Positions 1-64,000 of a stretch of 64,000 bases of DNA are shown here, piece after piece. A program made the translations under genes and the position numbers. Positions within the stretch are counted from its first letter, which is position 1. Each line of letters opens with the position of its first letter. This DNA comes from Rickettsiales bacterium (GTDB lineage Bacteria > Pseudomonadota > Alphaproteobacteria > Rs-D84). Location of the stretch: positions 12,738 to 76,737 of the forward strand of contig JAISAB010000002.1 in assembly GCA_031266915.1 (NCBI GenBank), read 5' to 3'. Under the pieces are notes generated by a model. The model was given only the letters and a program-made list of their open reading frames with translations, made no database searches and was not told the origin of the DNA.

Positions 1-573
1 GACCTGTTTTTGCGCGACCCCGAAAAGACAACCGCCGTGCGCGAATCGCTGACCGCGCTGCTGCCGGATGGGTTTGTGGTCCGCGACTGGCGCGATTTGA
101 ACCGCGGATTTGTCGGCGCGCTGCAGGTCGAATCCAACGTGATGTTCCTGATTCTGATGCTGATAGTCATCGTCGCGGCGTTCAATATCGTCTCATCCCT
201 GGTCATGCTGGTCAAGGACAAGTCCAAAGACATCGCGGTGCTGCGCACGTTCGGCGTGTCGCGCCGTTCGATGATGAAAATCTTTATCCTGTCGGGGACC
301 AGTATCGGCGTTATCGGCGCTGCGCTGGGGACGGCGCTGGGCGTTTTGATTGCGACTTATATAGAGCCTATACGCCAGTTCTTTCAGTGGCTGACCGGCC
401 GCGATTTGTTTCCGGCCGAATTGTATTACCTGTCGGAATTGCCGTCCAAGCTGATTGCGTCGAATGTTATCGGCATAGCGCTGATTGCGGTGGCGCTGGC
501 GTTTCTGGCGACATTGTATCCGGCGTGGCGGGCCGCGGCCACCGACCCGGTAGAGGTGTTGAGGAACGAATAA
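1..573 (+). CDS. LolC/LolE-family lipoprotein-release permease (FtsX-like), C-terminal part; the gene begins upstream of the window
   Basis: C-terminal transmembrane region typical of FtsX/LolCE permeases (…LRTFGVSRRSMMKIF…), directly upstream of lolD. Confidence 0.75.
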   Translation, partial: DLFLRDPEKTTAVRESLTALLPDGFVVRDWRDLNRGFVGALQVESNVMFLILMLIVIVAAFNIVSSLVMLVKDKSKDIAVLRTFGVSRRSMMKIFILSGTSIGVIGAALGTALGVLIATYIEPIRQFFQWLTGRDLFPAELYYLSELPSKLIASNVIGIALIAVALAFLATLYPAWRAAATDPVEVLRNE

Positions 574-630
574 CATGATTAAATTAATTTAAAATAGTAA
601 GGTTTTTGGATAGCATAAACAGGAATAAAA

Positions 631-1344
631 ATGACAAACATACTGAAATCTTTATCCAAAGTGCAAAAGGGCGGCGACGTGGTCTTAAGCGTGCGCGACA
701 TCAAGAAAACGTTTATCGAGGGCGGCCAGCCTCTGCACATCCTGCGCGGCGGCGGGTTCGATTTGCGCCGCGGCGAAATCGTCGCGATGGTCGGCCCGTC
801 GGGATGCGGCAAATCGACATTGCTGCAATGTGTGGGATTGCTGGACCGGCCATCGTCGGGCAGCATTCTGGTGTCCGGCACTTCGGTTCAAAAAATGGAT
901 GACGAAATGCGCACCCTGACGCGCCGCCGCAAAATCGGATTCGTCTATCAGCGCCACAACCTGCTGTCGGATTTCACGGCGCTGGAAAACGTCGTTCTGC
1001 CTATGCTGGCCAACGGCGCGGACGAGGCCGCGGCCAATTCGCGCGCGAAAATGCTGCTGAAATCCGCGAACGTCCTGCACCGCGCGTCGCACCTGCCGGG
1101 CGAGATGTCCGGCGGCGAGCAGCAGCGCGTCGCCGTCGCGCGCGCCTTGGCGAACGACCCAGACATCCTGCTGGCGGATGAACCCACGGGCAGTCTGGAC
1201 CCTGCGCATGCCGCCGCGGTGTTCGACCTGCTGCTGGACTTGGTGCGCAAAAACAAAATGGCGATGTTGTTCGTGACGCATGACATGAATCTGGCCGCGC
1301 GTGCGGATAGGAGTGTCACAATCACGAACGGCATCGTGGGGTAA
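631..1344 (+). CDS. lolD: Lipoprotein-releasing system ATP-binding protein LolD (ABC ATPase)
   Basis: Walker A (GPSGCGKST), ABC signature (LSGGEQQRVAVARAL), Walker B (ILLADEPTGSLD); follows the lolC/E fragment. Confidence 0.85.
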   Translation: MTNILKSLSKVQKGGDVVLSVRDIKKTFIEGGQPLHILRGGGFDLRRGEIVAMVGPSGCGKSTLLQCVGLLDRPSSGSILVSGTSVQKMDDEMRTLTRRRKIGFVYQRHNLLSDFTALENVVLPMLANGADEAAANSRAKMLLKSANVLHRASHLPGEMSGGEQQRVAVARALANDPDILLADEPTGSLDPAHAAAVFDLLLDLVRKNKMAMLFVTHDMNLAARADRSVTITNGIVG

Positions 1345-1486
1345 AATTAAATATAACGACGCGTCTGACGGCTTTTGCGATGGCTCATGTAGGTTCACTA
1401 CACTTCGCCATCGCCAAAACCGCCATCCACATCATTCTATTTAATTTTACTAATATGAACAATAATAAACAATTAAGGAGAGAAAC

Positions 1487-2170
1487 ATGGAAAATAAAAA
1501 AACATCAAGATTCAGTTGGGGCAAATTCGCAGCGACGATATTCGTATTTTTGGCGCTGTTCGTCCTGGGACTGGCCGCTGGTCTGTTTTGGAACGCGGAC
1601 AAAACAAATGGCAAACGCCTTGAATTCAGCCAATACGAATGCGACAGTTTGTCGAGTCAGATAGTAAATGTTGCAAGAAACGATGGTTCCGACAGGGGAG
1701 AGGTATTGAAAGAACTGAACGATATTTATGCGAAAAACTGCGCTGGCCGCATCGTCGAAAAGCCAAAGCCAGCGTCGGAACCGGAAAAGACGGATGCCGA
1801 GGTCGTCAGAAATTGCGATGCGGTTGAAATGGCCATCAAGGGCAACCGTACGGATTCGGATAATCCGGAATATAGTGTTTCAGATACTTGGTATTATGTG
1901 TCCCGCGCGGAGTTTTACGCAACATTGGCAGCGCGCGGCTGTCAGGAAAATTCCGAGAAATATCGCGAACTGGCCCTGCGTGATATTGAAATTTCGCGCG
2001 CGTTGACGAATGACAAGTTTTATGACGACGGCAAAACTCTGGGATTGATAGAGGCTTATAAAAAACTGGATATGAAGCGCGATGCGGAAATGGTTATCGA
2101 CAAGGTGAAACAGCTGACCGACCCGGCGATTGACTTTATCCTGCAAGTTGAAAAAATCATCAACGAATAA
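1487..2170 (+). CDS. Hypothetical membrane-anchored protein (N-terminal transmembrane/signal anchor)
   Basis: Good Shine-Dalgarno (aaggagagaaacATG) and an N-terminal hydrophobic helix; intrinsic terminator immediately downstream. Confidence 0.55.
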   Translation: MENKKTSRFSWGKFAATIFVFLALFVLGLAAGLFWNADKTNGKRLEFSQYECDSLSSQIVNVARNDGSDRGEVLKELNDIYAKNCAGRIVEKPKPASEPEKTDAEVVRNCDAVEMAIKGNRTDSDNPEYSVSDTWYYVSRAEFYATLAARGCQENSEKYRELALRDIEISRALTNDKFYDDGKTLGLIEAYKKLDMKRDAEMVIDKVKQLTDPAIDFILQVEKIINE

Positions 2171-2175
2171 TCAAA

Positions 2176-2204
2176 AAAACGCCCCGAAACGGGGCGTTTT
2201 TCAA
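2176..2204 (+). terminator. Rho-independent terminator (aaacgccccgaaacggggcgttttt)
   Basis: Perfect GC hairpin followed by a T-run directly after the stop at 2170. Confidence 0.8.
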
Positions 2205-2316
2205 TTAACAGTTAATAAAGAATAGAGAATAAAGAATAAATAGCTCAACTAATAGGAATCTACCAAACTGTAATGTAAATACACAATATGTAATCATTTA
2301 ATAAAAATCCATTATT

Positions 2317-3618
2317 TTAATCCGATATTTTTTGCACTAATACACGAGCAAACCCACTTTTTCCGTTTGTATAAGGTTCATATCGTTTATCTTGAACGAT
2401 TTCATATCCGCGTTCCAATAATCCATCCAAAATAGGATTTGCCGATACGGCAAACGGCTTTTCATAATCGTTCGGAATATATCCATTATCAACCAACAAG
2501 GTTTCTGTATCATCATATTTTTTGTTTTTTTCTGGTATATCTGCCATTGGAATAATTTTTAAACATTTTGCTTTTGGACGATTCATGACGGGCAAGTTTG
2601 TGAACCAATGCCCCGCTGCTGTCATCAACTCTTTTTTCGGATTCAGATACCAACGAACCCGTCTATGCCCAGCCCAAACCTTTCCATTCATAAAATACGG
2701 AATGTATGCTGTATTTATTGTGTTTGTATAATTTGATATAATCAAAAACTTCTTACCGCTTTCAATTATTATTTTCCAATAATCTATTGCCCGCGAAAAT
2801 GGCGGGTTCGTGCAAACTATATCCGCTTCATCGTGCAAGATTCGCAAAGATTCTTTATCGTCAAAACTGCCAGTATAGTTGTCTGGTTCTGTTTTTATCT
2901 CTTGAAACCCGTCCTTGGTAAAAATATACCCTTTGCCTTTTGCATTGAATAAATCAAGACCGCCGCTGTAATGCGCACATATTAACTTTTTCAATCCAAG
3001 TTGCATAAAGTTCTGTATAAAATAAAGTGCAAACGCAGATGTATTATTGCCGTTTCGTGGAATGTCGCCGACCGCATCATCGCAATTACAGAAAACAACC
3101 TTATTTATCCAAATCTCTTTATCATACATTGCGATTTCTTTTTCTATGTCTTCATAGCGGGTATAAAACTCATCATTTTTGACTTTTCTTGCTTTTTGCA
3201 TCAGGTCTTTATGGGTTATATCTCTTTCTTTCAATGTTGGTGTTGTTTTCTTGATGATTTTCACAATGCGCTTTTTCGTATCGGGTTTCATAAAAACCTG
3301 TTTGATAAACAACTGGTGGGACTTTATAAAATCAACATATCCATCAAACAGTGCAGAATTATAAAAATAGATTTCACGCCGCGAATCTTCGCGTAATTGA
3401 GGAAAGTGATTTTTTATATCATTTTCCATTTTCTGCATATCCTTGACTTCGCAGGTAAACAAATACTGATAAACGTTATCTTTTGACCTGCCAGTCATGT
3501 TATTATATTCCGACAACCGCCGTTCAAGATTATCGGTCAATCCAATCTTGCATTTTCCTTGTTCTAACGATGCCTGAACAATATAGATATATTGTTTATT
3601 TTTCTTTTCCATGACCAT
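2317..3618 (-). CDS. Low-GC fusion protein: N-terminal GIY-YIG/T5orf172-like nuclease domain plus C-terminal amino-methyltransferase domain (motif IV 'IVCTNPPF'); putative DNA N6-adenine/N4-cytosine methyltransferase
   Basis: KQYIYIVQ…KIGLTDNLERRLSEY (GIY-YIG-like) then …DIVCTNPPFS. GC is about 33% against about 60% for neighbours. ORF tool start is 3822; ATG at 3618 (MVMEKKNKQ) chosen. Confidence 0.65.
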   Translation of the reverse strand: MVMEKKNKQYIYIVQASLEQGKCKIGLTDNLERRLSEYNNMTGRSKDNVYQYLFTCEVKDMQKMENDIKNHFPQLREDSRREIYFYNSALFDGYVDFIKSHQLFIKQVFMKPDTKKRIVKIIKKTTPTLKERDITHKDLMQKARKVKNDEFYTRYEDIEKEIAMYDKEIWINKVVFCNCDDAVGDIPRNGNNTSAFALYFIQNFMQLGLKKLICAHYSGGLDLFNAKGKGYIFTKDGFQEIKTEPDNYTGSFDDKESLRILHDEADIVCTNPPFSRAIDYWKIIIESGKKFLIISNYTNTINTAYIPYFMNGKVWAGHRRVRWYLNPKKELMTAAGHWFTNLPVMNRPKAKCLKIIPMADIPEKNKKYDDTETLLVDNGYIPNDYEKPFAVSANPILDGLLERGYEIVQDKRYEPYTNGKSGFARVLVQKISD

Positions 3619-3954
3619 TTTATCCCTGTTTCTACACTGATAGCAATTATATGATAAACGTTTTGACATTGCAAGGAATTGCATAACATCTGTGATAATC
3701 TGCTTGCGTAGCTGATTTCTTATGCCTTTAATATCAAAGGATGCAGAACAGATTTGAATTCTGTATGCAAATATGTCGTCAACAAGGCGAAGACAGAGGC
3801 AACTAGATAAATATCTCAACAATTACTGGAAAGGTACATTCTTGGTGGTTTAGCTATATTGATAAAAGAACGCCCTGCGCCGCCGCAGGGAAAATATATT
3901 ATTTATCAAGCACAACCGACAAGAATGTACCTTTTTGGCCCCAAAAGCCCAATA

Positions 3955-4052
3955 CTCGTCACCCCGGCGCAGGCCGGGGTCCATTGTGTTCAAACTATGA
4001 ACAATGCCCGTATGATGAATACATTGGATACCGGCCTGCGCCGGTATGACGC
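3955..4052. repeat. Pair of inverted GC hairpins (ccccggcgcaggccgggg … accggcctgcgccggt) flanking an AT palindrome
   Basis: Seen directly; lies between the low-GC methyltransferase gene and tRNA-Gly. The overlapping ORF 3859..4095 (…TPAQAGVH…) is just the hairpin translated. Confidence 0.5.
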
Positions 4053-4207
4053 CAAGAGAGAAGAATGTCGAAAAAGATACATTCCTATCACTTGAGTGAT
4101 CAATATAAAGCGGAATTTGCGGACATCACCGGGTGGCTTTTGCCGCGTTTAATAAAAACTTGATTTCAGCGGCGGTTAGTATATAATCCAAAGGCTTTTG
4201 AGAAAAC

Positions 4208-4250
4208 GCGGGTATAGTTCAAAGGCTAGAATGTCAGCCTTCCAAGCTGA
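4208..4250 (+). other. Truncated duplicate of the 5' half of tRNA-Gly (acceptor 5' strand, D-arm, anticodon stem-loop)
   Basis: 43 nt identical to 4341..4383 of the intact tRNA-Gly and then diverges; no T-arm. Confidence 0.7.
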
Positions 4251-4340
4251 CTACGAAGCTGCGGAGCAGCGAAGTGGGACGCGAGCATGCAAAGCATGCG
4301 CAGCGGTCAAAATGCAAGTTATCTTGCGAATGGGTGTTAT

Positions 4341-4415
4341 GCGGGTATAGTTCAAAGGCTAGAATGTCAGCCTTCCAAGCTGAAAATGCGGGTTCGAGTC
4401 CCGCTACCCGCACCA
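4341..4415 (+). tRNA. tRNA-Gly (anticodon TCC), CCA encoded
   Basis: Cloverleaf GCGGGTA/TACCCGC acceptor, anticodon loop CTTCCAA, T-loop GGTTCGAGTCC, 3' CCA. Confidence 0.85.
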
Positions 4416-4504
4416 AACAAACATCCACTTTAGTTACCCGAAAAAATCCCTTGTAGATGTTTCTACGCAAGGGGTCCGCCCGTCGTTACGGGTGTTTAGA
4501 GATT

Positions 4505-4591
4505 GGGCGTGCGCCGGAGTTGGAGAGCCGGGGCAGACTGTAAATCTGTTGGCTTATGCCTGAGCTGGTTCGAATCCAGCCACTCCCACCA
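4505..4591 (+). tRNA. tRNA-Tyr (anticodon GTA), type II with long variable arm; atypical C8 and one acceptor-stem mismatch
   Basis: Anticodon stem-loop GCAGA-CTGTAAA-TCTGT, variable arm about 14 nt, T-arm GCTGGTTCGAATCCAGC, CACTCCC-A-CCA end. The 5' strand GGGCGTG gives a C4·T69 mismatch. Confidence 0.55.
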
Positions 4592-4598
4592 AAAATAC

Positions 4599-4628
4599 AA
4601 CCGGTCTTGTGCCGGTTTTATTTTTGTG
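4599..4628 (+). terminator. Terminator after tRNA-Tyr (ccggtcttgtgccgg + T-run)
   Basis: Hairpin plus ttttattttt. Confidence 0.6.
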
Positions 4629-4685
4629 GCCTGGGATGGAGGAAGAACCGCTGGTTTGACAAGGAGTCCAAGAGCGAAGCGATTG

Positions 4686-4758
4686 GGAGTTTGCGAAGCA
4701 AACGATACGACTGCCCCGCAGTGGCAAAGCCACAAGGGAATCCAGCCACTCCCACCAA
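4686..4758 (+). repeat. Degenerate tRNA-Tyr-like copy: GGGAGTT 5' end and an exact duplicate of the tRNA-Tyr 3' end (gaatccagccactcccacca)
   Basis: 21-nt 3'-end identity to 4571..4591; the middle part is not tRNA-like; followed by a terminator hairpin at 4767..4790. Confidence 0.55.
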
Positions 4759-4766
4759 AATAGATT

Positions 4767-4790
4767 CCGCGTCCCCGTGACGCGGTTTTT
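4767..4790 (+). terminator. Terminator hairpin ccgcgtccccgtgacgcgg + ttttt
   Basis: Seen directly. Confidence 0.6.
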
Positions 4791-4851
4791 ATAAAAGAAA
4801 CTTCCACAGAATTATGTTATAATACAATTATAAATCTTGCGGGAATATAAG

Positions 4852-5394
4852 ATGAAAAAAATTGACTTTATTATAAGGGCCGCTGCTCCGGCGGACGCGC
4901 TGCCGACGATACGGATTGGCATCAAGGGCTGGCGGTACGCATACGGAAAAATTATCAGCGAGGGGCGTCTGCGCGAAAACGAGGCGCGAAAAATGTCGCC
5001 TGAGAACATCATGCGGGCGACCGAAGACATCGCTGGCGGCGTTGGCATTCGGCTGGTCGCAACCGACGCGAACGGCAAAGTATTGGGATTCAAATTTAAT
5101 CAGCCGGACGATGACGGCGAATGGCGCGGCGGCGGGACATATATTGACCCGGAATATGTCGGCATGGGAATCGGTCGTGCATTGTTTGTCGAATTTGCGC
5201 GCCGATTGCGCGCGATGGGCAAAGAAAAATTCTGGGTCAGCTGTATGACCGATAATAAATCCATGGATTTTTACAGGAAACTTGGCGGCAAAGTAATAAA
5301 AGAATATCCGTATGAAAAAATGGAAAACAAATCGCTTTCGGAATTGAAGTTCGAGGTCAAAGGTTTCTTCGATAGACATATAATGAAAAAATAA
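4852..5394 (+). CDS. GNAT-family N-acetyltransferase
   Basis: Acetyl-CoA-binding-like motif (VGMGIGRALFVEF) and size typical of GNAT enzymes; start taken at MKKIDF (ORF tool start 4837). Confidence 0.6.
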   Translation: MKKIDFIIRAAAPADALPTIRIGIKGWRYAYGKIISEGRLRENEARKMSPENIMRATEDIAGGVGIRLVATDANGKVLGFKFNQPDDDGEWRGGGTYIDPEYVGMGIGRALFVEFARRLRAMGKEKFWVSCMTDNKSMDFYRKLGGKVIKEYPYEKMENKSLSELKFEVKGFFDRHIMKK

Positions 5395-5424
5395 TTGCGT
5401 TGCCGTGACATGACAACCTAAATC

Positions 5425-5446
5425 AAACCCGCTGGGCGGCGGGTTT
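5425..5446. terminator. Bidirectional terminator hairpin (aaacccgc-tgggcg-gcgggttt) between convergent genes
   Basis: 8-bp stem with flanking A/T; serves both the GNAT gene (+) and the lipoprotein gene (-). Confidence 0.6.
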
Positions 5447-5447
5447 G

Positions 5448-7085
5448 TCACTCGTTCACTTCGACGCTGTCAATCAGCGTCCGGTCGATATGTTCCAGCG
5501 CCGCCGGCTGGAACTCGGTGGATTCTATAACATCGCTGTCATCTTCGGGCAGAATGACGACCGAATCCGCCGCTGGCGCCATCGGCGCGGTCGCCGCCAT
5601 GTTTGCGCCGAACGTCTTGGACGCGTACTTGCCGCGCAGACGTTCGGGAATCCGGATATATTTCATCGGATTGACGCCCGGACCCGTCAATTCCATTTCG
5701 TTCGCGCCGGAAATCTGGCCGGGCGCCGCGCTGTAAATCGGTATCAGAAAGTCCGTCCGCGGCGCGCGGACCAGCCGCGCCGCGCCGCCGCCAGTGATTT
5801 CAAGAATCTGCAAGGCGCGTTCGCTTTCGCCCGTCGGCCGTAATCGGAACAGGCCGTCCAATCCGTTATATCCGCCGGGGTCCAGCAGATAGGCCGCCGG
5901 CGCCCGGGATGAATGCAGCATGCCGATCGCCATGTTCGCGGCGTCGAATCCGAACGTGTCCAAACGCGACGGTTTGCGGCCCCAGACCTGTTCGTACAAT
6001 TTCGAAAAGTCCGCCGACTGCGGACCCAGCGCGGCGTACTTTGCCCCGACGAACGAAAAGTCGTTCAGCAATTCCGTGCCGTCCCACAGCGCCGTTCCAT
6101 AGAATCCGGCGTCGCGCGGCGCGACGTCGAAATAGCGCAGAAACGACGCGATGGCCTTGGTGTCGCCGGCGTTGCCCAGAAACAGGACGGCGTCGTACGG
6201 CACACCGCCCAATGTGTCGGATTTGCCCAGTTTGTCCAGCTGGGCGTTCAGGGACGATTTCTCGACCGCGGTCAGCGTTTCCCGGTTTAAAATATCAGCC
6301 AGGATTTCGCGCGCCTTGGTGTTCGCGGCCGTCCGCGCCCTATGCATAGAGGCCTTTTGCGCGGCGCGCTTGATGGAATCGGAATCGCCCTCGGCGTAAT
6401 AGAACACGCCCGCGACCGGCATGTCGTAGATGTTCGCGCTCTGCACGGCGGCGCCGGCCATTCGCGCGCCGGACGCGGTATCGGGCGCCATGACGATGAT
6501 TCCGCTGATATTGTCGGCGGTCATTTCTTTAACGATAATTTCGACGCTTTGCGACGGTATCAGGGCCATCGTCATAACGCCGTCGCCAATCGCGGACACG
6601 TCGGACGTAAACGACAAGACCGGCAGACTCTGGGGCTTCATATCGCGTAGCAGCGCCGCGTCTTCGGCAAAAACCGGGCCGATGACGATGTCCGGATTCG
6701 CCGCCAGGGCGCTTGTGATTACACCTTGTTTTTGCGATTTGTTTCCCGACAGGTCGTGAAATGTGACGGATATATTATCGTGCTTGCGTTGCAGAAACGC
6801 CATTTCGACGGACGCGTTTATGCCGTCGCCGACCGTCGCGTTCGGACCGGACAGCGGCAGCAGCACAGCGACGTTCTTCAAATCGGACGTCGGGGCGACT
6901 ACGTCCGTCGCATCGCCGCGCCCGTAAAGGCCGTATTCGGGGTAATAGAAATCACTTTGCATTTGGACGGGACGAGACGCCGGCGCTTCGCCGTATTCGC
7001 CGTGCCAGCCGGCCTGCGGCGCGCACGCGCCGACCAACATCGCAAGGCACAGGGCGCAAGGCGCGGACAGTTTTTTTATAAACAT
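5448..7085 (-). CDS. Periplasmic-binding-fold lipoprotein, LpoA/penicillin-binding-protein-activator-like (LivK-like fold)
   Basis: Lipobox LAMLVGAC; Leu/Ile/Val-binding-protein-like domain. Divergent from rsmI as in the E. coli yraM(lpoA)-yraL(rsmI) arrangement. Confidence 0.5.
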   Translation of the reverse strand: MFIKKLSAPCALCLAMLVGACAPQAGWHGEYGEAPASRPVQMQSDFYYPEYGLYGRGDATDVVAPTSDLKNVAVLLPLSGPNATVGDGINASVEMAFLQRKHDNISVTFHDLSGNKSQKQGVITSALAANPDIVIGPVFAEDAALLRDMKPQSLPVLSFTSDVSAIGDGVMTMALIPSQSVEIIVKEMTADNISGIIVMAPDTASGARMAGAAVQSANIYDMPVAGVFYYAEGDSDSIKRAAQKASMHRARTAANTKAREILADILNRETLTAVEKSSLNAQLDKLGKSDTLGGVPYDAVLFLGNAGDTKAIASFLRYFDVAPRDAGFYGTALWDGTELLNDFSFVGAKYAALGPQSADFSKLYEQVWGRKPSRLDTFGFDAANMAIGMLHSSRAPAAYLLDPGGYNGLDGLFRLRPTGESERALQILEITGGGAARLVRAPRTDFLIPIYSAAPGQISGANEMELTGPGVNPMKYIRIPERLRGKYASKTFGANMAATAPMAPAADSVVILPEDDSDVIESTEFQPAALEHIDRTLIDSVEVNE

Positions 7086-7143
7086 TGAAAAACCCATATT
7101 TTGTGCTAGTATCATAACACATAATAACAGAATGTAAAATAAA

Positions 7144-7989
7144 ATGAAACCGAATCACGAATCAAAAATCACAAATCACGACGAACGGCTGCCCGCCGGG
7201 CTGCATATCGTCGGAACGCCCATAGGAAATCTGTCGGATATGTCGCCGCGCGCAATCGATGTCCTGCGCCGCGCGGATTTAATTGCGTGCGAGGACACGC
7301 GTGTTTTCGGCAAGTTGGCCGCGCATTTCGACATAAAAACAAAAAAGGTGTCATTTCACGAGCATAACGAGCGCGCCGCGGTCGCAAACCTGACGGACAA
7401 AATTCAAAACGGCGCCGCCGTTGCCGTGGTCAGCGACGCGGGCATGCCCGGAATATCGGACCCGGGATTTCGCATTGCGCGCGAATGCCGCGCAGTGGGC
7501 CTGCCGGTGTTCGTGGTCCCAGGACCGGTGGCGGCGATTGCCGCGCTGGTGCTGTCGGGCTTTCCGACGGACCGGTTCACGTTCTGCGGATTCTTCGATG
7601 AAAAAAAAGCGCGCGACGACAACAGAATCCGCCACACAATTATTTACTACGAAAGTCCGAACCGCGTCATGGCGACCGTCGCGGCGCTGGCCCTGATTAT
7701 GCCCGAGCGACGCATAGCCATAGTGCGCGAAATCACAAAGATTCACGAAGAGACTATAATCGGCTATGCGGCGGAATTAATGCGCATAGAGCCGCCGCGC
7801 GGCGAAATCGTCATCGTAATCGAGCCTGCGCCGGAAACAAAGATGTCCGATGACGAAATATCCGAAATTGTAAATGATGTCGTCGCGGCGTCCACCAAGT
7901 CCGCGGCGGCAGATGTTGCCGCGCGCAGCGGGATTTCGAAAAAAGAAGCCTATAGGCGATTGATTAAAAAAGATGGGGGCACGCAATGA
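7144..7989 (+). CDS. rsmI: 16S rRNA (cytidine1402-2'-O)-methyltransferase RsmI
   Basis: LHIVGTPIGNLSDMSPRA…ACEDTR…VVSDAGMPGISDPG motifs; the N-terminal extension is encoded by a heptamer repeat. Confidence 0.85.
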   Translation: MKPNHESKITNHDERLPAGLHIVGTPIGNLSDMSPRAIDVLRRADLIACEDTRVFGKLAAHFDIKTKKVSFHEHNERAAVANLTDKIQNGAAVAVVSDAGMPGISDPGFRIARECRAVGLPVFVVPGPVAAIAALVLSGFPTDRFTFCGFFDEKKARDDNRIRHTIIYYESPNRVMATVAALALIMPERRIAIVREITKIHEETIIGYAAELMRIEPPRGEIVIVIEPAPETKMSDDEISEIVNDVVAASTKSAAADVAARSGISKKEAYRRLIKKDGGTQ

Positions 7990-8543
7990 TAAAATTTGTC
8001 GGCAGTTTTGAAAGGGTATCGCAATTGCCCAAAACGCAATTCCCCGAATACGCGTTTATCGGCCGCAGCAATGTCGGCAAGTCTTCACTGATTAACGCGA
8101 TTGCGGGCGCCGCAATTGCGCGCACGTCCAAGACGCCGGGCCGCACGCAGTCGCTGAATCTGTTTAATTTCGACGACCGGATTATAATTACGGACCTGCC
8201 CGGGTACGGATACGCCCGGGTTTCCAAGGCCGACCAGGTGCGCTGGCTGGACAGGTTGGGAGATTATCTGCTGAACCGCCGCCAGCTGGCAAGATTGTTC
8301 GTGCTGGTTGATTCGCGTGTCGGCGTCAAGGAATCCGATTTGGAACTGATGGATTTCTGCGACCGCAACGGAATTTCATACCAGGTCGTTCTGACAAAAA
8401 AAGATAAGAAAATCCGCGAAAAGAATCAGGATGTAATCCGCGCGGACAATCATCCGGCCATGATGGAAGAGGTAATCGAAACTTCGTCCGAAAAGAAATT
8501 CGGCGTCGACATAATGAGGGAGATACTCGGCCTATGCCGGTGA
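7986..8543 (+). CDS. engB: Ribosome biogenesis GTPase EngB/YihA
   Basis: G1 motif GRSNVGKSSLINA and G3 motif DLPGYG; overlaps the rsmI stop (coupled). Confidence 0.85.
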   Translation: MIKFVGSFERVSQLPKTQFPEYAFIGRSNVGKSSLINAIAGAAIARTSKTPGRTQSLNLFNFDDRIIITDLPGYGYARVSKADQVRWLDRLGDYLLNRRQLARLFVLVDSRVGVKESDLELMDFCDRNGISYQVVLTKKDKKIREKNQDVIRADNHPAMMEEVIETSSEKKFGVDIMREILGLCR

Positions 8544-11203
8544 AAAGCAACATCTTCTGCGCAAGCAATCCGGCAAGGCTGATTGACGCCTTGTGGGAAA
8601 TCATAAAGCAGGGCGGGTCGGACTTTTCCGACGACATTATATTCCTGCCGTCGCGGCGCGCTGCGCGCAGCGTTGAAAAAATGCTGGTTGAAAAATCCGG
8701 CGCCGCGGTATTGCTGCCTACGCTGGTGGCATTGGGCGAGGGTGCGGACGAAGACGACGATGACGTCGTCCATTCTGATGTTGTGTCGAATACCGAGCGC
8801 GTCGTCGTTCTGGCGAAACTGCTGAGCGCGGACGCGAACATACGGACGATTTCGAACGCGCTGCCGATTGCGCGCGATTTGACGCGTATGCAGGATTACC
8901 TGGAAAACGAGGGAATTGCCGCCGCCGCGATTGACTGGCCGGCGCTGGTCGATGAAAAGTACGCAGCGCATTTTCAGAAAAAGGCGGAATTTTTGAAATT
9001 ATCCGGCGCGTTCCTGTCTAACATATTTCCCAACAAAATCACCGAAACTCAAAAAAGAAACGCCGACATCCGCGCATGGATTAAATCCGAAATACTAAAT
9101 AATAAATCTAAAATCATTGTCTGCGGATCGACCGGCAGCGTACCGGCGACCGCCGACTTGATGGCCTATGTCGCGGGCATGTCCAACGGCTATATCATTC
9201 TGCCGGGCAAAATTAATTGCGGCCCCGGCGAATGGCCGATGGACGGCGGATTCAACGCGTGCAATCCGTACCATTGCGAAAAAATGTTCCTGGACCGGAT
9301 AAGCGTCGCGCCGTCTGACGTTCAAATTATCGATACAGGCCCGTCGAACATGGATTTCCTGAACGCTGCATTTTCAAATTCGGTTAACGGTTCACGGTTC
9401 ATGGTTTACGGCACGCAGTTGGTCGAATGCGCGCGCGAAAGCGAAGAGGCATGGTGCGTCGCCGAAATTGCTGCCCGCGCCGTGGCAGACAACAAAACCG
9501 TTCTGGTTATAACGCCCGACGCCGCCGGAAACCAGCGCATTGCCGCGGCGCTGAGCCATCGCGGCATAGCGGCCGACTTTTCGGGCGGAAAAAGCGGCGC
9601 CATGACGCTGGCGGGACGCGCGCTGTTGAATCTGTTCGACGATTGGATAGAGGATAAAAATTCGTCCGCATTCGACGGTTTGTATAAACGCAACGATTCC
9701 AATTTGTTCAAAACGTTGGTTGAGATTGTTGAAACAATGCCCGATGTTCTGTCGCCGCGGTTCCAATTCGATTCCGATGAATCGGCCGTCGTCTGGGACG
9801 CGCTGGAAAAGACGTCCGACGCATTGTCAAGGAACGGAATCGCGCTGACATTGTCCGACGCGCGCGCGGTGGTTGCGGACGCGCTGGCCGGCGCGACGGT
9901 CCGCCCGCCGATGAACGACGGCGCGGCCGTCTGCGTGCTGGGGACAATCGAATCCAGAATGCAAAGCGCCAATGTCGTCGTCCTGACCGGCTTGAACGAA
10001 GGGATGTTTCCCGCGCAAGGGTACGAGAATTCGTGGCTGCCGCGCACTATGGCGCAGAAAATCGGATTGCCGCCGGCGGACAGAAAGGTGTCGCTGATGG
10101 CACTGGACTTTATGAATCTGTCCTGCGGCGCGGAAGTTTACTGGCTGCGCAGCAAGACCGCCGGCGGCAGCCAGACCACCGAGAGCCGGTTTCTTTCAAG
10201 AATACAAGTCGCGACAAAGGTCGCAGATCGCAGAGCACAGAGCGAAGGTTTCGCCGCTTCGCGGCAGAGCGTAGAGCGCAGGTCGCAGGTGGAAGGTGTT
10301 GAACCACCTGCGCACTGCGCACTGCGACCTTCCACCTTGCTGCAAGCGGTGCGGGCCCGCGACGAGGTCGAATACAGGCCGCTGGATTATTCGCCGCCGC
10401 GCATTCCGGCCGACCGCAGCGACGTCTATGTGACCGAACTGGAATTGCTGATTCATAATCCTTATGCTTTCTATGCGCGGCATATATTGCGTCTGCGCCC
10501 GTTGGACGATTATTGGCAGGAACCCGATGCGCGCGACTTCGGCAATCTGGTGCACGGCGTGATAGAAGAATGTTCAAAGTTCAAAGTTCAGAGTTCAGAT
10601 GATTTGATAGAAATGATGGACAAACGCGCGAAGCAAATATTGCCGGCGGGCAGTGCCGTATATCATTTCTGGCACAAGCGCTTTGTCGAAATCGCTCCGG
10701 CTGTCGAGGCGCTGCTGCGGGAATCGCAGAGCCTGAACCGGCAGCAATCAGAAATCGACCTTTGTACGACCATCGCGGGTCGTCGCGTCCGTGCGCGCGC
10801 GGATATGGTTTATTACAAGCAATTTCCCGATTCTGCGGAACCGATTACCGTTGCGCTGGACATCAAAACGGGTGCAGTCCCGTCAAGAAGCCAGCTAGAG
10901 CAGGGCAATATGCCGCAATTGCCGCTGGAGGCGCATATGATTCAATCAGGCGGATTCGCCCAGGGGTCGGGGCCCCAGGTTCAAAGCCCGAATGTCGTCA
11001 TGCAGTTTCTGCAACTGAAAAACAATAACGTAAAGCTGATTGAATACGACGCGGACGCGACGCAAAAGATGATTGATGCCGCCGTCGACAAAGTATCACA
11101 GCTGTTCGGTCGATATTCGAATGATGGCGAGCCGTATGAATACTACGAAACGTCCGACCCAAAGTATAAGGTCTATGACGACCTGGCCCGCGTTGACGAT
11201 TAA
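8534..11203 (+). CDS. addB: AddB-like double-strand-break repair nuclease/inactive-helicase subunit, carrying an in-frame palindromic-element insertion
   Basis: N-terminal …IFLPSRRAARSVEKML… and C-terminal PD-(D/E)xK region (ADMVYYKQ…DIKTG), typical of alphaproteobacterial AddB. Confidence 0.6.
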   Translation: MPVKSNIFCASNPARLIDALWEIIKQGGSDFSDDIIFLPSRRAARSVEKMLVEKSGAAVLLPTLVALGEGADEDDDDVVHSDVVSNTERVVVLAKLLSADANIRTISNALPIARDLTRMQDYLENEGIAAAAIDWPALVDEKYAAHFQKKAEFLKLSGAFLSNIFPNKITETQKRNADIRAWIKSEILNNKSKIIVCGSTGSVPATADLMAYVAGMSNGYIILPGKINCGPGEWPMDGGFNACNPYHCEKMFLDRISVAPSDVQIIDTGPSNMDFLNAAFSNSVNGSRFMVYGTQLVECARESEEAWCVAEIAARAVADNKTVLVITPDAAGNQRIAAALSHRGIAADFSGGKSGAMTLAGRALLNLFDDWIEDKNSSAFDGLYKRNDSNLFKTLVEIVETMPDVLSPRFQFDSDESAVVWDALEKTSDALSRNGIALTLSDARAVVADALAGATVRPPMNDGAAVCVLGTIESRMQSANVVVLTGLNEGMFPAQGYENSWLPRTMAQKIGLPPADRKVSLMALDFMNLSCGAEVYWLRSKTAGGSQTTESRFLSRIQVATKVADRRAQSEGFAASRQSVERRSQVEGVEPPAHCALRPSTLLQAVRARDEVEYRPLDYSPPRIPADRSDVYVTELELLIHNPYAFYARHILRLRPLDDYWQEPDARDFGNLVHGVIEECSKFKVQSSDDLIEMMDKRAKQILPAGSAVYHFWHKRFVEIAPAVEALLRESQSLNRQQSEIDLCTTIAGRRVRARADMVYYKQFPDSAEPITVALDIKTGAVPSRSQLEQGNMPQLPLEAHMIQSGGFAQGSGPQVQSPNVVMQFLQLKNNNVKLIEYDADATQKMIDAAVDKVSQLFGRYSNDGEPYEYYETSDPKYKVYDDLARVDD
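10217..10340 (+). repeat. Palindromic element of about 125 bp (terminal inverted repeat AGGTCGCAG…CTGCGACCT) inserted in-frame in addB; RPE-like
   Basis: Near-identical copy at 47946..48079 inside xerC/D; open in several frames on both strands. Confidence 0.8.
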
Positions 11204-11312
11204 AAATCAAATTCTATGGACATCTGCTTGCATTAACTGCCGGTCATGTACCAGTATGTACACTCCCTATGGTTAATGCTGCGCATCTGCCTCATATAAT
11301 TTGATTTTTTAT
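11204..11312 (+). repeat. Post-stop-codon element family B (terminal inverted repeat AAAATCAAATTCTATGG…; core CATGTAC-N6-GTACAC; T-run); a partial second copy follows to about 11332
   Basis: Copies also after fadD, yebC, secB and the 37467 gene; flanking stems covary. Confidence 0.7.
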
Positions 11313-11329
11313 GGGCATCTGCTTGCGTT

Positions 11330-11437
11330 AAACACTAGTGTATAGTTAATAGTCATTAGTCAGTAGTCATTAGTGAATGTGTCGCGCCTTTGGCGCGATG
11401 ACTTTATTAACTATAGACTATTGACTGTGCACTATCG
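11330..11437. repeat. TAGTNNN-heptad long hairpin element with central GC hairpin (gtgtcgcgcctttggcgcgatgac)
   Basis: Arms tagtcat/tagtcag/tagtcat/tagtgaa and their reverse complements. Confidence 0.7.
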
Positions 11438-11695
11438 TTTACTTTCAATGCATTCTTCCCATTTTTTGTTGACGCACTTTTTTGTCCCAAGCAGACCCGT
11501 GGCCGTCAAGCATTGTACAATCATGCCGGATTCGCATACGTTGCTGGCGCATTTCCTGAACAATGCGTCGTCCAGATTTGGATAGCATGATTTCATGGCG
11601 CCAGTCGAAATTAGTTCGTTCGGCGCCGGGCTGTTCGTTTGCGGCGCGGCCCAGACGGCCGACGACGAAAATAAGAGAAAAATTAAAAATATCAT
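11432..11695 (-). CDS. Small secreted cysteine-rich protein (87 aa, signal peptide, 6 Cys)
   Basis: Signal peptide MIFLIFLLFSSSAVWA; preceded by the conserved structured leader. Confidence 0.5.
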   Translation of the reverse strand: MIFLIFLLFSSSAVWAAPQTNSPAPNELISTGAMKSCYPNLDDALFRKCASNVCESGMIVQCLTATGLLGTKKCVNKKWEECIESKR

Positions 11696-11872
11696 ATTTC
11701 AAACCTCGCTTTTCGTTCAGTTAAAAACCACCAAAATTTGGTGGTTGGAGGTTAAGAACTATAAATCAGTATAGCGTGCTTATTTTGCGGCAAGCCGCAT
11801 TATTCACAACCCTCCAACCTGATAAGTTGGAGGATTTTTTCGTCCCCGCGGACGCTGATTTCAGAGGTTCTT
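11696..11872 (-). promoter_or_regulatory. Conserved structured 5' leader (attenuator/riboswitch-like), subtype 1
   Basis: Gene-sense: hairpin CCTCCAAC/GGTTGGAGG; linker GAATAATGCGG; AACCTCCAACC; terminator CCACC-N-GGTGG-UUUUU; RBS; ATG. Confidence 0.65.
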
Positions 11873-12034
11873 AATCCTCGACGTCGGAACACCCGGCGTC
11901 ACCGGCAATGGTAGCATCTGTGAGATTTAAATCAATAAGATTTTTGTGTCAAGGCAAAAGGTAGAAGGCAGAAGTCAGAAGGTAAAAGGCAGAAGTAGGC
12001 AAGCTTGCCCCAAATCATAAATTTATTACTTCTG

Positions 12035-12095
12035 CTTTTAACTAATGGTTAGTGACAGTCCTGTGTGGTCGGCCAGGCGCGGCCTGGTTCATGAA
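12035..12095. repeat. Short repeat aactaatgg-tagtgaca-tcctgtgtggtcgg…gccaggcgcggc (second copy 12993..13060)
   Basis: Two copies seen in the window. Confidence 0.5.
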
Positions 12096-12129
12096 ACACT
12101 TCCGCTGATTAATTTTTCGCTATACTTTT

Positions 12130-12378
12130 CCTGAAAGCAATGCTACAATCCCTGTGTCGCGGAGAATTTCTGCGATGGGGTGTCACAGCCTTGCACATGC
12201 GTCGAGAGATGATTGGCGCGCTTTTGCGCCGATTTTTATATCACGGCGAAAAATAACTCCTGACCGGGTCAGGAGGGCTCGTGAATATATTGAATAAACG
12301 GCACAATTCATGTGATTGTTGTGAACCTCCTGACCGCCATTTACCGGCGGTTTTTCGTTCGAAAAAAAGGAGGTTAGG
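12130..12378 (+). promoter_or_regulatory. Conserved structured 5' leader (attenuator/riboswitch-like), subtype 2, upstream of a cysteine-rich secreted protein gene
   Basis: Hairpin CTCCTGACC/GGTCAGGAG; linker GAATATATTGAATAAACGG; AACCTCCTGACC; terminator GACCGCC-N-GGCGGTT-UUUUU; AAAAAAAGGAGG-ATG. Covaries with the other copies. Confidence 0.7.
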
Positions 12379-13002
12379 ATGAAGTTTAAAATATTAGTGC
12401 GCGCAACGGCATTTTTGATTGCGTTTGGATTCGCATTCGCATCGTCTGATTCATTTGCAGAGGAGCCTGTAGAAGAAGCCCCCGATTGTAGTGGTCAATC
12501 CTGGTGCACTTACTTTACTGGCGGTAGACGTTGTGGTGGTGAAGATTGCAATGTAGGTAGGTATGGTACTTGCGAGTGTGTGGAAATTGTTGCGCAATGC
12601 ATTTGCAACGCCGGATATGAAATTTTTGGCGACGGCGAAGATTGCACTTGCACCGCGAAATGCGCGAACACCTGCCAGTCCAGCGGCACCACGGCATGCG
12701 CCATCCAAAATGGCGCCGGCACCAAGCAGAATACAGGTGGAAACAACTGCACGGGCAACTGCACGTATGGAGCATGCACGGTATCGTCATGCAACAACGG
12801 GTACTATAAAAATGGAAATGTATGCACGGCATGTACGGCGCCCGACGGAATCACTTTGACTAATGGCAGCAATCCGGCTATCGGCATGAATATAAAAAGC
12901 AAGAACAACGGAGTGAATGGAAGAACCGATTGCTATATAGAAGGAAATTTCAACGATTCGACCGGGGCATTCGGCATCACTGGCACCAATTGCACTTATT
13001 AA
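12379..13002 (+). CDS. Secreted cysteine-rich protein (repetitive C-x-C / N-G-T-rich modules)
   Basis: Signal peptide MKFKILVRATAFLIAFGFAFA; more than 25 Cys; strong Shine-Dalgarno. Confidence 0.6.
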   Translation: MKFKILVRATAFLIAFGFAFASSDSFAEEPVEEAPDCSGQSWCTYFTGGRRCGGEDCNVGRYGTCECVEIVAQCICNAGYEIFGDGEDCTCTAKCANTCQSSGTTACAIQNGAGTKQNTGGNNCTGNCTYGACTVSSCNNGYYKNGNVCTACTAPDGITLTNGSNPAIGMNIKSKNNGVNGRTDCYIEGNFNDSTGAFGITGTNCTY

Positions 13003-13060
13003 CTAATGACTAGTGACAATCCTGTGTGGTCGGTCGGCTTGTCGGCCAGGCGCGGCTCCA
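12993..13060. repeat. Second copy of the short repeat seen at 12035..12095
   Basis: actaatgactagtgacaatcctgtgtggtcgg…gccaggcgcggc. Confidence 0.5.
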
Positions 13061-13769
13061 TATCGATTTCGCAATTTTTGATTAGTTTCTGCGCAGCTTT
13101 GTTCGCCAGGAAATAATCCAATCGCAGACCCTGATTCTTTTGCACAGTGTTGCCGCCGCGGTATCCGAACCAAGTGTATCCGACCTCGGTCGGGTGCAGA
13201 TGACGCCATACGTCCAGCCAGCCCGCGTCCAGCCATTTCTGCATGACCGCGCGCGCGGCCGGGGCCGATATGCTGCTGCCACGATAGGCAGTCGGATTCC
13301 ACACGTCGCGGTCTTCGATTGCGACGTTGAAATCGCCGGCCAGAATAACGGCCTCTTCGCTGTCGATGTAACGTTCGATATATTTGGTAAAATGGTTCAT
13401 CCATTCGATTTTGTACGGGAATTTCGGGGAATCAACCGCCTCGCCGTTCGGCATATAGGCATTGATAATGCGGACCCGTCCGTCGACGACGCATTCGATA
13501 AAGCGGGCATTGGCGTCCGGATAGTTCGGCAGGCCGAATGTCGCGTCTTCGATGGAATGCTTGGAAAAGACGGCGACGCCGTTATAGCTTTTCTGGCCGA
13601 ACACCTTGACGTTGTATCCGTATTCGTCGAACAAATTGTGCGGAAAATTGGCGGTTTCGCACTTCAGTTCCTGGACCAGAATTGTGTCGTATCCGCCGCG
13701 GCGCAGGATGTCGATAAAGCTTTCCGCGTGAGCGCGGATTGAATTTATGTTCAAAGTCAGTATTTTCAT
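12999..13769 (-). CDS. xthA: Exodeoxyribonuclease III (Xth, AP endonuclease)
   Basis: MKILTLNINSIRA…, …VQELK…, …LAGDFNV…, …DHTGLSLVI… motifs of the EEP/ExoIII family. Confidence 0.85.
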   Translation of the reverse strand: MKILTLNINSIRAHAESFIDILRRGGYDTILVQELKCETANFPHNLFDEYGYNVKVFGQKSYNGVAVFSKHSIEDATFGLPNYPDANARFIECVVDGRVRIINAYMPNGEAVDSPKFPYKIEWMNHFTKYIERYIDSEEAVILAGDFNVAIEDRDVWNPTAYRGSSISAPAARAVMQKWLDAGWLDVWRHLHPTEVGYTWFGYRGGNTVQKNQGLRLDYFLANKAAQKLIKNCEIDMEPRLADKPTDHTGLSLVIS

Positions 13770-13914
13770 AATATATAATTCCTAATTGCTAATCATGGAT
13801 TCCTGATTTATAATATCTGTTGTCCAATATAAAAACAATAACAAATTCCCACCATGAATAGACATGCACGGGAATAACCTTAAGGGACGCCCGCCTGGCG
13901 CGGGCGCGGAAAAA

Positions 13915-15495
13915 ATGAATATGTTTCAATTGCTGGAAAAGACGACCGGACAGTATCCGAATAATCTTTTCCTGGTGCGCGAGGGCGTGAATTACACGGA
14001 CTTTGTGGATTTGGTGAAAAAACGCGCCGCCGTTCTGGACGGCATGGGCGTCAAAAAGGGCGACGTTGTTGGCATTCTGGCCCATAATATCCCCCAATTC
14101 CCGACCACTTTGTTCGCGATTTGGTATCTGGGCGCGCAATGCCTGCTGCTGGATACTAATCTGACCCCGTTCGAATACAACAACATGGCTGAGCTGACCA
14201 GCTGCAAAATCGTGTTCGCAGAAAACTCGTTCTTTTTCAAGACGAACAAAATCAAGTTCGTGGACATAACCGCCCCGGACGGCGCGGCGAACCCCGATTT
14301 AAAGGCCGCAGCCGTCGAGGCGTCCGACATCGCGACCCTGTCGTTCACATCCGGTTCGACCGGCACGCCCAAGGTCGTTCCACTGACGCACTTTAACTTG
14401 GTTGAATGCGCAAATTCGCTGGAAGACATGAACCGATGGATTAACCCGGGCGATGTCTTGTACGGATTCCTGCCGATGTACCACGTGTTCGGATTCGCGG
14501 TCGAAATCCTGGCGACGCTGCATTACGGCGCCGGGGTCCTGCTGCAGCCGACTGTCAACCCCAAGGACATCATGGATGACTTCAAGACATTTCGTCCGCA
14601 TGTCATTCCGGCCGTTCCGCGTTTGTGGGAGGTATTCCGCAACAAAATTATCGACAATATCAAGTCCCAAAAGAAATGGTGGCTGGTTTCGTTCGTACTG
14701 AAATACGGGAAATCGATGAAAAAAATCGGCTTGGGCTTTCTGGTAAGAAAGGTCCAGGGTCAAATTCTTGGCGTTTTCGGCGGACGCGCGGCGTTGCTGA
14801 TTGCGGGCGGCGCCGCCACCAAGCCTGAGGTCGAAACATTCTACGAGCGCCTGGGGCTGACGTTTATCCAAGGCTATGGCCTGACAGAAACGGTAGGACC
14901 AATTTGCATTTCCAAACCGACAAAAAAACGCTATCCTTTCGCGTTCGGCGGGCCGATAACGAACAACGAATGCGACATCCGTGACAAGAACGACGACGGC
15001 GTCGGCGTGCTGTGGCTGCGCGGGCACCAGGTGTTCGGCGGATATCTGGACAACCCGGACGTGAACGCAGAAGTGTTCGACGAAAAGGGATTCTTCAACA
15101 CAGGCGACATGGTCAGCATGGACCCGAACGGAGAGCTGCATTTCGCCGGCCGCAAAAAGCAGGTCATCGTTCTGGATTCGGGCAAGAACGTTTATCCCGA
15201 CGAGCTGGAGGGATTGTACATAACCATTCCGGGCGTCAAGAATGTCGCCGTATTTGAGCACAAGGTCAAAAACAAAACCGTGTCCTATGCGGTCTTCAGC
15301 GTCGACGACAAGATGACGGTCAACGAGTTGGCGTCCGCCGTCGCGTCAGCCAACAAAAAGGTCGCCAGTTACAAGTGGGTCACGCACTTTGCCATGACGA
15401 CCGAAGACCTGCCGCTGACCAGCACGCAAAAGGTCCGCCATCATGTCGTGCGCGATAAGCTGGTTGCCGGCGATTATCCGACAAGAAAAGAGTAA
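13915..15495 (+). CDS. Long-chain fatty-acid-CoA ligase (AMP-binding family, FadD-like)
   Basis: AMP-binding motifs TSGSTGTPKVV, YGLTET, GDMVSMDPNGELHFAGRKK. Confidence 0.75.
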   Translation: MNMFQLLEKTTGQYPNNLFLVREGVNYTDFVDLVKKRAAVLDGMGVKKGDVVGILAHNIPQFPTTLFAIWYLGAQCLLLDTNLTPFEYNNMAELTSCKIVFAENSFFFKTNKIKFVDITAPDGAANPDLKAAAVEASDIATLSFTSGSTGTPKVVPLTHFNLVECANSLEDMNRWINPGDVLYGFLPMYHVFGFAVEILATLHYGAGVLLQPTVNPKDIMDDFKTFRPHVIPAVPRLWEVFRNKIIDNIKSQKKWWLVSFVLKYGKSMKKIGLGFLVRKVQGQILGVFGGRAALLIAGGAATKPEVETFYERLGLTFIQGYGLTETVGPICISKPTKKRYPFAFGGPITNNECDIRDKNDDGVGVLWLRGHQVFGGYLDNPDVNAEVFDEKGFFNTGDMVSMDPNGELHFAGRKKQVIVLDSGKNVYPDELEGLYITIPGVKNVAVFEHKVKNKTVSYAVFSVDDKMTVNELASAVASANKKVASYKWVTHFAMTTEDLPLTSTQKVRHHVVRDKLVAGDYPTRKE

Positions 15496-15600
15496 ACTTT
15501 ACTATCGGTTCGCGTTGCGGGTGTTTTCGAACATTCATGTACGTTTTGTACACTACATGGTCGAAAACACCCGCAGTCGGCACAATATATGAAAATGATT
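15496..15600 (+). repeat. Divergent member of post-stop element family B (stem cgggtgttttcgaac / gtcgaaaacacccg around CATGTAC-N6-GTACAC)
   Basis: Same conserved core with covarying flanking stem; a T-run follows. Confidence 0.6.
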
Positions 15601-15633
15601 TGGTTTTTTAAGATGTGTATATAAAATACTTTC

Positions 15634-15672
15634 CACAAAAAAACAAACCCGCAGCCTGATTTGGCCTGCGGG
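15634..15672 (-). terminator. Terminator for the minus-strand gene 15723..16520 (cccgcaggc…gcctgcggg + T-run on the minus strand)
   Basis: 7-bp GC stem with an A-run on the plus side. Confidence 0.6.
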
Positions 15673-15722
15673 CAATTCATTTTGATTCGTCGATTTTTAT
15701 GTTCGGAATGTGTCGGAAAACG

Positions 15723-16520
15723 CTATTTGAAACCCAAAGGGTATTCGTCCCTGTTGCTTATGGGGATACCGGGCAAATCAATATTCGGATAACCTTCTGA
15801 TTTTAACAAATCCGTAATTTCATTGCCTGCAAATAGTTTTACATCATCCATACCGTCGTGTTTTGGATAAAATCCATTCGCAACATTATACCCATGTATA
15901 CATTGCAGCCCGCCGACCCCGCGCAAACAAATGGATTTCTGTTCATAGAAAAAATCCTTGTTATGCGCGCCCGGTATATCTCGGATGGTTTTCCCATCAG
16001 TAGACAAATATGCCAAACCTATGGAATTAAGTTTGTGTTCGTGGGTTCCAGTTTTATATGTATTTTCTGAAACGCGCTGAATCTTTCGTATATTCGGTAT
16101 GGAGATGATTGTATTATCAAAGTATCCATCTTTTCTTAAATAAATATTTTGCATATTTTCCATAAAGTTTTTGGGCAGTCCGTCATCATTGTCTATTCGG
16201 AATGTCAGCATGCGTTTTGCCTTTATGTCATCCGGGACGGTCATTTTATCATCTGAAATAAAAACATTTCGCAAAAAGGGAAATTCAGTCTCCAAACCTT
16301 TGAATATCAACCTTGCGTCTTCCGGCATAGTGTCAGAATGGTATAAAAGCAGTATAAAATCTTTGTTCGTTTGTTGCAATAGGCTTGCCAATGTGACCGC
16401 ACGAAATAATTTCAAACGGTCTTGCAAATATGGATTTTTCCACAAATCAACATTCCCTGTTACCGGATGGCCTTTTAAAAAAGCATTCAAGACCGAATAT
16501 CTCACCATTCCAATAATCAT
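15723..16520 (-). CDS. Hypothetical protein, low GC (about 40%), possibly horizontally acquired
   Basis: Long intact ORF with its own terminator; no confidently recognised domain. Confidence 0.5.
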   Translation of the reverse strand: MIIGMVRYSVLNAFLKGHPVTGNVDLWKNPYLQDRLKLFRAVTLASLLQQTNKDFILLLYHSDTMPEDARLIFKGLETEFPFLRNVFISDDKMTVPDDIKAKRMLTFRIDNDDGLPKNFMENMQNIYLRKDGYFDNTIISIPNIRKIQRVSENTYKTGTHEHKLNSIGLAYLSTDGKTIRDIPGAHNKDFFYEQKSICLRGVGGLQCIHGYNVANGFYPKHDGMDDVKLFAGNEITDLLKSEGYPNIDLPGIPISNRDEYPLGFK

Positions 16521-16607
16521 TATTATTTCCCAATTTTTTTCAATTCTTTCGCATTTCGGCAGGCTATGATTGGTTTTCCGAATTCAAGCACCGGTTTTTC
16601 TATCAAA

Positions 16608-17330
16608 TTATTTTCCGGAATTTTGCTTTGCGCGTTTCCATATTTCAAAACGAATTGTCGGGAACGGGGTGTCGGTTTTTTCCAATTTATGTTCGGCTGG
16701 GATGCGTGGCAACAGCTCGGCTTCTTCCTTGGTTTCAACGACCGTGTGATCGGTTGCCTCGTAAATGCCCGGCTCCATGGCGCCCAATCCATATTCTATA
16801 TAGTAATACAATTCGAAATTCGGCGCGGACATAAGCCCTAACATCTTTTCATCCATAGGGACCTTGCCGATCGGGCAAGCGTCTTTCGGCAGAACGGTTT
16901 TAAAGATTGCGTCGACCCGCGGCGTCGTCATCAATTCCGTCCCGGTCTGGCCGGCGCGCAGCACGTTTTGGCACATCGCATGGCCGCCGGTTATGAATGC
17001 CTTGTCATAATTTTTGTAAAAGCGCAGCGCTTCGCCCAAAGGGTCGTAAAAGGCCCCGATACCGAATGTCAGATGGGGGCCACGACTGAACACATCTGGC
17101 ACGATACCGGTGTTGCATTTGTTTGACGCAACCGCGCACGGCCTGTTTCGCAGCGAAAACAACGGCATGTTTTGCGCGGTGGCGCCGTCGAAAATCACCG
17201 GATAACCAATGGTGTTTAGGTCAAACCATTTCAGCGCAAGCGAGGAGTCATACGGTTCGGTAACCAGACCGTTTTCGGCCGTCGTTATAATCAGATTTAC
17301 TTCGGGGAAGTTTGCATACTTGGCGTTCAT
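16608..17330 (-). CDS. Dihydrofolate-reductase-fold protein (RibD C-terminal / DHFR family)
   Basis: NLIITTAENGLV…PYDSSLALKWFDLNTIGYPVIFDGATAQNMP…LRNRPCAVASN parallels the DHFR motifs (I-A-x-x-x-NG-IG; LPW…DL…FK; VIMGRKT; RPLPGR-N-IVLS). ATG at 17330 chosen. Confidence 0.45.
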   Translation of the reverse strand: MNAKYANFPEVNLIITTAENGLVTEPYDSSLALKWFDLNTIGYPVIFDGATAQNMPLFSLRNRPCAVASNKCNTGIVPDVFSRGPHLTFGIGAFYDPLGEALRFYKNYDKAFITGGHAMCQNVLRAGQTGTELMTTPRVDAIFKTVLPKDACPIGKVPMDEKMLGLMSAPNFELYYYIEYGLGAMEPGIYEATDHTVVETKEEAELLPRIPAEHKLEKTDTPFPTIRFEIWKRAKQNSGK

Positions 17331-17390
17331 TGTAAAAACCTTTTTTTGTTTTTTTCGACCACATTGTATATGAAAATATTCGGATTTCAA

Positions 17391-18716
17391 CTATTTCCCC
17401 AAACACAGTTGCCCGAACGCCGCATCCGCGATTTCGTCCGCGCCGATGACGCCCAATATCCTGCCGACGGCGTCAGCCGCGGCGCGCGCGTGTTCTGCGA
17501 ATATATCGTAATCGGTAATCGGTAATCGGTAATCCGACAGGGCGGACCGCAATTCATCGGCGGCGGTTTCCAGCAGTCCGCGCGTTCGTTCATTCACGGC
17601 GATGTCGGATTCCGCGCCATCCAGCATCGCGTGCATTTTTTGCTTAATCGCGTCCAGCAGTTCAGGAATACCGTCGCCGGTAAGGGCGGAGGCATGAATG
17701 GATGATGGATGATGGATAATGGATGACGGGTCGATTAAATCGGATTTGTTGATAACAATAATCTCGTTATCTTTGGCCGCTTCATTCAACATTCCACACT
17801 CAACATTCAACACTTTTATAATCAAATCGGCGTTTTCGATTTCCGCATGCGCGCGCTGGATGCCGATGTTTTCAATCGCGTCGTTCGATTCGCGGATGCC
17901 GGCCGTGTCGGACAGATTGACCAGGTATCCGTCTATGTCCAGTTCCGCGTCGACCACGTCGCGCGTCGTTCCGGGAATGTCTGACACGATGGCGCGCGCA
18001 TGGCCGACCAGTCTGTTGAACAAAGACGATTTGCCGACGTTGGTTTCACCCGTAAAAACGATATTGAAACCGCCGCGGACGGCGCGCGCCGCCGCATAGC
18101 CCGATAACGCGCCGCGGATGTCCGCATGCAGTTTCTTTGTTTGCGCAAATAATTTCTCGCCGATGTTTTCCGGCAATTCGTCGGAGGCATAATCCAAAAT
18201 CGCGGCAGCGTACGCGGCGATTTCCACCATTTGGCTGCGCCATGATTCATAGACGGAACTATCGCCGCCCGTCATGGATTTCAGGGCAAGCATGCGCTGG
18301 CGGTCCGTGCGCGCATCCAGCAGCGCCGCCAGGCCATCGACCGCCGGCAAATCCATTTTATTGTTGTAAAAGGCGCGGCGGGAAAACTCGCCGGGCTGGG
18401 CTATGCGCATTCCATGTGTGCGCAGATGTTCGAATATTTTCTCGATAACGGCCGACGCCCCGTGGCAATGGATTTCGACGACGTCTTCGCCGGTGAACGA
18501 ATTCGGCGCGCGAAAATAAATCGCGATAATTTGGTCAATCAAAGCGCCGCTGTCGTCGCGCAGGTCGGTCAGATAGGCATGGCGCGGAATAATGGATGAT
18601 GGATAATGGATGATGGATGACGGGTTGATTTGGCCGCTGATGCGGATGACGGCGACGCCGGATTTTCCCAGGCCCGATGATAATGCAAAGATTGCGTCGC
18701 CGGTTTCTCGGTTCAT
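17391..18716 (-). CDS. mnmE: tRNA modification GTPase MnmE (TrmE), carrying three in-frame heptamer-repeat insertions
   Basis: G-domain GETNVGKSSLFN, DTAGIRE, NKSDL; C-terminal …CLGK. Confidence 0.85.
   Translation of the reverse strand: MNRETGDAIFALSSGLGKSGVAVIRISGQINPSSIIHYPSSIIPRHAYLTDLRDDSGALIDQIIAIYFRAPNSFTGEDVVEIHCHGASAVIEKIFEHLRTHGMRIAQPGEFSRRAFYNNKMDLPAVDGLAALLDARTDRQRMLALKSMTGGDSSVYESWRSQMVEIAAYAAAILDYASDELPENIGEKLFAQTKKLHADIRGALSGYAAARAVRGGFNIVFTGETNVGKSSLFNRLVGHARAIVSDIPGTTRDVVDAELDIDGYLVNLSDTAGIRESNDAIENIGIQRAHAEIENADLIIKVLNVECGMLNEAAKDNEIIVINKSDLIDPSSIIHHPSSIHASALTGDGIPELLDAIKQKMHAMLDGAESDIAVNERTRGLLETAADELRSALSDYRLPITDYDIFAEHARAAADAVGRILGVIGADEIADAAFGQLCLGK
17512..17535. repeat. 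GGTAATC heptamer tandem repeat (×4) inside the mnmE CDS
   Basis: Seen directly; encodes …DYRLPITDYD… without breaking the ORF. Confidence 0.7.
17696..17728. repeat. TGGATGA/TGGATAA heptamer tandem repeat inside the mnmE CDS (encodes PSSIIH-type repeats)
   Basis: Seen directly; related copies at 18592..18621 and 56727..56830. Confidence 0.7.
18592..18621. repeat. Second TGGATGA heptamer repeat tract inside mnmE
   Basis: aatggatgatggataatggatgatggatga. Confidence 0.7.
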
Positions 18717-18717
18717 A

Positions 18718-19302
18718 TCATTTCCCGCTTATTAATTTCAGCGCCATCGGGACCAGTTTCTCGACGCCGGAATCCGGATTGTCGCCGACCAGTTTCTGGG
18801 CGACCTCGACAATGTCCGCCCGTTTATATCCCAATGATTCCAGCGCTGACAACAAATCCGCCAATGCGGAATAATTCGAACCAGTTCCCGATACCTGATA
18901 CCCAGTACCCGTTTTTCCCTTTAATTCCAGAATAATCTTTTCCGCGACCTTTTTGCCTACGCCCGGCGCTGTATGGATTGTCTTGGCGTCGCCGGCGGCG
19001 ATGGCCGTCAGCAAAACGTCCGTTTTCAACGCGCCCAGGATGGCCATCGCGACCTTGGGGCCTACGCCGGACACGGTCGTCAATTGGTTGAATAATTCCT
19101 GGCTTGCCCGCGTCGCGAATCCGAACAGACGGATGGAATCGTCGCGTACAATCGTTTCAATCCACAATGTTGCTGCGGATTTCGGGTCGCCGATTGCCGA
19201 TTTGTCCGGCGTAAAGACCTTGTATCCCACACCGCCGGACGTCATAATAATCACATAATCGTTATCGATGTAGTCAACAATTCCTTGCAATTTGCCAATC
19301 AT
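18718..19302 (-). CDS. ruvA: Holliday junction branch-migration protein RuvA
   Basis: MIGKLQG…; HhH motifs (LTTVSGVGPKVA, IHTAPGVGKKVAEKI). Confidence 0.85.
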   Translation of the reverse strand: MIGKLQGIVDYIDNDYVIIMTSGGVGYKVFTPDKSAIGDPKSAATLWIETIVRDDSIRLFGFATRASQELFNQLTTVSGVGPKVAMAILGALKTDVLLTAIAAGDAKTIHTAPGVGKKVAEKIILELKGKTGTGYQVSGTGSNYSALADLLSALESLGYKRADIVEVAQKLVGDNPDSGVEKLVPMALKLISGK

Positions 19303-19371
19303 TTTGTATCCTTTTGGAAAATCATAGATTATAAATCGTCAGTCAGCAATAAAAAAACGGAGTCTTTTTAC

Positions 19372-20088
19372 ATGTCGGGACATTCAAAATGGCATAACAT
19401 TATGCATAAAAAGGGCGCCGCCGACGCGGCCCGCAGCGGCTTGTTCACCAAACTGGCGCGCGAAATCACCATGGCGGCCAAGCTGGGCGACAAGAACCCT
19501 GACAACAATCCGCGCCTGCGGCTGGCGATTTTAAACGCGCGCAAGAATTCCATGCCGAACGATAATATCAAGCGCGCGATTGACAAGGCCTCGGCTGGCG
19601 GCATGGACAATTATTCGGCCGTTCGGTACGAGGGGTACGGTCCGGGCTCGGTCCCTGTTATAGTCGAGGCGCTGACCGACAACCCGCGCCGCACCGTGCC
19701 GGAAATCCGCAGCATATTCAACAAGAACGGCGGCAGCATGGGCGAGGAAAATTCCGTATCGTTCCTGTTTACCCGCGCGGGCCAGATTTTCTATGCGCCG
19801 AATGCGGCGGCGAATCCCGACGACATGATGATGGCCGTGATGGAGGCCGGCGGCGACGATGTCGAATCGTCCGAAGACGGATATATCGTAACGACCAAGC
19901 CGGACGATTTCATGGCCGTTCAAAAGGCGCTGGCGGACAAGCTGGGCGACCCCGAGCGGGCCGAGCTGACCTGGATTCCGAACATGCCGGTCGATTTGGA
20001 CGACGAAACGTACGCGCGGCTGGAGAAACTGGTGGACTTGCTGTCTGATAACGACGATGTACAAAAGGTAATAACGGCAGCGGCGTAA
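19372..20088 (+). CDS. yebC: YebC/PmpR-family transcriptional regulator
   Basis: MSGHSKWHNIMHKKG… canonical N-terminus; start ATG at 19372. Confidence 0.85.
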   Translation: MSGHSKWHNIMHKKGAADAARSGLFTKLAREITMAAKLGDKNPDNNPRLRLAILNARKNSMPNDNIKRAIDKASAGGMDNYSAVRYEGYGPGSVPVIVEALTDNPRRTVPEIRSIFNKNGGSMGEENSVSFLFTRAGQIFYAPNAAANPDDMMMAVMEAGGDDVESSEDGYIVTTKPDDFMAVQKALADKLGDPERAELTWIPNMPVDLDDETYARLEKLVDLLSDNDDVQKVITAAA

Positions 20089-20210
20089 AATTAAATTCTA
20101 TGGATGTCTGCTTGCATTAACCGTCGGGTCGTGTACGTCTTTGTACACTCCCCTTTGGTTAATGCGGCGCATTCATCTCATATAAATTTAATTTTTTAAA
20201 ATATAAAAAA
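20088..20210 (+). repeat. Post-stop element family B copy (terminal inverted repeat AAATTAAATTCTATGG…CTCATATAAATTTAATTTTTT; stem gcattaacc/ggttaatgc; core CGTGTAC-N6-GTACAC)
   Basis: Seen directly; begins at the yebC stop. Confidence 0.7.
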
Positions 20211-20220
20211 AGGTGTATCA

Positions 20221-20628
20221 ATGAAAATAGTGCAAAAAATAACAGACAAACTGTTTACAGCCGGTGGAAGAATCATATTACCGCCAAGGCGGACCGACCC
20301 GAACAAGCCGACCGACACACAAGCCATGTACGAAGACCAATACGGCCGGGATATTACGGCGGCTTTGGATTCGCACCACAATCTGGACGCCGCGGGCGCT
20401 GTCGGCGAAGCTGTCAGGATATACACCGGCGGTTACAAATTGACGGACAAACGGCGCGATGTGTTTCCGTTCTATATCCTGTCGCCAAGCAGATTGAATT
20501 TTGGCAATCAGGATATTACGGACCGGGTCACGCAGAATTTTATAACTGAAAAATATGCCGAAGTAATTAACAGCGCCGCATATAGGTTTCGCGTAAGCCT
20601 TGGTCAGAATACCAGGGAAGGCCGATAG
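20221..20628 (+). CDS. Hypothetical protein (135 aa)
   Basis: Shine-Dalgarno aaggtg; intact ORF between yebC and ruvC; no recognised domain. Confidence 0.4.
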   Translation: MKIVQKITDKLFTAGGRIILPPRRTDPNKPTDTQAMYEDQYGRDITAALDSHHNLDAAGAVGEAVRIYTGGYKLTDKRRDVFPFYILSPSRLNFGNQDITDRVTQNFITEKYAEVINSAAYRFRVSLGQNTREGR

Positions 20629-20638
20629 GGGTTATGAT

Positions 20639-21124
20639 ATGACGCGCATTTTGGGGATTGACCCCGGGCTTTTGCACACGGGATGGTCTGTGATTGATTC
20701 GGCCGGCAACGCGCGGGCCTATGTCGCCAGCGGCGTGATTCTGCCGCCAAAGACCGAGGAGCTGGCCGTGCGCCTGGCATTTATTTTCCGCGAAGTGTCG
20801 AAATTGCTGGATATATGGAAACCTGACGAATGCTCGGTCGAAATCATATTTGTGAACAAGAATCCGAAAACGACGCTGGTTCTGGGCCAGGCGCGCGCGG
20901 CCGCGCTGATTGCCGTCGCGGACAAGGTTATCCCGGTTTTCGAGTACGAGCCGAACAAGATAAAAAAAGCGCTGAGCGGCGCGGGCCACGCCGACAAGGA
21001 ACAGATTTATAAAATGGTGAAGCTGCTGCTGCCGGTGGCCAATCCGAAAACGTCGGACGAAAGCGACGCGATTGCCATCGCGCTGGCGCATAGTAATATG
21101 AGCAGGGTAATAGTTAGTAAATAG
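20639..21124 (+). CDS. ruvC: Crossover junction endodeoxyribonuclease RuvC
   Basis: MTRILGIDPGLLHTGWSV…; catalytic D/E pattern; …AIAIALAH… C-terminal motif. Confidence 0.85.
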   Translation: MTRILGIDPGLLHTGWSVIDSAGNARAYVASGVILPPKTEELAVRLAFIFREVSKLLDIWKPDECSVEIIFVNKNPKTTLVLGQARAAALIAVADKVIPVFEYEPNKIKKALSGAGHADKEQIYKMVKLLLPVANPKTSDESDAIAIALAHSNMSRVIVSK

Positions 21125-21212
21125 TGATTAGTGCTTAGTTGATAGTGCATAGTTAATTAGTTCACTAATCACTATAAACTATTCACTATACACTACCAAC
21201 TATTTGTTTTTC
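21104..21212. repeat. TAGTNNN-heptad hairpin element between convergent ruvC and the 21211 gene
   Basis: tagtgat tagtgct tagttga tagtgca tagttaa … cactaat cactata aactatt cactata. Confidence 0.7.
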
Positions 21213-21609
21213 AGTTTCCGCACAGCGTGTGCGTGCCGGACGAATCGCGGACCTGGATGCATCCGTTTTGAAACCATATCTTTGCGCGTCCGGCCGGGGC
21301 CGCGGCCGATGGTTCCGATGTCTTGACGGTGTCGAAACGCGCGTCGTCGCCGGCCGCGACGGTGCCTGTATCCGTACCGACGGGAATCCGCGCGATACCT
21401 AATGTTCCACTTGTTATATTCGCCGCATTCGTCTGGTCCAAGTTCTGAACGTTACCGAGGCCGACCTGGGCCGCCGTCACGTTATGCGGATTGTCAGTTC
21501 GCGCGGTGTGCGCGTCGACATAGCTCTTGCCGGCAATTTCCGCCAATGCCGGCGTCGCGGCAAAAAAACATAATAAAAACATAATTCGTTTTTTCATATT
21601 CACAGCCAT
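21211..21609 (-). CDS. Secreted tail-fibre-like protein, short paralog (signal peptide + 'EIAGKSYVD…DNPHNVTAAQVGLGNVQN…' N-module + small Cys C-terminus)
   Basis: N-module about 80% nucleotide-identical to the start of the upstream gene 21600..22475; motifs recalled from phage tail-fibre N-terminal domains. Confidence 0.55.
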   Translation of the reverse strand: MAVNMKKRIMFLLCFFAATPALAEIAGKSYVDAHTARTDNPHNVTAAQVGLGNVQNLDQTNAANITSGTLGIARIPVGTDTGTVAAGDDARFDTVKTSEPSAAAPAGRAKIWFQNGCIQVRDSSGTHTLCGN

Positions 21610-22475
21610 ATGTCCGACAGCATATTTATCATGTCGCCGCCGGACAGGTAATAGACTTCGTCATTGCAGCTGTTGACGCAATTGGTATAGCTGTTGCCGC
21701 CAAGCTGGTTCCAGTTTGAATTTGTCGGGTAATACCATCGGGACGTGCGGCCGTATTTGTCCGTTGCGCGAATCCAGCAATATCTGCGGGCGTGGTATTC
21801 CATAGTCTGGTCAATCGCGACTTCTTCGATAACGCGTCCGGTGCCGCCGGGCCGCGTGGTCGACGAGCATGTCGCGACCAGGAAAAATTTCTGGCCCAGA
21901 TGCGCCGCCAGCGCCCCGGCGCACAAATTCGACGTGCAGCTTTTGCCGCAATACTCGCCCCGATACAAACTAACGCTTACCAAGGTCCCGTTCGGCCCCA
22001 TTACCAATCCGGCGGTTTCGCCCGCGACGCCGCACATCAGTCCCAGCTCGTGTTTGCTGACGTAATCGACCGGCTGTCCGGCGCCGTTTTCGCACAGGGC
22101 GGGGGTCGTCACGCCGCCGCTGCGAACATAAAGGCATCCGTTTTCATACCATACCTTATCGCGGCCGTCGGCGGGAAGGCGCCAGGGCTCGGCCAATTCG
22201 ACGGTGTCGAACCGTGCGTCGTCGCCGGCCAAGACAGTGTTTTCATTTGTTCCAATGGGAATTCGCGCGGCATCCAATATGCCGGCGGTTATGTTCGCCG
22301 CGTTCGTCTGGTCCAAATTCTGGACGTTTCCCAGACCGACTTGGGTCGCCGTCACGCTATGCGGATTATCCGTGCGCGCGGCGTGCGCGTCGATGTACGC
22401 GTTGCCGGCGACATCAGCCCTGGCGTTTGCAACGCATGCGATTATGCAAATAAGACCGGCGGCGATGGATTTCAT
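21600..22475 (-). CDS. Secreted tail-fibre-like protein with Cys-rich C-terminal domain (long paralog)
   Basis: Signal peptide MKSIAAGLICIIACVANARA; same N-module as 21211; ATG at 22475 chosen (ORF tool start 22505 is GTG). Confidence 0.6.
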   Translation of the reverse strand: MKSIAAGLICIIACVANARADVAGNAYIDAHAARTDNPHSVTATQVGLGNVQNLDQTNAANITAGILDAARIPIGTNENTVLAGDDARFDTVELAEPWRLPADGRDKVWYENGCLYVRSGGVTTPALCENGAGQPVDYVSKHELGLMCGVAGETAGLVMGPNGTLVSVSLYRGEYCGKSCTSNLCAGALAAHLGQKFFLVATCSSTTRPGGTGRVIEEVAIDQTMEYHARRYCWIRATDKYGRTSRWYYPTNSNWNQLGGNSYTNCVNSCNDEVYYLSGGDMINMLSDIWL

Positions 22476-22665
22476 TTTTAACCTGTTTGACACAAAGCCA
22501 CCCACAGCGAACGCAAGGGTGGTTGGAGGTTAAAGACTATAATTTTCAGAAAATAGCGGGCTTATTCGATATATTCGCCGCCCTCCAACCGATGGTTGGA
22601 GGTTTTTATCGTCCCCGCGGACGCTGAAAATTAAGAGGTCTTTACGCCCCGCCGCAGGCCTTTGC
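22476..22665 (-). promoter_or_regulatory. Conserved structured 5' leader, subtype 1 (as 11696..11872)
   Basis: Hairpin AACCTCCAACC-atc-GGTTGGAGG; linker CGAATATATCGAATAAGC; AACCTCCAACC; hairpin CCACCC-N-GGGTGG; shared distal module cgtccccgcggacgctga…agaggtc. Confidence 0.65.
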
Positions 22666-22719
22666 CGCCCGCGACAAATATAGTTTAGCAAAAACGAGAA
22701 TGTAAATCAATAGGTTCGT

Positions 22720-22835
22720 GAAACCGTGATACGTGACACGAAATACGTAATACGAAATTGGCACAATAATGATTATATCGCACGATTTACGTATCACGAG
22801 TCACGTATTTCGTATTACGGCCTGCCGGATTCCTT
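22720..22835. repeat. Inverted repeat built from CGTGATA/CGTAATA-type heptads (about 30-bp arms, about 40-bp spacer)
   Basis: cgtgatacgtgacacgaaatacgtaatacg … cgtatcacgagtcacgtatttcgtattacg. Confidence 0.6.
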
Positions 22836-22919
22836 TCCTGTGATTTTCCCCTGCGCGTTTTGATAAAATACCAGGGTCATGACTCAATGACTTCAAACGC
22901 ATAACCAAAAGGATTCATT

Positions 22920-23216
22920 ATGAAAGATATGCCAAAAGACCAAATGGAACGCATCATGCACAAGTTGTATCACAAACGCAACTTTCTGCTGCGCGCGTTC
23001 GTAATCAACCTGGTTCTGATAATAGCGGTGTGGGGACTGTCCATGACGGATTTCTATGCGAATATGGCGGGACACTTTATGCACTGTCCGGCGGCGCAGG
23101 CGGAAACGTATACCATGGATTTGCTGGGCGCGTGGAAAATCGCGGGCGTTCTGTTCTTCCTGGTGCCTGCGCTGGCCGCATGGTGGGAACTGCATGCATG
23201 CCGGAAACGCCAATAG
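22920..23216 (+). CDS. Small hypothetical membrane protein (2 transmembrane helices)
   Basis: Two hydrophobic helices; intact ORF with upstream AT-rich promoter region. Confidence 0.45.
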   Translation: MKDMPKDQMERIMHKLYHKRNFLLRAFVINLVLIIAVWGLSMTDFYANMAGHFMHCPAAQAETYTMDLLGAWKIAGVLFFLVPALAAWWELHACRKRQ

Positions 23217-23312
23217 TTATTAGTGCATAGTGATTAGTGCTTAGTTTATAGTACATAGTTAAAATTTACTAAACACTAAGCACTATAAACTATGCACTAC
23301 TCACTAATGACT
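23214..23312. repeat. TAGTNNN-heptad hairpin element (7 heptads per arm) between convergent genes
   Basis: tagttat tagtgca tagtgat tagtgct tagttta tagtaca tagttaa | tactaaa cactaag cactata aactatg cactact cactaat gactatt. Confidence 0.75.
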
Positions 23313-23637
23313 ATTTTCTTATCGTCACCTTTGCCACGGCGTCATAGCCGAAGTATTTGTTTATCTTTGCCGCGATGTCGTCTTTCATATAGGATAATTG
23401 CAGCGCGAACGCCGGATTCGCGGCGCGCACGGCGATATTGAATTTCTTGTCGCGGGTCTTGGTTATCGCGGCCAGCCGCGCAATCGACGCGATGTCGCCG
23501 CCCATGATTTCATCCCAGCGATTGCTCAAATCAGCGTCTGATGCGCGGACGCCGAACAGCCGCATCAATCCCCCGAACGTCGACGCGATGGTCTGGGGGC
23601 GGGCAGTGCGTTTGTTAAGATTAACAGGATTGGCCAT
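23311..23637 (-). CDS. DUF721/DciA-like protein (putative helicase-loader family)
   Basis: …RWDEIMGGDIASIARLAAI…FNIAVRAANPAFALQLSYMKDDIAAKINKYFG…VKVTIRK fits the DUF721 pattern. Confidence 0.5.
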   Translation of the reverse strand: MANPVNLNKRTARPQTIASTFGGLMRLFGVRASDADLSNRWDEIMGGDIASIARLAAITKTRDKKFNIAVRAANPAFALQLSYMKDDIAAKINKYFGYDAVAKVTIRK

Positions 23638-23645
23638 TGTTGAAC

Positions 23646-23740
23646 CATTAGTTTATAGTGATTAGTGCTTAGTTTATAGTGCATAGTTAAATAGCTTACT
23701 AATCACTAAGCACTATTCACTATACACTACAAACTAGTGT
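23646..23740. repeat. TAGTNNN-heptad hairpin element between dciA-like gene and mltA
   Basis: tagtttatagtgattagtgcttagtttatagtgcatagtt … aatcactaagcactattcactatacactacaaactag. Confidence 0.7.
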
Positions 23741-24832
23741 CTAGTAAGGTTTCACATACACGTATTCTTTGGGCATCAGGATGTACATCTCGCCCTGGGA
23801 ATGCTGGCCTTGGGCGTATTTGTACGCGTCGTCGCCCTTGCCGAAGAATATGTCCGCGCGTATCCAGCCGCGGATGGCGCTGCCGGTGTCTTGGGCAATC
23901 ATCAGCCGGCGGAACTTGCGCCCGTCGGATAGGTTCGTGTTGACATATACGGGCAGCCCCAGCGTATACAGCGAATCGTCCATCGCGATGCTGCGGATTT
24001 TCGACAGCGGCGTGCCGATTTTGCCAATCACGTCCGGCGGCACCGACACATAGAAATACACATAGCGCGGATTGTTGTAAATAACCTCGCGCGCAAGCGC
24101 CGGGTTCTGGCGTAGATGCTGCCATACGGCCTCGGACGAATATCCGTTTGCCGGGCGGATGTTTTTCGCCTTCAGCTGTTCCCCAATCGATTTGAACGGC
24201 ATGTCGTTCACGGCCGCGAAGTTCAATTTGACCAGGGTGCCGTCTTCCAGCTGCAGCATGCCGCTGCCTTGGATTTGGATGTTCTGAACATCGACAATGT
24301 TCGCCCAGTACAGAACTTTGCCGATTTGGTTGTTCACGATTGTCTTCTTGTCCACGCCTTTGTACGCTCGCCCGTCAGTCGGAATGCCCATCAGGGGTTC
24401 GTTATACTGTGTGCTTTTGCTTTTCGAGGCAGGGATAATCGGCGAATAATATCCTGTGTATGTTCCTTTGTCTTTGCCGGCATCGTCATGGATTTTATAC
24501 GGCTGGAAGTGCGATTCGAACCAAGCGCGCACGGTCGCGGTGTCCGCGGACGCCGCGGGCAGCATTTTGCACTTTTCTTCGAACAGCGCCGCGTCAGGCA
24601 CGACCCGGCCGACATATTGGATGCGGGCCTTGCAGCTGTTGCGGAACGACTGCAGGGCGTATCGGACGTCATCCTCGCGCCAGCCGGGCAGCTGCGAGTA
24701 CGAAACCGCGCGCAGATTGGACGGCACGGTCGACCGGTTGCCTGTATGATGTGTCGGGCTCGGCGCAGGCCCGCTTAAATCGCAAGATGCCAAAAACAGG
24801 CATAGCACGCCAAGTATCGATATTTTTTTCAT
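23741..24832 (-). CDS. mltA: Membrane-bound lytic murein transglycosylase A (MltA-like lipoprotein)
   Basis: Lipobox LFLASC; MltA/3D-domain motifs (…QDTGSAIRG…); size about 360 aa. Confidence 0.7.
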   Translation of the reverse strand: MKKISILGVLCLFLASCDLSGPAPSPTHHTGNRSTVPSNLRAVSYSQLPGWREDDVRYALQSFRNSCKARIQYVGRVVPDAALFEEKCKMLPAASADTATVRAWFESHFQPYKIHDDAGKDKGTYTGYYSPIIPASKSKSTQYNEPLMGIPTDGRAYKGVDKKTIVNNQIGKVLYWANIVDVQNIQIQGSGMLQLEDGTLVKLNFAAVNDMPFKSIGEQLKAKNIRPANGYSSEAVWQHLRQNPALAREVIYNNPRYVYFYVSVPPDVIGKIGTPLSKIRSIAMDDSLYTLGLPVYVNTNLSDGRKFRRLMIAQDTGSAIRGWIRADIFFGKGDDAYKYAQGQHSQGEMYILMPKEYVYVKPY

Positions 24833-24899
24833 AAATTTTAATCCTTGCTTGAAAAATATTGTGTTTGTACTATAATATCATAAAACAGGAGTAAAAATA

Positions 24900-25331
24900 A
24901 TGCCAAAATTTAACATCATTCAGCAATTCTTGAGAGACATCTCGTTCGAGAGCCCGAATGTTCCGGAATTGTTCTTCAAACAAGACAACGGCAACGCCAA
25001 GCTGGAAATCAGCATCGACGTTCAAATCAAGGGCGCCGAGAACAATCTGTTCATGGTCGATTTGATTACCAAGGTTCATTCCAAGCTGGAGGCGGACGGC
25101 AAAACGATTTTCCTGATTGAATCCAGCTATGCGGGCCTGGTTCAGATGGAAGAGGAAAAGGACGAGGAAGTCAAAAAGCGCACCTTGCTGATTGATATTC
25201 CGAAGATGCTGTTTCCATCCGTGCGTGCGCTGGTCGCCAGACTGACGTCCGAATCTGGATTTCCGACGTTCGCGATGCAGCCGGTTGATTTCCAGGCGCT
25301 GTATGAAGAAAAGCAGAAGCAGGGACAATAA
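24900..25331 (+). CDS. secB: Protein-export chaperone SecB
   Basis: MPKFNIIQQFLRDISFESPN… typical SecB N-terminus and acidic C-terminal tail. Confidence 0.85.
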   Translation: MPKFNIIQQFLRDISFESPNVPELFFKQDNGNAKLEISIDVQIKGAENNLFMVDLITKVHSKLEADGKTIFLIESSYAGLVQMEEEKDEEVKKRTLLIDIPKMLFPSVRALVARLTSESGFPTFAMQPVDFQALYEEKQKQGQ

Positions 25332-25437
25332 ATCAAATTCTGCGGGTTCTTGTCGCGTTTGCTGATTCTCATGTACGTTATGTACACTTCGAATCATCAA
25401 ACACTTCCAATAACCTCGCATAATTTGATTTCTTAAA
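25329..25437 (+). repeat. Post-stop element family B copy after secB (core TCATGTAC-GTTATG-TACACT; stem gtttgctgattc/gaatcatcaaac)
   Basis: Seen directly. Confidence 0.65.
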
Positions 25438-25462
25438 AAAACCGGCGAAAGCCGGTTTTTTA
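25434..25462. terminator. Bidirectional Rho-independent terminator (aaaaaaaccggcgaaagccggtttttt)
   Basis: Perfect hairpin flanked by A- and T-runs. Confidence 0.8.
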
Positions 25463-25554
25463 AATAGCAAATATCAAATAGCAATTTGGTGCAGAATTGG
25501 GCTATAACACCATAAACGGCACCCCATTTGCTATTTGATATTTGCTAATTGCTA

Positions 25555-25720
25555 TTTTTCTTCTGGACACGGGCGTCACAAAGGCGCACAATGCCATCAC
25601 AGGACCGCTAATCCAAACCATCCTTGGATTGTACATAGTTCCCGTTTTCAAAAATCCCGCATTTCCGCCGTCTCTTATTTCCCATTTATTGCCTAATCTA
25701 AACCATGGTTTTTATATCAT
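25555..25720 (+). promoter_or_regulatory. 165-bp duplicated promoter/5'-UTR block (second copy 63805..63965) containing TTATTGCCTAATCTAAACCATGGTTTTTATATC (-35/-10-like)
   Basis: About 90% identical to 63805..63965; the TTGCCT-N17-TATAT motif is also at 44290 and 44395; upstream of a secreted tail-fibre-like gene. Confidence 0.55.
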
Positions 25721-25743
25721 TCTTGGCAATGGGGAAAAGAGAG

Positions 25744-26385
25744 ATGAACAGAATAATTTCCAAGTTATCACGTGTGTTATTATGTGTGGCGCTTATCGCG
25801 TTATTTGCACCCATGTCGGCCCGGGCCGAAATCGCGTCTAAGTCCTATGTAGATAGTCTGGCGATGCCGAACGGTGACGATTACTTGCAAAAAGCCGGCG
25901 GCACGATGACCGGTGAAATCGCGATGGGCGGAAATAAAATAGCAGGTTTGGGCGCGCCGACGGACGGCGACGATGCGACGACCAAGGACTATGTTGATAA
26001 TCTGGCCGCGGCCGGCGGAGGGACCATCGGCGGCGGTTCCGTCCCATCGTGGGCCGCGCTGAACGGCGAAGACTGGGCGGACAGCGGCTGGGGCGTCAAA
26101 TGGGTTGTCGATAACGGAACATATATGGTTGACGGCGTCGGCACATGCCTGTCGACAGATAGCAGAAGCGGCATCCTACCCAGCACATTCGGTTACGGCC
26201 CGAACTGCTGGTGCAGGGTCGAAGGAATAAACAATACGCGCGTTTTGGGCGCCTGGGTGTTCAAGCATACTGAAAGCGGCGGCTATGAAGATTGTTATGC
26301 GACCTGCGCGTCAAGATGCGCCAATTGCGTACGCGTAGGCTCGTCCGATGGATGCAGCCGCGCCGCGTTGTTCACTGCGCCATGA
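25744..26385 (+). CDS. Secreted tail-fibre-like protein ('EIASKSYVD…GGTMTGEI…KDYVDN' N-terminus) with Cys-rich C-terminus
   Basis: Signal peptide MNRIISKLSRVLLCVALIALFAPMSARA; motifs recalled from phage tail-fibre/collar N-termini; C-terminal CWC…CYATCASRCANC. Confidence 0.55.
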   Translation: MNRIISKLSRVLLCVALIALFAPMSARAEIASKSYVDSLAMPNGDDYLQKAGGTMTGEIAMGGNKIAGLGAPTDGDDATTKDYVDNLAAAGGGTIGGGSVPSWAALNGEDWADSGWGVKWVVDNGTYMVDGVGTCLSTDSRSGILPSTFGYGPNCWCRVEGINNTRVLGAWVFKHTESGGYEDCYATCASRCANCVRVGSSDGCSRAALFTAP

Positions 26386-26389
26386 TAAT

Positions 26390-26605
26390 AAATAATAAAG
26401 AATAGATAATAAAGAATAAAAATATGTTCGGTCTAATTTCCCCTCCTATGGAGGGGTGGCGCGCGGATGCGCGACGGGGTGGTTAGAGGTTTCGAGATTA
26501 AATTTTGATTATCCAACCACCTCCCGGTCTTCGACCGTACTCCTCCAAAGGAGGAGAACTTAGACCGAACATATTTTTATTCTTTATTATTTATTCATTA
26601 AAAAG
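26390..26605. mobile_element. MITE-like non-coding element with terminal inverted repeats of about 30 bp (ataataaagaataaaaatatgttcggtctaa … ttagaccgaacatatttttattctttattat) enclosing several GC hairpins
   Basis: Terminal inverted repeats seen directly; a solo repeat-like sequence (aataaagaatagagaataaagaataaa) occurs at 2213..2245 next to the low-GC island. Confidence 0.55.
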
Positions 26606-26698
26606 GGCAAATATGATTCGCCCCTACATCACCTGGGTCGCGGGGTCAAGCCCCGCGATGACAAAGCAAGGAGTGACAGCCACTGGATGACAGCTTGA

Positions 26699-26822
26699 GA
26701 AATAGTCTATAGTCGATAGTCATTAGTCTATAGTGATTAGTATTTAGTTGATAATGCATAGTTGACTAGTTTACTGAACACTAACGACTATTGACTATAG
26801 ACTAATGATTATTGACTACACC
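26699..26822. repeat. TAGTNNN-heptad hairpin element
   Basis: tagtctatagtcgatagtcattagtctatagtgattagtatttagttgataatgcatagttgactagtt … and reverse-complement arm. Confidence 0.7.
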
Positions 26823-26863
26823 GTGTGGTTTTGTGATATGATGTTCCAACGGGGGGCGTCTGT

Positions 26864-28048
26864 ATGGCCAAAGACAAATATATTTCTATGAAAAAGTCCG
26901 TAAACGGATTCTCGTTCGCGAATCTGGGACTGTTCACCGGATTCGGAAACGGAATTTACAACGCCGTCTATTCGCTGGTTCTGCTGGAGATTTTCAAGAA
27001 TTCCGCGACGGTCGGAATCTATGTGTCAATCTATTCGGTGTTCTGCATGCTGGTCGCGCTGTTCGCGAACGAGCTTCTGCGCTATTTTTCCAAGGCCAAG
27101 CTGTTCTATTTCGCGATGATGGCGATGGCGGCGGGATATTTCATGATGGGATTTTCAATCAAGCCGGGAACGTTCATCTCGCTGGATTACGCGACGGGCG
27201 TCGCAATTGTGCTGGTGTCGGTGCTGCTGCCGCTGTTTATGGCGGATTTCTCGCGTAATGTCGGAATGGCGAAACTGAACGCGCGGTATCATCTGTGGCT
27301 GAATGCGGGCGCGCTGCTGGCGCCGATGGTTGCGATGTTCGTCGCCGGGCAGTTCGGAAACCGCAGCGCGTTTTTCGCATCGGCCATGGTGTATATGCTG
27401 GGATTCTGGTTCTTCAAGTATTTTAAAATCGTCCAGGAAGACAAAAAAGCGCGCAAGCCCAATCCGCGCCGCACGCTGAAATCGCTATGGCGCAACACGG
27501 CGTCGTTCTTTGTCCGCCGCGACCTGATGCGCGCGTATGTCGTGAATTTCGGGCATTACGCGCTGGCCAATATGCGGTATCTGTACGTGCCCATCATGAT
27601 GATTGAAAACGGTTTCAGCAAGGATACCCTGGGTCTGGTCCTGACAATCGGCATTATTCCCTATTTGATTCTGTCCGAGCCCATGGGCCGCCTGGCGCGT
27701 CGATTCGGAACCAAGCTGTGGATGTCTATTGGATTCCTGACGTTCGCGGGATTTTCCGTATGGGCCACGTTTGCGGGCGGGTGGACGCTGCCGCTTATCT
27801 TTATATTATGGCAAATATCGGGCGCGCTGATGGAGCCGGTGCACGATTTGATGTTCTTTAACGCCGCGAAAAAGGCCGAGCAGTCCAAATATTACGGCGT
27901 GTTCCGCACGTCCCAGAATCTGCCCAGCGTCGTCGCGCCGATGGTGGGCGCCGGCTTTATAACGTTTTTCGGCGGAACGTGGGCGGTATGGCTGGTGACG
28001 GCGGCCATCGGCGTTTTGTCGACATGGGTGCTGCTTTCTAAAAAATAG
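26864..28048 (+). CDS. MFS-family transporter
   Basis: 12 predicted transmembrane segments; MFS-like loop motifs. Confidence 0.75.
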   Translation: MAKDKYISMKKSVNGFSFANLGLFTGFGNGIYNAVYSLVLLEIFKNSATVGIYVSIYSVFCMLVALFANELLRYFSKAKLFYFAMMAMAAGYFMMGFSIKPGTFISLDYATGVAIVLVSVLLPLFMADFSRNVGMAKLNARYHLWLNAGALLAPMVAMFVAGQFGNRSAFFASAMVYMLGFWFFKYFKIVQEDKKARKPNPRRTLKSLWRNTASFFVRRDLMRAYVVNFGHYALANMRYLYVPIMMIENGFSKDTLGLVLTIGIIPYLILSEPMGRLARRFGTKLWMSIGFLTFAGFSVWATFAGGWTLPLIFILWQISGALMEPVHDLMFFNAAKKAEQSKYYGVFRTSQNLPSVVAPMVGAGFITFFGGTWAVWLVTAAIGVLSTWVLLSKK

Positions 28049-28049
28049 C

Positions 28050-28185
28050 GGATAGCATATAGCGGTAGTTGATAACCATTAGTGATTAGTGCATAGTGTT
28101 TAATTATTAGTAAACTAGTTAACTATTCACTATAAACTAATCACTATTAACTACTGACTAATGACTATTGACTAACAGTTGTTTT
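28050..28185. repeat. TAGTNNN-heptad hairpin element between MFS gene and recA
   Basis: …cattagtgattagtgcatagtgtttaattattagtaaactagttaactattcactataaactaatcactattaactactgactaatgactattgacta. Confidence 0.7.
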
Positions 28186-28223
28186 CTCTGTACCATTTGT
28201 CTTAAGAAAAAAGAGGAAAGGTT

Positions 28224-29309
28224 ATGGCAAAAAAAGAAGTCGCAAAGGCGCCGTCGGCGCCCGCGAAAAATCCCGCGCTGGAATCCGCTTTGGCGCAAAT
28301 TCAAAAACAATTCGGCAAGGACGCCATCATGAAAATGGGCGACGGCTCGCAGCAGAATATTGAGGCCATATCATCCGGCTCGCTGGGGCTGGACATCGCG
28401 CTGGGAATCGGCGGATACCCAAAGGGACGCATTGTCGAGATATACGGCCCGGAAAGTTCGGGCAAGACGACGCTGGCGCTGCATGCCGTGGCCGAGGCGC
28501 AGAAAAAAGGCGGAACATGCGCCTATATTGACGCCGAAAACGCGCTGGACCCGTCGTATGCCAAGAAACTGGGCGTGGACGTCGCGAACCTGATTATATC
28601 CCAGCCGTCCAGCGGCGAAGAGGCGCTGGAGATTGCTAACACCCTGATTTCCAGCGGCGCCGTCGACGTGGTCGTCGTGGATTCGGTCGCGGCCTTGATT
28701 CCCAAGGCCGAGCTGGAGGGTAACATCGGCGACACATTCATGGGCACGACGGCGCGCCTGATGTCGCAGTCTTTGAAAAAGCTGTCGGGCTCGGTGTCGC
28801 GTAGCAACACGCTGATGATTTTCATCAACCAAATCCGTATGAAAATCGGCGTCATGTTCGGTAATCCTGAAACTACGTCGGGCGGCAACGCGCTGAAATT
28901 CTACGCCTCGGTCCGCCTGGATATTCGCCGCATCGGCGCGATTAAGGACAAAGAGAGCGTGGTCGGAAACGAAACGCGCGTCAAGGTCGTCAAGAACAAG
29001 GTCGCGCCGCCTTTCCGCATCGTGGATTTCAAAATCATGTATGGCGAAGGCATTTCCCGCCTCAGCGAAATCATGGACATGGGCATCAAGTATGACCTGA
29101 TTGAAAAAGCCGGAAGCTTTTATTCGTACAACAACGAGCGCATGGGCCAGGGCGAGGCCAACGCCCGCCAGTGGTTGAAGGACAGGCCGGAAGTTCAGAA
29201 CGAATTGCTGAATAAAATTATGGCTAAATCGACCGGAATCGCCGAAGAAATGACGACCGGCCCGATTGCCGGCGAAGATGAAGACACGGACGCACCAGTC
29301 GGCGAATAG
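28224..29309 (+). CDS. recA: Recombinase RecA
   Basis: [20 protein letters not shown]2 loop, …acidic C-terminal tail. Confidence 0.95.
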
Positions 29310-29336
29310 GGTAGCGCAATGGATTAAAGCAAGAGG

Positions 29337-30239
29337 ATGGGTATGAATTTTCCAAGATTCTGGGCGTTGACCAAGATTCTGTTTCAGTCGCATGTGTTCA
29401 ATTGGTTTTGGCGCCCGCGCGCGCGCCGCAGCGAAGTCAGAACGCGCGTTCTGTCCAGCGTCGCGCCGGGTTATTTCAAGCGATATTTGCACGCGGCCGC
29501 CGCGGTTCGCGAAGAAGAAGTCATCCGGGACGACCGGCGCGACAAAATATTCACCATCTGGCAGCAGGGCGAGCAAGCCGCCCCCGAATTGGTCAAGGCG
29601 TGCTTTCGCGCTATCCGCAAAAATTGCAAACAGGAATTGGTCGTCTTGGACGACAATAATCTATTCGACTATATCGATTTGCCGAAAATCATCGTCGACA
29701 AATACAAAAAAGGCCGAATCCGGCGCGCGCACTTCGCGGATATTTGCCGCGTGGAATTGCTGTACCGCTACGGCGGATATTGGATGGACGCGACCGACTT
29801 TGCGGTCGGCCCGATTCCAAAATCCATCGAAGACCTGGATTTCTTCGTCTATCTGGTGGGGGACCATGTCGGACAGAAATACATGTATATGCAGAACTGC
29901 TTTATCCGCGCGCGCCGTGGCGCGTATCTGCTGGCCGCGTGGCGCGCCATGATTTTGGAATACTGGATTCACGAACCGAAAAGCTTTGATTACTTCATGC
30001 ACCAGATGCTGTTCCAAACGCTGGTGGAGAACGACCCGCGCGCCAAAAAATATTTCGCCGAAATGCCGCACGTCGACCAGTATCTGACGCACATCTTGTG
30101 GCATGCTTATAAATACAGGCCGTTCGACCGGAAAAAGTTCGAGGAGTTAACAGCCGGTGTGTTTTTTCAAAAGATTAGCTATAATGATGCGGTCAAACGC
30201 GGAACTTATGCCGACGCCATGACGCAAATGTACAAATAA
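29337..30239 (+). CDS. Glycosyltransferase with DxD sugar-binding region (GT32/Och1-like)
   Basis: …DICRVELLYRYGGYWMDATD… typical of the Gly_transf_sug / GT32 DxD motif. Confidence 0.55.
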   Translation: MGMNFPRFWALTKILFQSHVFNWFWRPRARRSEVRTRVLSSVAPGYFKRYLHAAAAVREEEVIRDDRRDKIFTIWQQGEQAAPELVKACFRAIRKNCKQELVVLDDNNLFDYIDLPKIIVDKYKKGRIRRAHFADICRVELLYRYGGYWMDATDFAVGPIPKSIEDLDFFVYLVGDHVGQKYMYMQNCFIRARRGAYLLAAWRAMILEYWIHEPKSFDYFMHQMLFQTLVENDPRAKKYFAEMPHVDQYLTHILWHAYKYRPFDRKKFEELTAGVFFQKISYNDAVKRGTYADAMTQMYK

Positions 30240-30252
30240 CTGGGGGTGCGCT

Positions 30253-31260
30253 ATGCCGGCAATATCGGTCGTGATACCTGTATATAATGTTGAAAAATAC
30301 CTGCGGCGCTGTTTGGACAGCGTCGCGGGTCAGACTTTCTCGGACTGGGAGGCGATTTGCGTCAACGACGGCAGCCCTGACAACAGCGCCGCGATACTGG
30401 CCGAATACGCCGCACGCGACAAGCGGTTCAAAGTCATCACCAAGGAAAACGGCGGCCTGTCCGACGCGCGCAATGTCGGCACGGACGCCGCGACCGGCGA
30501 CTATCTGATTTATTTGGATTCGGACGATTTTATTCATCCCCAGACGATGGAATTTTCCTATGCGCTGGCGCAGCGCGACGGTTCCGACATCGTATCCTGG
30601 TACAAGGATAAGTTCTTTCGCCCGCAGTTGCTGATATGGTACAAGCTGGGGTTCGACATCGATTCCATGATGCCGCGCCGAATCAAAAAAAGGTACAAGC
30701 TGGAAAAAATCAGGACATGCGTCACGGACGATGTCTTCGCGCATACGACCGAGCGTCCGAACAGCAGCATCAAATGGCCCATCAAGCATTTTTACGTATG
30801 GCGCCATTTAATCCGCCGCGAATTCATCAAAGGAATAAAATTCATCAAGGGAATCACTTTCGAGGATTTTCCCTGGTGGTCCGAGGTCATGCTGCACCAT
30901 CCGCGCGTCACGATTACCAAGCTGCCGTTCCTTTATTACTTTCCGAACCTTAATTCCATCGACATGGCGTCCAACGAGGTCAAGAAAGTGCGCAACTGGA
31001 TAATCGGTTTGGAATCGTCTTACAATATGTACAGGGCACGGGCGACCGATTATGAAAAGATCGCATGGGAACGCGAAGTCATGTGGCCGGTCATCGTCTA
31101 TCAGATTTTTCGCAAGGTAAGATATATCAAAAAGTCGGCGGATGCCGAATTTATCAAAGAGACGTTGCTGCGTTTCAAAGAAATGGGCATGTTCGACAAT
31201 CCACAGACCTGGCGGGCAAAAATATATCAGCGCAGAATTTTGAAGTATATCAATCAATAG
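30253..31260 (+). CDS. Family 2 glycosyltransferase
   Basis: ISVVIPVYNVEKYLRRCLDSV…NDGSPD…YLDSDD GT2 motifs. Confidence 0.8.
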   Translation: MPAISVVIPVYNVEKYLRRCLDSVAGQTFSDWEAICVNDGSPDNSAAILAEYAARDKRFKVITKENGGLSDARNVGTDAATGDYLIYLDSDDFIHPQTMEFSYALAQRDGSDIVSWYKDKFFRPQLLIWYKLGFDIDSMMPRRIKKRYKLEKIRTCVTDDVFAHTTERPNSSIKWPIKHFYVWRHLIRREFIKGIKFIKGITFEDFPWWSEVMLHHPRVTITKLPFLYYFPNLNSIDMASNEVKKVRNWIIGLESSYNMYRARATDYEKIAWEREVMWPVIVYQIFRKVRYIKKSADAEFIKETLLRFKEMGMFDNPQTWRAKIYQRRILKYINQ

Positions 31261-31352
31261 TCATTAGTGAGTAGTGCATAGTTTATAGTGATTAGTGAAT
31301 TAGTTAACTATGCACTATAAACTAAGCACTAATCACTATGCACTAACTATTA
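31256..31352. repeat. TAGTNNN-heptad hairpin element between convergent glycosyltransferase genes
   Basis: tagtcattagtgagtagtgcatagtttatagtgattagtgaattagtt | aactatgcactataaactaagcactaatcactatgcactaacta. Confidence 0.7.
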
Positions 31353-32210
31353 AATATTGTATTCCCGGAATCGCGATGGGATTTTTGTGACCAGTTTGAT
31401 GCCAAACATAAACGGCTTGTTCCATGCATATGGCGGTCGGAATACCGTCTGCATCGCGCGCGCCAATTTGATATAGGACGCGCGGCGGCGCTTTTTCCGT
31501 GTGATGATAAAAATCGTTTCGGCGCGGCGCGCCAGATGTTTCCGCCAATTCGGATTCCGGTCGCCGATTTTGTTTCGAAGCATCTCGTAATCAACACTGC
31601 CGAAATGCAACAGGTGCAGATTTTTATCAATATGGAAATTGTGTCTTTTGACGCTGTGAAATCCGCTGCCCCAGCGCAGCGGTTTCGCCAAGACCACAGG
31701 CTTGGTATAGCGCGTCGACAGCAGGGCGTATTCGCGCTGCGCCAGGAATGGCTCGTTCGCGTCCAATGGATATTCGCGATTCAAATCCTGACCGACGTCC
31801 AGGCCCAGGCCTGAAACAGAGGTTTTAATGTCCGCGTCCGACAAATATTGTTTCAGCGTCTTGCCAACCGCCGGGTTGACGACCAGGAATTCGTCGCAAT
31901 CGCATCCGATAACCAAGTCATATCCCTGGGCAAACAATTCCGTGGCCCGTTTTGACAGCAATCTGATGCGGTGTTTGTCGCCGGCCCGGCGGGACAGCCC
32001 GTCGATATGTTCCATCTTGGTTATATGGGCGTTTCGGGCGCCGCCTGGGATTTTCTGGTCCAGACCGTCAAGGTAGATGTACAGATTTTCTTCGCCCAAT
32101 TGTTCGCCGTAATAGGCAATCCAACGGTTCAGAAAGAACTCGTCATTTCGCGCCATAGTTATCGCGGCGATTCTATTCCCGCGCCGACGGGAATCCTTTG
32201 TATTTGACAT
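31350..32210 (-). CDS. Putative glycosyltransferase (GT2-like fold)
   Basis: Within the glycosyltransferase cluster; IAAITMARNDEFFLNRWIAYY…YLDGLD resembles GT2-type N-terminal motifs (weak). Confidence 0.45.
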   Translation of the reverse strand: MSNTKDSRRRGNRIAAITMARNDEFFLNRWIAYYGEQLGEENLYIYLDGLDQKIPGGARNAHITKMEHIDGLSRRAGDKHRIRLLSKRATELFAQGYDLVIGCDCDEFLVVNPAVGKTLKQYLSDADIKTSVSGLGLDVGQDLNREYPLDANEPFLAQREYALLSTRYTKPVVLAKPLRWGSGFHSVKRHNFHIDKNLHLLHFGSVDYEMLRNKIGDRNPNWRKHLARRAETIFIITRKKRRRASYIKLARAMQTVFRPPYAWNKPFMFGIKLVTKIPSRFREYNI

Positions 32211-32212
32211 TT

Positions 32213-33085
32213 TTAAAATCCCCCAGAAGTTGATTTATACAACGCGTAGCGAATGTTTCGGAATAATATCTTGAACGGATTGCGCGTCAGCAGTTTCGAC
32301 ACGTATTCGCGGCCATACTGTCGTTCGGCATTTTGAATCACTGCGCTGCGAACATGCGCGGGCGCGCGATTCAGCACGTACAATATCTGCCGCCCCAGCG
32401 CACCGTTGTGGCGGGTTAGCGCCAGCTTTTTCATAAAGGGAAAACCGCGGTGGAACAGCCGCGCGACCCGGTTGTAAATCCCGCGGTTTTTTATCGTGTA
32501 CGCGCATCCCCACGGAATGTTCCTTTTAATAAGATTGCGGGTAAAGCCTTGTTCGTAAAGACGGGTTATGGCGCCTTTTTCATTATGACGCGCCACGCCG
32601 CGCATAAATGTGCCAAACCAATCCGCGGCGAAGACGCTTGGGGACATGCCGATAAACCAGGACTGGATATGCGGATGTTTGGGATTCGGATTGCAAGTGG
32701 CGCCGGTCGCGTCCCAACGGGACGATTCCATCCGTTCGACAAGCGGCCCCAACGGGCGCAGCGGCGCGTACACCGAATCGTTAACCATATAGACCCAGTC
32801 ATAACCGGATAAATCAAGATTCTCGGACGCCCAGATATAGGCGCGCTTGTAACTGCCGAAATCATATTCTTTGTGACGATTGGCGCCGGCGTGCAGCACG
32901 AACGGCGCGACCTTATTTAATTCGTCGGCCGCGACGTCGTTGTCCATATACAGGACGACGTCGCCCAATTCATTCAGCGCTGACAGATAAACCAGCAGGG
33001 AATCGTCGACAATTCCATGATTCTGGTCCTTCGGGTCGAATGCCGCGAATAAAAACAGGCGTTTTGGCGTCATTTTTTTGTACAT
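32213..33085 (-). CDS. Putative polysaccharide-biosynthesis glycosyltransferase (rhamnan-synthesis RgpF-like)
   Basis: Cluster context and weak remembered similarity; no search was run. Confidence 0.4.
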   Translation of the reverse strand: MYKKMTPKRLFLFAAFDPKDQNHGIVDDSLLVYLSALNELGDVVLYMDNDVAADELNKVAPFVLHAGANRHKEYDFGSYKRAYIWASENLDLSGYDWVYMVNDSVYAPLRPLGPLVERMESSRWDATGATCNPNPKHPHIQSWFIGMSPSVFAADWFGTFMRGVARHNEKGAITRLYEQGFTRNLIKRNIPWGCAYTIKNRGIYNRVARLFHRGFPFMKKLALTRHNGALGRQILYVLNRAPAHVRSAVIQNAERQYGREYVSKLLTRNPFKILFRNIRYALYKSTSGGF

Positions 33086-33147
33086 CTTTTCTTGGAACGT
33101 ATATATAATATACCTGTTTGATTATCAATTTGCAACAGGCAGGTACA

Positions 33148-34353
33148 ATGTCGTATAAAATCTATGCGCCGGACGGTTTCGGAAAATACTTCGAAAGAAA
33201 GACCAGAAAACAAATCATCAAGTCGGGACTGCCGATTGAAAACGTGGCCGGTGGAGTTATCGCCGTGGACCAACAGACGCGTGCGTACGGCGTGTTTACC
33301 AAAGATTTCAAATTCGTGAAGTCGTCGCTGCAGAAACGCAACCAAGACGGCCAGTTTATTCCGAAAATCGCCCGACAAAAGGATATTCCGTTCATCGACG
33401 CGGATGCGCTGTATTTGGGAAATGTTTATCCGCAGTTCGGACACTTTCTGCTGGAACATATGAACAGGGCCTGGGGCCTGCTTGACGACAGGTACGGGAA
33501 CGCAAAGGTCGTCCTGGTCCGAAATAAAAAATGCGATGTGCCGGAATGGATGTACGCCCTGGTGGAAATGATTGGCGTCCGCCGCGACGACATTATCGTC
33601 CTGGACCGGACCACACGGTTCCGCAGCGTTATTGTCCCGGCCCAGGGCTTTAACATTCCCGTGTATTCGTCCCGGGAATATCAGACCGCATTCGACAAGA
33701 TGGCCGCCCGTGCGTCCGCGCCGGACGTCGTTCACGAGAAGATCTATTTGTCGCGCGCGGCGCTGAGTCCAAGGCGCATACATGGCGAAGAAAAAATCCA
33801 AAGAATATTTGAAAAGAACGGCTTTTACATCGCATATCCCGAAAAGATGCCGCTGAGGGAACAAGTGTCGCTGATGAAGAATTGCAAAGTGCTGGCCGGT
33901 TTGGCAGGGACTGCGCTGCATCTGGCGCTGTTTATGCCCGCCGGCGGCCGGGTCATTCAAATAAAAAGAAACCGTCGGAATAAATGCAATGCGCCGATAC
34001 AATATCTGATAAATAAAAACAAGAATATCGATTCGGTATTCATATGGGCATCGCTGGAAAAATACAAAACCGACCACGGAACGCTGGGCTTGCAGATTGT
34101 CGGCGTCACCAGATACATGCGCGAATTCTTTCGCGATTTCGGTTTTGAGTGCAGCCAGGAAGACCTGTGCCCTGACGTCGCCGAATGGAATCGATACAAA
34201 GACGCGCTGGCCGCATATAAAAAGGAAAAGGGCGGCATGCTGGCGAACGATGTCAAACGACTGGCGATCAAATTGTCGGCCTGCGCGGTTCCAGGCCGGA
34301 TGCGGCGCGGGCGCTTTCGCAAATGGATGAAAAGGAGATTAAAGGTGGAATAA
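33148..34353 (+). CDS. GT61/DUF563-like glycosyltransferase
   Basis: …KVLAGLAGTALHLALFMPAGGRVIQI… matches the characteristic DUF563 C-terminal motif; ATG at 33148 (MSYKIY). Confidence 0.5.
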   Translation: MSYKIYAPDGFGKYFERKTRKQIIKSGLPIENVAGGVIAVDQQTRAYGVFTKDFKFVKSSLQKRNQDGQFIPKIARQKDIPFIDADALYLGNVYPQFGHFLLEHMNRAWGLLDDRYGNAKVVLVRNKKCDVPEWMYALVEMIGVRRDDIIVLDRTTRFRSVIVPAQGFNIPVYSSREYQTAFDKMAARASAPDVVHEKIYLSRAALSPRRIHGEEKIQRIFEKNGFYIAYPEKMPLREQVSLMKNCKVLAGLAGTALHLALFMPAGGRVIQIKRNRRNKCNAPIQYLINKNKNIDSVFIWASLEKYKTDHGTLGLQIVGVTRYMREFFRDFGFECSQEDLCPDVAEWNRYKDALAAYKKEKGGMLANDVKRLAIKLSACAVPGRMRRGRFRKWMKRRLKVE

Positions 34354-34426
34354 AGAATGGTTTCGTTCGAAAATCAAAACATGCGGGAACAAAAGCTCTG
34401 CGGATTGTTGTTTTGAATTCTCGTCA

Positions 34427-34858
34427 TTATTCGCATTCGTTTTTTATGCAAGGAATGTCATTATAAACCGCAGTTGCCTGTTCCTTGTTTAATTTTCGAA
34501 CAATTATGCATTCCATTGCATTGTCACCAGTGTAAAGCCTTTGAGTCGGAGCATAAGGATTTTCAGCTTTGAAATAAATCCAACTATCGTTTGTGTTCCA
34601 AAGCGCGGAGACTTTGGAGTAATCTTCTTCATATTTTATCGTGCCATTATCGTTCGTAGCCTGTGTCATTGTCACGGTATATCCGGCACCCGCGCCAACC
34701 AAAACGGATGAATCAAAAATCAAAATATCCAACTCTTGTGAAAAATTTTCATTTTTACATAACAGGCTTATGCCGGATATTGGCAATCGGGCTGGATTGT
34801 CATTCGCAGCGCAAGACGCCAGCAAGCCGATTAATACGGTGCTTATAAGTTTCTTCAT
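34427..34858 (-). CDS. Hypothetical lipoprotein (low GC)
   Basis: Lipobox LLASCA; about 40% GC. Confidence 0.5.
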   Translation of the reverse strand: MKKLISTVLIGLLASCAANDNPARLPISGISLLCKNENFSQELDILIFDSSVLVGAGAGYTVTMTQATNDNGTIKYEEDYSKVSALWNTNDSWIYFKAENPYAPTQRLYTGDNAMECIIVRKLNKEQATAVYNDIPCIKNECE

Positions 34859-34876
34859 ATTGTTTGCACGTTTTTC

Positions 34877-36709
<1,833 letters not shown>

Positions 36710-36918
36710 TTTTTTACCTTTGTTATTGCGGGATGTTCCGCCTTTGCGAAACGAACGCATCCGATTTTTTCACAATCCCAAGATTATACTATAAAATCGC
36801 GATTTCAACAAATAATACGGCCATTTTGCAGAAAAATCGCGAGCGGCCAAAGTTACTGTTGACAAAATATAATATTTGTGTTATTATTACGATTGTAAGA
36901 GCCTAAGGAAAAACGATA

Positions 36919-37239
36919 ATGTTTACTGAGAAATATGAACTTTTTGACGAACGCGCCGTTAATGTCGGAATCCCCTGTAACCGCTATTCGTGCATTTACG
37001 CGCCGCGCGCGACGGCCATCGCCGGCGTTGCGGCCGATATTATTTTCTGCGGCGACGCGACCAAGCTTGACATAGCATGCCAAGACGTTCGCCGCGGCCG
37101 GTGGGTTTTCAAAGACGGCGTCATACGCAGCCGAACGGACAAGGCGTTCGAATATATCCCAGAAACAGACCCAAACAGCCAGATTGCGAATGTTTTGGTC
37201 GAGGCGGGGGCGCTGTTGAAAGAGATTAGGGGAAGATAA
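36919..37239 (+). CDS. Hypothetical protein (106 aa)
   Basis: Shine-Dalgarno aaggaaaaacgataATG; followed by a strong terminator. Confidence 0.45.
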   Translation: MFTEKYELFDERAVNVGIPCNRYSCIYAPRATAIAGVAADIIFCGDATKLDIACQDVRRGRWVFKDGVIRSRTDKAFEYIPETDPNSQIANVLVEAGALLKEIRGR

Positions 37240-37249
37240 GCCTTTGTTG

Positions 37250-37276
37250 AAAACCGCCCGCCCGGGCGGTTTTTTC
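37250..37276 (+). terminator. Rho-independent terminator (aaaaccgcccgcccgggcggttttttc)
   Basis: GC hairpin plus T-run. Confidence 0.75.
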
Positions 37277-37280
37277 GTAA

Positions 37281-37306
37281 ATCGTGACTCGTGATTCGTG
37301 AATCGC
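37281..37306. repeat. TCGTGAC/TCGTGAT/TCGTGAA heptamer tract (reverse complement of the CGAATCA repeat found in ftsK and rsmI)
   Basis: atcgtgactcgtgattcgtgaatcg. Confidence 0.6.
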
Positions 37307-37319
37307 AAGATGGCATATA

Positions 37320-37370
37320 AAACAGTAGTGAGTAGTGAACTAGTTAACTATGCACTAATCACTACTGATT
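37320..37370. repeat. Short TAGTNNN-heptad hairpin element
   Basis: agtagtgagtagtgaactagttaactatgcactaatcactactg. Confidence 0.6.
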
Positions 37371-37466
37371 GTTTCATATTCGCCATCCTTTGGATATTTG
37401 TTTTGAAACGATTCCCATAGGGCGTGCGGCGGAATTTTGATACGATATTCAAAAAGGTGTGCGCCA

Positions 37467-37889
37467 ATGAATTTATTAATCGCGGCGGTATTGTCGATTC
37501 TGCTGGCGGGCGCGTCGCATGCGGCAAATGATGCGCTGGTCGATACATTGTTCGAAGGGCCCTATACCGATTTATCATACGGCGATTATTCGACGATGTC
37601 CCAGCGCGTGCGCGTCTGCCGCCGCGTGGCGGACGTTGGCACGGACGCCGATTATGTTCTGCAGTGTTTGAAACGTCCGGAGCTGACCGAAATCGCTGAA
37701 CGCGAAGATGGCGAAAGGCTGTTCTTTGCGGCCGGGGATATAATCGCCGCCGCAGCGTCAGACGACCGGTATGTTTTTGTAAACGTCGTGTCGGACGCAG
37801 GCAAAACATGTTACCGCATTATTCGCGAAATAGACGAGGCGCGCGATGGGTATTATGCGGTGGAGGTGTGCGAACGAAATGAAAATTAA
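37467..37889 (+). CDS. Hypothetical secreted protein (signal peptide MNLLIAAVLSILLAGASHA)
   Basis: Shine-Dalgarno aaggtg 7 nt upstream of ATG at 37467 (ORF tool start 37437 is TTG). Confidence 0.5.
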   Translation: MNLLIAAVLSILLAGASHAANDALVDTLFEGPYTDLSYGDYSTMSQRVRVCRRVADVGTDADYVLQCLKRPELTEIAEREDGERLFFAAGDIIAAAASDDRYVFVNVVSDAGKTCYRIIREIDEARDGYYAVEVCERNEN

Positions 37890-37990
37890 TTTCTATGGGC
37901 GCCTGCTGGTTGTTGGCTTGCTCATGTACCTGTTTGTACACTACGCTCGCCAACAACTGCGCATTCGCCTCATATAAATTAATTTTTGCC
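37887..37990 (+). repeat. Post-stop element family B copy (terminal inverted repeat AAATTAATTTCTATGG…CCTCATATAAATTAATTTTT; stem gttgttggc/gccaacaac; core TCATGTAC-CTGTTT-GTACACT)
   Basis: Seen directly. Confidence 0.7.
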
Positions 37991-38082
37991 CAACGGACAG
38001 GAATGTTGTTTTTCGCGGTTTACCACTACCCTGTCTTCACGCTTCGCGTGAATCCACCCCTTCGCCAAGCGAAGGGGATTTA

Positions 38083-39360
38083 TTAATGTTTCCCGCCGAT
38101 TTTTATGCGGCCGCCCATAAGCGGCTGCAATTTTTTCGGAACGTTGACGCTGCCGTCGGCGTTCTGGTGGTTTTCAATCACCGCAGCCAAAGAGCGCGGC
38201 AGAGCCATGGCCGTATTGTTCAATGTCGCGACGAATTTGACCTCGTTGGTGCCGTTTTCGCGATAGCGCGTGTTTGTGCGGCGCGCCTGGAATTCACCGA
38301 TGGATGAACAGCTGCCCAGTTCCACGTATTTATCCTGGCCGGGCATGAAGGCTTCGATGTCATGCTGTTTGACTTTGTTAAAGCCCATGTCGCCCGTCGA
38401 AATGGCCAGCGTGCGGTACGGCATTTCCAAATCTTCCATAATTTCTTCCAAGATTGCGCGCAGCAAATCATGCATTTCGTCGCTTTGCTCGGGCTTGCAA
38501 AAAATAAACTGCTCGACTTTGTGGAATTGATGCACGCGAATCAATCCGCGCGTGTCGCGGCCGGCAGCGCCGGCCTCTTTGCGGAAACAGGGCGACCAGC
38601 CGGCATACTTTACGGGCAAATCGTTGTCGGATAAAATCTCGCCGTTGTGCAAAGAGTTCAATACGATTTCGCCCGTTCCGGACAGACATCGGTCCGTATC
38701 TTCCAGCATAAAGACGTCATTATTCATGACAGATAAATCAGCGCCCATAAAATGCCCGGCGTTAAAGACAGATTCGGGCTTGGTAATGGACGGCACCTGG
38801 ATGTACGTAAATCCGCGCGAAATCAATTTCTGCAAGACAAATGTTTGGATTGCCAAATCAAGCTCTGCGACTTCGCCCATCAGGCAATAGGTTCGCGAAC
38901 CGCAAACTTCGGCAATCTTTTCAGGCGACCACCACTTGTTCATATCCAAAATATCCCAGTGGGCAAGCGGAGTGAAACCAAAATCGCGAACTTTGCCCGC
39001 GCGCTTTATTTCCGTATTGGCGCTTTCGTCGCCGATTGGCGAATCGGCCGACGGGATTTGCGGAACGCGGTGCAGCAGGTCGTTCAATTGTGCCTCTTTA
39101 TCCGCCAATTCGGCCATGTCCGCGGCGATTTCGTCGCCGATAGCCTTGGATTGCGCAATCAGCGCGGCCTTGTCGGCGGCGGTCGGGATTTGTTTTGAGA
39201 TTTTATTTTTTTCCGCCGTTTTGGTTTGCGTTATTGTTTTCAATTCGCGGATGCGCGCATCCAGCGCGATAATGGCGTCCGTGTGGTCCGCGAATCCCTT
39301 GACCCGGCAGGCGTTCTTGACGACATCCGGGTTTTCGCGGATAAATTTTATGTCCAGCAT
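38083..39360 (-). CDS. serS: Serine-tRNA ligase SerS
   Basis: N-terminal coiled coil MLDIKFIREN…; class II motifs (…TGEI…, …GWSPCFRKEAGAAGRDTRGL…). Confidence 0.9.
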   Translation of the reverse strand: MLDIKFIRENPDVVKNACRVKGFADHTDAIIALDARIRELKTITQTKTAEKNKISKQIPTAADKAALIAQSKAIGDEIAADMAELADKEAQLNDLLHRVPQIPSADSPIGDESANTEIKRAGKVRDFGFTPLAHWDILDMNKWWSPEKIAEVCGSRTYCLMGEVAELDLAIQTFVLQKLISRGFTYIQVPSITKPESVFNAGHFMGADLSVMNNDVFMLEDTDRCLSGTGEIVLNSLHNGEILSDNDLPVKYAGWSPCFRKEAGAAGRDTRGLIRVHQFHKVEQFIFCKPEQSDEMHDLLRAILEEIMEDLEMPYRTLAISTGDMGFNKVKQHDIEAFMPGQDKYVELGSCSSIGEFQARRTNTRYRENGTNEVKFVATLNNTAMALPRSLAAVIENHQNADGSVNVPKKLQPLMGGRIKIGGKH

Positions 39361-39589
39361 GTTTGTACCTATTTTTGATTTCTGATTTAGTTTGGCTAAA
39401 TCATAAATTATATAATTGATTATAATGATGGCGCGCGTCAGCGCAATAGAAATTACATCCCCGACGGGGACGAGAATTTAGAGCACAGATAACAGCTAGC
39501 AGAGCACATATTTTTCATGATGCTTGGATTATAAACGATTCCCTTGATGAAATCAAGGATTGAAACACCTTATATTGCGCGACGTGCAA

Positions 39590-39883
39590 TCATAAGCCCC
39601 TTAGCATGCTGTGAGAGCGAACATGCGCCACCAGCGTCCGCAATTCCGCATAGATTATCTTATTTTTAACAAGATGGTCGCGAGTCCAATTTTGAGCCGC
39701 CCGTCTGTCTTTCGTTTCCATTTCTCGCTTTACGCGCAAAAGGTGCCCGACTTCAATCGCCTTGCGTTCGCCGTTCGGTATGATGTCGTTCAGTTCAACG
39801 AAATCATAATGCGCGGCCACCGCGTTCGGATAAAAAGACGGCGGATAATCAAATATGGACAATTCGGTTCTTAGCATAGGCAT
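39590..39883 (-). CDS. Hypothetical protein (97 aa)
   Basis: Intact ORF upstream of serS; no recognised domain. Confidence 0.35.
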   Translation of the reverse strand: MPMLRTELSIFDYPPSFYPNAVAAHYDFVELNDIIPNGERKAIEVGHLLRVKREMETKDRRAAQNWTRDHLVKNKIIYAELRTLVAHVRSHSMLRGL

Positions 39884-39898
39884 TTTGCACTCCTTTGA

Positions 39899-40438
39899 TT
39901 AGGCCGCGACAACCTTTTTGTCGTCGGTTTCCATTTCGTCCCGGAACAAGGCCGGCTGGGACTGGGCGCGCTCGAAGCTTTTGACGAACAAAAAATCGCT
40001 GAGCCTGTTCAGATACTGGATAACCGGCGCCAGGTTCATCCCGTATCTTTCAATTTCGGGCAGGGCGCGCTCGCCCTCCATCAATTCGACGACGCGCCGT
40101 TCCGCGCGGCGGCAAATCGCGCGCGCCAGCGACACGTATCCGCGCGGATTGACAAAGAACGGCGGAATGGAATTGTTGTGCGTGGTGATGTAATCCTCCA
40201 GCTGCCAAATCTGCTGGGCGACGCGGCGCTCGTCCACGTTCTTGTAATAGAAATAGCCCATCAGTTCGGACAGGAATGTCTGGACGTTGTCGAATTTGTC
40301 GTCGGCCAGACCCAGCGCGCAGGACAGCTCGTCCAGTTCGCCCTGAATCGTGATGACAGGATGAGTCTTGCTGGCAATCCTGTTCGGATTCAGCTGGGTC
40401 ATTCCCGTATCTCCGCCTTTTGTTGTAATCAGTGCCAT
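39899..40438 (-). CDS. ATP:cob(I)alamin adenosyltransferase, PduO type
   Basis: ITTKGGDTGMTQL… N-terminal signature of the PduO/MMAB family; adjacent to the B12-dependent RNR. Confidence 0.75.
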   Translation of the reverse strand: MALITTKGGDTGMTQLNPNRIASKTHPVITIQGELDELSCALGLADDKFDNVQTFLSELMGYFYYKNVDERRVAQQIWQLEDYITTHNNSIPPFFVNPRGYVSLARAICRRAERRVVELMEGERALPEIERYGMNLAPVIQYLNRLSDFLFVKSFERAQSQPALFRDEMETDDKKVVAA

Positions 40439-40482
40439 TTCAAAAATCCTCCGGATTTTTTAATTTATAAGTTATAAAGGAT

Positions 40483-40833
40483 AAGTTATAACTTTTTAAC
40501 CTTTTTTATAATCGATGTCAGAATCTTTTCCAATTCTACGCAATCCTTGTAAATATCATCAAACTGTTTCTTTGTAATAAAACCAGACTTTTGCAACAGC
40601 CGCAGCCAAAACAGTGTTTAGGAACATTCGCGCTGCGATATTTCAAGCTTTGCAACAAAATCCCTGTCGCTTGATGCATGCACCGCTTCCGCCGCATTCG
40701 CACCAATGCTTGTGCCTGAGCGAAAAATCTGTTTCGAAATAATGAACTCTTTTTTATTATTAAGATATTTAAAGAGTTTTATTATTCTTAAGGCGAAATC
40801 TTCGCTTTTTTGCAAAATCAGACTCTCGGCCAT
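40483..40833 (-). pseudogene. Four-helix-bundle ('23S rRNA intervening sequence') protein interrupted by an in-frame TAA
   Basis: …GTSIGANAAEA…KLEISQRECS*TLFWLRLLQKSGFITKKQFDDIYKDCVELEKIL… continuous in one frame across the stop at 40615..40617; low-GC region. Confidence 0.55.
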
Positions 40834-40881
40834 ATTATAACTTATCCCTTATAACTTATAATTGGTTTGACAGCTTCGCTG

Positions 40882-42747
40882 TCAAACCAATTCGCATCCG
40901 CCGGCGGCGCAGGCCGCCTCGGCGCCAAAGTTAACGAAATTCTTTTCCTCGTGAATTCTTTCCAAGTGCAGGTCGCGGACCCGGTTCGCGAATTCCCTGT
41001 ACACGTCTTCGTTCGTGTCTTCGAACGGCGCCTGGACATAGGACGAATCGGAATAAGGCAGCAGCGAGATTCCCGTATAGCTGCCGCGGTTGTTCCACAT
41101 CCATTCGCGCACCTCGTCCCATTCGTGGTTCTTGACGTTGCAGGTGCAGGACACGTTGTTGTAATTCTCGCCCTTGACGTGGCCGGGCACGACCCAGTTT
41201 TCAAAGATATACTTCACGCGTTCCAGAAATTCGACGGCCGTTTCATTGCGGCGCGTCACCGCGCCTTCAGGCGCGCGGATGACCAGCGACACGACGGCGT
41301 TCTTGTTGGGGTTCATTTCTTCGTCCTCGACCAAATCGGGAAAATTTTCGACCATATAGGCGTATAAGGGTTCCATCTTGTTCACGCGCAGGCGGCGGAT
41401 ATAATGCTTGGCGTGCCACGGGTGAATTCCGCTGGATGTTCCCAAGACCAAGCTGCCCGTGCCGTCAGGCTTTACAGTCGTCAGCCTGTCAGCCGTCTTG
41501 ATGCCGATTTTATCGGCAATGTGTTTGTTCGCGTCCTTGACATGGCCGGCCGCTTCCTTGAAATTCAAGGCGGATAAATCCGGGTGTGACGCGATGCCCG
41601 TCAGCGATACGCCAATCAGCGCCATATCATCAGCCCTTTCTTTCCACCGCGGGTCGATATACTTAAAGTCCGTATACGCGGCCTGCAGCGTGCCCAAGAC
41701 CGATGCATAGTACGCGCGTTCGTTGAAATCTTCCTGGGATTCGACGCTGCCCAGATTGACGGACGTCAGATTGCAGAAACCGTTCGACGGCATGGAAATC
41801 TCGCAGCAGGGATTGACCAACCAGTCGTTCGCGTTCGACAATACCACGCCCGGTTCGCCGCAGCCCGATGCCTGGCACTGGGCGAAGATTCTGTCGAAGT
41901 CTTCGCGCGTCATGTCTTCGCGGTCGAATTGCACGGAATTGTTGGACAGGCCGCGCTGGGGGTTTGTTTCCCACCAGTTGCCTTCCTTGGCATGCAGCAT
42001 AAGCTCGTCGTCCTTGTCGAACAGGCAAATCATAGCGCTGCGGCGCACGCCGCCGGCCAGGACGGCCTCGGATATAAAGCAGCAGATGTCATAGCAGTCC
42101 AGCGATGTCAGTTTCTTTTCGCCGTCCGCGATTTTCCGGTCCATCAGCTTTTTCAAATTATCCAGGCTTTGGCGCAGCGGCTCTGGTCCCGGCGCGGCGC
42201 ACATCGACGATTTAATCAGCGCGCCCTTTGGGCGAATAGCCGACAAGTCGAATTCAATATCATCGCCCGTTTCAAAATAAGCCTTGAACAATGCGCGCGT
42301 GCAGTCCGCCCAGCCCTCGATGGAATCATCCGGCTTGAACACGGTTTTCCTGCCGCTGCGCGCAACCATTTCCGGCAGTTTTTCCACAAAATTCCGGCGG
42401 ACGGAAAAACCGACGCCCGTGCCGCATAATAATAAATAGAACAGGTCCGAAAAGGCCTCGACCTTGTCGATTCCAATCGCGCTGCAGTTATACATGCGCG
42501 CGTTGTTGCGGAATATGCCGTCACCGCCGAACTGCATCGAGCGCATGGACGGCAATATCTTTTTTTCCAGCACCAGCTGATAGGCGCGTTCAATCTTGTC
42601 GGCGACTTGGGGGAATTTCGCCATGTGCATGTCCTTGTTGCGCTGGATGGTCTCTTCCCAAGTCTCGCGGCGCTTTTTGTCCGGCATGTATTTGGAGTAC
42701 TTCATATAATAGGTCAAATCGGATAAAAGTTTAAGGGTCTCGTTCAT
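40882..42747 (-). CDS. nrdJ: Adenosylcobalamin-dependent ribonucleotide reductase, class II (NrdJ-like, monomeric type)
   Basis: 621 aa; RNR active-site features (…NPCCEI…), C-terminal Cys pair; neighbours the PduO adenosyltransferase. Confidence 0.7.
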   Translation of the reverse strand: MNETLKLLSDLTYYMKYSKYMPDKKRRETWEETIQRNKDMHMAKFPQVADKIERAYQLVLEKKILPSMRSMQFGGDGIFRNNARMYNCSAIGIDKVEAFSDLFYLLLCGTGVGFSVRRNFVEKLPEMVARSGRKTVFKPDDSIEGWADCTRALFKAYFETGDDIEFDLSAIRPKGALIKSSMCAAPGPEPLRQSLDNLKKLMDRKIADGEKKLTSLDCYDICCFISEAVLAGGVRRSAMICLFDKDDELMLHAKEGNWWETNPQRGLSNNSVQFDREDMTREDFDRIFAQCQASGCGEPGVVLSNANDWLVNPCCEISMPSNGFCNLTSVNLGSVESQEDFNERAYYASVLGTLQAAYTDFKYIDPRWKERADDMALIGVSLTGIASHPDLSALNFKEAAGHVKDANKHIADKIGIKTADRLTTVKPDGTGSLVLGTSSGIHPWHAKHYIRRLRVNKMEPLYAYMVENFPDLVEDEEMNPNKNAVVSLVIRAPEGAVTRRNETAVEFLERVKYIFENWVVPGHVKGENYNNVSCTCNVKNHEWDEVREWMWNNRGSYTGISLLPYSDSSYVQAPFEDTNEDVYREFANRVRDLHLERIHEEKNFVNFGAEAACAAGGCELV

Positions 42748-42956
42748 TACATTCCTTTTTACGTCTGGTCAGCACTTGAATCACGCAACCTTGCAAATCA
42801 CATTACAATTCGCCGCTAATAACGCGGCTCATCAAATGTTCATATGCTCGGTTTCGTTCATATCACAGTTACTTTGTTGTTATTCCTGTTTTTTTGCGTC
42901 CCTCCCCCCATAAATACGCAAAAATCAACAGGTAGTATTAATTTAGCTGGTTTTAA

Positions 42957-42972
42957 CACAATATATAGTATT
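42957..42972. promoter_or_regulatory. Candidate NrdR box (ACACAATATATAGTAT, 13/16 to consensus ACACTATATATAGTGT) upstream of nrdJ
   Basis: Single palindrome-like site about 210 bp upstream of the RNR start; no clear second box. Confidence 0.3.
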
Positions 42973-43255
42973 TCGAGTCGAAATGGTTAAAAAAAATTTG
43001 ATAAAAACGATAATTTGGGCTTGACTTAAAAATATGCCCGTTTTCCGCACGATTCATAAGGGGACGAAGCAGCGGACTTTTGCACAAAAAACCGGTTTGT
43101 ATTAATAATTTTGGGAATCGGAAGACAATTGATTTAGAATCGGTTCCGAATCCGTTGCGAATCATGGCGGACAGGGCGGTTTTTAAAAATGACTTTTATC
43201 GGCGGATTTTATATGGTATGCTGCCCCAATCAAAACTAAGATGGAGAACTATAGT

Positions 43256-44167
43256 ATGTATGACGTTATTATTTTGGGCTCGGGACCGGCCGGATTGACG
43301 GCGGCGCTGTATTGCGCCCGCGCAGGAAAGCGGACGCTGGTCCTGGGCGGCGACAAGCTGGGCGGCCAGACGGCCGGCATCGCCATATTGGAAAATTACC
43401 CGGGCTGGGCCGGCAGTGGGCTGGAACTGTCCAAATTCATAAAGAACCAGGCGACTAGCTTCGGCGCTGAGATTATTCTCGCCAGCGCGAAATCTGTTAC
43501 GGCGAATCAGAAACAGGGAATCGGATTTACGGTCGTTGCCGACAACGCGGCGGAATATGAATCGCGGGCCGTCATCGCGTCGACCGGCGCGTCGCCGCGC
43601 AAGTTGGAAATCGCCGGCGCGCGCGAATTGTTCGGCCGTGGCGTATCCTATTGCGCGACGTGCGATGGATTCTTTTACAACGGCAAGAGCGTACTGGTCA
43701 TCGGCGGCGGGAATTCCGCGCTGAACGACGCGCTGTATCTGGCGGATTTGGCCGAAACGGTAAAGATTGTTTATCGCAAGGATTCCTTTGCCCGCGCCGA
43801 ACAGGTTATGGTCGACCGCGTCAATGAAAGGTCCAACATCGAATGTCTGTTCAACACGGAACTGGCAAGCCTGGCGCTTAAACCGGACAGCGCGGATGGC
43901 GAATTGATTGCGACCACGACAAGCGGCGATACGATTGCATGCGACGGCGTGTTTGTCGCCATCGGGCACGAGGCCAATACGGATTATCTGCCCGAAGACA
44001 TCAAGCGCGACGACATGGGGCGTCTGGCGCAAAGCGAATTGCCGCCGGGCCTGTTTGTTGCCGGCGACGTGCAAAGCGACCTGAAGATGCAGATTGCAAC
44101 TGCGGTCGGCACTGGCTGTTCGGCCGCGATGGACGCGATTGCGTTTATTAACACCAGTAGTGAATAG
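43256..44167 (+). CDS. trxB: Thioredoxin-disulfide reductase TrxB
   Basis: MYDVIILGSGPAGLTAALYCARAG…CATCDGF…GGGNSALNDALYL; ATG at 43256 with GGAGA Shine-Dalgarno. Confidence 0.9.
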   Translation: MYDVIILGSGPAGLTAALYCARAGKRTLVLGGDKLGGQTAGIAILENYPGWAGSGLELSKFIKNQATSFGAEIILASAKSVTANQKQGIGFTVVADNAAEYESRAVIASTGASPRKLEIAGARELFGRGVSYCATCDGFFYNGKSVLVIGGGNSALNDALYLADLAETVKIVYRKDSFARAEQVMVDRVNERSNIECLFNTELASLALKPDSADGELIATTTSGDTIACDGVFVAIGHEANTDYLPEDIKRDDMGRLAQSELPPGLFVAGDVQSDLKMQIATAVGTGCSAAMDAIAFINTSSE

Positions 44168-44262
44168 TCATTAGTCAGTAGTCTATAGTCAATTAGTTAA
44201 TAAAGTCGTCGGCTCCGCCGACACATTCACTAGTGACTATTGACTAATGACTATTCACTAGC
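44160..44262. repeat. TAGTNNN-heptad hairpin element with central GC hairpin (gtcgtcggctccgccgacac)
   Basis: agtgaatagtcattagtcagtagtctatagtcaattagtt … cactagtgactattgactaatgactattcactag. Confidence 0.7.
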
Positions 44263-44509
44263 GTTTTAATAGTTGACTTTTTTCACGATAAATACTATTG
44301 TCAGCGTGACGGATTGCCTAATCTAAACCAGCGTTTTTGCGACGCTTTTTTTATGTTTTTTATTCATTGGTTTTCTCGGCTTTTTTCATTTCTTTTATTG
44401 CCTAATCCAAACGCTGGTTTTGATTAGCAGTCTGGGGGTTGCCATAAAGGCGCGGGTTTCCCAGTGTTTTTTGCCTTTTAAACAGGTTGCGAAAATCGGG
44501 GTTCCGATT

Positions 44510-45229
44510 ATGGCGATATTGCTGTGTTTATTCGCGTTCGGCCCGGCGCATGCCTATGATAGAGACTGTAACGACGAATATGAAAATTACTGTGGATTTG
44601 TGCTTCAAATTGGAAGAAGAGATACGGTAACTTGTTCTGGGGAGTATTATATGGGCGAATATATCGGAGACGTTACATGCGGTTGTAGTGATCCCGAAAA
44701 AGAACTTTCACGTGAAGCTGGCGGTTGTGTTTGTATGTCGGGATATTATGGTCTGGGCGGTAACGAAGCCTGCAATAAATGTCCGGACAACGGTCTTGCG
44801 GACAGCGGTGGGGATAACAAAGGTGGCTTGCTCAATGGTAGTATAGAAGATTGCTATAAAATCATGAATAATGTTTCTGATTCGTCGGCTCATGCCACGC
44901 TAAGGCAAATGTGTTTTTATAAAGACGGTTCGTACAGCGACTGCACGATGACATCGATTGTTAGGTGCGAGGCGGGATATTACCGCGTTAACGCGTCAGA
45001 TTTATCGTGTGTCGCGGTCGGCGTGAATTATTACAGCGTTTCGCCTTTTTCCCGCCAGTTGTGCGAGTCTTATACCAATCCGTCAGGCGGCGCGTCCTAT
45101 GGTCAGACAAGCGGTTACGGTACCGACGCAGACGCCAAAACCGATTGCAAAATCCCGGGAACCGAGGTCTTTACCGACACCACCGGCAGTTGGAATTACG
45201 ACTACGGCGGATGCCCGTGGAGCAATTAA
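44510..45229 (+). CDS. Secreted cysteine-rich protein (signal peptide MAILLCLFAFGPAHA; more than 25 Cys)
   Basis: Cys-rich repeats (CGC, CVC, CNKC…); upstream TTGCCTAATC(T/C)AAAC motifs. Confidence 0.55.
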   Translation: MAILLCLFAFGPAHAYDRDCNDEYENYCGFVLQIGRRDTVTCSGEYYMGEYIGDVTCGCSDPEKELSREAGGCVCMSGYYGLGGNEACNKCPDNGLADSGGDNKGGLLNGSIEDCYKIMNNVSDSSAHATLRQMCFYKDGSYSDCTMTSIVRCEAGYYRVNASDLSCVAVGVNYYSVSPFSRQLCESYTNPSGGASYGQTSGYGTDADAKTDCKIPGTEVFTDTTGSWNYDYGGCPWSN

Positions 45230-45276
45230 TGGTACTGGGTGCTGGCGAGAGAGAATAAACCGAAAATGAAACAACG

Positions 45277-47001
45277 ATGAAATACACATTGAAAAACAAC
45301 CTGATAAAGATGGCGGTCTGGTCGAAATCGGCTGCATTGACAGCATTAATGTTCATGGCGGCATGCGACGGGACGGAGCCGATTGAACCGGTCAATCCGA
45401 CGCCGGAACCAGGACCGGAACCGAAAACGGAAAAGGTTCAAATAAATCTGAATGCCTTGTCCGATTTCGAATCGAATCTGAAAACTCCGCGACGCGACGG
45501 CAAGACCTATGACGCGTTTGTTTTGCAAGACATCGCCGCGGATTCGGTTGGTCTGGCGAAAACCTTGGCCGACTGGAAATCGATGAACGACACCGTGCCG
45601 AATTTAAAAACGGATTGGAAAGGTAAGGGAATTTACGTTCCAAAAAAGAAAACCGTTTACGCGTTCGGCGATTATGTTGCGGCTGGAATGCCAAAGATTA
45701 TCGCGAACCCTGAAAACGGCGTTATGCCGTCTGCGGCCAGCGCGGCCGATTCGACGGAATACAGCAAGCTGGGGCTGACGCTTGAAGTCCGCCGGGAAAA
45801 AGCGTCGAACGACGCTGAAACTGTCGAGGATTTAGCGAACTTGGTCAACGCTGCGCAGGTCGCAACGGAGCCGGTCGTTATCAACGTGACGGACGTTCTA
45901 GAGGTCGGCAACGGCAATGCCGGGAAGCTGGAAGCCGCTTTGGCGCAGATAGTTGCAAGCCCAAACATAAGCGTCGGGGGAAAGATAGAGATTGCGCCTA
46001 CAAGTGATTCGGTCGCGGTAACGAATGCCTTTATTGGGAATCTGGCTGCGACGAATGGTCGGATAGTCGGCGGCGGCGCGAACGCGTTGTTTATAAATGA
46101 TGTCAAAGATTCGGAAACCCTGCGCACAGTTCTGGCCGATGGCGCGCGGGTCAGAACGGACGTGTCCGTGAACTTCGCGAATACGGATATTGCGATTCCG
46201 AATCAAATAATCTATAACGCAAATGCGCAATTAATGGGCGCCGCGACAAAATCCGCCGCGGTCGCGCCGACATTCGCCCAGGGCGTCAGGGGACTGCCGT
46301 CGCGCAATGGGTGGCGGAATAAGAACTATCGCCTGCGGACTGAATCCAGCATCGACCTGTATAATAACGAGGAGGAAATACTGTCGCGCATATCGCAGCC
46401 GTCCGTTCGCGGCACGGTCGATTATCCGAATCCTGACATCTGGTGCGATAACGACCCGGTTTATCGAAACATATTTCTGGACAAGACACGGGTGTATTCT
46501 GATTCAGTCGGTTTGGCGATTAACCAGCGCGTCAAAGGCTCGCACGGTCAGACCAAGATACGCACGGTCAGCATGTCGTCGGCTATGTCGTATGACATCG
46601 CGCATTATTACGAAGATGCGAACATGGTGACAAAATCGCCGGGCGGCATAGAGCGGCTGCAGGTTATTCTGCTGCATATTAACAGCGCGAGATTGCCGCT
46701 GAATAATCCTGTATTGGCCGAGCATGCGGACTTGCACGTTTTTCCGTATACGATTGACGCGATGAAGTATTGCTTTGTGGTGCCAGATAATGTCGTTTTG
46801 GAAAAAGGGGATGGATTTGAAGTTATGTTTGAGAACGACAGAAAGGTGATGAAGCTGATAGAGGGCGCCGGCGTTATCACAATATCGAACCGCAAGGTGA
46901 ATGATGCGGGCGCGGGCATTCTGGGTCAGAGAAAGAGTTTCTTTTGGATAACGTCCGAAGAGTACGCCCAGTACGTCGCCGATGGAAAACGGGCAAGATA
47001 A
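45277..47001 (+). CDS. Large hypothetical lipoprotein (574 aa)
   Basis: Lipobox LMFMAAC; Pro/Glu-rich linker then a long soluble domain; no recognised family. Confidence 0.55.
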   Translation: MKYTLKNNLIKMAVWSKSAALTALMFMAACDGTEPIEPVNPTPEPGPEPKTEKVQINLNALSDFESNLKTPRRDGKTYDAFVLQDIAADSVGLAKTLADWKSMNDTVPNLKTDWKGKGIYVPKKKTVYAFGDYVAAGMPKIIANPENGVMPSAASAADSTEYSKLGLTLEVRREKASNDAETVEDLANLVNAAQVATEPVVINVTDVLEVGNGNAGKLEAALAQIVASPNISVGGKIEIAPTSDSVAVTNAFIGNLAATNGRIVGGGANALFINDVKDSETLRTVLADGARVRTDVSVNFANTDIAIPNQIIYNANAQLMGAATKSAAVAPTFAQGVRGLPSRNGWRNKNYRLRTESSIDLYNNEEEILSRISQPSVRGTVDYPNPDIWCDNDPVYRNIFLDKTRVYSDSVGLAINQRVKGSHGQTKIRTVSMSSAMSYDIAHYYEDANMVTKSPGGIERLQVILLHINSARLPLNNPVLAEHADLHVFPYTIDAMKYCFVVPDNVVLEKGDGFEVMFENDRKVMKLIEGAGVITISNRKVNDAGAGILGQRKSFFWITSEEYAQYVADGKRAR

Positions 47002-47003
47002 AT

Positions 47004-47122
47004 AATAGTCAATAGTCTATAGTCGTTAGTTATTAGTGAAGGTGTCGCGCAACCTGTCCACCGAAGCCTTGGCGAAGGTGGAAGCGCGACGACTTTATTA
47101 ACTATTGACTAATAACTATTTC
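47004..47122. repeat. TAGTNNN-heptad hairpin element with extended central GC hairpin (gtgtcgcgc…ccaccgaagccttggcgaaggtgg…gcgcgacgac)
   Basis: The central hairpin is related to that of 11330..11437. Confidence 0.7.
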
Positions 47123-47619
47123 TTGTAATATGTCTGCAGCGTCTTGTACGCGTCGGCCAGCTTGGCAAAGGCGTCGGCCGATGCGTCCTTTTTATTTCGG
47201 GCGGTATCAGGATGCAGCTGTTTGGCCAGCGCGCGGTACCGGGCCGCGATTTCGCGCGCGTTGGCGCTGATGGGCAGTTCCAAAACCTTTAGCGCAGATA
47301 CGATTTTCGACGGCAAGGATTTCGGTTTCGGCGACAGGTCGAACATCGCGCGGCCCGCGATAAAGCTGTGGATAAACTGCTCGTATTCTTTGGCGTCTTT
47401 GTTGGCGGCGTCCTTGTCCCTCAGCTGCGTGCCGAATGTTTGTTTTTCCCAATCGGCCTCGATTTCATCGGCGCTCATGTCCGCATAGAAATTCCAATTC
47501 CTGTTGTATTCCGCCGCGTGTTCGGGGCAGAAATACCAATAGTCTTTCAAATCGCGGGATTTCGGCGCTCGGCAGGTTCCGGCTTTGCCGCATCCGGCAT
47601 GGTCGCATTTCTTAATCAT
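47116..47619 (-). CDS. J-domain protein with N-terminal Cys-rich region (DnaJ-like co-chaperone)
   Basis: C-terminal J-domain with the HPD motif (…LAKQLHPDTARNKKDA…); N-terminal CDHAGCGK…C. Confidence 0.65.
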   Translation of the reverse strand: MIKKCDHAGCGKAGTCRAPKSRDLKDYWYFCPEHAAEYNRNWNFYADMSADEIEADWEKQTFGTQLRDKDAANKDAKEYEQFIHSFIAGRAMFDLSPKPKSLPSKIVSALKVLELPISANAREIAARYRALAKQLHPDTARNKKDASADAFAKLADAYKTLQTYYKK

Positions 47620-47659
47620 AAAAAATTACTCCGTAATTTTTTTAGTTATAATTTATAAC

Positions 47660-48631
47660 TTATAACTTCCTCCGCGCCAGCGGATGGTGCTGTTCGACGG
47701 TGTCCCGCAGTTTCTGGGGCAGGACGTGCGTGTATATCTGCGTGGTGGAAATATCCTCGTGCCCCAGCATGGTCTGAATCGCGCGCAGGTTCGCGCCGCC
47801 CGCCAGCAGATGCGACGCGAACGAATGCCGCAGGACGTGCGGGCTGACGCGATTCGGGTCGATTCCGGCCAGGACCGTGCACTTTTTCAATATCTTGAAA
47901 AATCCGTCGCGGGTTATGTGACCCGTCTTGCTGTTTGATGGAAAAACATATTTTGAGGTCGCAGAGCGCAGAGCACAGAGCGCAGGTTTCGCCGCTTCGC
48001 GGCAGAGCGAAGAGCGCAGGTCGCAGGTAGAAGGTGTTGATAATGACGAACCACCTTCGCTCTGCGTTCTGCGACCTTCCACCTGTTGCGCATCCATCCA
48101 CTTGCCCAGCGCGCGCTGGGCGGATTCGTGCATCGGGACCAGACGTTCCTTGGCGCCCTTGCCGTGAATCAGCAACTTGTCGCCCAAGACGGCGGTAACG
48201 GGCAGCTCGCACAGCTCGGACACGCGCAAACCCGACGCGTACAGCAATTCCAGCATGGCCCGCAGGCGCAGTGAATTTTTAATATCGCCGGCGCTGGATA
48301 TTAGCAGCTCGATTTCGTCGACCGACAGGAATTTCGGCAACGTTTTCTGGCGCTTGGGCAATTCCAAGCCAATCGACGGATTGGCATGGATGATTTTTTC
48401 CAACATCAGGAATTTGTAAAATCCGCGCAGAGAGCTGGCCTTGCGCGCAACCGACGACGCGCGGCAGGGCAGGGACGACAGATACGACTGCAGCGCCTCG
48501 GCGGTCGTGGCCGTCAAATCGCCCAGATGATTCTGCGCGTGCGACAGGTCGCTGCCATAGCTTTCCAGCGTTTTTCTGCTGCGGCCTTTTTCGGCCGACA
48601 GGGCCTCTAAAAATATCTCGATACAATTCAT
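47660..48631 (-). CDS. XerC/XerD-family tyrosine recombinase carrying an in-frame palindromic-element insertion
   Basis: …HVLRHSFASHLLAGGANLRAIQTMLGHEDISTTQIYTHV… catalytic R-H-R-Y box; start at MNCIEIF (ATG 48631). Confidence 0.8.
   Translation of the reverse strand: MNCIEIFLEALSAEKGRSRKTLESYGSDLSHAQNHLGDLTATTAEALQSYLSSLPCRASSVARKASSLRGFYKFLMLEKIIHANPSIGLELPKRQKTLPKFLSVDEIELLISSAGDIKNSLRLRAMLELLYASGLRVSELCELPVTAVLGDKLLIHGKGAKERLVPMHESAQRALGKWMDAQQVEGRRTQSEGGSSLSTPSTCDLRSSLCREAAKPALCALRSATSKYVFPSNSKTGHITRDGFFKILKKCTVLAGIDPNRVSPHVLRHSFASHLLAGGANLRAIQTMLGHEDISTTQIYTHVLPQKLRDTVEQHHPLARRKL
47946..48079 (+). repeat. Second copy of the palindromic element of about 130 bp (terminal inverted repeat AGGTCGCAG…CTGCGACCT), in-frame in xerC/D in the opposite orientation relative to the host gene
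   Basis: About 85-90% identical to 10217..10340; adds about 45 aa (…QQVEGRRTQSEGGSSLSTPSTCDLRSSLCREAAKPALCALRSATS…). Confidence 0.8.
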
Positions 48632-48775
48632 CGGAACAATACGATTTCGGTTGTATTCTGCGTCGGCGCGAACGAGACAATCATCAGCACCACAACGATG
48701 GCGACGACCGTCCAAACGATAATTTTGTTGCGCGTCGTGTTTTTCTTCTTCAGTGGCATATCGGATTCCTTTTGC

Positions 48776-49837
48776 TCAGGCCGTGTCGAAACTGGCGATG
48801 AATGCGCCGGATGCGGCGATTATAATCAGCGGCGGCGCGACGACCGCCAGCAACGCCGGCAGCGCGCCCGTCGCGCCCAGCGCGTTGAACATGTTCGTCA
48901 GAAAATACAGCGCAAAGCAGGTGACGATTCCGGCGCCGAACTTGACGCCAAAGCTATAGTTGCGGCGCTGGCGGGTCTGCGAAAATGCGACGCCCAGCGC
49001 CGTCATCGCAATCATGGTCAGCGGCATGAACAGCAATGTCCAGAACTGGACCATGTGGGTGCGGACGGACGCGCCTATTTTGCCCATCTTTTCGATAAAG
49101 GACGGCAGACGCCAGAATGAAATCTGGCTGGGCTGCAGATAGCGGTCCAAAACCGTCTTGGGATTCAGCAGCGTGTCGGCATGCCACGGCGCGGTCCTTT
49201 GGTGGCTTTTTGCATTCCAGACCGTCGCCCGTTTTGCGTCCAGACCATTGTCTGATAGTGTGATTTCTGTGGATTCCACGCGCTCGCTTAATTTAAAGTC
49301 GGCGGTCTGGACGAACACGGTCGCGTTTTTGAACAACAGCGCGTCACCGTCGCCGGCGACATTTTCGGACTTCATCGTGATATAGCCGTTTTCCGATGAT
49401 TCGCGCAGCCAAATCGCGTCGTCGATCAGATGCAGGCTGTCCGCGCTGATATTCTTCGACGACAGGCCGACCGAATACGGATTTACGACCGTCGTCGTCA
49501 GCAATCCGATTATTAACGCCCCAATCAGAAAGGGCTTGGATGCCTGGTACGGCGACAGTCCCGCACCTGACACGATGATGTTTTCGGTAGATTTGGTCAG
49601 CTTGTAAGACGCGAACAGCGTTCCCATGAACACCGCCAGCGGCAGAAATAGCGGAATGTATTCCATCAGGCGGACCCAGGCCTCCGAAACAGCGGCGCCG
49701 GCCGTCGGGTTTGATGGCAATCTTTCGACGAAGGTGATGGCCAGGATAATGCCGCACACCACCAGCAGGACCGTACCGAGACTCTCGAGCCATCGGACCA
49801 TCAAAAATCGGGTTAAAATTCTGGGTCGTAAAAACAT
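48776..49837 (-). CDS. LPS export permease LptF/LptG family (YjgP/YjgQ)
   Basis: 6 transmembrane segments with a large periplasmic loop; start at MFLRPRILTRF (ATG 49837). Confidence 0.65.
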   Translation of the reverse strand: MFLRPRILTRFLMVRWLESLGTVLLVVCGIILAITFVERLPSNPTAGAAVSEAWVRLMEYIPLFLPLAVFMGTLFASYKLTKSTENIIVSGAGLSPYQASKPFLIGALIIGLLTTTVVNPYSVGLSSKNISADSLHLIDDAIWLRESSENGYITMKSENVAGDGDALLFKNATVFVQTADFKLSERVESTEITLSDNGLDAKRATVWNAKSHQRTAPWHADTLLNPKTVLDRYLQPSQISFWRLPSFIEKMGKIGASVRTHMVQFWTLLFMPLTMIAMTALGVAFSQTRQRRNYSFGVKFGAGIVTCFALYFLTNMFNALGATGALPALLAVVAPPLIIIAASGAFIASFDTA

Positions 49838-49939
49838 AAATTCGCGCGTTCGTACGGATAACCGTGGCAGTATAGCCTGTTCGATTGACAATTGCAAAAT
49901 TAAAATGAATACTGTCTGGTAAACAATAGGAAGACCGAA

Positions 49940-50410
49940 ATGGATAAAAAGCCGATTTCTCGCGCGGGTTTCGACGCCCTGGTAAAAGAACTGAAGCAAC
50001 TGCAGGAAACCGACAGGCCCGAAATCCTGAAGGTTGTCCAATGGGCGCGCTCGCTGGGTGATTTGTCCGAAAACGCGGATTACAGCGCGGCCAAGGAAAA
50101 ACAGCGCACCATCGACAAGCGCATCCGCTTTATCGAAGAGACGGTCTTGGCCGCCGCCGTGGTCGACATCGACGGCCTGTCCGGCGACCGCGTAGTTTTC
50201 GGCGCGCGCGTCGTCGCCCAGGACCAGGACGGCAACGTCATGCAGTGCCGCATACTGTCCGATATAGAATCCGACGGCAAGCAGGTAATTTCATGCACGT
50301 CGCCGGTGGGCCGCAGCATGATTGGCAAGTGCGTCGGCGACACCTGCGTCGTGCGCCTGCCGGGCGGCGAAAAGGAATACGATATTCTGGAAATAAAATT
50401 CAAGGAATGA
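49940..50410 (+). CDS. greA: Transcription elongation factor GreA
   Basis: N-terminal coiled coil and C-terminal FKBP-like domain motifs (…SENADYSAAKE…). Confidence 0.9.
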   Translation: MDKKPISRAGFDALVKELKQLQETDRPEILKVVQWARSLGDLSENADYSAAKEKQRTIDKRIRFIEETVLAAAVVDIDGLSGDRVVFGARVVAQDQDGNVMQCRILSDIESDGKQVISCTSPVGRSMIGKCVGDTCVVRLPGGEKEYDILEIKFKE

Positions 50411-50465
50411 CTAAAGATTTCTGATTTTTTTAATCCCAAATCAGAAATCATAAATCAGAAATAAC

Positions 50466-52208
50466 ATGTCAATTCGCATACTGCCTGATTCACTAATCGA
50501 TCAAATCGCCGCCGGCGAAGTGGTCGAGCGTCCCGCCAGCGTCGTCAAAGAACTGGTCGAAAACGCGCTGGATGCCGGCGCGGATGCGATTATCGTCGAC
50601 GCGGTCGACGGCGGGCGCACGCTGCTCAGCGTCATCGACAACGGATGCGGGATGTCGCGCGACGATTTGGAAAAAAGCATTACCCGGCACGCGACGTCGA
50701 AACTGCCCGACAACGATTTGATGAACATCAATTACATGGGATTCCGCGGCGAGGCGCTGCCGTCCATCGCGTCCGTGTCCGACATGACCATCGATACGCG
50801 AAGCATGACAGAATCACACGGCTGGCAGATGGATTGCGCCACTGGCCAGATAAAGCCGTCAGCGTGGGAGGCCGGCACGCGCATCCGCGTCGCGAATCTG
50901 TTTGCTAAAACGCCGGCCCGATTGAAATTCCTGCGGACCGACCGTGCCGAGATGATGTCCGTGACCGAGGTCGTAAAGCGCCTGGCGATGGCGCGCCCGG
51001 ACGTTGGATTCACGCTGAACAATCGCTGGCGTTTTCCAAAGGGCCAGAGTCTGGCCGAGCGCATTATCTCCGTCATGGGCGAAGAAGTTCGCGGCCGGAT
51101 GCTGGCGGTCGGCGACGCGTCAAATTCCGCCGGCACGCTGTCGCTGCGCGGATTTATTTCCGAACCGACGCTGCGCCGCGCGTCGTCAGTCGACCAGTAT
51201 CTGTTCGTCAACGGCCGGCCGGTCAAGGACAAGGTTTTGGTCGGCGCGCTGCGCGCCGCATATATGGATGTCATGCATGCGCGCGAATTTCCGCTGTGCG
51301 CGCTGTATCTGGAACTGGACCCGCGCAGCGTCGACGTGAACGTGTCGCCCGCCAAGACCGAGGTTCATTTTCTGGAACCGTCGCGCGTGCGCGGCTTTAT
51401 CATCCGAACATTGCGCGAAGTCCTGGCCAAAACAATGTTCGATTCTTTTTCAGAATCCGTGTCGGACGGCGGCGCGCCCTTTGTTCCCGCGCCGCACCAA
51501 GCGTCCTTTATGATGGGATTCAGTGACGTCGGCACTGTGGTGCGCAGCCGCCCGGCGGCATTTTTCGATACACAAATCCCTGTCAGTTTTGACGGATTCA
51601 GACCAGAAACGCCGGCCGTCGTCGACGAAGATACCGTCCATACCCGGCCGCTGGGGCGCGTCATTGGTCAATACAGCAAAAAATATATCGTTGCCGAAAG
51701 CGAACAGGGATTCGTAATCGTAGACCAGCACGCGGCGCACGAAAGAATCGTCTACGAAACCCTGCGCATGCATGCTATCAAGGTCCAGCCACTGTTAGCG
51801 CCGATTGTAATCAATATGAAGCCCGAGCAGGTCGACGCCGTTCTGACCGTCCGGGACGAGATGAAAAACTGCGGTCTGGCAATCGACCAATTCGGCGCGG
51901 ACAGCATCGCGATATTCGAAAAGCCCGCCGACTGGGATTTGAACTGGCAGACATTGCTGTCCGATATTGCGGACGAGGTGACGGCCCACGGGCATTCGTC
52001 CCAGCTGCATGAAAAACTGCACCTGAAGCTGGCGAATCACGCCTGCCACCATTCCGTACGCGCCGGCCAGCGACTGGATTACGCGCAGATGGACGCGCTG
52101 CTGCGCGATATTGAAAACACCGAGCGCGCCGGCCAATGCAACCACGGCCGCCCGGTATATAAGATTATAAAACAGCGAGAGCTGGATGGCTGGTTCGAGC
52201 GTATTTAA
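50466..52208 (+). CDS. mutL: DNA mismatch repair protein MutL
   Basis: MSIRILPDSLIDQIAAGEVVERPASVVKELVENALDAGA… GHKL ATPase N-terminus; C-terminal dimerisation domain. Confidence 0.9.
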   Translation: MSIRILPDSLIDQIAAGEVVERPASVVKELVENALDAGADAIIVDAVDGGRTLLSVIDNGCGMSRDDLEKSITRHATSKLPDNDLMNINYMGFRGEALPSIASVSDMTIDTRSMTESHGWQMDCATGQIKPSAWEAGTRIRVANLFAKTPARLKFLRTDRAEMMSVTEVVKRLAMARPDVGFTLNNRWRFPKGQSLAERIISVMGEEVRGRMLAVGDASNSAGTLSLRGFISEPTLRRASSVDQYLFVNGRPVKDKVLVGALRAAYMDVMHAREFPLCALYLELDPRSVDVNVSPAKTEVHFLEPSRVRGFIIRTLREVLAKTMFDSFSESVSDGGAPFVPAPHQASFMMGFSDVGTVVRSRPAAFFDTQIPVSFDGFRPETPAVVDEDTVHTRPLGRVIGQYSKKYIVAESEQGFVIVDQHAAHERIVYETLRMHAIKVQPLLAPIVINMKPEQVDAVLTVRDEMKNCGLAIDQFGADSIAIFEKPADWDLNWQTLLSDIADEVTAHGHSSQLHEKLHLKLANHACHHSVRAGQRLDYAQMDALLRDIENTERAGQCNHGRPVYKIIKQRELDGWFERI

Positions 52209-52777
52209 TATGGGCAATCAGATGTATATGTAAAGCTGCCGGTGGAATCTGAACCAGCGGTGCCAGCCGGTATATAGCAGCTGTTGACCGATGTCGCACC
52301 TGTACCGGACGTTGTGCCGCCGCCCGAGCATGGTTCGCAAATGGAACCGGACAAATAAAATCCCTTGTTGCATGTAATAGAACAATTTCCCGCCGACTTG
52401 GTGCACGAAGTATTACACTCGTTTGTGCCGCTGCATGCTTGATAACGCTTGGATGCGCCATTTGTTGGCTGTGTGCAACCGGTTGTGCTGTATGTCTGGT
52501 CACATTCGCAGATGTTTGGGTCGCAGGTTTCCCAATATGAGTTTTTGCATACATAACCGTCAATTTTTGTTCCGTTCTGTTGGTTTTTATTACATGTTTT
52601 GCCATTGCATTCCGAAACGACAGAGCAATCCATGTTTGCGCACGCGTAGCATTGACCGTTGTTTGCCAAAAGAAAGTACCCGTGGCCGCTTTCGGGAACA
52701 GATGCCGCTGCGCAGGGCCCCGTGTTGGCAAAGATGCATAAAGCCGTGTATAAAAATATAAATCCTGATTTCTTCAT
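52205..52777 (-). CDS. Secreted cysteine-rich protein (signal peptide; C-x-C/T-rich repeats)
   Basis: MKKSGFIFLYTALCIFANTGPCAAA signal peptide; more than 25 Cys; preceded by the conserved leader. Confidence 0.6.
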   Translation of the reverse strand: MKKSGFIFLYTALCIFANTGPCAAASVPESGHGYFLLANNGQCYACANMDCSVVSECNGKTCNKNQQNGTKIDGYVCKNSYWETCDPNICECDQTYSTTGCTQPTNGASKRYQACSGTNECNTSCTKSAGNCSITCNKGFYLSGSICEPCSGGGTTSGTGATSVNSCYIPAGTAGSDSTGSFTYTSDCPY

Positions 52778-53050
52778 TCCAAACCTCCTTTTTTAGCGAA
52801 TGAAAAAACCGCCGGGAAAAAGGCGGTCGGGAGGTTTACGACAATCCAATGAATTGTGCCGCTTATTCAATATATTCGCGAGCCCTCCCAACCAAGTCGG
52901 GAGATATTTTTCGCCGCAATAACAAAAATGGCGCGAAAGCGCGCCGATTTGTCAACAGCGCATTGGAAAGAGGTCGTAACACCCCGTCGCGGAAACTCTC
53001 CGCGGCACTTGAATCATACCAATAGTGAAATGTTTTTACAAGTGGTATAA
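52778..53050 (-). promoter_or_regulatory. Conserved structured 5' leader, subtype 2 (as 12130..12378)
   Basis: Gene-sense: CTCCCGAC/GTTGGGAG hairpin; GAATATATTGAATAAGCGG; AAACCTCCCGACC; terminator GACCGCC-N-GGCGGTT-UUUUUU; CATTCGCTAAAAAAGGAGG-ATG; distal module ccccgtcgcggaaactctccgcggcac. Confidence 0.7.
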
Positions 53051-53123
53051 TTACTAAAAAAAGGAATACGGATGAAAATTGCGACTATCTGAATCATAGG
53101 GGCCCGCCGCGCATTGGTATGCG

Positions 53124-53672
53124 TCATGGCGCGAAAGCCGATAGCAGCGCGGACACGAAAGCGGAACTGCTGGCGTCAGTTGAAGATACGCACTCATTCG
53201 CACACTTCGTTGCGCAATTGGCACCCCCGCTAAGTGACCCGTAATAAACCCAGCCGGCATAGTTTACATTATCGGAAATTCTTTTCAAACGGCACCAGCA
53301 GTACCATTCGGGGTAATTTAACTCCGTACCGCTGTGATTTCTGACGATATTGCAGCTCGCAATACCGGAACCGGCGGCAGAGGTAAGGCTGCATACGCTC
53401 TGAATAAGGTAGCCTCTGACCGCATTATTCGGAGTATGAGAAGATTGATAAACAGTGTATCCTTTGTATTCAAGTTCCAAGCCGGCATAGTTGCTGCCGG
53501 AATTATACTGCGTGTAGATGCCGTCCGCATAGTCTTCTGCCGGGTTCGCGTTTCCGGCATCGCCGCCGATTTCAAACTTCCCAGTTTCATCCTCTAAGGC
53601 TAAAACGGCAAAAGCGCCGCGCATTGCAGATACAAGCGCCCATGCGAATACGGCCAGGGTTAATTTTTTCAT
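53124..53672 (-). CDS. Hypothetical secreted protein with several Cys (signal peptide MKKLTLAVFAWALVSA)
   Basis: ATG at 53672 chosen (signal peptide); preceded by the conserved leader. Confidence 0.55.
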   Translation of the reverse strand: MKKLTLAVFAWALVSAMRGAFAVLALEDETGKFEIGGDAGNANPAEDYADGIYTQYNSGSNYAGLELEYKGYTVYQSSHTPNNAVRGYLIQSVCSLTSAAGSGIASCNIVRNHSGTELNYPEWYCWCRLKRISDNVNYAGWVYYGSLSGGANCATKCANECVSSTDASSSAFVSALLSAFAP

Positions 53673-53900
53673 CCAAACCTCCTTTTTTTTTGCGAATGAA
53701 AAAACCACCAGAAATTGGTGGTTGGAGGTTAGCGACTATCATTGCAAATAGCGGCGGTATTCGATATATTCCCGCGCCCTCCAACCGAAACGATTGGAGA
53801 CACAAAAAACATGCACGACAACGCTTCGTGCCAGCGTGCAATGAAGGAGGTCGCTAAACCCCGTCGCGGAAACTCTCCGCGGCACAAAGATTATGCACCG
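53673..53900 (-). promoter_or_regulatory. Conserved structured 5' leader, subtype 2: candidate attenuator/riboswitch
   Basis: Gene-sense: CTCCAA/TTGGAG hairpin; GGTTGGAGG…linker GAATATATCGAATACCGCC…AACCTCCAACC; terminator CCACC-AATTTCT-GGTGG-UUUUUU; CATTCGCAAAAAAAAAGGAGG-ATG. Confidence 0.7.
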
Positions 53901-53985
53901 CTGCCATCCGCAATGCAAGATGTATTTTGCGCTGGACGCGCATGCCTTTTTCTACTACGATTTCCCCATAAATAAGGAGAAAAAT

Positions 53986-54297
53986 ATGAATACAGAAGTA
54001 ATTGAAGTCGTCGGCAACGCCGCCGCAGCGCCAAAGAACGATACCTGGGCGCTGGTGGTATATTGTCTGGTTATCTTCGCCATCGTCTATTTCTTGATGA
54101 TACGCCCGAACCGCCGCCGCATGGCTGAATACCAGAAAATGCTGGATTCCCTGAAGGTGGGCAACCGCGTCATGGCCGCCGGCATTTACGGCACCATCAA
54201 AAAGATAAACGAAAAATCCGTCGAACTGGAAGTTTCCAAGGGCGTCGTCATCGAAGTGAACAAAAACGCCGTGGCGGGAATCGAAGGACAGAAATAA
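53986..54297 (+). CDS. yajC: Preprotein translocase subunit YajC
   Basis: Single transmembrane segment plus …MIRPNRRRMAEYQKMLDSLKVGNRVMAAGIYGTI…; Shine-Dalgarno aaggagaaaaatATG. Confidence 0.8.
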   Translation: MNTEVIEVVGNAAAAPKNDTWALVVYCLVIFAIVYFLMIRPNRRRMAEYQKMLDSLKVGNRVMAAGIYGTIKKINEKSVELEVSKGVVIEVNKNAVAGIEGQK

Positions 54298-55850
54298 TGT
54301 TTAAAAAACTGGCGATAATATTCGTTGCGGTGTTCGGCGTGCTGCTGGCCGTGCCGACCATCGCGCCGCAGGCGGCGAAATATTTCCCGTCCTGGATTGG
54401 ACCGGTCAACCTGGGTCTGGATTTGAAGGGCGGCGCGCAGCTGCTGCTGGAGGTCGACACCGAAGTCATGTTCCACGAAAAGGCCGCGCAATTGTACGAG
54501 GGCGCGCGCTCCGCGCTGATTAACCGCGAAAAGGGCGTCATCCGCTTTTCGGATTTGCGCAATGCGGGCGGCAAAGTGTCTTTGACAATCCGCGACGAAT
54601 CCGACGTGTCCCGCGCCAAGGGCCGCTTGAAAAGCGAGCTTGGCGACGGCGTCGACATAGATTCGTCTGGCGCGGCGATAACGATTTCCTATTCCGACAA
54701 ACAGAAATCTGAGATGGTTCGTGACGCGCTGTCGCGCAGCATCGAGATTGTGCGCCGCCGCATCGATGCGCTGGGCACCAAAGAGCCGTCCATCCAGACC
54801 CAGGGCGGAAAATATATTCTGGTGCAGCTGCCGGGCGTCGACAATCCCGAACGTATCAAGGAACTTATCGGCCAGACCGCGAAGATGAGCTTTCATCTGG
54901 TGAACGAAAGCGTGACGGTGGAGCAAATCGCGTCGGGCCGCGCGCCGACTGGCACGGAATATCTGCCGTCGCAGGACGCGCCTTGGCAGATGATCCCGGT
55001 CTATTCGCGCGTCGAGGTCTCGGGCGATTCGCTGAAGGATTCCCAGGCGGATTTCGACCAAAGCAATATGCCGGTCGTCACGACCGTCTTTGATTCGACG
55101 GGCGCACGCAAGTTCGCCAAGCTGACGACCGAGCACGTGAACGAAAGATTTGCAATCGTTTTGGACGGCAAAGTCCTGAGCGCACCGACAATCCGCGAGC
55201 CAATTCCCGGCGGCCGCGGCCAGATTTCTGGCGGATTCTCGCTGCAGGGCGCGAAAGATTTGGCAGTATTATTGCGCTCGGGCGCGCTGCCTGCGCCATT
55301 GTCGGTTATCGAAGAACGCACCGTCGGCGCGGGCCTGGGCGCGGACAGCATCGCCGCGGGCAAGCTGGGCTCGGCGGTCGCGGTGCTGCTGATTATGCTG
55401 TTCATGCTTTATTACTATCGCGGATTCGGAATGGTCGCCAATATCGTATTGCTGGTCAACGTCGCCATGATTATCGGCGTGACGGCGCTGCTGGGCGGAA
55501 CGCTGACGCTGCCCGGAATCGCGGGAATCGCGCTGACGCTGGCGATGGCGGTGGACGCCAATATCCTGCCGTTCGAGCGAATGCGCGACGAAGTCCGCGG
55601 AGGTGTGCCGACCCTAAAGGCTGTGGAATACGGTTTCCATCGGTCGACAAAGACCGTGATGGACGGAAATCTGACCAATCTGATTTGTTCGCTGATTCTG
55701 TTCCAATTTGGCGCGGGGCCGATTCGCGGATTCGCGGTGACCTTGTCGGTCGGCGTTATCACGACGCTGTTCACGTGTCTGGTGCTGTCCAAGGTCATCA
55801 TCGAATGGCACATGGACGGCAAGAACAAGAAAATCGGATTTATTAAATAA
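54297..55850 (+). CDS. secD: Protein translocase subunit SecD
   Basis: …GLDLKGGAQLLLEVD… and C-terminal transmembrane bundle typical of SecD. Confidence 0.9.
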   Translation: MFKKLAIIFVAVFGVLLAVPTIAPQAAKYFPSWIGPVNLGLDLKGGAQLLLEVDTEVMFHEKAAQLYEGARSALINREKGVIRFSDLRNAGGKVSLTIRDESDVSRAKGRLKSELGDGVDIDSSGAAITISYSDKQKSEMVRDALSRSIEIVRRRIDALGTKEPSIQTQGGKYILVQLPGVDNPERIKELIGQTAKMSFHLVNESVTVEQIASGRAPTGTEYLPSQDAPWQMIPVYSRVEVSGDSLKDSQADFDQSNMPVVTTVFDSTGARKFAKLTTEHVNERFAIVLDGKVLSAPTIREPIPGGRGQISGGFSLQGAKDLAVLLRSGALPAPLSVIEERTVGAGLGADSIAAGKLGSAVAVLLIMLFMLYYYRGFGMVANIVLLVNVAMIIGVTALLGGTLTLPGIAGIALTLAMAVDANILPFERMRDEVRGGVPTLKAVEYGFHRSTKTVMDGNLTNLICSLILFQFGAGPIRGFAVTLSVGVITTLFTCLVLSKVIIEWHMDGKNKKIGFIK

Positions 55851-55861
55851 GGAAAAATGTC

Positions 55862-56728
55862 ATGCAATTGAAATTTATGAAGTACAGAAAGCTGTCGTAC
55901 TGGGTTTCCGGCATTTTGGTGGCGCTTAGCGTTCTGTCACTGGCGACGCGCGGATTGAATTACGGCATCGATTTCGCGGGCGGCATTTCGATGGAGGTCA
56001 CGCCAATCTCGGCCGACTACACAATCGACAAGATGCGCCACGACTTGGCCGAATTTGGCCCAGAACTGCAATCGGTGGACAACAACAAATCCATCTTGGT
56101 GCGCGTCGGCCTGCCCAAGGGCGCCACGGACGAGCAGCAGAACCAGCGCGTCCGCGAAATTAAAGAAATCTTGGGCGAAAAAGTTCAATACTCCCAGGTT
56201 CAAATCGTCGGTCCGAAAATCGGCGGCGAACTGGTCCGCGGCGGCATATGGGCGATTCTGATTTCATTCATACTGATGTCGGTTTATATCTGGATTCGAT
56301 ACAAGGGCGGATATGCGGTGGGCTCGTTCGTGTCGCTGGTGCTGGACTTTGTTTTGATGTTCGGATTCTTCTCGGTCGCGGGACTGGAATTCAACCAGAC
56401 GTCCATCGCGGTCATCTTGATGGGTATCGGATATTCCATCAACGACAAGGTCGTGAATTATGACCGCATCGACGAGAACATCAGAAGATACCACAAGATG
56501 CCGATGACGGATTTAATCGACCTGTCGGTGAACGAGATGATGCGCCGGACAATCATGACCTCTGTTTCCACCATCCTGGCCATGATAGGGCTGTACTTGT
56601 TCGGCGGCGGCATGCTGCGGGATTTCTCGGTCGCGATGACGTTCGCGGTCGTTATGGGCACGCTGACAAGCATCTATATATCCAACGTCGTGCTGTATCA
56701 CTTTAACCTGCGCGAGACGGACTATTAA
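55862..56728 (+). CDS. secF: Protein translocase subunit SecF
   Basis: …GIDFAGGISMEV… SecF signature and 6 transmembrane segments. Confidence 0.9.
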   Translation: MQLKFMKYRKLSYWVSGILVALSVLSLATRGLNYGIDFAGGISMEVTPISADYTIDKMRHDLAEFGPELQSVDNNKSILVRVGLPKGATDEQQNQRVREIKEILGEKVQYSQVQIVGPKIGGELVRGGIWAILISFILMSVYIWIRYKGGYAVGSFVSLVLDFVLMFGFFSVAGLEFNQTSIAVILMGIGYSINDKVVNYDRIDENIRRYHKMPMTDLIDLSVNEMMRRTIMTSVSTILAMIGLYLFGGGMLRDFSVAMTFAVVMGTLTSIYISNVVLYHFNLRETDY

Positions 56729-56745
56729 TGGATGAGGGATAAGGG

Positions 56746-58284
56746 ATGATGGGATTTAAAAAAATATTCGACATAAAGATATTATTTGCGTTGATGTCTT
56801 TTCTGCCATCATCCATCATTTATCATCCATTGTTCGCAACCGATTTGTTCCATGAAGATGAAACCGTCCAGGCTGGGCTGAATGTGTTCGCGGTCTCGGA
56901 TGTCTTCGCCGATATATATCAAAAGCTGGACGGGATGTCCTGGGGCGGCAAGACCATCAACGTCGCCATCGAATCGGTGGAAAACATTCACCCTGACGCG
57001 CATATTGCCGCAACGGACGAGCGCGTCGTCCTGGTCTGGCGCGATTCGATTGTCTCGAATTATCCGCGGCCCGCGGCCGGCGACTGGCAGGGATTCGGCC
57101 AGATTACGACCGCGCTGATTGTGAAACTGCGCCAGCTGATTCCCGAATTCGGTCGCGCGTCGGAAAGCGCCATGTACCAAACGGTGGTCGACAGCCTGAT
57201 GCGCGGCGTGGATGAAAACGGCCGGTATATCTATTCGCGCGCGGCCGAAATCGACGAAGATGGTCGGATTCTGACCAGCGCCGGGTTGCAGGGTGGACGC
57301 GACAACCGCGGCAATTTCCGCGTGACCGGCATTTACAAGGATTCACCCGCGGACGTCGGTGGCGTCAAAGCCGGCGATTTGATTACGAAAATGAACGGCG
57401 CGCGCGTCGCGGATATGTCAGAAGCGGATGTGGCGTCCGTGCTGTCGGGCTTTAATTCCGGCACTTTGAAACTGACGGTTCTGGCCCCCGGCGGCGAAAA
57501 GCAGGTAGTTCTACGCCGTGCGACAATCGTTCTGGCGGATGCGGACATCGTTCATCGCGCCGATGCCGACAGCGGCGCGGGATTGCTGGAAATCGTCGTG
57601 CACAAGGTATCGAACGCCTCGGTTTCCATCGTCAACGAAGCCTTGGCAAAATATCCCGATGTGACGGGAATCGTTCTGGACCTGCGCGGCGCGATTGGCG
57701 ACGACGAGCGTGCGGCCGCGAAACTATCCGGCCTGTTTATCGGTCAGGTTCCGGTCATGCGCATTGTCGAGACGGCCCGCGCCGAGGTCGAAATCGTCCC
57801 GGGCGCCGGCAAAGTCGCCGACGCGCCGATTGTCGTTCTAATATCTAACACGACGCGCGGCACGGCCGAGGCCATCGCCGCCGCGTTTTATGAAAACAAT
57901 CGCGGCGTCTTGGTCGGAACGCCGACCGCCGGCAGCGCGCGCATCGCGACAAAAATCGATTTGGAAAACGGCGGCGCGCTGGAATTGCTGAACAAGTCCG
58001 TCAAAACCGGCCGCGGCAGCATAATCGACGGCCGCGGAATTTTCCCACTGGTATGCCTGTCCAATATCCGTTCGAACGAACAGCAGGGCGCCTTTTTCCT
58101 GAACGTGCTGAACGGCGATTTCAAGGCCCAGGACTTTAACGGAAATATGAATCTGACGCCGGACGCCATCCGCAAGGGATGCCCGACCATCACCAGCGGC
58201 GCGGACGAGGATGCGCTGTCCGCCGCCGTTTCGGTTCAGATACTGACGGATAGGAAGATTTATAATAAGCTTATAAGTGAATGA
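56746..58284 (+). CDS. Carboxy-terminal-processing (S41) peptidase with PDZ domain; the N-terminus contains TGGATGA-type heptamer repeats
   Basis: PDZ (…GVKAGDLITKMNGARV…) and S41 motifs (…GIVLDLRGA…, …VLISNTTRGTAEAIAAAF…). Confidence 0.7.
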   Translation: MMGFKKIFDIKILFALMSFLPSSIIYHPLFATDLFHEDETVQAGLNVFAVSDVFADIYQKLDGMSWGGKTINVAIESVENIHPDAHIAATDERVVLVWRDSIVSNYPRPAAGDWQGFGQITTALIVKLRQLIPEFGRASESAMYQTVVDSLMRGVDENGRYIYSRAAEIDEDGRILTSAGLQGGRDNRGNFRVTGIYKDSPADVGGVKAGDLITKMNGARVADMSEADVASVLSGFNSGTLKLTVLAPGGEKQVVLRRATIVLADADIVHRADADSGAGLLEIVVHKVSNASVSIVNEALAKYPDVTGIVLDLRGAIGDDERAAAKLSGLFIGQVPVMRIVETARAEVEIVPGAGKVADAPIVVLISNTTRGTAEAIAAAFYENNRGVLVGTPTAGSARIATKIDLENGGALELLNKSVKTGRGSIIDGRGIFPLVCLSNIRSNEQQGAFFLNVLNGDFKAQDFNGNMNLTPDAIRKGCPTITSGADEDALSAAVSVQILTDRKIYNKLISE

Positions 58285-58408
58285 AATTCCCCTTTCCTGT
58301 GGAAAGGGGTGGACGCGAAGCGGACGGGTATGGGTAAAAATATTAATTTAACCACTACTCCGCCGTCCGAAAACGGACGGCACCCCTTCGCCAGCGAAGG
58401 GGATTACA

Positions 58409-59095
58409 ATGTTTCTGCGAAGCGACAACACTTTGAAATGGAATTGGATTGCGGTCGGCTTTGCCGCGACCGCGGCGCTGTGCCTGGGCGGGATTTTCTG
58501 GCTGGACAAGTCGGTCTATCTGTTTATGCGCGGTTTTGATTGGGTGGGCTTGCGCGTTTTGGACGACGTTTTTTCGACCAAGGCTTGGCTGGTTTTCGGC
58601 GCGGTATGGACTGGTATTTTCTTTATTAAAAACCTGGTAAAATCAGATAAAAAATCAGAAAAACAAAAGTTCAGCTTTAAAAGATTTTTGACGAATTTTA
58701 TAGCGAAATCGAAAAGCAATCCGGGCTTTTTAATTTTGTGCAGCGTCGTTGCCGCCAGTCTGGTTGGCGGCGCGTTAAAGGTGCTGATTGGCCGCGCCCG
58801 GCCGATTTTTTTCGATGCCCTGGGACAGACAGGATTCTATCCGCTTAATTTCGACTGGGCGTTCAATTCAATGCCGTCTGGGCACGCGGCCGCCAGCTTT
58901 GCGGGCCTGGTCATGATGGGGATGTTGTTTCCAAAAATCAAACCTGCGACATGGACGATTGCGATTATCATAGGCGCGTCGCGCGTATGCTATGGCGCGC
59001 ACTGGCCGACGGATGTGATTCTGGGCGCTTTTATCGGGATGGTGGCCGCCGATATTATAAAATGCAAATATAACGACGAATCTGCTGGCGTTTGA
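58409..59095 (+). CDS. PAP2-family phosphatase (membrane)
   Basis: KVLIGRARP…PSGH…SRVCYGAHWPTDV acid-phosphatase signature. Confidence 0.7.
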   Translation: MFLRSDNTLKWNWIAVGFAATAALCLGGIFWLDKSVYLFMRGFDWVGLRVLDDVFSTKAWLVFGAVWTGIFFIKNLVKSDKKSEKQKFSFKRFLTNFIAKSKSNPGFLILCSVVAASLVGGALKVLIGRARPIFFDALGQTGFYPLNFDWAFNSMPSGHAAASFAGLVMMGMLFPKIKPATWTIAIIIGASRVCYGAHWPTDVILGAFIGMVAADIIKCKYNDESAGV

Positions 59096-59099
59096 ACCA

Positions 59100-59360
59100 A
59101 TGGAAGTAATGCCAATGGATAAAATCATAGACAATTTGCATACGACCCCGATGGGGCAGGCGCGCGTGCGCCGCAATATCGGCATTGCGAATGACGCGGA
59201 TGTTATCGATTGGGCAAGGTCCGTGATTGCGGCGGCGCCGGAATCGGCGATTGTCCGGCGGGGCAAGAACTGGTATATCGCGCATGACAAATGCATTCTG
59301 ACCGTCAACGCCCGCAGCCACACATTAATAACCGCGCATAAGGAAAAGGAATCAAAATGA
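59100..59360 (+). CDS. Small hypothetical protein (86 aa)
   Basis: Intact ORF; no confident domain. Confidence 0.35.
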   Translation: MEVMPMDKIIDNLHTTPMGQARVRRNIGIANDADVIDWARSVIAAAPESAIVRRGKNWYIAHDKCILTVNARSHTLITAHKEKESK

Positions 59361-59932
59361 AAAACGCGATAATCATACACGGTATACTAGAGACGCGTGA
59401 AGAATTGTTTGATTCGCCCGTCAGTGCGTCCAATTTTTCTTGGCTGCCGGGGGTTCAAAGACAGTTGGTTCAACGTGGGATTTTGACACAGACCCCCGAA
59501 ATGCCCACGCCGTATATGCCTGATGTTGATTTTGATGGATGGGTTGCGGTTTTCGAACAATTTAACATAGGCAGGGACACATTATTGATAGGACATTCAG
59601 CCGGCGGCGGATTCCTGTTGAAATATTTGTCTTTGAATCCGCAAATTAATCCGGGCCGCTTGATATTGGTCGCGCCGTGGCTGGATATAGATGCCGAGCA
59701 TCCGACATTTTTTCAGAATTTTGACTTGGATATAGATTTGCCGAAACGTATAAACAGAATAGATGTTCTCTATTCGACAGACGATATGAATATAATTATC
59801 AAGTCAATTGATAAAATAAAAAAAGTTTATGGCAATCGGATAAATTATCATGAATTTTCCGACAGAGGTCATTTTGATGAAATTGATACAGGCAAAGATT
59901 TTCCGGAATTGCTGGATGTCATAAATCAATAG
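59357..59932 (+). CDS. Alpha/beta-hydrolase-fold serine hydrolase (RBBP9/YdeN-like), low GC
   Basis: GHSAGG nucleophile elbow; about 190 aa; about 40% GC. Confidence 0.55.
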   Translation: MKNAIIIHGILETREELFDSPVSASNFSWLPGVQRQLVQRGILTQTPEMPTPYMPDVDFDGWVAVFEQFNIGRDTLLIGHSAGGGFLLKYLSLNPQINPGRLILVAPWLDIDAEHPTFFQNFDLDIDLPKRINRIDVLYSTDDMNIIIKSIDKIKKVYGNRINYHEFSDRGHFDEIDTGKDFPELLDVINQ

Positions 59933-60240
59933 TCATTAGTCTATAGTGTTTAGTTGATAGTGCATAGTACCCCTGCTTTCGCAGGGGTGACGAGTCTTGA
60001 GTTTTTGGGACCAAAAAGATACATTCCTGTCAATTGAGCATAAATCCCCCACCGGCGCCAACCAACAATCTCCCTGAATTTTCATCGGCAACAAGTTGCC
60101 GGAAAATTCTCCCCCTCTTTAAACAAGAGGGGCAGGTGTCTGATGCAACTAATCACTATATATACTATGCACTACTCACTATCGACTACTTACTACAGAC
60201 TAATGACTATAGACTACTGACTAACCACTGACACTAACGC
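59928..60240. repeat. Composite element: TAGTNNN-heptad arms (59930..59972 and 60148..60240) flanking about 180 bp of GC hairpins
   Basis: Internal hairpins cccctgctttcgcagggg, cggcaacaagttgccg, ccccctctttaaacaagagggg; MITE-like architecture. Confidence 0.6.
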
Positions 60241-60275
60241 TTACACTGTCCGCTTTTTTATGATAAAATGCGCCC

Positions 60276-62504
60276 ATGGCCGATAATTCGAAATTCTTGC
60301 CGGAACGCGTTTCCGGCGCGTTAAAAAGTCTGGGCGTCCGCGCGGCGGGGGCTGCTTTGTCGCTGTTGGGCGTTTGGCTTGTCTTTGCGCTGGTGTTCGG
60401 CGACCCATATCTGAACGGATTCGCCGCCGCCGGCGGATTTGGAAAACAAAGCCTGGTCGGCAATATCGTCGGATTTATCCGCTACGGCATCGGCTTTGTG
60501 CCGGCATTGTTTCTGTTCCTGTGCCTGGCGCGGACTGGTTTATCGTTTATGCTGAACCGGCCGGCAGAACGCGCGCCGGAATATAATTTATTGCGCGGCT
60601 TTATCGCGGTGTGCGCGGGCGCGGCCGGATTGGGCGCGATGGCGCCATCAGGCACCCTGGGCGGACTGGCGGGCAGCATTGTTGCGAATGACATAGGCGG
60701 AATACTGGGCGGCTGGACAGTCCTGGCGGGGATTCTGTTCTTCGGCGTTTTTGTGCTGATAGCGTGCCGGCTGCTGAATATAAAGCTGAGCGATTTGCGC
60801 GGCATTATCCGCGCAATCTTCAGGTCCGTCGTCTGGCTGCTGTCCGTGTTCCATCTAATCAAGCCGACCGCTGCGCCGAACCAAGACGACGAGGAATACG
60901 AGTACGACGCCGCCACCGACGCTGTGCCCGCAAAAAAAAGCAAAAGGCAAAAGGCCGAGGTTCCGGCAACAAAGCAACCACCGCGTCGGCGAATCACGAG
61001 TCACGAATCACGAGTCACGAACGAATACGAATTGCCGCCGCCGGAATTCCTGGAAAAATCCGTGATGGGCAAGACTTCGATTACGCCGGATCTAAAGCGC
61101 AACGCCGGCGCCCTGGAAACACATTTCGAGGAGTTCGGCGTATACGGACGCGTGATGGGAATCAAGCCGGGTCCCATCGTCACGCTGTATGAATTCCAGC
61201 CCGATTCCGGCGTCCGCATCGCCAAGGTCACCGATACCGTCAAGGACATGACGCGCGCGATGGCGACCGAAAACATCCGTATTGCACATATTCCGCGCAC
61301 CAACTATATCGGCGTTGAGATGGTGAATTTGAACCGCCAGACCCTGCGTTTCCAGTCACTGATAACCAATCCGTCGTTCATGAATTCCAAGTATCGGATA
61401 CCGCTGGCGCTGGGGGTGGACATCGGCGGAAATTCCATGTACTTTGATTTGGCCAGAATGCCGCACGTGCTGATTGCGGGACGCACGGGCTCGGGCAAGT
61501 CCGTGTTCGTGCAATCTATTATAATGTCCGTGCTGTATCACTTTACGCCGGACCGGTGCAAGCTGATGATTGTCGACCCAAAGGGCGTCGATTTTACGCT
61601 GTGGGACAACATACCGCATCTGGTAACGCCCGTTCTGACCGATCCGGCGTCTTCGGTGAACGCGCTGAAGTGGTCCGTGCGCGAAATGGAAGAGCGGTAT
61701 AAAAAACTGAAAGACCTGGGCGTCCAGAATATCGAGGGATACAACGACGCCGTCGCGAAGCTGCGCGCCGCCGGAAAACCGGTCACCAAGCAGATTGCCG
61801 TCGGCACCGACGAAGAGACCGGCGGCTTGATATTCGAGAACCAGGAAATCGATTTATCGGACATGCCGTATCTGGTCATTATTATCGACGAGGTCGCGGA
61901 CCTGATGTCCGTCGCGCGAAAAGAGGTCGAGGCCTGCGTCCAGCGCCTGGCGCAAAAGGCGCGCGCCGCCGGAATCCACCTGGTCGCGGCGACCCAGCGT
62001 CCGGACACGACCGTCATCACCGGCGTCATCAAGGCCAATTTCCCGACGCGCATATCGTTCCAGGCGCGCAGCAACATCGACAGCATGACCACATTGGGCG
62101 AGAAGGGCGCCGAGCAATTGCTGGCGTTCGGCGACATGCTGTTCAGCGAGGCCGGGCGCGTCCCCGTCCGCATCCACGGGTCGCTGATTGAAAATTCCGA
62201 AATCAACAAGGTGGCCGATTTCCTGCGCGCCCAGGGCGAGCCGACGTATGCCGCCGGCGTGACCGACGGAGACGGCGACGACGGATTCGCGGGCGGCGGC
62301 ATGCCGATGTCCAAGGGCGACAAGGATTCCGATTTGTACGAGCAGGCCAAGCAATACGTCGTGCGCGACAAAAAGCCGACGATTTCCTATATCCAGCGCC
62401 GGCTGGGCGTGGGCTATAACAAGGCCGCGGGCTTTATGGAACGCATGGAGGCCGAGGGCGTCGTCAGCCCGCCCGACGCCAACAACAAAAGGCAGATATT
62501 GTAA
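60276..62504 (+). CDS. ftsK: DNA translocase FtsK (with an in-frame CGAATCA/CGAGTCA heptamer tract in the linker)
   Basis: N-terminal transmembrane segments, Walker A GRTGSGKSV, DEVADLM, and a C-terminal winged-helix gamma domain. Confidence 0.9.
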   Translation: MADNSKFLPERVSGALKSLGVRAAGAALSLLGVWLVFALVFGDPYLNGFAAAGGFGKQSLVGNIVGFIRYGIGFVPALFLFLCLARTGLSFMLNRPAERAPEYNLLRGFIAVCAGAAGLGAMAPSGTLGGLAGSIVANDIGGILGGWTVLAGILFFGVFVLIACRLLNIKLSDLRGIIRAIFRSVVWLLSVFHLIKPTAAPNQDDEEYEYDAATDAVPAKKSKRQKAEVPATKQPPRRRITSHESRVTNEYELPPPEFLEKSVMGKTSITPDLKRNAGALETHFEEFGVYGRVMGIKPGPIVTLYEFQPDSGVRIAKVTDTVKDMTRAMATENIRIAHIPRTNYIGVEMVNLNRQTLRFQSLITNPSFMNSKYRIPLALGVDIGGNSMYFDLARMPHVLIAGRTGSGKSVFVQSIIMSVLYHFTPDRCKLMIVDPKGVDFTLWDNIPHLVTPVLTDPASSVNALKWSVREMEERYKKLKDLGVQNIEGYNDAVAKLRAAGKPVTKQIAVGTDEETGGLIFENQEIDLSDMPYLVIIIDEVADLMSVARKEVEACVQRLAQKARAAGIHLVAATQRPDTTVITGVIKANFPTRISFQARSNIDSMTTLGEKGAEQLLAFGDMLFSEAGRVPVRIHGSLIENSEINKVADFLRAQGEPTYAAGVTDGDGDDGFAGGGMPMSKGDKDSDLYEQAKQYVVRDKKPTISYIQRRLGVGYNKAAGFMERMEAEGVVSPPDANNKRQIL
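60990..61027. repeat. CGAATCA/CGAGTCA heptamer tandem tract inside the ftsK linker
   Basis: gaatcacgagtcacgaatcacgagtcacgaacgaatacg encodes …RRITSHESRVTNEYE…; related tracts at 7150..7185 and 37281..37306. Confidence 0.7.
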
Positions 62505-62540
62505 AATTGGATTTTTATTGCTGAAAATAGCGAGGATAAA

Positions 62541-63725
62541 GTGAAAAAGCGCAAAAAGCTGTTATGGAAATCGTATATTAAACAAACAGTACTGACATTG
62601 ACCATAACGGTTGCCAGCAGCTGGTTGATTTTCAAAGCAATCGATTCTTTTACGGTCGGCAATCCAAAGCAATCGGCGCAGTCGTCGCGGTCTGCCGCCG
62701 AAACCCGGGCAGATTCCCTGCAGATGGTGCTTAAAAGCTTATCGCCGGAAAAATTATCAAAGATAAAAGCATTGTATGAAGATACCTATGCATTTTCGGA
62801 GCCTGATGCAAAACTGGGCAGTTCGGAAAATCCCGGCGCAGAATCAAATCGCGGCCCAACGTTGAGCGTATCGGATTGGCCCATATTCAATGAATTAAAA
62901 AAAATTGATATAGGAATCGAATGGAGAAAAATGGGCTATGTCGCCATAAACAACGATACCGTTTATATTCAAGACAGAGACACGTTGGCGCTTGGCATAG
63001 AATATGGGTGCGCATACAATAATGTGCCGCAGATAGACATACATTATTTTAAATACGACGGGGATATAGAAGCGCTGAAAAAAATCGCCGAGCAACACAA
63101 TTCCTATGAATTTCGTACGGAAATCGTCTGTCACGAGATTCGTCACGCCGATAATTTCAGACATATCATAAGGGTCCCGAAAGAGCAAAGGACGCGCGCG
63201 GTTGCGGCGGCCGATGAATTGTTTGCGACAATCGCCGGCAACCTGAGCGATTATGCCGAGATGGGTCCCGAATCAAAAGGCTGGAATAAATCGTTTCGCC
63301 AAAAAATAAGCGTATGGGATGTGGATTATAAGCTTCCGGAAAATTCCCGGCCAATCATAGATTCTGCGATAACTTCGGCTTTGGATGCGCTGGAAGGTCA
63401 ACACTCTTACAGAAAACGTTTTATAGACAGGGAAGGATATGAATACCACCATTTGATTGAAGAGCGTTACGGAGCAAAAATCAGGACCGCCGCAGATGCC
63501 GTATTCATGATGCGACACGGATTAAAAATAAATGGCAAATTGACCGATATATTCAGCCTGGCGTCTGAAAAGGTGCGCAGGCGCGCGAATGATTTTATAA
63601 ATTCCAATGACGACGATATGAGGCTTGTCATCGGATTGCACGACAACAATGTAAAGTTCTTTAATCCGCCCGTATTTATATTGTCGAACCTTTTTAAACC
63701 GGCACATACTGAAACCAAAAATTAA
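62541..63725 (+). CDS. Hypothetical membrane-anchored protein with HExxH motif (putative zinc metallopeptidase-like), low GC
   Basis: N-terminal transmembrane helix; …IVCHEIRHADN…; about 43% GC. Confidence 0.45.
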   Translation: MKKRKKLLWKSYIKQTVLTLTITVASSWLIFKAIDSFTVGNPKQSAQSSRSAAETRADSLQMVLKSLSPEKLSKIKALYEDTYAFSEPDAKLGSSENPGAESNRGPTLSVSDWPIFNELKKIDIGIEWRKMGYVAINNDTVYIQDRDTLALGIEYGCAYNNVPQIDIHYFKYDGDIEALKKIAEQHNSYEFRTEIVCHEIRHADNFRHIIRVPKEQRTRAVAAADELFATIAGNLSDYAEMGPESKGWNKSFRQKISVWDVDYKLPENSRPIIDSAITSALDALEGQHSYRKRFIDREGYEYHHLIEERYGAKIRTAADAVFMMRHGLKINGKLTDIFSLASEKVRRRANDFINSNDDDMRLVIGLHDNNVKFFNPPVFILSNLFKPAHTETKN

Positions 63726-63800
63726 TAGTCAATAGTGCATAGTGCTTAGTAAGCGGTTTAACTATGCACGACTTGCTATTCGTCCATATCACTAACCAGT
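63726..63800. repeat. TAGTNNN-heptad element after the stop of the 62541 gene
   Basis: taatagtcaatagtgcatagtgcttagtaag…aactatgcac. Confidence 0.6.
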
Positions 63801-63804
63801 ATTT

Positions 63805-63965
63805 ATTTTTTTGCTGGACACGGGCGCCACAAAGGCGCACAATGCGCTTACGGGACCGCTAATCCAAACCATCCTTGGATTGTACATAGTTGCTATTCTT
63901 AAAAATCCCGCATTTCCGCCATATCTTATTTCCCATTTATTGCCTAATCTAAACAATGGTTTTTA
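63805..63965 (+). promoter_or_regulatory. Second copy of the 165-bp promoter/5'-UTR block (see 25555..25720)
   Basis: ctggacacgggcgccacaaaggcgcacaatg…ttattgcctaatctaaacaatggtttttatg; the downstream gene lies beyond the window. Confidence 0.55.
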
Positions 63966-64000
63966 TGTTTTTTCTGAGAATCACAAAACGCTATTGCAGA

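Follow-up and report, generated by a model that had tools for sequence, protein, structure and literature searches.

The window, by which we mean the whole 64,000-nt stretch of DNA that was analysed, contains a tRNA-Gly/tRNA-Tyr operon in which a 43-nt block, 90 nt upstream of the first gene, represents a displaced and non-functional copy of the 5′ end of tRNA-Gly. This feature is real, is specific to the lineage and falls into a known class, the displaced partial tRNA gene in its rare 5′ type, with nothing mobile left. An origin as the trimmed scar of a tRNA-targeted recombination event is the explanation that we favour, tentatively.

A displaced 5′ fragment at the ancestral position of tRNA-Gly

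The repeat search and BLAST both identified positions 4208-4250 and 4341-4383 as an exact direct repeat (43/43 nt, 133 nt from start to start), in agreement with the identity reported in a preliminary description of this locus. An exact 43-mer cannot arise by chance. ARAGORN and Rfam placed a tRNA-Gly(UCC) at 4341-4415 (anticodon TCC), and counting on the sequence showed that the repeat covers its positions 1-43, that is, the 5′ strand of the acceptor stem, the D arm and the entire anticodon arm. The repeat starts at position +1, where the preceding bases of the two copies are C and T, and it ends at the last base of the anticodon stem (position 43), where the next bases are C and A. The fragment itself was not called as a tRNA by ARAGORN, whose only calls in the region are 4341-4415 and 4505-4591. 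With the Rfam model RF00005, positions 4208-4263 scored 23.4 bits, below the gathering threshold of 29. The coordinates of all features are collected in Table 1.

Table 1. Features of the tRNA-Gly/tRNA-Tyr operon and the adjacent island in the window.
Feature	Position	Strand	Basis and remarks
Orphan T5orf172 + EcoRI-type adenine methyltransferase	2317-3612	-	Within the low-GC island
Sigma-70-type promoter of the tRNA-Gly/tRNA-Tyr operon (TTGATT, 16 nt, TATAAT)	4160..4187	+	Consensus scan, 10/12 matches
Native 5′ leader, abutting the fragment rather than the intact gene	4188..4207	+	In the block aligned with L003; leaders of relatives alike in length and sequence
Displaced 5′ fragment of tRNA-Gly(UCC), positions 1-43	4208..4250	+	Exact repeat; not called as tRNA; at the ancestral position of the gene
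90-nt unique spacer with three small predicted hairpins, 53% GC	4251..4340	+	No matches in searches; predicted fold z = -2.4
Intact tRNA-Gly(UCC)	4341..4415	+	ARAGORN; Rfam tRNA 74.5 bits
tRNA-Tyr(GUA), second gene of the operon	4505..4591	+	ARAGORN; Rfam tRNA 39.3 bits
Terminator hairpin (4599-4617) and ~130-nt structured module of RtT-like architecture	4592..4760	+	Repeat search, terminator scan, profile search; not part of the tRNA-Gly event

We compared the locus with 36 relatives, namely 31 species-level loci and five metagenome contigs in which the 43-mer is present unchanged or almost so; the related loci come from uncultured Alphaproteobacteria of guts and termite guts that bear the labels 'Rickettsiales' or Ca. 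Enterousia. The tRNA-Gly/tRNA-Tyr pair lies beside the LppC gene in the 31 species loci. A single tRNA-Gly occupies the site in all 36, and a 5′ fragment was absent from the five contigs and from within 1.5 kb of tRNA-Gly in all 31 species loci. The empty site that the preliminary description had proposed to look for is therefore present in every relative, and the shared arrangement that it had named as the opposing case occurred in none (0/36).

In the loci of relatives that were inspected, each intact tRNA-Gly has a promoter-like TTGNNN/TATAAT sequence approximately 20 nt upstream. Positions 4147-4250 of the window align with the promoter, leader and tRNA positions 1-43 of the related locus L003 as one block with 84.6% identity. 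Since promoter, leader and fragment align together, the fragment occupies the ancestral position of the gene, and the window thus carries a 133-bp insertion made of 90 unique bases and a second copy of positions 1-43. Among the sequences compared, this insertion is confined to the lineage of the window. Both copies carry T6 and T27/A43, fitting the 3′ strand of the window's own tRNA; most relatives have C6. These shared bases and the 43/43 identity indicate that the duplication is recent or was homogenised. The closest relative in a collection of 5.8 billion proteins, after the window's own entry, an NCBI MAG protein, is 74% identical in LppC, and no tRNA was found on the contigs of the next-best LppC (L002 and L058).

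The spacer has a host-like GC content and contains gcatgcaaagcatgc, the palindrome that had been noted in the DNA following the repeat. No match to it was found in the window or the fetched related loci, in viral contigs, in metagenome contigs or in plasmids, and the best match among phages had an E-value of only 0.8. Its similarity to the 3′ part of the tRNA, to the leader and to the local spacers was not significant. The spacer tail AAAATGCAAGTTATCTTGC was considered as a decayed variable loop and T arm and rejected, as the alignment scored no better than shuffles (1564/5000). An ORF across the insertion (39-50 aa) had no database record and no support and was also set aside.

The only strong promoter detected by the scan lies upstream of the fragment, and the only other promoter-like site would begin transcription within the tRNA. 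The terminator scan predicted no terminator between 4208 and 4415, spacer included. The intact tRNA-Gly has no convincing promoter of its own. Since the spacer contains no predicted terminator and no other promoter seems usable, the intact gene is most likely read from the old promoter through fragment and spacer. In the minimum-energy fold predicted for 4195-4415 (z = -2.5), it is the acceptor strand of the fragment, not that of the intact copy, which pairs with the 3′ acceptor strand. If anything, the arrangement may be mildly harmful.

Variable DNA and structured modules around the operon

The neighbouring genes encode LolE/LolD, an unknown 227-aa ORF, the methyltransferase of Table 1, a GNAT acetyltransferase, LppC/LpoA, RsmI, a GTPase and an AddB-like protein. 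The preliminary description had suggested looking for integrase remnants; neither a gene nor a domain of an integrase turned up among these neighbours. Where L003 has an intergenic stretch of 70 nt between the upstream ORF and the tRNA promoter, the window has approximately 2 kb (2158-4146) in its place. A low-GC island lies at about 2244-4096 (~1.85 kb, 31-40% GC); it is absent from L003, and its ends are imperfect 19-nt inverted repeats (2244-2262 and 4078-4096). The island encodes no integrase, and the only phage homologues of its methyltransferase are distant ones (30-37% identity).

The fragment had been linked earlier to this low-GC methyltransferase gene and the nearby hairpins, a link that the comparison with L003 does not bear out. 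The island lies outside both tRNA repeats and upstream of the native promoter, and promoter and leader (4147-4207) stand between it and the fragment; its insertion was therefore separate from the event that produced the fragment.

Palindromic MITE-like hairpin elements occur twice in the window, at 3830-4105 and 59969-60045. The right-hand end of the island, AAAAAGATACATTCCTNTCANTTGAG, recurs together with the preceding hairpin approximately 56 kb away in the second of these, which is another intergenic region. The Logan contig L050 stops at the left edge of the island.

The interval between tRNA-Tyr and LppC is a flexible locus across the relatives, ranging from ~30 nt to ~6 kb. Its cargo is unrelated among species and comprises a GNAT gene (window 4852-5394), an N6/TaqI-type DNA methyltransferase (L039), SAM methyltransferases, a Fic-like protein and small secreted proteins, the relatives with such cargo being L010, L039, L043 and L058. 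The variable regions of L010, L039 and L043 yielded no integrase.

The spacer between tRNA-Gly and tRNA-Tyr (window 4416-4504) also varies, measuring 5-6 nt in many species and 30-196 nt elsewhere. A unit of ~80 nt with two hairpins (GATTTTC...GAAAATC, then GCCCACC...GGCGGGC) recurs as a Gly-Tyr spacer in L003, L004, L012-L015, L039, L043 and L054, and again after the tRNA-Tyr module in L004 and L054. In five relatives an 18-nt piece of the tRNA-Gly 3′ end lies ~97 nt downstream of the gene. In L012, L013, L016, L019 and L039, tRNA-Gly is followed by a ~97-nt module that closes with a 17-18-nt copy of the 3′ end of the gene. This copy seems to run on into a T arm with a shortened loop (GCGGTTTCCCGC). 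The 3′ fragments of these relatives are the counterpart of the 5′ fragment in the window.

The operon contains a second partial tRNA copy, which the preliminary description missed. The final 20 nt of tRNA-Tyr and three A recur exactly at 4738-4760 (4738-4757 correspond to tRNA-Tyr positions 68-87), and in ~15 relatives a copy of the tRNA-Tyr 3′ end is found 142-166 nt downstream of the gene. The tRNA-Tyr modules resemble one another in sequence and are found in many species of the clade. A profile built from ten such modules matched 18 loci besides the window with E < 1e-5, all beside tRNA-Tyr (L004, L006, L008-L012, L015, L018, L025, L028, L034, L037, L039, L043, L047, L053 and L054). The profile also matched L001, a contig that does not differ from the window in the 340 nt aligned and that we counted apart from the 18.

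The modules consist of a terminator-like hairpin, a G-rich strand, GAUGAGAAC, the 5′ half of a T arm (CUGGUUCGAC), ~80 nt with two hairpins, the 3′ half of the T arm, the 3′ acceptor strand and CCA, in this order. The copied tRNA-Tyr end amounts to the last 15-20 nt including CCA. Hairpins P2 and P3 hold their position while their sequences change, and 7 of 10 pairs show compensatory changes. A predicted helix closing the module between its 5′ and 3′ ends was no better than shuffles and was dropped.

The layout is the same as that of the RtT repeats of E. coli tyrT-tyrV (RF00391), with which the modules have the short motifs GAUGAGAAC and GGUUCGAC in common. The composite motif ATGAGAANC-N(0-14)-GGTTYGAC occurs, among ~1 Mb of loci, only in these modules and in E. 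coli RtT. As expected of RtT, the unit follows tRNA-Tyr(GUA) immediately on its 3′ side and closes with approximately the last 20 nt of that tRNA including CCA, in the window as in ~15 relatives and E. coli. The Rfam RtT model (gathering threshold 45 bits), which gives the four E. coli copies 133-138 bits, found no match in the window or L012 even at E ≤ 10, and the alphaproteobacterial profile found none in E. coli. The two conserved boxes of the module were not found in viral contigs. The module resembles E. coli RtT in architecture and is at most a candidate homologue.

Several further observations concern the tRNA-Tyr region. The Rfam model tmRNA_permuted gave weak matches at window 4564-4691 and L012 12670-12751 (12.8 and 18.7 bits against a cut-off of 47). 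They span the T arm and CCA of tRNA-Tyr, the terminator hairpin and the 5′ part of the module, an order reminiscent of a two-piece tmRNA with its acceptor piece, loop and coding piece. In L010 (15237-16700), ~1.3 kb of AT-rich DNA containing two small ORFs interrupts the module behind its GCCCCACAGG box, ahead of the tRNA-Tyr 3′ fragment. L041 carries three tRNA-Tyr 3′ fragments in series (~12.7-13.3 kb), and L015 two different module types in tandem (13640-13980). Inspection by eye showed a C4-U69 mismatch in the tRNA-Tyr acceptor stem (GGGCGTG / CACTCCC), both strands of which are the same in relatives; it may explain the modest Rfam score of 39 bits.

Origin and meaning of the fragment

The favoured explanation is that the fragment represents a trimmed scar of tRNA-targeted recombination with 5′ polarity, left by Campbell-type recombination inside the tRNA-Gly gene. 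Incoming DNA would have carried its own copy of tRNA positions 1-43 and crossed over with the chromosomal gene inside the shared block, most plausibly in a site-specific reaction centred on the anticodon loop ('5′ polarity'). The chromosomal 5′ part would have remained behind its promoter, and the incoming 5′ part together with chromosomal positions 44-75 would have formed a rebuilt working gene farther downstream. The inserted DNA would later have been deleted almost wholly, leaving 90 bp, and the pre-tRNA made from the old promoter would presumably be freed by RNase P.

This proposal is consistent with the structure of the locus. Both boundaries fall on tRNA landmarks (+1 and the last anticodon-stem base), as expected if the incoming copy had to restore a functional 5′ part around a core site in the anticodon arm; random breakpoints would rarely do so. 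The fragment passes the Islander rules for a genuine tDNA fragment, being an end fragment in the same orientation and, as a 5′ fragment, upstream of the intact gene (PMC4383910). It stands where relatives carry the intact gene, the 133 bp being inserted in this lineage only, and the shared T6 and T27/A43 together with the perfect identity suit a recent event or homogenisation. An order of repeat, unique DNA and repeat is what a single crossover with repeat-bearing DNA would produce. A simple tandem duplication can be rejected, since only 43 of the 133 nt are repeated, there is no whole head-to-tail unit, and Tandem Repeats Finder returned no array. The terminator-free stretch 4208-4415, with the sole strong promoter upstream of the fragment, and the flexibility of the neighbouring tRNA-Tyr-LppC interval also fit.

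Other observations weigh against a recombination scar. The 90 bp between the repeats hold no integrase, gene or recognisable arm sites, no element was found at this site in any relative examined, and the variable regions of L010, L039 and L043 offered no integrase either. A viral attP with the 43-mer was absent from the viral contigs searched, with the variants of the relatives allowed. The spacer combines host-like GC (53%) with the GCGAAG-type hairpin style of the tRNA spacers of the clade, so that a native or paralogous spacer fits equally. Perfect identity of the repeats calls for a young event, yet near-total loss of the element is required as well, and the nearest relative (74% in LppC) is too distant to date the event or catch an intermediate. 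Of the two origins offered in the preliminary description, tRNA-targeting recombination stands as the best reading; as to an excised or decayed integrative element, no integrase was seen among the neighbouring genes and no element at this site in any relative.

A route that does without a recombinase is nearly as likely. Either a second copy of tRNA-Gly arose upstream by tandem or ectopic duplication, or homology-facilitated illegitimate recombination took place with DNA of a relative in which tRNA-Gly had a different 5′ flank; positions 44-75 of the first copy would then have been lost by deletion, together with part of the spacer. The identity begins at +1 in this case because two gene copies with different upstream contexts are compared, which leaves only one breakpoint (43/44) to explain. 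The failure to find an integrase anywhere nearby agrees with this route, as does the style of the spacer, which resembles the inter-tRNA spacers of the clade. L055 has a spacer of ~130 nt with abundant GCGAAG-type motifs in front of a tRNA-Gly whose acceptor strand carries the same T6. Short repeats are also at hand close to both junctions: AAGCTG (tRNA positions 37-42) recurs 6 nt into the spacer, and GGGT is present ahead of the tRNA start as well as within it. In E. coli, tyrT-tyrV is a known case of tandem tRNA genes whose spacers bear fragments. However, all 36 relatives have a single tRNA-Gly here, the spacer shows no detectable similarity to local or related spacers, the breakpoint coincides exactly with the end of the anticodon stem, and the 43/43 identity requires a recent duplication or gene conversion.

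An artefact of assembly or of a mixed population, in which one intact gene exists and the 90-nt loop was threaded in from another molecule or strain sharing the 43-mer, is unlikely, and we assign it a small probability. The window does come from a metagenome-assembled genome, the Logan contigs of SRR14710922 break at window ~2241, ~3985 and ~4522, and look-ups of four ORFs in or near the region returned no independent contig across 3985-4522. These breaks, however, coincide with known repeats, namely the palindromic element (also at 59969-60045), the 43-mer and the tRNA-Tyr sequence with its 95-100% identity among relatives. To place the 90 nt here, any assembler needs reads across both junctions, from the last base of the 43-mer into the spacer and from the spacer into tRNA position 1, so that a molecule with fragment, spacer and tRNA start must exist. 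A 43-nt repeat is moreover shorter than the reads and should thus be resolvable.

An RNA-templated origin is less probable still. A reverse transcriptase or repair polymerase, primed at a break at 43/44, would have copied mature tRNA-Gly up to its RNase P-made 5′ end and then jumped to the source of the 90 nt, and the product would have been ligated in. Such a reaction would account for one boundary at the mature 5′ end and for the other at the insertion point, but the neighbouring genes include no reverse transcriptase, no poly-A or other hallmark of retro-insertion is visible, the 36 relatives hold no second example, and the scenario is purely inferential. Least probable of all is a functional leader in which the 5′ half was kept as a pre-tRNA decoy or regulator, for instance by competing for the 3′ acceptor strand or by giving a stable tRNA-half-like RNA: the predicted pairing in 4195-4415 (z = -2.5) speaks for it, yet the feature is a singleton conserved in no relative, and such competition would be likelier to harm maturation of the tRNA than to regulate it.

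A broader and improbable reading would make the tRNA-Gly fragment and the RtT-like tRNA-Tyr module two products of a single process in the clade, one that inserts small modules with tRNA fragments at their borders into tRNA operons, either recombinase-independently or by means of a very small non-autonomous element. If so, the 133-bp unit (90 nt and tRNA positions 1-43) would be the first example with 5′ polarity, and it would represent either a miniature element that inserts and excises via the 43-bp block or a tRNA-templated insertion.

A partial tRNA gene is by itself of little weight, and annotators should mistake such a copy neither for a gene nor for an island border. What sets this one apart is the rare 5′-fragment configuration with almost nothing left between the repeats. 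The locus also teaches two cautions. A low-GC gene nearby is no evidence that a tRNA fragment marks its island, and partial tRNA copies within tRNA operons can belong to conserved structured modules instead of being integration scars, as the tRNA-Tyr 3′ repeat illustrates. The adjacent RtT-like module is more interesting than the tRNA-Gly fragment. The function of RtT is still unknown (bioRxiv 10.1101/2024.07.17.603846), and if the module is truly related to E. coli RtT, gut Alphaproteobacteria offer comparative data on this old question.

Comparison with known systems

Among the closest known systems are the integrase-mobilised islands collected in Islander, of which 159 out of 3919 (~4%) carry a 5′ fragment and 3760 a 3′ fragment (PMC4383910); the preliminary description was right to call a 5′-half repeat atypical. 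Anticodon-centred sites are common (2083; PMC4383910), and repeats of 43-44 bp are typical, with 44 bp in PYG1 of Pyrococcus yayanosii (PMC9897764) and 43 bp here. Like these islands, the window has an intact tDNA and a directly repeated cognate end-fragment in the same orientation on the same replicon (4208-4250 and 4341-4415, both +). The fragment comprises positions 1-43 from the 5′ end and begins 133 nt upstream of the intact copy, and the identity block spans the whole anticodon arm, as at anticodon-centred att sites. Unlike them, it has no tyrosine integrase between or overlapping the repeats and no cargo, the 90 bp between the repeats contrast with island lengths of 2-200 kb, and the fragment is of the rare 5′ class.

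The CIMEs of Streptococcus are cis-mobilisable or decayed islands that have kept both att repeats and lost their recombination genes; known examples are kilobases long and homologous to a parent element. The window shares with them direct att-like repeats around integrase-free DNA, but nothing between its repeats is identifiable. The distal repeats of E. coli tyrT-tyrV (RtT RNA, RF00391) are similar in being partial tRNA copies within a tRNA operon that do not mark island borders. They are, however, 3′ fragments, located downstream and recurring across species, whereas the tRNA-Gly fragment is a 5′ fragment, located upstream and unique to the window. Finally, tRNA pseudogenes and truncated tandem copies resemble the fragment as non-functional partial copies beside a functional gene; the fragment differs from them in that its identity is perfect, its boundaries match structural ones exactly and the spacer has no relation to the local flank.

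Follow-up and report, generated by a model that had tools for sequence, protein, structure and literature searches.

The question raised by this locus is how a palindromic sequence came to lie, in frame, within the gene for an AddB-like protein of an uncultured alphaproteobacterium. The spread of palindromic repeats in frame through housekeeping proteins has so far counted as a hallmark of Rickettsia. The Rickettsia palindromic elements (RPEs) are known as RPE-1 to RPE-10 (Ogata et al. 2000, 2002; summaries in PMC2229807 and PMC10969869), and a 2024 review of MITEs singles them out for being uncommonly frequent (PMC10969869). The carrier studied here is a MAG labelled 'Rickettsiales bacterium' (locus tags LBJ73_; proteins MDR1337418-MDR1337904), of which we analysed a stretch of 64,000 nt, hereafter the window. 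Our findings favour, with a probability of roughly 80%, a family of small palindromic repeats, non-autonomous and not described before, that was copied widely in this uncultured alphaproteobacterium and in some of its relatives; its behaviour is best read as that of RPEs and intragenic MITEs.

One Palindrome in Two Unrelated Genes

The AddB open reading frame is 100% identical to a deposited protein, which is named both 'PD-(D/E)XK nuclease family protein' and 'ATP-dependent helicase/nuclease subunit B'. An initial annotation of the window, made from the letters, had placed in this gene an in-frame palindromic element of about 125 bp at 10217-10340. The element is real and in frame, yet slightly shorter than supposed, running from AGGTCGCAG at 10218 to a final ...CTGCGACCTTCCACCT at 10337 (copy A; table 1). 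The inverted termini and the internal hairpins of that annotation were both recovered: the former pair over 24 nt (10217-10240 against 10308-10331, AAGGTCGCAGATCGCAGAGCACAG and CTGCGCACTGCGCACTGCGACCTT) with 83% complementarity, and the latter comprise the small GCCGC-TTC-GCGGC hairpin and a pair of inner arms (10263-10292 against 10304-10333). In copy A the right arm can pair either with the left terminal arm or with the internal heptamer array, and the two compete for it. Folded as single-stranded DNA, copy A reaches -39.9 kcal/mol (z = -4.9) and its relative in XerD (copy B) -36.9 kcal/mol (z = -4.65), values that not one shuffle out of 200 attained; over the long copies of the family, on either strand, the DNA folding z-scores range from -4.0 to -5.2. 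An identity as intrinsic terminator was rejected, the main hairpin having no T-tail after it.

Table 1. Coordinates of the two element copies, their parts and their host genes (positions in the window)
Feature	Position	Strand	Description
Host gene AddB	8534..11203	+	889 aa, PD-(D/E)XK nuclease family, helicase-nuclease subunit B
Element copy A	10218..10337	+	120 nt = 40 codons, inside AddB
Left terminal arm of copy A	10218..10248	+	4 heptamers AGGTCGC AGATCGC AGAGCAC AGAGCGA, then AGG; pairs with 10308-10331
Small internal hairpin GCCGC-TTC-GCGGC	10253..10265	+	non-repetitive; same in copies A, B and TruB
Second, internal heptamer array	10266..10298	+	AGAGCGT AGAGCGC AGGTCGC AGGTGGA AGGTG
Loop TTGAA of copy A	10299..10303	+	copy B (GATAATGAC) and the copy in TruB (GATAATAAC) have 9 nt more here
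Right arm of copy A	10304..10337	+	CCACCTGCGCACTGCGCACTGCGACCTTCCACCT: reverse-complement heptamers plus terminal CTGCGACCT
Host gene XerD	47660..48631	-	323 aa tyrosine recombinase, P0122, MDR1337549.1
Element copy B	47956..48084	+	129 nt = 43 codons, inside minus-strand XerD

A near-identical copy had also been reported inside xerC/D at 47946..48079. The copy exists, and the gene is XerD, but its position had to be corrected (table 1). The two copies are 95% identical over their first 85 nt and 89% over their last 37 nt, and lie 37.7 kb apart in unrelated host genes; the 25-mer core that they share has exactly two matches in the window, against an expectation of zero from shuffles. As DNA they have the same orientation. 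AddB reads copy A in its sole open plus frame, as VADRRAQSEGFAASRQSVERRSQVEGVEPPAHCALRPST, and XerD, encoded on the minus strand, reads copy B as QVEGRRTQSEGGSSLSTPSTCDLRSSLCREAAKPALCALRSAT. That the two genes translate this DNA from opposite strands speaks for a DNA element and against a protein module. One of three plus frames and all three minus frames (not two, as first counted) are open across the element, which holds nearly no stop triplets. With 60-64% GC it also stands above the window, at about 52%; the figure of about 60% previously ascribed to the genome is too high for the window.

Absence of the Inserts from Homologous Proteins

The insert is not native to AddB, in line with the initial annotation. 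Among 16 aligned orthologues (57-70% identity) none has the peptide, the insert columns being empty bar different short extras in two of them, and the other 119 matches listed are all shorter (799-849 aa, compared with 889 aa). The nearest homologues come from MAGs of uncultured Rickettsiales and Alphaproteobacteria, mostly labelled 'Alphaproteobacteria bacterium'. Although the element encodes 40 residues, the net gain of AddB over its orthologues is about 30; about 9 native codons are missing, and the insertion was therefore not clean. A neighbour-joining tree, in which P0001 groups with the empty-site P0007, gives no support to a common origin of the filled AddB loops of P0001 and P0016. A separate 31-residue AddB insert in P0005 (L124 4225-4335) was not counted as family, its structure not being significant (z = -0.85).

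In XerD, nearly all of the best 150 representatives align in two stretches that skip residues ~181-224, the alignment with E. coli XerD (1a0p) skips the insert as well, and close relatives have an empty site that reads KWLDARGDTQSKYVFPSN. Similarly, alignments of TruB and RlmN with solved homologue structures break exactly at the inserts. The AlphaFold models assign pLDDT < 50 to AddB residues 572-596 and XerD residues 193-224, with confident flanking helices on both proteins. Both inserts fall in variable-length loops, modelled at low confidence; for AddB, the initial annotation had suggested a check for such a placement.

Further Carriers and Family Anatomy

The same annotation had anticipated more than two copies, and these were found. 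A search with translated frames detected the element peptide in QueH, in TruB, in a terminase-like protein and at two sites of RlmN, all encoded elsewhere in this MAG, on contigs different from that of the window. This amounts to at least four proteins beyond AddB and XerD, three of them housekeeping enzymes, and for the MAG as a whole to at least seven sites in at least six proteins. These carriers are a minimum, because the search used concatenated translated frames and was lossy enough to miss AddB itself; moreover, all genic copies other than A and B were reached via annotated proteins, a route that can show in-frame copies only. In a second genome (L003), with a GC content of 44% against 52% in the window, Lgt carries a short, 84-nt form that makes a near-perfect hairpin (33-nt arms, 94% complementary; -42.9 kcal/mol, z = -10.5). 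The RlmN, QueH, TruB, terminase-like and Lgt proteins derive from contigs of 105,578, 35,639 and 97,548 nt. A third genome (L125) has a degenerate relative in the same AddB loop, with the ends GGTCGCAG...CTGCGAACC shared.

The elements begin with AGGTCG[C/A]AG and end with CT[G/T]CGACCT, and each arm is an inverted tandem array of 7-nt units of the AGAGCGC type. Two size forms occur, a long one of 120-132 bp and a short one of 84 bp; only the former has, in addition, the small GC hairpin and the second heptamer array, and the whole element is able to fold as a long hairpin. Copies share a non-repetitive core, TTTCGCCGCTTCGCGGCAGAGCG, and the loop GTTGATAATnACGAACC, and the number of units varies from copy to copy. 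The four copies known at the DNA level (120, 129, 132 and 84 nt) all consist of whole codons, lie within genes and are stop-free in the host frame. Across copies the inserts measure 28-44 residues and have no Pfam match. In six of the seven carrier genes the frame in use has a GRAVY of -0.8 to -0.9 and a net charge of +1 or -1, whereas the other two open frames, which go unused, would give strongly basic (+7 to +11) or hydrophobic peptides; most copies are thus read in their most hydrophilic, nearly neutral frame.

We saw no intergenic copy in the ~88 kb of carrier-genome DNA searched, which comprised the window, L002 and L003. In the protein database nothing scored against a 45-column profile built from the inserted peptides, nor did copy B match the PLSDB plasmids (blastn), and an exact 19-mer scan of IMG/VR found nothing. 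For the metagenome contig collection the 19-mer pattern is too short: the exact scan returned at least 120 stretches, with the longer element pattern in none of the loci examined. A single match among GTDB species genomes (an Acidobacteriaceae MAG; exact 22-mer scan), a set that apparently does not include the source MAG, is due to chance, nothing being shared beyond the 22-mer.

Origin and Fate of the Copies

What process could have produced these copies? If the element is, as we favour, a non-autonomous repeat, its copying would depend on an enzyme acting in trans. Among about 50 ORFs of the window, scanned against Pfam, there was no transposase, HUH/RAYT enzyme or integrase except XerD, no IS with matching ends lies within the 64-kb window, and an Rfam scan of its full length at gathering thresholds returned two tRNAs only. 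None of the four DNA-level copies has a target-site duplication (the flanks share no direct repeat), so the usual MITE mechanism is not supported; insertion may proceed without such a duplication and may delete a few target codons. A native GTCGCG is present 12 nt upstream of copy A. Once in a gene, the insert would be transcribed and translated as a hydrophilic, mostly disordered extra loop of some 28-44 residues, probably neutral for the host protein or mildly detrimental to it, and not functional. Genic copies would then persist only if stop-free, in frame, hydrophilic and placed in a length-tolerant surface loop.

The missing enzyme and target duplication also suit an account without any transposed unit, in which the palindromes grew in place by a genome-wide 7-nt duplication (slippage or hairpin-templated copying) and were homogenised by gene conversion. 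Such growth would fit the exclusive period of the 21 arrays of the window, which recurs in a sister genome, the differing unit numbers, the AddB copy without ~9 native codons, and the (ATGGATG)n arrays of MnmE, which replace loop segments at equal length. Nevertheless, unrelated genes share the non-repetitive GCCGCTTCGCGGC hairpin with its flanks, the AT-rich loop GTTGATAATnACGAACC and the terminal AGGTCG.AG, and non-repetitive modules common to unrelated genes make an independent origin by local slippage impossible; gene conversion, for its part, would still need a first ectopic copy at each locus. Hence we hold growth in place to be unlikely. It is very unlikely that the peptide itself was selected, as a helical hairpin or an interaction motif in several enzymes, with the DNA palindrome incidental. 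The common reading frame in six of seven carrier genes, the 7-residue repeat that three heptamers encode (ERRAQSA / LCALRSA), which could form helices, and the preceding helix that AlphaFold prolongs into the start of the insert would all agree with a functional module, but XerD reads the opposite strand and so acquires a different peptide, the carrier proteins are unrelated in function, the orthologues examined do without the insert, and most of it is modelled as disordered (pLDDT < 50). The bias in frame is accounted for more simply by hydrophilicity and charge.

The great stability of the hairpin, as RNA or DNA and above all in Lgt (-42.9 kcal/mol), raises a further alternative, namely that the insert never reaches the protein, either because it is excised from the RNA or because ribosomes bypass it. 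We give this scarcely any credence: removal would require neither a length divisible by three nor a stop-free frame, and every DNA-level copy has both; no signature of an intein, an intron or a known RNA family (Rfam) was found; and there is a precedent in Rickettsia, where translation of gmk was shown to include the RPE insert (PMC2229807). An artefact of assembly or binning is conceivable for a MAG, as repeats can mislead assemblers, yet each copy has unique flanks that carry on precisely in the frame of the host gene, the copies differ among themselves, and a Logan contig of SRR14710922, an independent assembly, encodes an identical TruB protein, insert included. The chance of an artefact is thus practically negligible.

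Comparison with Known Repeats

The family of palindromic repeats that we favour resembles RPEs in several respects. These too are palindromic repeats, of 105-150 bp (120, 129 and 132 nt in the long copies here), with a long stem-loop and terminal inverted repeats; they carry an open frame and lie in frame within conserved housekeeping genes, many and unrelated to one another, to whose products they add a peptide; and they lack a clear target duplication, nor is any enzyme known to mobilise them. On the other hand, the host is not Rickettsia but a 52% GC MAG with the NCBI label 'Rickettsiales bacterium', and the element is GC-rich and built from tandem heptamers. Since Rickettsia genomes are AT-rich and the element has 60-64% GC, homology to the RPE consensus families is unlikely. 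The initial comparison with RPEs therefore holds for behaviour, that is, for in-frame inserts in unrelated genes, and probably not for membership of the Rickettsia families.

Intragenic MITEs with open frames, such as the 107-bp form of Correia/NEMIS, ERIC and Coxiella QMITE1 (PMC2229807, PMC10969869, PMC5896051), are likewise small and multi-copy, with terminal inverted repeats and no transposase. The present element shares these features: it measures 84-132 nt, is multi-copy, ends in inverted repeats and has no transposase of its own. Stop-free variants of MITEs are genic and stop-rich ones intergenic, which parallels the GC-rich genic and AT-rich TAGT/ACTA intergenic families of heptamer arrays in this genome. 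Typical MITEs, however, are A+T-rich, with TA ends and target duplications, none of which applies here; instead of a target-site duplication, absent from the four DNA copies, AddB appears to show a loss of native codons. REP/BIME sequences, which depend on RAYT transposases (PMC3733652), are also palindromic, multi-copy and inserted without target duplication. Yet REPs are extragenic, 20-40 nt long, and tagged with GTAG or CGTC at one end, whereas our element has 84-132 nt, lies in genes and ends in AGGTCG.../...CGACCT; size, genic position and termini (AGGTCG.AG / CT.CGACCT) thus set it outside this group. Nor is it an intein, inteins being self-splicing domains that exceed 130 residues and have conserved nucleophile and HN motifs: the inserts have 28-44 residues, no Pfam match, and are read from both strands.

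This is an independent case of in-frame repeat spread, in a different, moderately GC-rich and uncultured lineage and with an unrelated-looking sequence built from heptamers; the phenomenon is therefore more general than Rickettsia. It provides a comparison set for what makes a repeat tolerable in proteins (stop-free composition, a hydrophilic near-neutral frame and loop placement being candidates), for how such repeats move without target duplications, and for how they may feed protein evolution.

Heptamer Arrays beyond the Element

Heptamer repeats are known from other bacteria, as in the cyanobacterial STRR. Direct heptanucleotide repeats, TAACTGA, occur in Beggiatoaceae, Cyanobacteria and Bacteroidetes (PMC4679880). 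Both share with the arrays described here a strict 7-nt period, abundance in particular lineages, and an unknown origin and mechanism. Those repeats are direct and mostly intergenic, whereas here inverted pairs form palindromes and one family lies in frame in genes. It is possible, though doubtful, that inverted heptamer arrays form a system spanning the clade, with the element as one of its families, and that a single undescribed mechanism working in 7-nt steps produces or maintains them all. A heptad-binding protein and hairpin-templated copying would be candidates for this mechanism, which could overwrite loop-coding segments of essential genes and not simply insert into them, as is seen in MnmE and partly in AddB. 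The strict periodicity is in any case a second, unexplained mutational or protein-binding signature, testable in related genomes such as GCA_031555055.1 (JAVBUT01).

The 21 period-7 arrays of the window consist of several unrelated heptamers, and among periods 4 to 12 no array has one other than 7; in the sister genome the bias recurs, although the heptamers there are different. The families seen include the AGAGCGC type, GC-rich and located in genes, the AT-rich TAGT/ACTA type, which fills intergenic gaps, and GGATGAT, AATAAAG, AAATAGC and others. In MnmE there are two of the (ATGGATG)n arrays, neither of which adds any length.

Results and Discussion

The addB-like gene of the window contains, as the initial annotation had proposed, a hairpin-forming palindrome that keeps the reading frame, copy A supplying 40 codons (120 nt) of an 889-aa ORF identical (100%) to deposited protein MDR1337511.1, named "PD-(D/E)XK nuclease family protein" and "ATP-dependent helicase/nuclease subunit B" in its sources. 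The near-identical second copy placed in xerC/D at 47946-48079 is also present, at corrected coordinates (table); this copy B has nine additional bases in its loop and is 95% identical to copy A across the first 85 nt and 89% across the last 37 nt. A 25-nt core has exactly two matches in the window (none expected from shuffles), and both copies, as single strands, fold far more stably than shuffled controls on either strand (z = -4.0 to -5.2). Two earlier details did not hold: the GC content of about 60% belongs to the element (60-64%) and not to the window (about 52%), and all three minus frames plus one plus frame, rather than two minus frames, are open across it.

The left end is a heptamer array (AGGTCGC AGAGCGC AGAGCAC AGAGCGC), followed by a small hairpin, GCCGC-TTC-GCGGC, and by a second heptamer array terminating in GGTGGAAGGTG; past an AT-rich loop lies the right arm, made up of complementary heptamers and terminating in CTGCGACCT(TCCACCT). 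Both left arrays are possible pairing partners of this arm, hence the two alternative folds and two inverted-repeat pairs (I15, I21), which with the small hairpin bear out the inverted termini and internal hairpins first described. A short form in another genome (contig L003) is a near-perfect hairpin with arms (AGAGCGC)3, folding at -42.9 kcal/mol (z = -10.5).

Coordinates of the element, its host genes and related heptamer features
Feature	Position	Location	Remarks
AddB ORF	8534-11203	window	889 aa
Copy A	10218-10337	AddB	starts AGGTCGCAG, ends CTGCGACCTTCCACCT; 120 nt = 40 codons
(AAAGTTC)n array	10558-10603	AddB	220 nt downstream of copy A
XerD gene (P0122, MDR1337549.1)	47660-48631	window, minus strand	Pfam Phage_integrase + Phage_int_SAM_1
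Copy B	47956-48084	XerD	129 nt = 43 codons
TruB copy	2218-2349	contig L002	132 nt
Short form	10367-10450	contig L003	84 nt
Degenerate related element	11636-11710	contig L125	in AddB orthologue P0016, same loop, another MAG
MnmE gene	17391-18716	window, minus strand	
(ATGGATG)n arrays	17697-17736, 18591-18630	MnmE	40 nt each, in frame
AT-rich palindromes 1-6	11336-11455, 21115-21202, 23214-23313, 23649-23736, 26703-26804, 28080-28174	window	
AT-rich palindromes 7-11	31258-31345, 44158-44260, 47006-47118, 59930-60223, 63726-63787	window	

Orthologues were aligned in search of a native AddB peptide, and the result supports insertion: the columns filled by the insert are empty in the 16 aligned AddB orthologues (57-70% identity) except P0016 and P0087, which hold other short extras. 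At 889 aa, the protein is longer than all 119 other hits listed (799-849 aa). For XerD, the alignment to the E. coli protein (1a0p) covers residues 4-175 and 225-310 only, almost all of the best 150 representatives skip the insert in the same two-stretch manner, and in the closest relatives the site reads KWLDARGDTQSKYVFPSN. Structure models give pLDDT <50 at residues 572-596 of AddB and 193-224 of XerD, the latter flanked by a confident helix and by the region that follows. Judged by these comparisons, the insert is not native in either protein.

Nor are these the only two copies, as an origin by gene conversion between them would have it. When the element's open frames were concatenated and searched against the protein database, the element's peptide turned up in RlmN, QueH, TruB and a terminase-like protein of the same MAG (contigs of 105,578 and 35,639 nt), and in short form in Lgt (a JGI contig of 97,548 nt). 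RlmN (P0121) carries two inserts, at residues ~145-170 and 282-334, one truncated to KVECINDNEPPSLCALRPST and one full; behind the full form comes a further ...ATRSSTS tail, possibly a second right end. In alignments to solved structures, the TruB and RlmN inserts fall in gaps of the homologues. At the DNA level, an independent Logan assembly (L002) yielded the TruB copy and JGI contig Ga0466704_362834 (L003) the Lgt copy; all four copies seen as DNA are codon multiples. AddB and XerD translate opposite strands of the element; the repeated unit is therefore DNA and not a protein module.

Six of the seven carriers are translated in the only open plus frame, which is the most hydrophilic of all (GRAVY -0.8 to -0.9) and near-neutral (net charge +1 or -1). 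XerD is read in the next most benign frame; the two other open frames, very basic (+7 to +11) or hydrophobic, go unused. This pattern fits survival of genic copies only where they add a harmless surface loop, in a sample skewed to in-frame copies, most carriers having come from annotated proteins.

Evidence for the in-frame spread of the element is solid; its copying mechanism we infer. No target-site duplication was found at the four DNA copies (A, B, TruB, Lgt), and no transposase in the 64-kb window. AddB gained a net ~30 residues from the 40-codon element, so about nine native codons are missing. The degenerate element of L125, GGGTCGCAGAAC (AAAGAGC)n ... GTTCTGCGAACC (fold z = -3.6), shares the termini GGTCGCAG ... 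CTGCGAACC with that of the window and may point to a hotspot of insertion or be an old remnant. A neighbour-joining tree does not make P0016 the sister of the window's AddB, which clusters with P0007, whose site is empty. The pattern suggests that a permissive loop was hit independently, or else that an old insertion was followed by losses.

The RPE-like character first proposed stands as regards behaviour, which is that of Rickettsia palindromic elements and intragenic MITEs (PMC2229807, PMC10969869). Placement in the RPE families lacks support: the element is GC-rich and its host lies outside Rickettsia, a separation drawn by host and composition rather than by sequence comparison. The element departs from classical MITEs in target duplication, and from REP/RAYT elements in size, tag and location. 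It is a new, heptamer-built form of "protein-coding palindrome."

In the window, 21 arrays have period 7 and none has a period of 4-6 or 8-12, and the shuffled window has no such arrays. Among the 21 are those of AT-rich palindromes, the two in MnmE and the (AAAGTTC)n array of AddB. The arrays of sister genome GCA_031555055.1 are likewise confined to period 7, with other heptamers (ATGAAAA, CGCTATN). Heptamer direct repeats are present, unexplained, in other phyla (PMC4679880). The period-7 observation covers the whole window and contigs L127, L003, L125 and L002. AT-rich palindromes, (TAGTnnn)n-loop-(nnnACTA)n, number about 11 in 64 kb, at least eight of them complete, with five to seven units per arm, usually equal on both sides. 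They occupy gaps between genes, often starting at the stop codon, and some, with a central GC hairpin and T-tail, resemble a bidirectional terminator. Apart from this family, an AT-rich palindrome at 1341-1450 resembles one at L003 5836-5939.

The two MnmE units, 93% identical and encoding INPSSIIHYPSSII and IDPSSIIHHPSSIH, stand in place of loop segments of roughly equal length, with no length added relative to two orthologues; they look like overwriting rather than insertion. An inverted pair at 56727-56831 is related to them. The (AAAGTTC)n array of AddB gives ~4 residues (KFKVQ) beyond most orthologues; on L002, a gene holds a comparable (AGTTCAA)n array (1602-1643).

Further repeats in the window are an inverted repeat at 26396-26457/26539-26600 (62-nt arms, 90% complementary, including (AATAAAG)n), an (AAATAGC)n inverted pair at 25462-25557, and a 178-nt direct repeat at 25553-25730/63804-63981 (88% identical, 38 kb apart). 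A low-GC block at 2317-3822 (minus strand; 36.5% vs 52% GC) codes for a fusion of an EcoRI-like adenine methyltransferase with a T5orf172/GIY-YIG-like domain, adjoins two tRNA genes (4341-4412 and 4505-4588) and is probably a small acquired island.

Follow-up and report, generated by a model that had tools for sequence, protein, structure and literature searches.

A C4-like leader RNA family with extensive covariation upstream of secreted-protein genes in gut Alphaproteobacteria

Introduction

The immI c4 region of phage P1 has a compact order of parts. Its annotated record begins with a -10 box, followed by a hairpin 1, a hairpin 2 that holds the sequence a1, the sequence b1, and a spacer hairpin with a U run. 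The C4 RNA of this phage comes next: the loop of its second hairpin carries b', a' directly precedes the 3' strand of its closing stem, and the a2/b2 sites are at the icd ribosome-binding site. RNase P cuts C4 out of its leader, with the cleavage at the 5' foot of the closing stem. Once folded, C4 has been reported to use a' and b' to bind its targets. The c4-a1b1 motif is defined as a pair of covarying hairpins that includes a1 and is followed directly by b1, and in several C4 RNAs the 3' half of helix P1 overlaps the 5' half of a terminator (Weinberg et al. 2010, PMC2864571 supplement).

Two other Rfam families are relevant here. The sRNA-Xcc1 family (RF02221), annotated as an 88-nt trans-acting sRNA, has its sources in Xanthomonas and Xylella integron cassettes, genomic islands and the APSE phage, and it has been reported directly upstream of symE and ORF6N genes and as 5-copy tandem arrays. 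IsrK (RF01394), whose source is the Salmonella Gifsy-1 prophage, has been described in two forms, a short RNA that ends at a terminator and a segment of a longer mRNA made by read-through.

We describe a family of leader RNAs that brings these elements together in bacteria of the order Rs-D84/Enterousia, which are uncultured, have genomes of about 0.75-1.0 Mb and probably depend on partner cells (PMC12306168). Rather than a new kind of RNA, the leader is a strongly diverged and so far unannotated branch of the C4, a1b1, sRNA-Xcc1 and IsrK group. What appears to be new is its chromosomal, multi-copy use as a probable attenuator before secreted-protein and XRE genes, in which a C4-type RNA is coupled to an intrinsic terminator instead of masking a ribosome-binding site through a2/b2. 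Our literature searches by motif sequence, by Rs-D84 noncoding RNA and by riboswitch candidates returned no description of this family.

Methods

The window is the whole stretch of DNA analysed, 64,000 nt of a Rickettsiales bacterium contig (JAISAB010000002.1), and all coordinates below are positions in it. Homologues were collected with two patterns. The first, GGAGGGN{4,5}GAATATATNGAATA, matched more than 118 stretches in a species-representative genome set, all of them in MAGs of uncultured gut or rumen Alphaproteobacteria, many named Candidatus Enterousia. The second, which fixes helix 2:3 and leaves the P5 loop free, matched more than 120 metagenome stretches. A MAFFT alignment of the five paralogues in the window was too noisy in the variable regions, and a covariance model built from 49 seeds was used instead. 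The alignments analysed are A4 (118 copies) and A6 (105 copies), for a total of 223 homologues, all from gut or rumen Alphaproteobacteria MAGs and metagenomes.

Results

Five leader copies in the window

The covariance model finds five copies of the leader in the window (100-131 bits) and none elsewhere in its 64 kb. Each leader has its own promoter, with the start about 6-7 nt downstream of a -10 box, and extends over 190-235 nt to the start codon of a gene for a signal-peptide protein; all five downstream ORFs have a signal-peptide-like N-terminus. Copy A, described below part by part, is on the forward strand, and the other four are on the reverse strand.

Copy B (11696-11913, 117.2 bits) precedes the ORF 11695-11432. 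Its -10 box is at 11908-11913, P1 at 11880-11900, element 1 at 11826-11833, element 2 at 11811-11819, a P5 with an inserted hairpin at 11776-11810, P7 at 11759-11774, a' at 11752-11759, element 3 at 11743-11751 and the terminator at 11723-11746. Copy C (52778-53018, 107.4 bits) precedes the ORF 52777-52205, with element 1 (CTCCCGAC) at 52896-52903, element 2 (GGTTGGGAGG) at 52884-52893, element 3 (CCTCCCGACC) at 52825-52834 and the terminator at 52803-52828. Copy D (53673-53895, 102.9 bits) precedes the ORF 53672-53124 and has its elements 1, 2 and 3 at 53791-53799, 53778-53786 and 53720-53728 and its terminator at 53699-53723. Copy E (22476-22690, 130.6 bits), found by the pattern search, precedes the ORF 22475-21600. 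In this copy, P1 lies at 22651-22675, the a1 hairpin at 22635-22650, b1 at 22624-22632, element 1 at 22594-22602, element 2 at 22582-22590, P5 at 22556-22581, P7 at 22537-22556, a' at 22531-22537, element 3 at 22521-22529 and the terminator at 22490-22522.

The 5' domain

The -10 box of copy A reads TACAAT (12144-12149), and 144 of 219 homologues have a hexamer with at least five of six matches to TATAAT that stops 6-7 nt short of P1. To judge by the sequence, the copy A transcript should start about 6 nt past this box, at the foot of the P1 hairpin. P1 (GTCGCGGA gaatt TCTGCGAT, 12156-12176) corresponds to hairpin 1 of the Rfam c4-a1b1 family. It is an 8-bp hairpin in which all eight pairs show two-sided changes and 92% of the alignment cells are paired. 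A mini-hairpin of 2-4 bp, P2, comes next (GGGG...CCUU in copy A, 12177-12193; GGGG...CCCY in the family), and it also covaries, with GC 59, AU 23 and GU 21 at A6 columns 45/59. The P2 loop holds a1 (UCACAGC, 12183-12189, with its partner at 12318-12324), and just 3' of P2 is b1 (CACATG, 12194-12199), whose partner is the P7 loop at 12309-12314.

The P3 hairpin that follows is variable: 26 copies lack it, 153 have a short form and 44 a long one. Its pairs covary. Long forms include copies A, C and D, and 28 of the 44 have a GC hairpin with a U run. In copy A, the outer stem CGTCG/CGGCG surrounds a GC hairpin at 12215-12230 and a U run follows (12200-12248 in all), an internal terminator-like arrangement that resembles IsrK. 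An A-rich linker sits between P3 and element 1.

The 3' domain

Element 1 of copy A (CTCCTGACC, 12257-12265) is an upstream copy of element 3. Element 2 (GGTCAGGAGG, 12267-12276) is the 5' strand and element 3 (CCTCCTGACC, 12326-12335) the 3' strand of a stem, helix 2:3, that closes a three-way junction containing P5 and P7.

P5 (GCTCG/CGGC with the conserved loop GAAUAUAUUGAAUAA, 12277-12302) is 98% paired and all four of its pairs covary. In the loop-unconstrained metagenome set, the P5 loop has the consensus RAAUA, then 3-5 nt or an inserted hairpin, then RAAUAR. We compared the RAAUA/RAAUAR module by eye with the k-turn, the loop E and the 11-nt tetraloop receptor, and found no convincing match. 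P7 (ACAAT/ATTGT, 12303-12319) is 95% paired, and one of its pairs is UA in 54 and AU in 51 of the A6 sequences with zero mismatches. Its loop holds b' (CATGTG, 12309-12314).

The sequence a' (GTTGTGA, 12318-12324) is followed, after a single invariant A, by element 3, whose last 4 nt are the first 4 nt of the terminator stem. The terminator of copy A (GACCGCC atttacc GGCGGTT and a U run, 12332-12355) has its stem at 12332-12338 and 12346-12352. A Shine-Dalgarno GGAGG and an ATG (12369-12381) then open the ORF 12379-13002, which encodes a 207-aa secreted Cys-rich protein.

Two long-range pairings

Seven helices besides 2:3 covary, and two of them are long-range pairings that join the 5' two-hairpin domain to the 3' domain. 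In the first of these, Pa (a1:a'), the P2 loop forms base pairs with a strand of 7-8 nt immediately upstream of element 3. A perfect 7-bp partner is present in the P2 loop in 119 of 123 copies, and Pa is 98.8% paired with two-sided changes in all seven pairs. Some nucleotides are common to Pa and either P2 or P7, a C/G pair among them, and there the covariation goes with Pa. In the second, P6 (b1:b'), the partners are the strand directly downstream of P2 and the P7 loop. Four modelled P6 pairs are 90% paired and all covary. Over 223 copies the contiguous P6 run averages 6.85 bp; when loops are swapped between copies it drops to 3.7 bp, so the b1:b' pairing is specific to each copy. The a and b sequences differ between paralogues of one genome and stay complementary. 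The covariation shows that a1:a' and b1:b' pair within one molecule.

For the structure as a whole, the observed scores are reached by none of 500 shuffles, and control structures slid by 1-3 columns are 37-47% paired. Identity between leader copies is only about 62%, yet two-sided changes have left 94.5% of the predicted pairs intact. We read the pairing on the sense RNA strand because G.U pairs outnumber A.C pairs 368 to 52 (about 7:1). Covariation shows that the leader helices exist at the RNA level. With more than 220 sequences, rich covariation and two long-range pairings, the alignment should be useful for structural and mechanistic work.

Helix 2:3

A preliminary description of this locus, made from the sequences of a few leader copies, proposed that compensatory changes support an RNA helix, named (1):(3) there. 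It is our helix 2:3, and more than 200 homologues back the pairing: it is 98.4% paired in a covariance-model alignment of 118 homologues whose model was not fitted to it. The strings quoted for copies A, B, C and D are all present at their positions in the window. From copy C to copy A, one pair changes from G-C to A-U on both sides and another from U.G to C-G, this U.G being the one wobble of copy C. Copies B and D (GGTTGGAGG and CCTCCAACC as elements 2 and 3) lack one base pair of the helix, missing on both strands. The five paralogues alone are thin, with only about two informative positions.

In alignment A4, three positions of helix 2:3 switch between Watson-Crick pairs: columns 216-319 (GC 74, UA 29, UG 5, AU 2), columns 217-318 (UA 69, CG 39, UG 4) and columns 218-316 (UA 72, AU 39). 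We count at least eight compensated variants of the helix among the homologues. Bystander copies, which neither search pattern had chosen, keep every pair in 12 of 15 cases and have a single mismatch in two more, and they bring new compensated states (GGAGU/ACUCC and GGAGA/UCUCC). The outcome named in advance as counting against the helix, two strands that vary independently and give unpaired combinations, did not appear as homologues were added. By its covariation, helix 2:3 is nearly always Watson-Crick paired.

Switch elements and terminator

Element 1 can pair with element 2 in a hairpin that competes with 2:3. This 1:2 hairpin is 95.8% paired, and the proposal that the upstream partner changes in step with elements 2 and 3 holds on more than 200 homologues. 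The 1:2 hairpin has more G.U pairs and mismatches than 2:3, and element 1 is more degenerate than element 3. An intrinsic terminator (hairpin and U run) overlaps element 3 in 108 of 117 copies (about 92%), and its 5' strand starts with the last 2-4 nt of that element. The 1:2, 2:3 and 3:terminator pairings are mutually exclusive. As had been suggested, the terminator stems stay paired while their sequences differ, again across more than 200 homologues; the CCACCC/GGGTGG stem quoted in that connection belongs to the fifth copy, E.

The unconstrained minimum-free-energy fold of all five window copies contains P1, Pa, P6, P3, 1:2, P5 and the terminator. In nested-only folding (copy E left out), the penalty for imposing 2:3 is 6-19 kcal/mol, an upper bound and an overestimate because nested folding, in which pseudoknots are not modelled, cannot hold both long-range pairings plus 2:3.

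Downstream genes and hosts

Most copies lie 40-60 nt upstream of a same-strand ORF with a Shine-Dalgarno sequence. Signal-peptide-like N-termini occur in 67 of 107 downstream ORFs, and 36 of those 67 have at least 4% cysteine. In Pfam searches of 108 downstream proteins, 14 have small XRE-type HTH domains and most match no family. Single MAGs have at least six exact-pattern matches each, and together with the five leaders in 64 kb this suggests one RNA device common to much of the secreted-protein repertoire. A scan of IMG/VR yielded seven contigs that carry the leader, with gene content that looks chromosomal rather than phage.

Kinship with C4, c4-a1b1, sRNA-Xcc1 and IsrK

At gathering thresholds, an Rfam search of the whole window reports only two tRNAs. 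Below threshold, the 5' domain matches c4-a1b1 and the 3' domain of canonical copies matches sRNA-Xcc1, in the expected order and on the expected strand. Against a cut-off of 46.7, the c4-a1b1 model (RF03163) reaches 17.2 bits at 12143-12196 in copy A and 13.9 bits at 22631-22688 in copy E. No other Rfam family scores as well on the 3' domain as sRNA-Xcc1, with 33.3-37.0 bits on five copies over the full model (positions 1-87), although it too stays below its cut-off of 53; copy E gives 33.3 bits at 22513-22590, and copies A and B have no match to this model in the Rfam search. Local searches give E-values of 3e-5 and 2e-4, and a 62-kb search gives 0.008-0.045. The isrK model matches the leader family with 13.8 bits. 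In phage P1 it covers the a1b1 hairpins plus a terminator-like spacer hairpin, and leader copies with a long P3 have a hairpin with a U run at the corresponding position; the genes downstream of IsrK differ from those of the leaders. The C4 model (RF01695, gathering score 45 bits) has no match at E<=10 on copies A, B, E or L034, another leader locus. As a positive control, phage P1 scores 68.8 bits with C4, 51 bits with c4-a1b1 and 35 bits with isrK.

The likeness is clearer in the layout. The leaders match the phage P1 order of parts from the -10 box through C4. Both have the signature GUC...GAY-GGGG-UGU-(a1)-CCC, and the aligned c4-a1b1 sequences, GUCRYNG...CNRYGAC-CGGG-UGU-GGUAA-CCCG, resemble the leaders' GUCGCGG...CUGCGAU-GGGG-UGU-CACAGC-CUUG. 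As in c4-a1b1, P1 and P2 covary, the P2 loop carries a1, and b1 begins a few nt past the 3' end of P2. As in C4, a closing stem encloses two hairpins, with b' in the second loop and a' before the 3' strand. Since the leader layout is the annotated phage P1 order, we identify Pa with a1:a', P6 with b1:b', and 2:3 with a closing stem of the C4/sRNA-Xcc1 type. Helix 2:3 is thus the closing stem of a C4/sRNA-Xcc1-like three-way junction. The leaders and sRNA-Xcc1 run in parallel: a G-rich closing stem of 9 bp leads through GC into a hairpin whose loop is of the AAUA type, and then come a second hairpin, a U-rich linker, the 3' strand and an RCC tail. The leaders have an a1b1-like domain and a probable attenuator role; neither is reported in the descriptions of sRNA-Xcc1 that we consulted.

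Differences from phage P1 are also marked. The closing stem has 9-10 bp in the leaders and about 17 bp in phage P1, and the first internal hairpin has an RAAUA/RAAUAR loop instead of the stable tetraloop of C4. Unlike phage P1, the leaders add an explicit element 1 that competes for the closing stem. In the leaders the terminator overlaps the closing stem, whereas phage P1 has its a2/b2 sites at the ribosome-binding site. The leaders are chromosomal, numerous and alphaproteobacterial, and stand before genes for secreted Cys-rich or XRE proteins; the phage P1 system stands before icd-ant. The leader family is a distant and strongly diverged relative of the phage P1/P7 immI c4 region. We call the kinship to phage P1 distant because our own covariance model gives that genome only 4.2 bits, in the right place and not significant. 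The kinship of the leaders to the P1 C4 system is drawn from the architecture together with weak scores.

The leader links three separately curated Rfam families in one architecture: c4-a1b1 (and through it the C4 clan), sRNA-Xcc1 and isrK. By this comparison, RNAs that carry the sRNA-Xcc1 annotation and lie upstream of genes may be leaders acting in cis.

Discussion

We think it probable that each copy is a C4-type 5' leader of its own mRNA, which it controls by transcription attenuation. The a1b1-like 5' domain presents P1, a mini-hairpin with a1 in its loop, and b1; the C4/sRNA-Xcc1-like 3' domain presents a three-way junction closed by 2:3, in which a hairpin loop carries b' and a' adjoins the closing stem. 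Closure of 2:3, the putative antiterminator, would remove the base of the terminator stem and let the polymerase read into the gene. The 1:2 hairpin, a putative anti-antiterminator, would free element 3 for the terminator, which is the presumed default OFF state. By choosing between 2:3 closure and 1:2 plus terminator, the leader would therefore set the transcription that reaches the gene. By analogy with the P1 C4 RNA in complex with its targets, 2:3 should be able to coexist with a1:a' and b1:b' if the linker is long enough. More speculatively, a1b1 docked on a' and b' may stabilise the closed fold, and terminated or processed C4-like RNAs with the same a/b sequences may compete in trans and produce gene-specific feedback.

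The a/b sequences set specificity in phages P1 and P7, and in the leaders the a/b pairings are the most variable parts. One extension of the attenuation reading is that a phage-type C4/a1b1 module was domesticated and amplified to many copies in a genome of less than 1 Mb, each gene receiving a private a/b address with feedback on that gene only, as its terminated or processed C4-like RNA would compete for a1/b1 on its own nascent transcripts. We regard this extension as rather unlikely. Were it true, an obligate gut symbiont would switch its secreted and surface proteins ON and OFF gene by gene, which would amount to phase variation based on RNA.

Among the explanations that compete with attenuation in cis, the one that survives best takes the leader as a stand-alone gene for a trans-acting sRNA with a constitutive terminator, the downstream genes having their own promoters and the targets of a' and b' lying elsewhere. 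Both sRNA-Xcc1 and C4 are described as trans-acting, the leader terminators look strong, and at one locus, L157, three promoter-leader-terminator units stand in tandem with no ORF. This account, which we hold to be unlikely, has to face the position of most copies 40-60 nt before a same-strand ORF with a Shine-Dalgarno sequence, and the covariation of elements 1, 2 and 3 as a three-way switch with a terminator overlapping element 3, an arrangement that a plain terminator would not need. Candidate targets are also wanting where they were sought: no a2/b2 sites occur within about 160 nt downstream of 214 copies, and the 64-kb window has no second a..b pair. Complementarity of a' and b' to a copy's own downstream 160 nt is 4.62 and 4.94, against 4.45 and 4.94 for the downstream regions of other copies.

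An orphan riboswitch seems to us quite unlikely. In that case binding of a small molecule, such as a metabolite from the host or a second messenger, would stabilise 2:3 and turn on a secreted or surface regulon. The complex, strongly conserved fold with a classic terminator/antiterminator platform, the invariant unpaired RAAUA/RAAUAR module and the many copies per genome before varied secreted-protein genes would all suit a ligand. As in riboswitch-type platforms, the 3' strand of the closing helix overlaps the terminator and the pairings are mutually exclusive. The sensor domain of the leader, however, is homologous to an antisense RNA system, unlike that of ligand-sensing riboswitches; the C4/a1b1 system explains the architecture without a ligand, and the most variable parts are the a/b pairings, which in P1/P7 are specificity codes. 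T-box leaders give no Rfam match at E<=10, and the putative antiterminator helix 2:3 has no bulge.

Attenuation by ribosomes translating a leader peptide, with a mini-ORF placed after the Shine-Dalgarno-like GGAGG of element 2, is very improbable. Besides this resemblance of element 2, the P5 loop of copy B contains AUG...UAA (6 codons) and standard loops read AUU GAA UAA; yet across 118 loop variants from the loop-unconstrained set neither a start codon nor a reading frame is conserved in the P5 loop, and the inserted P5 hairpins vary in length. Another candidate frame, a uORF from the AUG of ...GAUGGGG at the P1/P2 border, was set aside, this AUG being present in only one of the five window copies.

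The idea that the leader is a repeated DNA element (a promoter or 5' recombination cassette for surface-protein genes, or a protein operator) with no RNA structure can be put aside as next to negligible: the copies do precede heterogeneous secreted proteins, and variable surface-protein genes of other small-genome bacteria share conserved 5' regions, but pairs kept through two-sided changes in copies of such low identity, and a G.U over A.C excess that is strand-specific, point to a folded transcript.

A minor observation concerns the tail after the closing helix. Its consensus, R-C-Y (A 74 / G 38; C 96; C 65 / U 41), has a partial likeness to NCCA.

Internal elements of the leader

In the leader, a C4-like structured 5' RNA, the variable hairpin P3 occurs in a long form in 44 copies, and in 28 of these it contains a GC-rich hairpin and, after it, a U run. 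This is a second, internal terminator-like element of the leader. Within the window it lies at 12215-12238 in copy A (+), in the region 52920-52945 in copy C (-) and at 53805-53839 in copy D (-). Its place in the leader matches the position at which the Rfam model of isrK ends in phage P1.

Phage P1 also has a counterpart of element 1, the upstream alternative partner of the 5' strand of the closing stem. Directly 5' of C4 there is a short ACGCCC (L246:431-436) that is complementary to GGGCGU (L246:448-453), the 5' strand of the closing stem in C4. Both lie within 48330-48352 of NC_005856, in an arrangement analogous to that of element 1 in the leader.

In the window copies, the AACCUCC of element 3, the 3' strand of the closing stem, is complementary to the Shine-Dalgarno region GGAGGUU of the copy's own gene, as in copy A (+), at 12326-12332 and 12369-12375 respectively, with equivalents in copies C and D. 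Because of this complementarity, a second layer of control, at translation, is conceivable for these leaders. Such extended complementarity is not general among the other loci.

Genomic contexts of the leader

Leaders without P3 may, together with an XRE-type gene, represent an ancestral, phage-immunity-like context. As judged by eye in P3-less leaders (L002, L005, L016, L022, L023, L026, L070, L082, L084, L085 and L099), they stand mostly upstream of small (60-90 aa) XRE-type helix-turn-helix genes, not of secreted-protein genes. In a few loci the secreted protein downstream of the leader is replaced by an MsbA-like ABC exporter (ABC_membrane and ABC_tran domains), as at L015:2122-3471 and L243:8627-10414. 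The leader is also present on seven IMG/VR contigs classed as viral (L239-L245); the two that were inspected look chromosomal, with genes encoding a DNA methylase and a PLD-like nuclease as well as an ABC exporter and a secreted protein.

Leaders can occur in tandem. At L157:151-982 (+), promoter, leader and terminator recur as four complete tandem units that span about 830 nt in total, resembling the five tandem copies of sRNA-Xcc1 reported in Xylella fastidiosa Temecula1 (PMC12189769). An ORF is found only after the last of the four units. Further tandem pairs occur at L071, L074, L012, L068 and L183.

In the window, leaders A (+) and B (-) are divergent and share a 230-bp spacer (11914-12143), in which direct repeats GGYAGAAG/GGCAGAAG occupy roughly 11950-11998 and CTTCTGC occurs in inverted orientation near 12030. 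Compared with Rfam, this spacer gave only chance-level snoRNA and miRNA matches. The window also contains two tRNA genes on the + strand, at 4341-4412 and at 4505-4588; the latter has a long variable arm and scores low, at 39 bits.

Follow-up and report, generated by a model that had tools for sequence, protein, structure and literature searches.

Which role do small, unusually cysteine-rich exported proteins play in a gut bacterium with a reduced genome, and how are their genes controlled? The question is raised by a 64,000-nucleotide stretch of DNA (the window) from a MAG that is labelled 'Rickettsiales bacterium' at NCBI and whose relatives include Ca. Enterousia, order Rs-D84. Alphaproteobacteria of the Rs-D84/Enterousia type are common in human, livestock and insect guts, their genomes are smaller than 1 Mb and the lineage is presumed to be partner-dependent, and the mode of cell contact has not been described (PMC12306168). 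Literature on Enterousia, Rs-D84, bacterial Ephrin_rec_like domains and DUF6520 contained no account of these proteins or of the leader RNA reported here. The original prediction had grouped five genes of the window into one family of secreted cysteine-rich proteins with dedicated regulation. The best explanation, to which as a whole we assign a probability of roughly 0.6, is that three of them (A, B and C) diverged long ago as paralogues within a large unnamed family, made up of proteins of ~200 aa from small-genome gut Alphaproteobacteria, and that they most likely serve a partner-dependent bacterium in extracellular binding or contact, with conditional expression.

Three members of a large, probably exported family

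The five genes are as follows, where 'exported' denotes a product predicted to be exported.
Gene A, 12379..13002, plus strand: 207 aa, exported Cys-rich protein of family 1, 21 Cys (10.1%), profile E=1.4e-12
Gene B, 44510..45229, plus strand: 239 aa, exported Cys-rich protein of family 1, 18 Cys (7.5%), profile E=3.8e-19
Gene C, 52205..52777, minus strand: 190 aa, exported Cys-rich protein of family 1, 21 Cys (11.1%), profile E=7.6e-22
Gene D, 11432..11695, minus strand: 87 aa, exported protein with 6 Cys, an orphan outside families 1 and 2
Gene E, 53124..53672, minus strand: 182 aa, exported protein with 7 Cys, family 2

All five open reading frames lie where they had been predicted and begin with signal-peptide-like sequences; signal peptides of window proteins were read by eye, giving MKFKILVRATAFLIAFGFAFASSDSFA before EE in gene A and MKKSGFIFLYTALCIFANTGPCAAA before S in gene C. 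An AGGAGG sequence lies 7 nt 5' of the ATG of gene A. Gene callers started gene B at TTG 44420, and CTG 44414 was considered as a further alternative. From ATG 44510 the n-region of the signal peptide, again read by eye, is uncharged; this ATG is favoured because the orthologues P0006, P0008, P0009 and P0011 start with MKF or MKY directly at the signal peptide. Cysteine makes up 7.5-11% of the three proteins, whereas nine housekeeping ORFs from the window, taken together, have 1.18%, and the count is 18-21 rather than the predicted 'more than 25'. The predicted degenerate C-x(2-6)-C modules rich in G/T/N were found in genes A and C (9-10 spacings, with a G/T/N/S share of 41-43%), whereas gene B has one such spacing.

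The family 1 profile matched A, B and C and no other ORF in the window, so that the proposed single family holds for these three and leaves out D (E=0.24) and E (E=1.7), which share with them a signal peptide and a leader only. Profile positions 1-204 correspond to residues 1-207 of A and to residues 1-190 of C, and positions 5-206 to residues 30-269 of B started at TTG. Each protein thus covers the whole profile, signal peptide and C-terminal module included, and these full-length matches rule out A, B and C being fragments of one gene. An exhaustive profile search, counted in cluster representatives, returned 1333 with E<=1e-3, of which 431 reached E<=1e-10; gene A itself was matched full length as P0033. 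Nearly all are 160-260 aa long and matched end to end, with the module closing the C terminus. Every named relative, including the record for gene C (MAG Rickettsiales bacterium LBJ73_00815), is a 'hypothetical protein', and no housekeeping homolog was found among them, in agreement with the predicted non-housekeeping expansion of exported Cys-rich proteins. The named sources are Alphaproteobacteria or 'Rickettsiales' MAGs with one exception.

One relative, P0254, carries the source label 'Muribaculaceae'. Its neighbors are S1, trigger factor and a gene weakly resembling that of the Rickettsia 17-kDa antigen, and the region upstream of the gene is leader-like, which suggests that the label may come from a mislabelled bin.

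Family 1 proteins consist of an N-terminal signal-peptide-like sequence, a hypervariable Cys-rich middle and a conserved C-terminal module of ~60 residues. Mean pairwise identity is 63% over the C-terminal 62 columns compared to 26% in the mature N-terminal part, and in some relatives the N-terminal part is replaced by a CBM_14 chitin-binding, SapB_2 or CarbopepD_reg_2 domain. By a crude count, 56 of 91 members have an odd number of mature cysteines, so that not all cysteines can be in intramolecular disulfides. A, B and C have neither a membrane anchor nor a lipobox nor any known signal for export across the outer membrane, which leaves them without an obvious route to the surface of a diderm; they may instead stay in the periplasm.

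These features could also describe an envelope-structural protein, that is, a periplasmic or outer-membrane layer held by intermolecular disulfide cross-links as with OmcA and OmcB of Chlamydia, likewise Cys-rich exported proteins of a host-dependent bacterium. The very high cysteine content, the missing export signal, the presumed host or partner dependence of the bacterium and the frequent odd counts, by which one thiol would stay free for bonding between molecules, all suit such a layer. However, a hypervariable N-terminal part and swapped-in chitin-binding or saposin-like domains would be unexpected in it, the Pfam chlamydial Omc families matched neither A-C nor the 91 relatives, and A-C, besides being hypervariable, lack sequence or profile similarity to OmcA and OmcB and are much smaller than OmcB. 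Rs-D84 genomes also retain peptidoglycan and rod-shape genes (PMC12306168). We consider a structural layer rather unlikely.

A second alternative, also offered by the original prediction, is that of secreted toxins or antimicrobial (bacteriocin-like) proteins directed against competitors. A-C are small, probably exported and disulfide-rich, present as many paralogues and possibly expressed conditionally, and the N terminus of A scores just below the threshold of DUF6520 (25.0 vs 25.4 bits), a family with no assigned function. However, immunity, dedicated export or processing genes are absent beside every copy, no toxin domain was matched in Pfam, NCBIfam or PHROGs, and ~180 aa of mature protein is large for a defensin-like peptide. 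The variable-N/conserved-C layout is moreover the reverse of that of polymorphic toxins, in which the N-terminal part is usually conserved and the C-terminal part variable. With nothing else pointing there, a toxin or antimicrobial role appears quite unlikely. NCBIfam gave zero matches for A-E and five relatives, and PHROGs gave zero for A-E, by which a phage origin of A-C was ruled out.

A C-terminal module resembling eukaryotic cysteine-rich repeats

The module consensus in family 1 is C-x-G-Y-Y ... C-x-x-C-P-S-S-G-G ... I-T-x-C-Y-I-P ... S-D-S-T-G ... C-Y-Y. The family consensus contains YRCAxGYYG...SGCTRCPSSGG...ITxC, the cysteine pattern of Ephrin_rec_like (PF07699, formerly GCC2_GCC3), which occurs in Eph receptors and many eukaryotic and protist surface proteins. 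At the level of the consensus, family 1 resembles it in the C-x2-C-P-x-G ... C spacing and the G-[YF]-Y motif, and it may also have in common with it the predicted beta-hairpin and disulfide-ladder structure and the extracellular location. The window's own members deviate: against the C-x2-C-P-x-G pattern, C reads NKGFY...CEPCSGGG and A reads NNGYY...CTACTAPDG, both without the proline, and B lacks the C-x2-C. Scored against the gathering threshold of 23.1 bits, B reached 13.1 bits (E=0.084) and A and C gave no match, whereas the longer relatives P0064, P0101 and P0093 scored 31-38 bits; 10 of 91 family members matched at E<=0.01. Judged by these profile scores, the module is probably a sub-threshold relative, on the margin of the Cys-rich repeat family Ephrin_rec_like (GCC2/GCC3, TNFR-like). 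Family 1 differs in being bacterial, in consisting of single-module proteins of ~200 aa without a transmembrane or kinase part, and in adding its own tail, Y-I-P...S-D-S-T-G...C-Y-Y, which is always the protein end.

Structure prediction was informative for part of the chain. In the AF2 model of gene C, pLDDT is 81-93 over residues ~131-190, and the confident prediction for the module is a stack of beta-hairpins. In A and C the N-terminal two thirds were modeled at low confidence; for A, an alignment of 91 sequences gave a mean pLDDT of 61, poor beyond the C-terminal module. The best PDB structural matches of the module were the EphA2 cysteine-rich domain and 4-1BB (CD137), a TNF receptor, every match at E>=1. 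This structural resemblance to TNF-receptor cysteine-rich domains is weak, as is a profile match to TNFR_ELAPOR1, and the family profile searched against PDB sequences gave two chance-level matches and no solved structure. TNFR and Eph-receptor cysteine-rich domains are, although weak, the sole fold or family signals for A-C; nothing pointed to the granulin-, defensin- or keratin-like folds that had been proposed for comparison.

Giardia VSP (PF03302) and similar protist Cys-rich coats show a comparable design, being exported, ~10% cysteine, with C-x-x-C motifs, and encoded by many paralogues with a variable N-terminal and a conserved C-terminal part. Gene C scored 15 bits against PF03302 (E=0.012; gathering cut-off 31.4), A and B did not match, and the 54-member P0002 cluster has a precomputed PF03302 match. 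In contrast to VSPs, the proteins end in ...NCTY (A), ...GCPWSN (B) and ...DCPY (C), with no hydrophobic C-terminal stretch and no CRGKA tail, and both the genes and their regulation are of bacterial kind, with no indication of one-at-a-time expression.

Such resemblances raise the possibility of eukaryote-derived mimics, in which an Ephrin_rec_like/TNFR-type module taken from the host or a gut protist would make A-C decoys or ligands of host receptors instead of adhesins. The weak matches to Giardia VSP and TNFR-like families are in line with this idea, as are relatives with Peritrophin-A and saposin domains, both mainly eukaryotic families. Against it, the best 150 profile matches are all short and of bacterial-type architecture with no close eukaryotic homolog among them, and the genes, which are flanked by housekeeping genes on both sides, are equipped with promoters, SD sequences and leaders of bacterial type. 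The similarity is also too weak to give a direction of transfer, or to separate common descent from convergence of disulfide-rich hairpins. In favor of mimicry, Ephrin_rec_like has been described as an ancient-eukaryote domain whose rare bacterial cases are ascribed to transfer (PMC6993872). On balance, we regard mimicry as unlikely.

The cysteines could alternatively hold metal ions instead of forming disulfides, as in metallothionein-like periplasmic metal binders, for which a cysteine content of 7.5-11% would be suitable. However, the spacing and flanks of the cysteines (C-x2-C-P, G-Y-Y) are those of disulfide-bonded repeat families, AF2 predicts hairpin stacks, an oxidising compartment disfavours free thiolates and extreme sequence variability is ill-suited to a metal buffer. 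This makes metal binding very improbable.

Leader RNAs and the genes they precede

A conserved leader RNA had been predicted before most of the five genes. With a covariance model of this leader-1, five copies were detected in the window, scoring 83-139 bits (next best 14.7 bits), upstream of A, C, D, E and a gene at ~21600-22475 on the minus strand that had not been listed.
Leader-1 of A, 12144..12378, plus strand: model match 12175-12357 (135.8 bits), -10 box TACAAT at 12144-12149, P1 hairpin
Terminator-like hairpins in leader-1 of A, 12211-12234 and 12332-12352, plus strand: from the terminator scan
Leader-1 of C, 52778..53041, minus strand: folded core 52802-52987, model match 139.4 bits
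Promoter-like site of leader-1 of C, 53041-53013, minus strand: TTGTAA-17-TATGAT
Terminator-like hairpins in leader-1 of C, 52945-52930 and 52828-52807, minus strand: from the terminator scan
Leader-1 of E, 53673..53889, minus strand: core 53698-53864, model match 113.4 bits
Terminator-like hairpins in leader-1 of E, 53831-53813 and 53723-53703, minus strand: from the terminator scan
Leader-1 of D, 11721..11881, minus strand: diverged copy, 82.6 bits, E=1.8e-18
Fifth leader-1 copy, 22491..22652, minus strand: 92.3 bits, E=8e-21
Exported protein of 291 aa, ~21600..22475, minus strand: phage-tail-fibre-like N-terminal motif, family-2-like C terminus, leader-1 regulon

Leader-1 is ~220 nt long. 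A long-range helix supported by covariation, with strands GGGGUGUnnnnAC and GUnnnnAACCUCC, closes a multi-helix junction and is followed by an intrinsic-terminator hairpin that does not overlap it. The loop GAAUAUAUUGAAUAA is invariant except in the copy before D, where the alignment shows an additional hairpin inserted into it. Computed from 32 sequences, 98.6% of cells were paired compared to 30-52% in slid controls, and 15 covarying pairs held 129 cells with double changes compared to 3-16 in controls. In the 37 related loci searched, 46 matches were found at E<=0.001, and all 33 of the leader-carrying genome loci, obtained by a genome scan with a leader DNA pattern, come from gut Alphaproteobacteria MAGs. 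The 3' strand of the long helix (AACCUCC) is complementary to the Shine-Dalgarno region of its own gene; in leader-1 of A the anti-SD AACCUCCU faces the SD with 8-nt complementarity. This complementarity is 6-8 nt and its matching is class-specific, with 6.1 nt within the own class vs 5.4 nt across classes, a modest difference.

At gathering threshold, a scan of the whole window with Rfam 15 matched two tRNAs only and not the leader, and at E<=10 over 11600-12400, which holds two leader copies, it gave only short chance-level matches. Leader-1 is a previously undescribed and unusually well supported structured-RNA candidate. Like riboswitch-type and attenuator leaders it is a long structured 5' UTR, with covariation in a multi-helix junction and with both an intrinsic terminator and an anti-SD; it differs in having no Rfam 15 family and in preceding genes for exported proteins and XRE regulators instead of a metabolic pathway. 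The genes 3' of leader-1 mostly encode signal-peptide proteins, including tail-fibre-like ones, and also small XRE regulators, and some copies occur as tandems that lack an ORF. Dedicated regulation was borne out, although not as a property specific to Cys-rich genes.

Gene B has a different leader. The predicted motif TTGCCTAATC occurs four times in the window, with 0.14 occurrences expected, and two of these lie upstream of B.
Leader-2 of B, 44300..44509, plus strand: two TTGCCTAATC[TC]AAAC boxes (44314, 44398), hairpin and T-run after the first
Predicted lipoprotein, 45277..47001, plus strand: 574 aa, lipobox FMAAC read by eye, downstream of B
Leader-2 copy with a 226-aa exported protein, 25540..26385 (ORF 25705-26382), plus strand: TTGCCTAATC at 25689, 16 nt before the ATG

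In locus L041 the orthologue P0006 is likewise preceded by the first box of leader-2 and its hairpin. The 574-aa lipoprotein, with zero Pfam or PHROG matches, shows full-length identities of 54% and 49% to the genes after the B orthologues in L040 and L041; B and the downstream lipoprotein gene are a conserved pair.

Family 2 is defined by a 'CWC...W...C..C..C' C-terminal module. ORF 25705-26382 combines this module with tail-fibre-like motifs and matches gene E over it (BLASTP 1e-7), and L019 contains an ORF related to E; gene E was placed in family 2 on the basis of these two, direct BLASTP of E against L024/L035-type ORFs being not significant. The PHROG families matched by the 291-aa protein, at 4e-6 and similar values, are tail-fibre and minor-tail ones. 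Relatives of gene D were absent among the fetched related loci.

A putative role in partner contact

Contact or binding outside the cell is the role that we favor for A-C. The proteins would be exported by Sec and folded through disulfides outside the cytoplasm. The variable N-terminal part may then bind a target on a partner cell, host surface or particle, and the constant C-terminal module may provide a common scaffold with an anchoring or assembly function. Expression would be conditional, with formation of the long helix freeing the ribosome-binding site and with read-through of the terminator probably required. The adhesin or host-interaction role suggested by the original prediction would fit the variable-N/conserved-C layout, the chitin-binding, saposin-like and CarboxypepD_reg domains in the N-terminal part of relatives, and the tail-fibre-like exported proteins behind the same leader.

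More tentatively, and as a possibility that we consider rather improbable, the genes may form a 'contact regulon', in which a new riboswitch-like leader class, cued by the partner or host, switches on an exported binding repertoire of Cys-rich Ephrin-receptor-like proteins, the 'CWC'-tail family and tail-fibre-like proteins. The C-terminal modules might in that case be sorting or anchoring tags for an outer-membrane display route.

Family 1 comprises at least 431 robust clusters, with neither a Pfam or NCBIfam model nor literature, and would be one of the rare large families in bacteria to be based on a Cys-rich repeat of eukaryote type. That so small a genome retains several paralogues from an exported family which diversifies fast points to molecules that mediate partner dependence, and the structured RNA shared by A, C and the tail-fibre-like proteins points the same way.

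Cysteine-rich exported proteins and a conserved C-terminal tail

All five exported-protein genes named in the original prediction, here A to E, were found.

A, 12379-13002, plus strand: 207 aa, 21 cysteines (10.1%)
B, 44510-45229, plus strand: 239 aa, 18 cysteines (7.5%)
C, 52205-52777, minus strand: 190 aa, 21 cysteines (11.1%)
D, 11432-11695, minus strand: 87 aa, 6 cysteines (6.9%)
E, 53124-53672, minus strand: 182 aa, 7 cysteines (3.8%)

Their cysteine enrichment is real, as nine of the window's housekeeping ORFs have a pooled value of only 1.18%, although the more than 25 cysteines first ascribed to each of A, B and C were an overcount. The description of C-x(2-6)-C modules rich in G/T/N fits A and C, which have 9-10 such spacings and a G+T+N+S share of 41-43%, but not B, with just one. 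Reading by eye gave signal-peptide-like N-termini in all five, and a strong AGGAGG lies 6-8 nt upstream of the ATG of A, C and E. The protein encoded by C is deposited at NCBI on a 151-kb contig as [quoted passage not shown].

A, B and C share the motif D-C-[YK]-I-x...D-[ST]-T-G-[AS]-[FW]...C-x-[YW] at the extreme protein end. A profile made from these three proteins and their first relatives (family 1) was searched against 1.84 billion cluster representatives. It matched 1333 proteins at E≤1e-3, of which 431 reached E≤1e-10; almost all are 160-260 aa long and align along the whole profile, signal peptide and final residue included. Family 1 is a real, large and unannotated family whose architecture is complete and consistent. 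A, B and C each match the profile at full length and are therefore not pieces of a single gene, and every named relative is a "hypothetical protein", so that no confident housekeeping homolog emerged. In the relatives, family-1 genes are single and flanked by housekeeping genes. When all stop-to-stop ORFs of the window were searched with a 91-member profile, exactly A, B and C matched (E-values of 1.4e-12, 3.8e-19 and 7.6e-22); genes D (0.24) and E (1.7), previously thought to be small relatives of these three, fall outside the family, and no relative of D was found among the related loci searched.

Mean pairwise identity among the 91 members is 63% in the C-terminal 62 alignment columns (the tail) versus 26% in the mature N-terminal part. 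The tail consensus is Y-R-C-A-x-G-Y-Y-G-x2-T-x-G-x-S-G-C-T-R-C-P-S-S-G-G-V-Y-G-T-T-A-x2-G-A-T-A-I-T-x-C-Y-I-P-S-G-T-x-F-S-D-S-T-G-S-G-T-Y-T-G-N-C-Y-Y-x-N. Three relatives outside the window carry additional domains ahead of it, namely two Peritrophin-A chitin-binding domains (P0140), a saposin-like domain (P0074) and CarboxypepD_reg domains (P0173). On the basis of this identity contrast and these added domains, the front part acts like a payload that can be exchanged, with the tail as the constant element.

AF2 confidence was confined to the tail, reaching pLDDT 81-93 over residues ~131-190 of C, modeled as short β-hairpins, and 76-83 in A. The top Foldseek hits against the PDB were the EphA2 cysteine-rich domain and 4-1BB, yet with E≥1. 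Pfam scores of the window proteins were below threshold (Ephrin_rec_like at 13.1 bits in B, VSP at 15 bits in C and DUF6520 at 25.0 bits against a threshold of 25.4 at the N-terminus of A), and we did not assign them to PF07699. Longer family-1 relatives exceed the Ephrin_rec_like threshold, with E≤0.01 matches in 10 of the 91 members. Taken together, these matches suggest that the Eph/TNFR-like C-terminal module is a diverged relative of the Ephrin_rec_like/TNFR-type repeat that carries a family-specific extension at its C-terminal end. NCBIfam had no match for A to E or for five relatives, PHROGs had none for A to E, and the family profile gave two chance-level matches among PDB sequences.

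A second family (family 2), marked by the C-terminal module C-W-C-[RK]...W...C-x3-C-x3-C, includes gene E, ORF 25705-26382 (BLASTP 1e-7), ORF 21600-22475 and ORFs in three related loci (L019, L024 and L035).

A folded leader RNA shared by several gene groups

The upstream regions of A, C and E can be aligned over ~230 nt, and that of D more loosely. The conserved leader RNA proposed for most of the genes was borne out by a covariance model, which placed five copies of it (leader-1) in the window at 83-139 bits, the next match scoring 14.7. Four lie upstream of A, C, D and E, and the fifth precedes a further exported protein.

22491-22652, minus strand: fifth leader-1 copy
21600-22475, minus strand: 291-aa exported protein downstream of it, with an NPHxVTxxQVGLGNV phage-tail-fiber motif
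21211-21609, minus strand: 132-aa paralog of the N-terminal part of the 291-aa protein, 3' of its gene

Both proteins match PHROG tail-fiber and minor-tail families (4e-6 to 6e-9); in the 291-aa protein the tail-fiber matches cover the N-terminus and the C-terminus is family-2-like. Both have signal peptides, and phage genes are absent nearby.

Among 32 distinct leaders, a five-helix structure was 98.6% paired, versus 30-52% with the partners slid. Changes on both sides occurred in 15 of 33 pairs, in 129 cells versus 3-16 in controls. The most telling helix is a long-range one (the long helix), in which GGGGUGUnnnnAC, close to the 5' end, is paired with GUnnnnAACCUCC ~150 nt farther downstream and four successive base pairs covary. 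It encloses a variable hairpin, a CUCCnnn/nnnGGAG hairpin, a helix closing the loop GAAUAUAUUGAAUAA and a small AnU hairpin. That GAAUAUAUUGAAUAA is invariant stems partly from the pattern used for collecting sequences; the covariance model also recovers copies without it, such as that of D. Inspection by eye showed one more covarying hairpin, situated between the long helix and a TATAAT-like -10 box. A terminator scan placed an intrinsic-terminator hairpin and T-run directly 3' of the long helix, and leaders of cysteine-rich genes have a second terminator-like hairpin within a variable insertion. The long helix has AACCUCC[U/A] as its 3' strand, which is complementary over 6-8 nt to the Shine-Dalgarno region of the leader's own gene, and the matching is class-specific (CUCCUG with CAGGAG, CCUCCA with UGGGGG). 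This complementarity suggests that formation of the long helix would free the ribosome-binding site.

A leader-1 DNA pattern scanned across 185,579 species genomes identified 33 loci. Leader-1 also precedes a distant relative in another genome, with 29% protein and ~75% leader identity. In the 37 related loci searched, the covariance model gave 46 matches at E≤0.001, at least 12 of them where the exact pattern had none. Rfam 15 held no matching family, either for the whole window at the gathering threshold or for the A/D leader region. A tally over the 33 loci and the window placed four groups of ORFs downstream: family-1 proteins (~12), family-2 proteins, other signal-peptide proteins (including Ephrin_rec_like, Listeria-Bacteroides-repeat and phage-tail-fiber-motif proteins) and small XRE-type helix-turn-helix proteins (~10). 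Leader-1 is therefore regulon-wide rather than specific to cysteine-rich genes, and family 1 is co-regulated with tail-fiber-like exported proteins and XRE regulators.

Tandem leader-1 copies, two to three at ~250 nt spacing, occur at L021:1061-1708, L030:5039-6035, L011:753-1168 and L026:3263-3681, several with no ORF behind them. Given these copies and its own -10 box and terminator, leader-1 may double as a free-standing small RNA gene. At L005:5368-6229, leader-1 is followed by a short cysteine-rich signal-peptide ORF (MKKLCLICGIALYSANAGAAC...) and then the family-1 gene P0003; either the start called for P0003 may be incorrect, or both ORFs may form a two-gene unit. The divergent intergenic region between D and A (11900-12060) is repeat-rich and partly palindromic, with CTTCTGCC/GGCAGAAG units, from which spurious Rfam snoRNA/miRNA matches arose (E ~0.05).

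A second leader type and a candidate partner of gene B

B lacks leader-1. The motif TTGCCTAATC, predicted to precede some of the genes, does so for B, where two TTGCCTAATC[TC]AAAC boxes lie 84 nt apart and the first is followed by a hairpin and T-run; the remaining two exact copies in the window each lie 16 nt upstream of a start codon, one that of ORF 25705-26382 and the other that of a truncated ORF (63956). These two ORFs have related leaders of ~170 nt, ~90% identical to each other.

25540-25704, plus strand: leader of ORF 25705-26382
63790-63955, plus strand: leader of the ORF at 63956

Both carry the boxes CGCTAATCCAAACC and TTGCCTAATCTAAAC, of which TTGCCTAATCTAAAC lies 16 nt upstream of the ATG. 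A Shine-Dalgarno sequence is not obvious in either. The B upstream region is a looser version of this pair, and the TTGCCTAATC-bearing leaders are a second leader type (leader-2), likewise for exported proteins. Just 5' of the leader-2 regions (44160-44290, 63720-63775 and 25520-25550) are AT-rich, short TAGT[CG]A/ACTA-like repeats such as agtcattagtcagtagtctatagtcaattagtta, which could be protein-binding or UP-like elements.

The first box and hairpin are kept upstream of the B ortholog in one of two loci examined. In both, the ortholog is followed by a predicted lipoprotein of 551-553 aa (L040:1481-3142 and L041:2158-3813), 49-54% identical to window ORF 45277-47001 (574 aa), which makes B and the lipoprotein a conserved gene pair. 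The predicted lipoprotein had no Pfam or PHROG match and is a candidate envelope partner of B.

Distribution and possible role

Named family-1 relatives come from Alphaproteobacteria or Rickettsiales MAGs and one "Muribaculaceae" bin; all sources but this one are confined to small-genome gut Alphaproteobacteria. In that bin (L039, GCA_023665245.1), the family-1 gene lies on a 473-kb contig, among its neighbors is a gene weakly similar to that of the Rickettsia 17-kDa antigen, and its upstream region resembles leader-1; the Muribaculaceae label looks wrong. All 33 leader-1 pattern loci are from uncultured gut Alphaproteobacteria. Among them are samples from rabbit, goat rumen and Hadza humans, as well as Ca. 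Enterousia, the "Rickettsiales bacterium" MAG Gx485_bin8 and one closed genome of 958 kb. Ca. Enterousia, a member of order Rs-D84, has genomes below 1 Mb with most biosynthesis missing and is thought to live off other cells (PMC12306168); termites also host Rs-D84 (PMC11257099).

Exported proteins built of cysteine-rich repeats, variable in front and constant at the end and preceded by a regulatory leader, are already known as a kind. Our searches found no mention of family-1 proteins in the literature, and Pfam, NCBIfam, Rfam and the searchable literature contain no description of this family, its tail module, its lineage or leader-1. We suggest that family-1 proteins would be exported by Sec and folded through disulfides, the variable part serving extracellular binding or contact and the tail scaffolding, anchoring or assembly, with leader-1 providing conditional expression. 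The main weaknesses of this interpretation are that these proteins have no anchor or known outer-membrane route, that the fold evidence is weak and that cysteine counts in family 1 are often odd. Four less likely alternatives would make the proteins a cross-linked envelope layer, mimics derived from eukaryotes, toxins or metal binders. Of the whole finding, the leader-1 RNA has the strongest support and lends itself most directly to testing.
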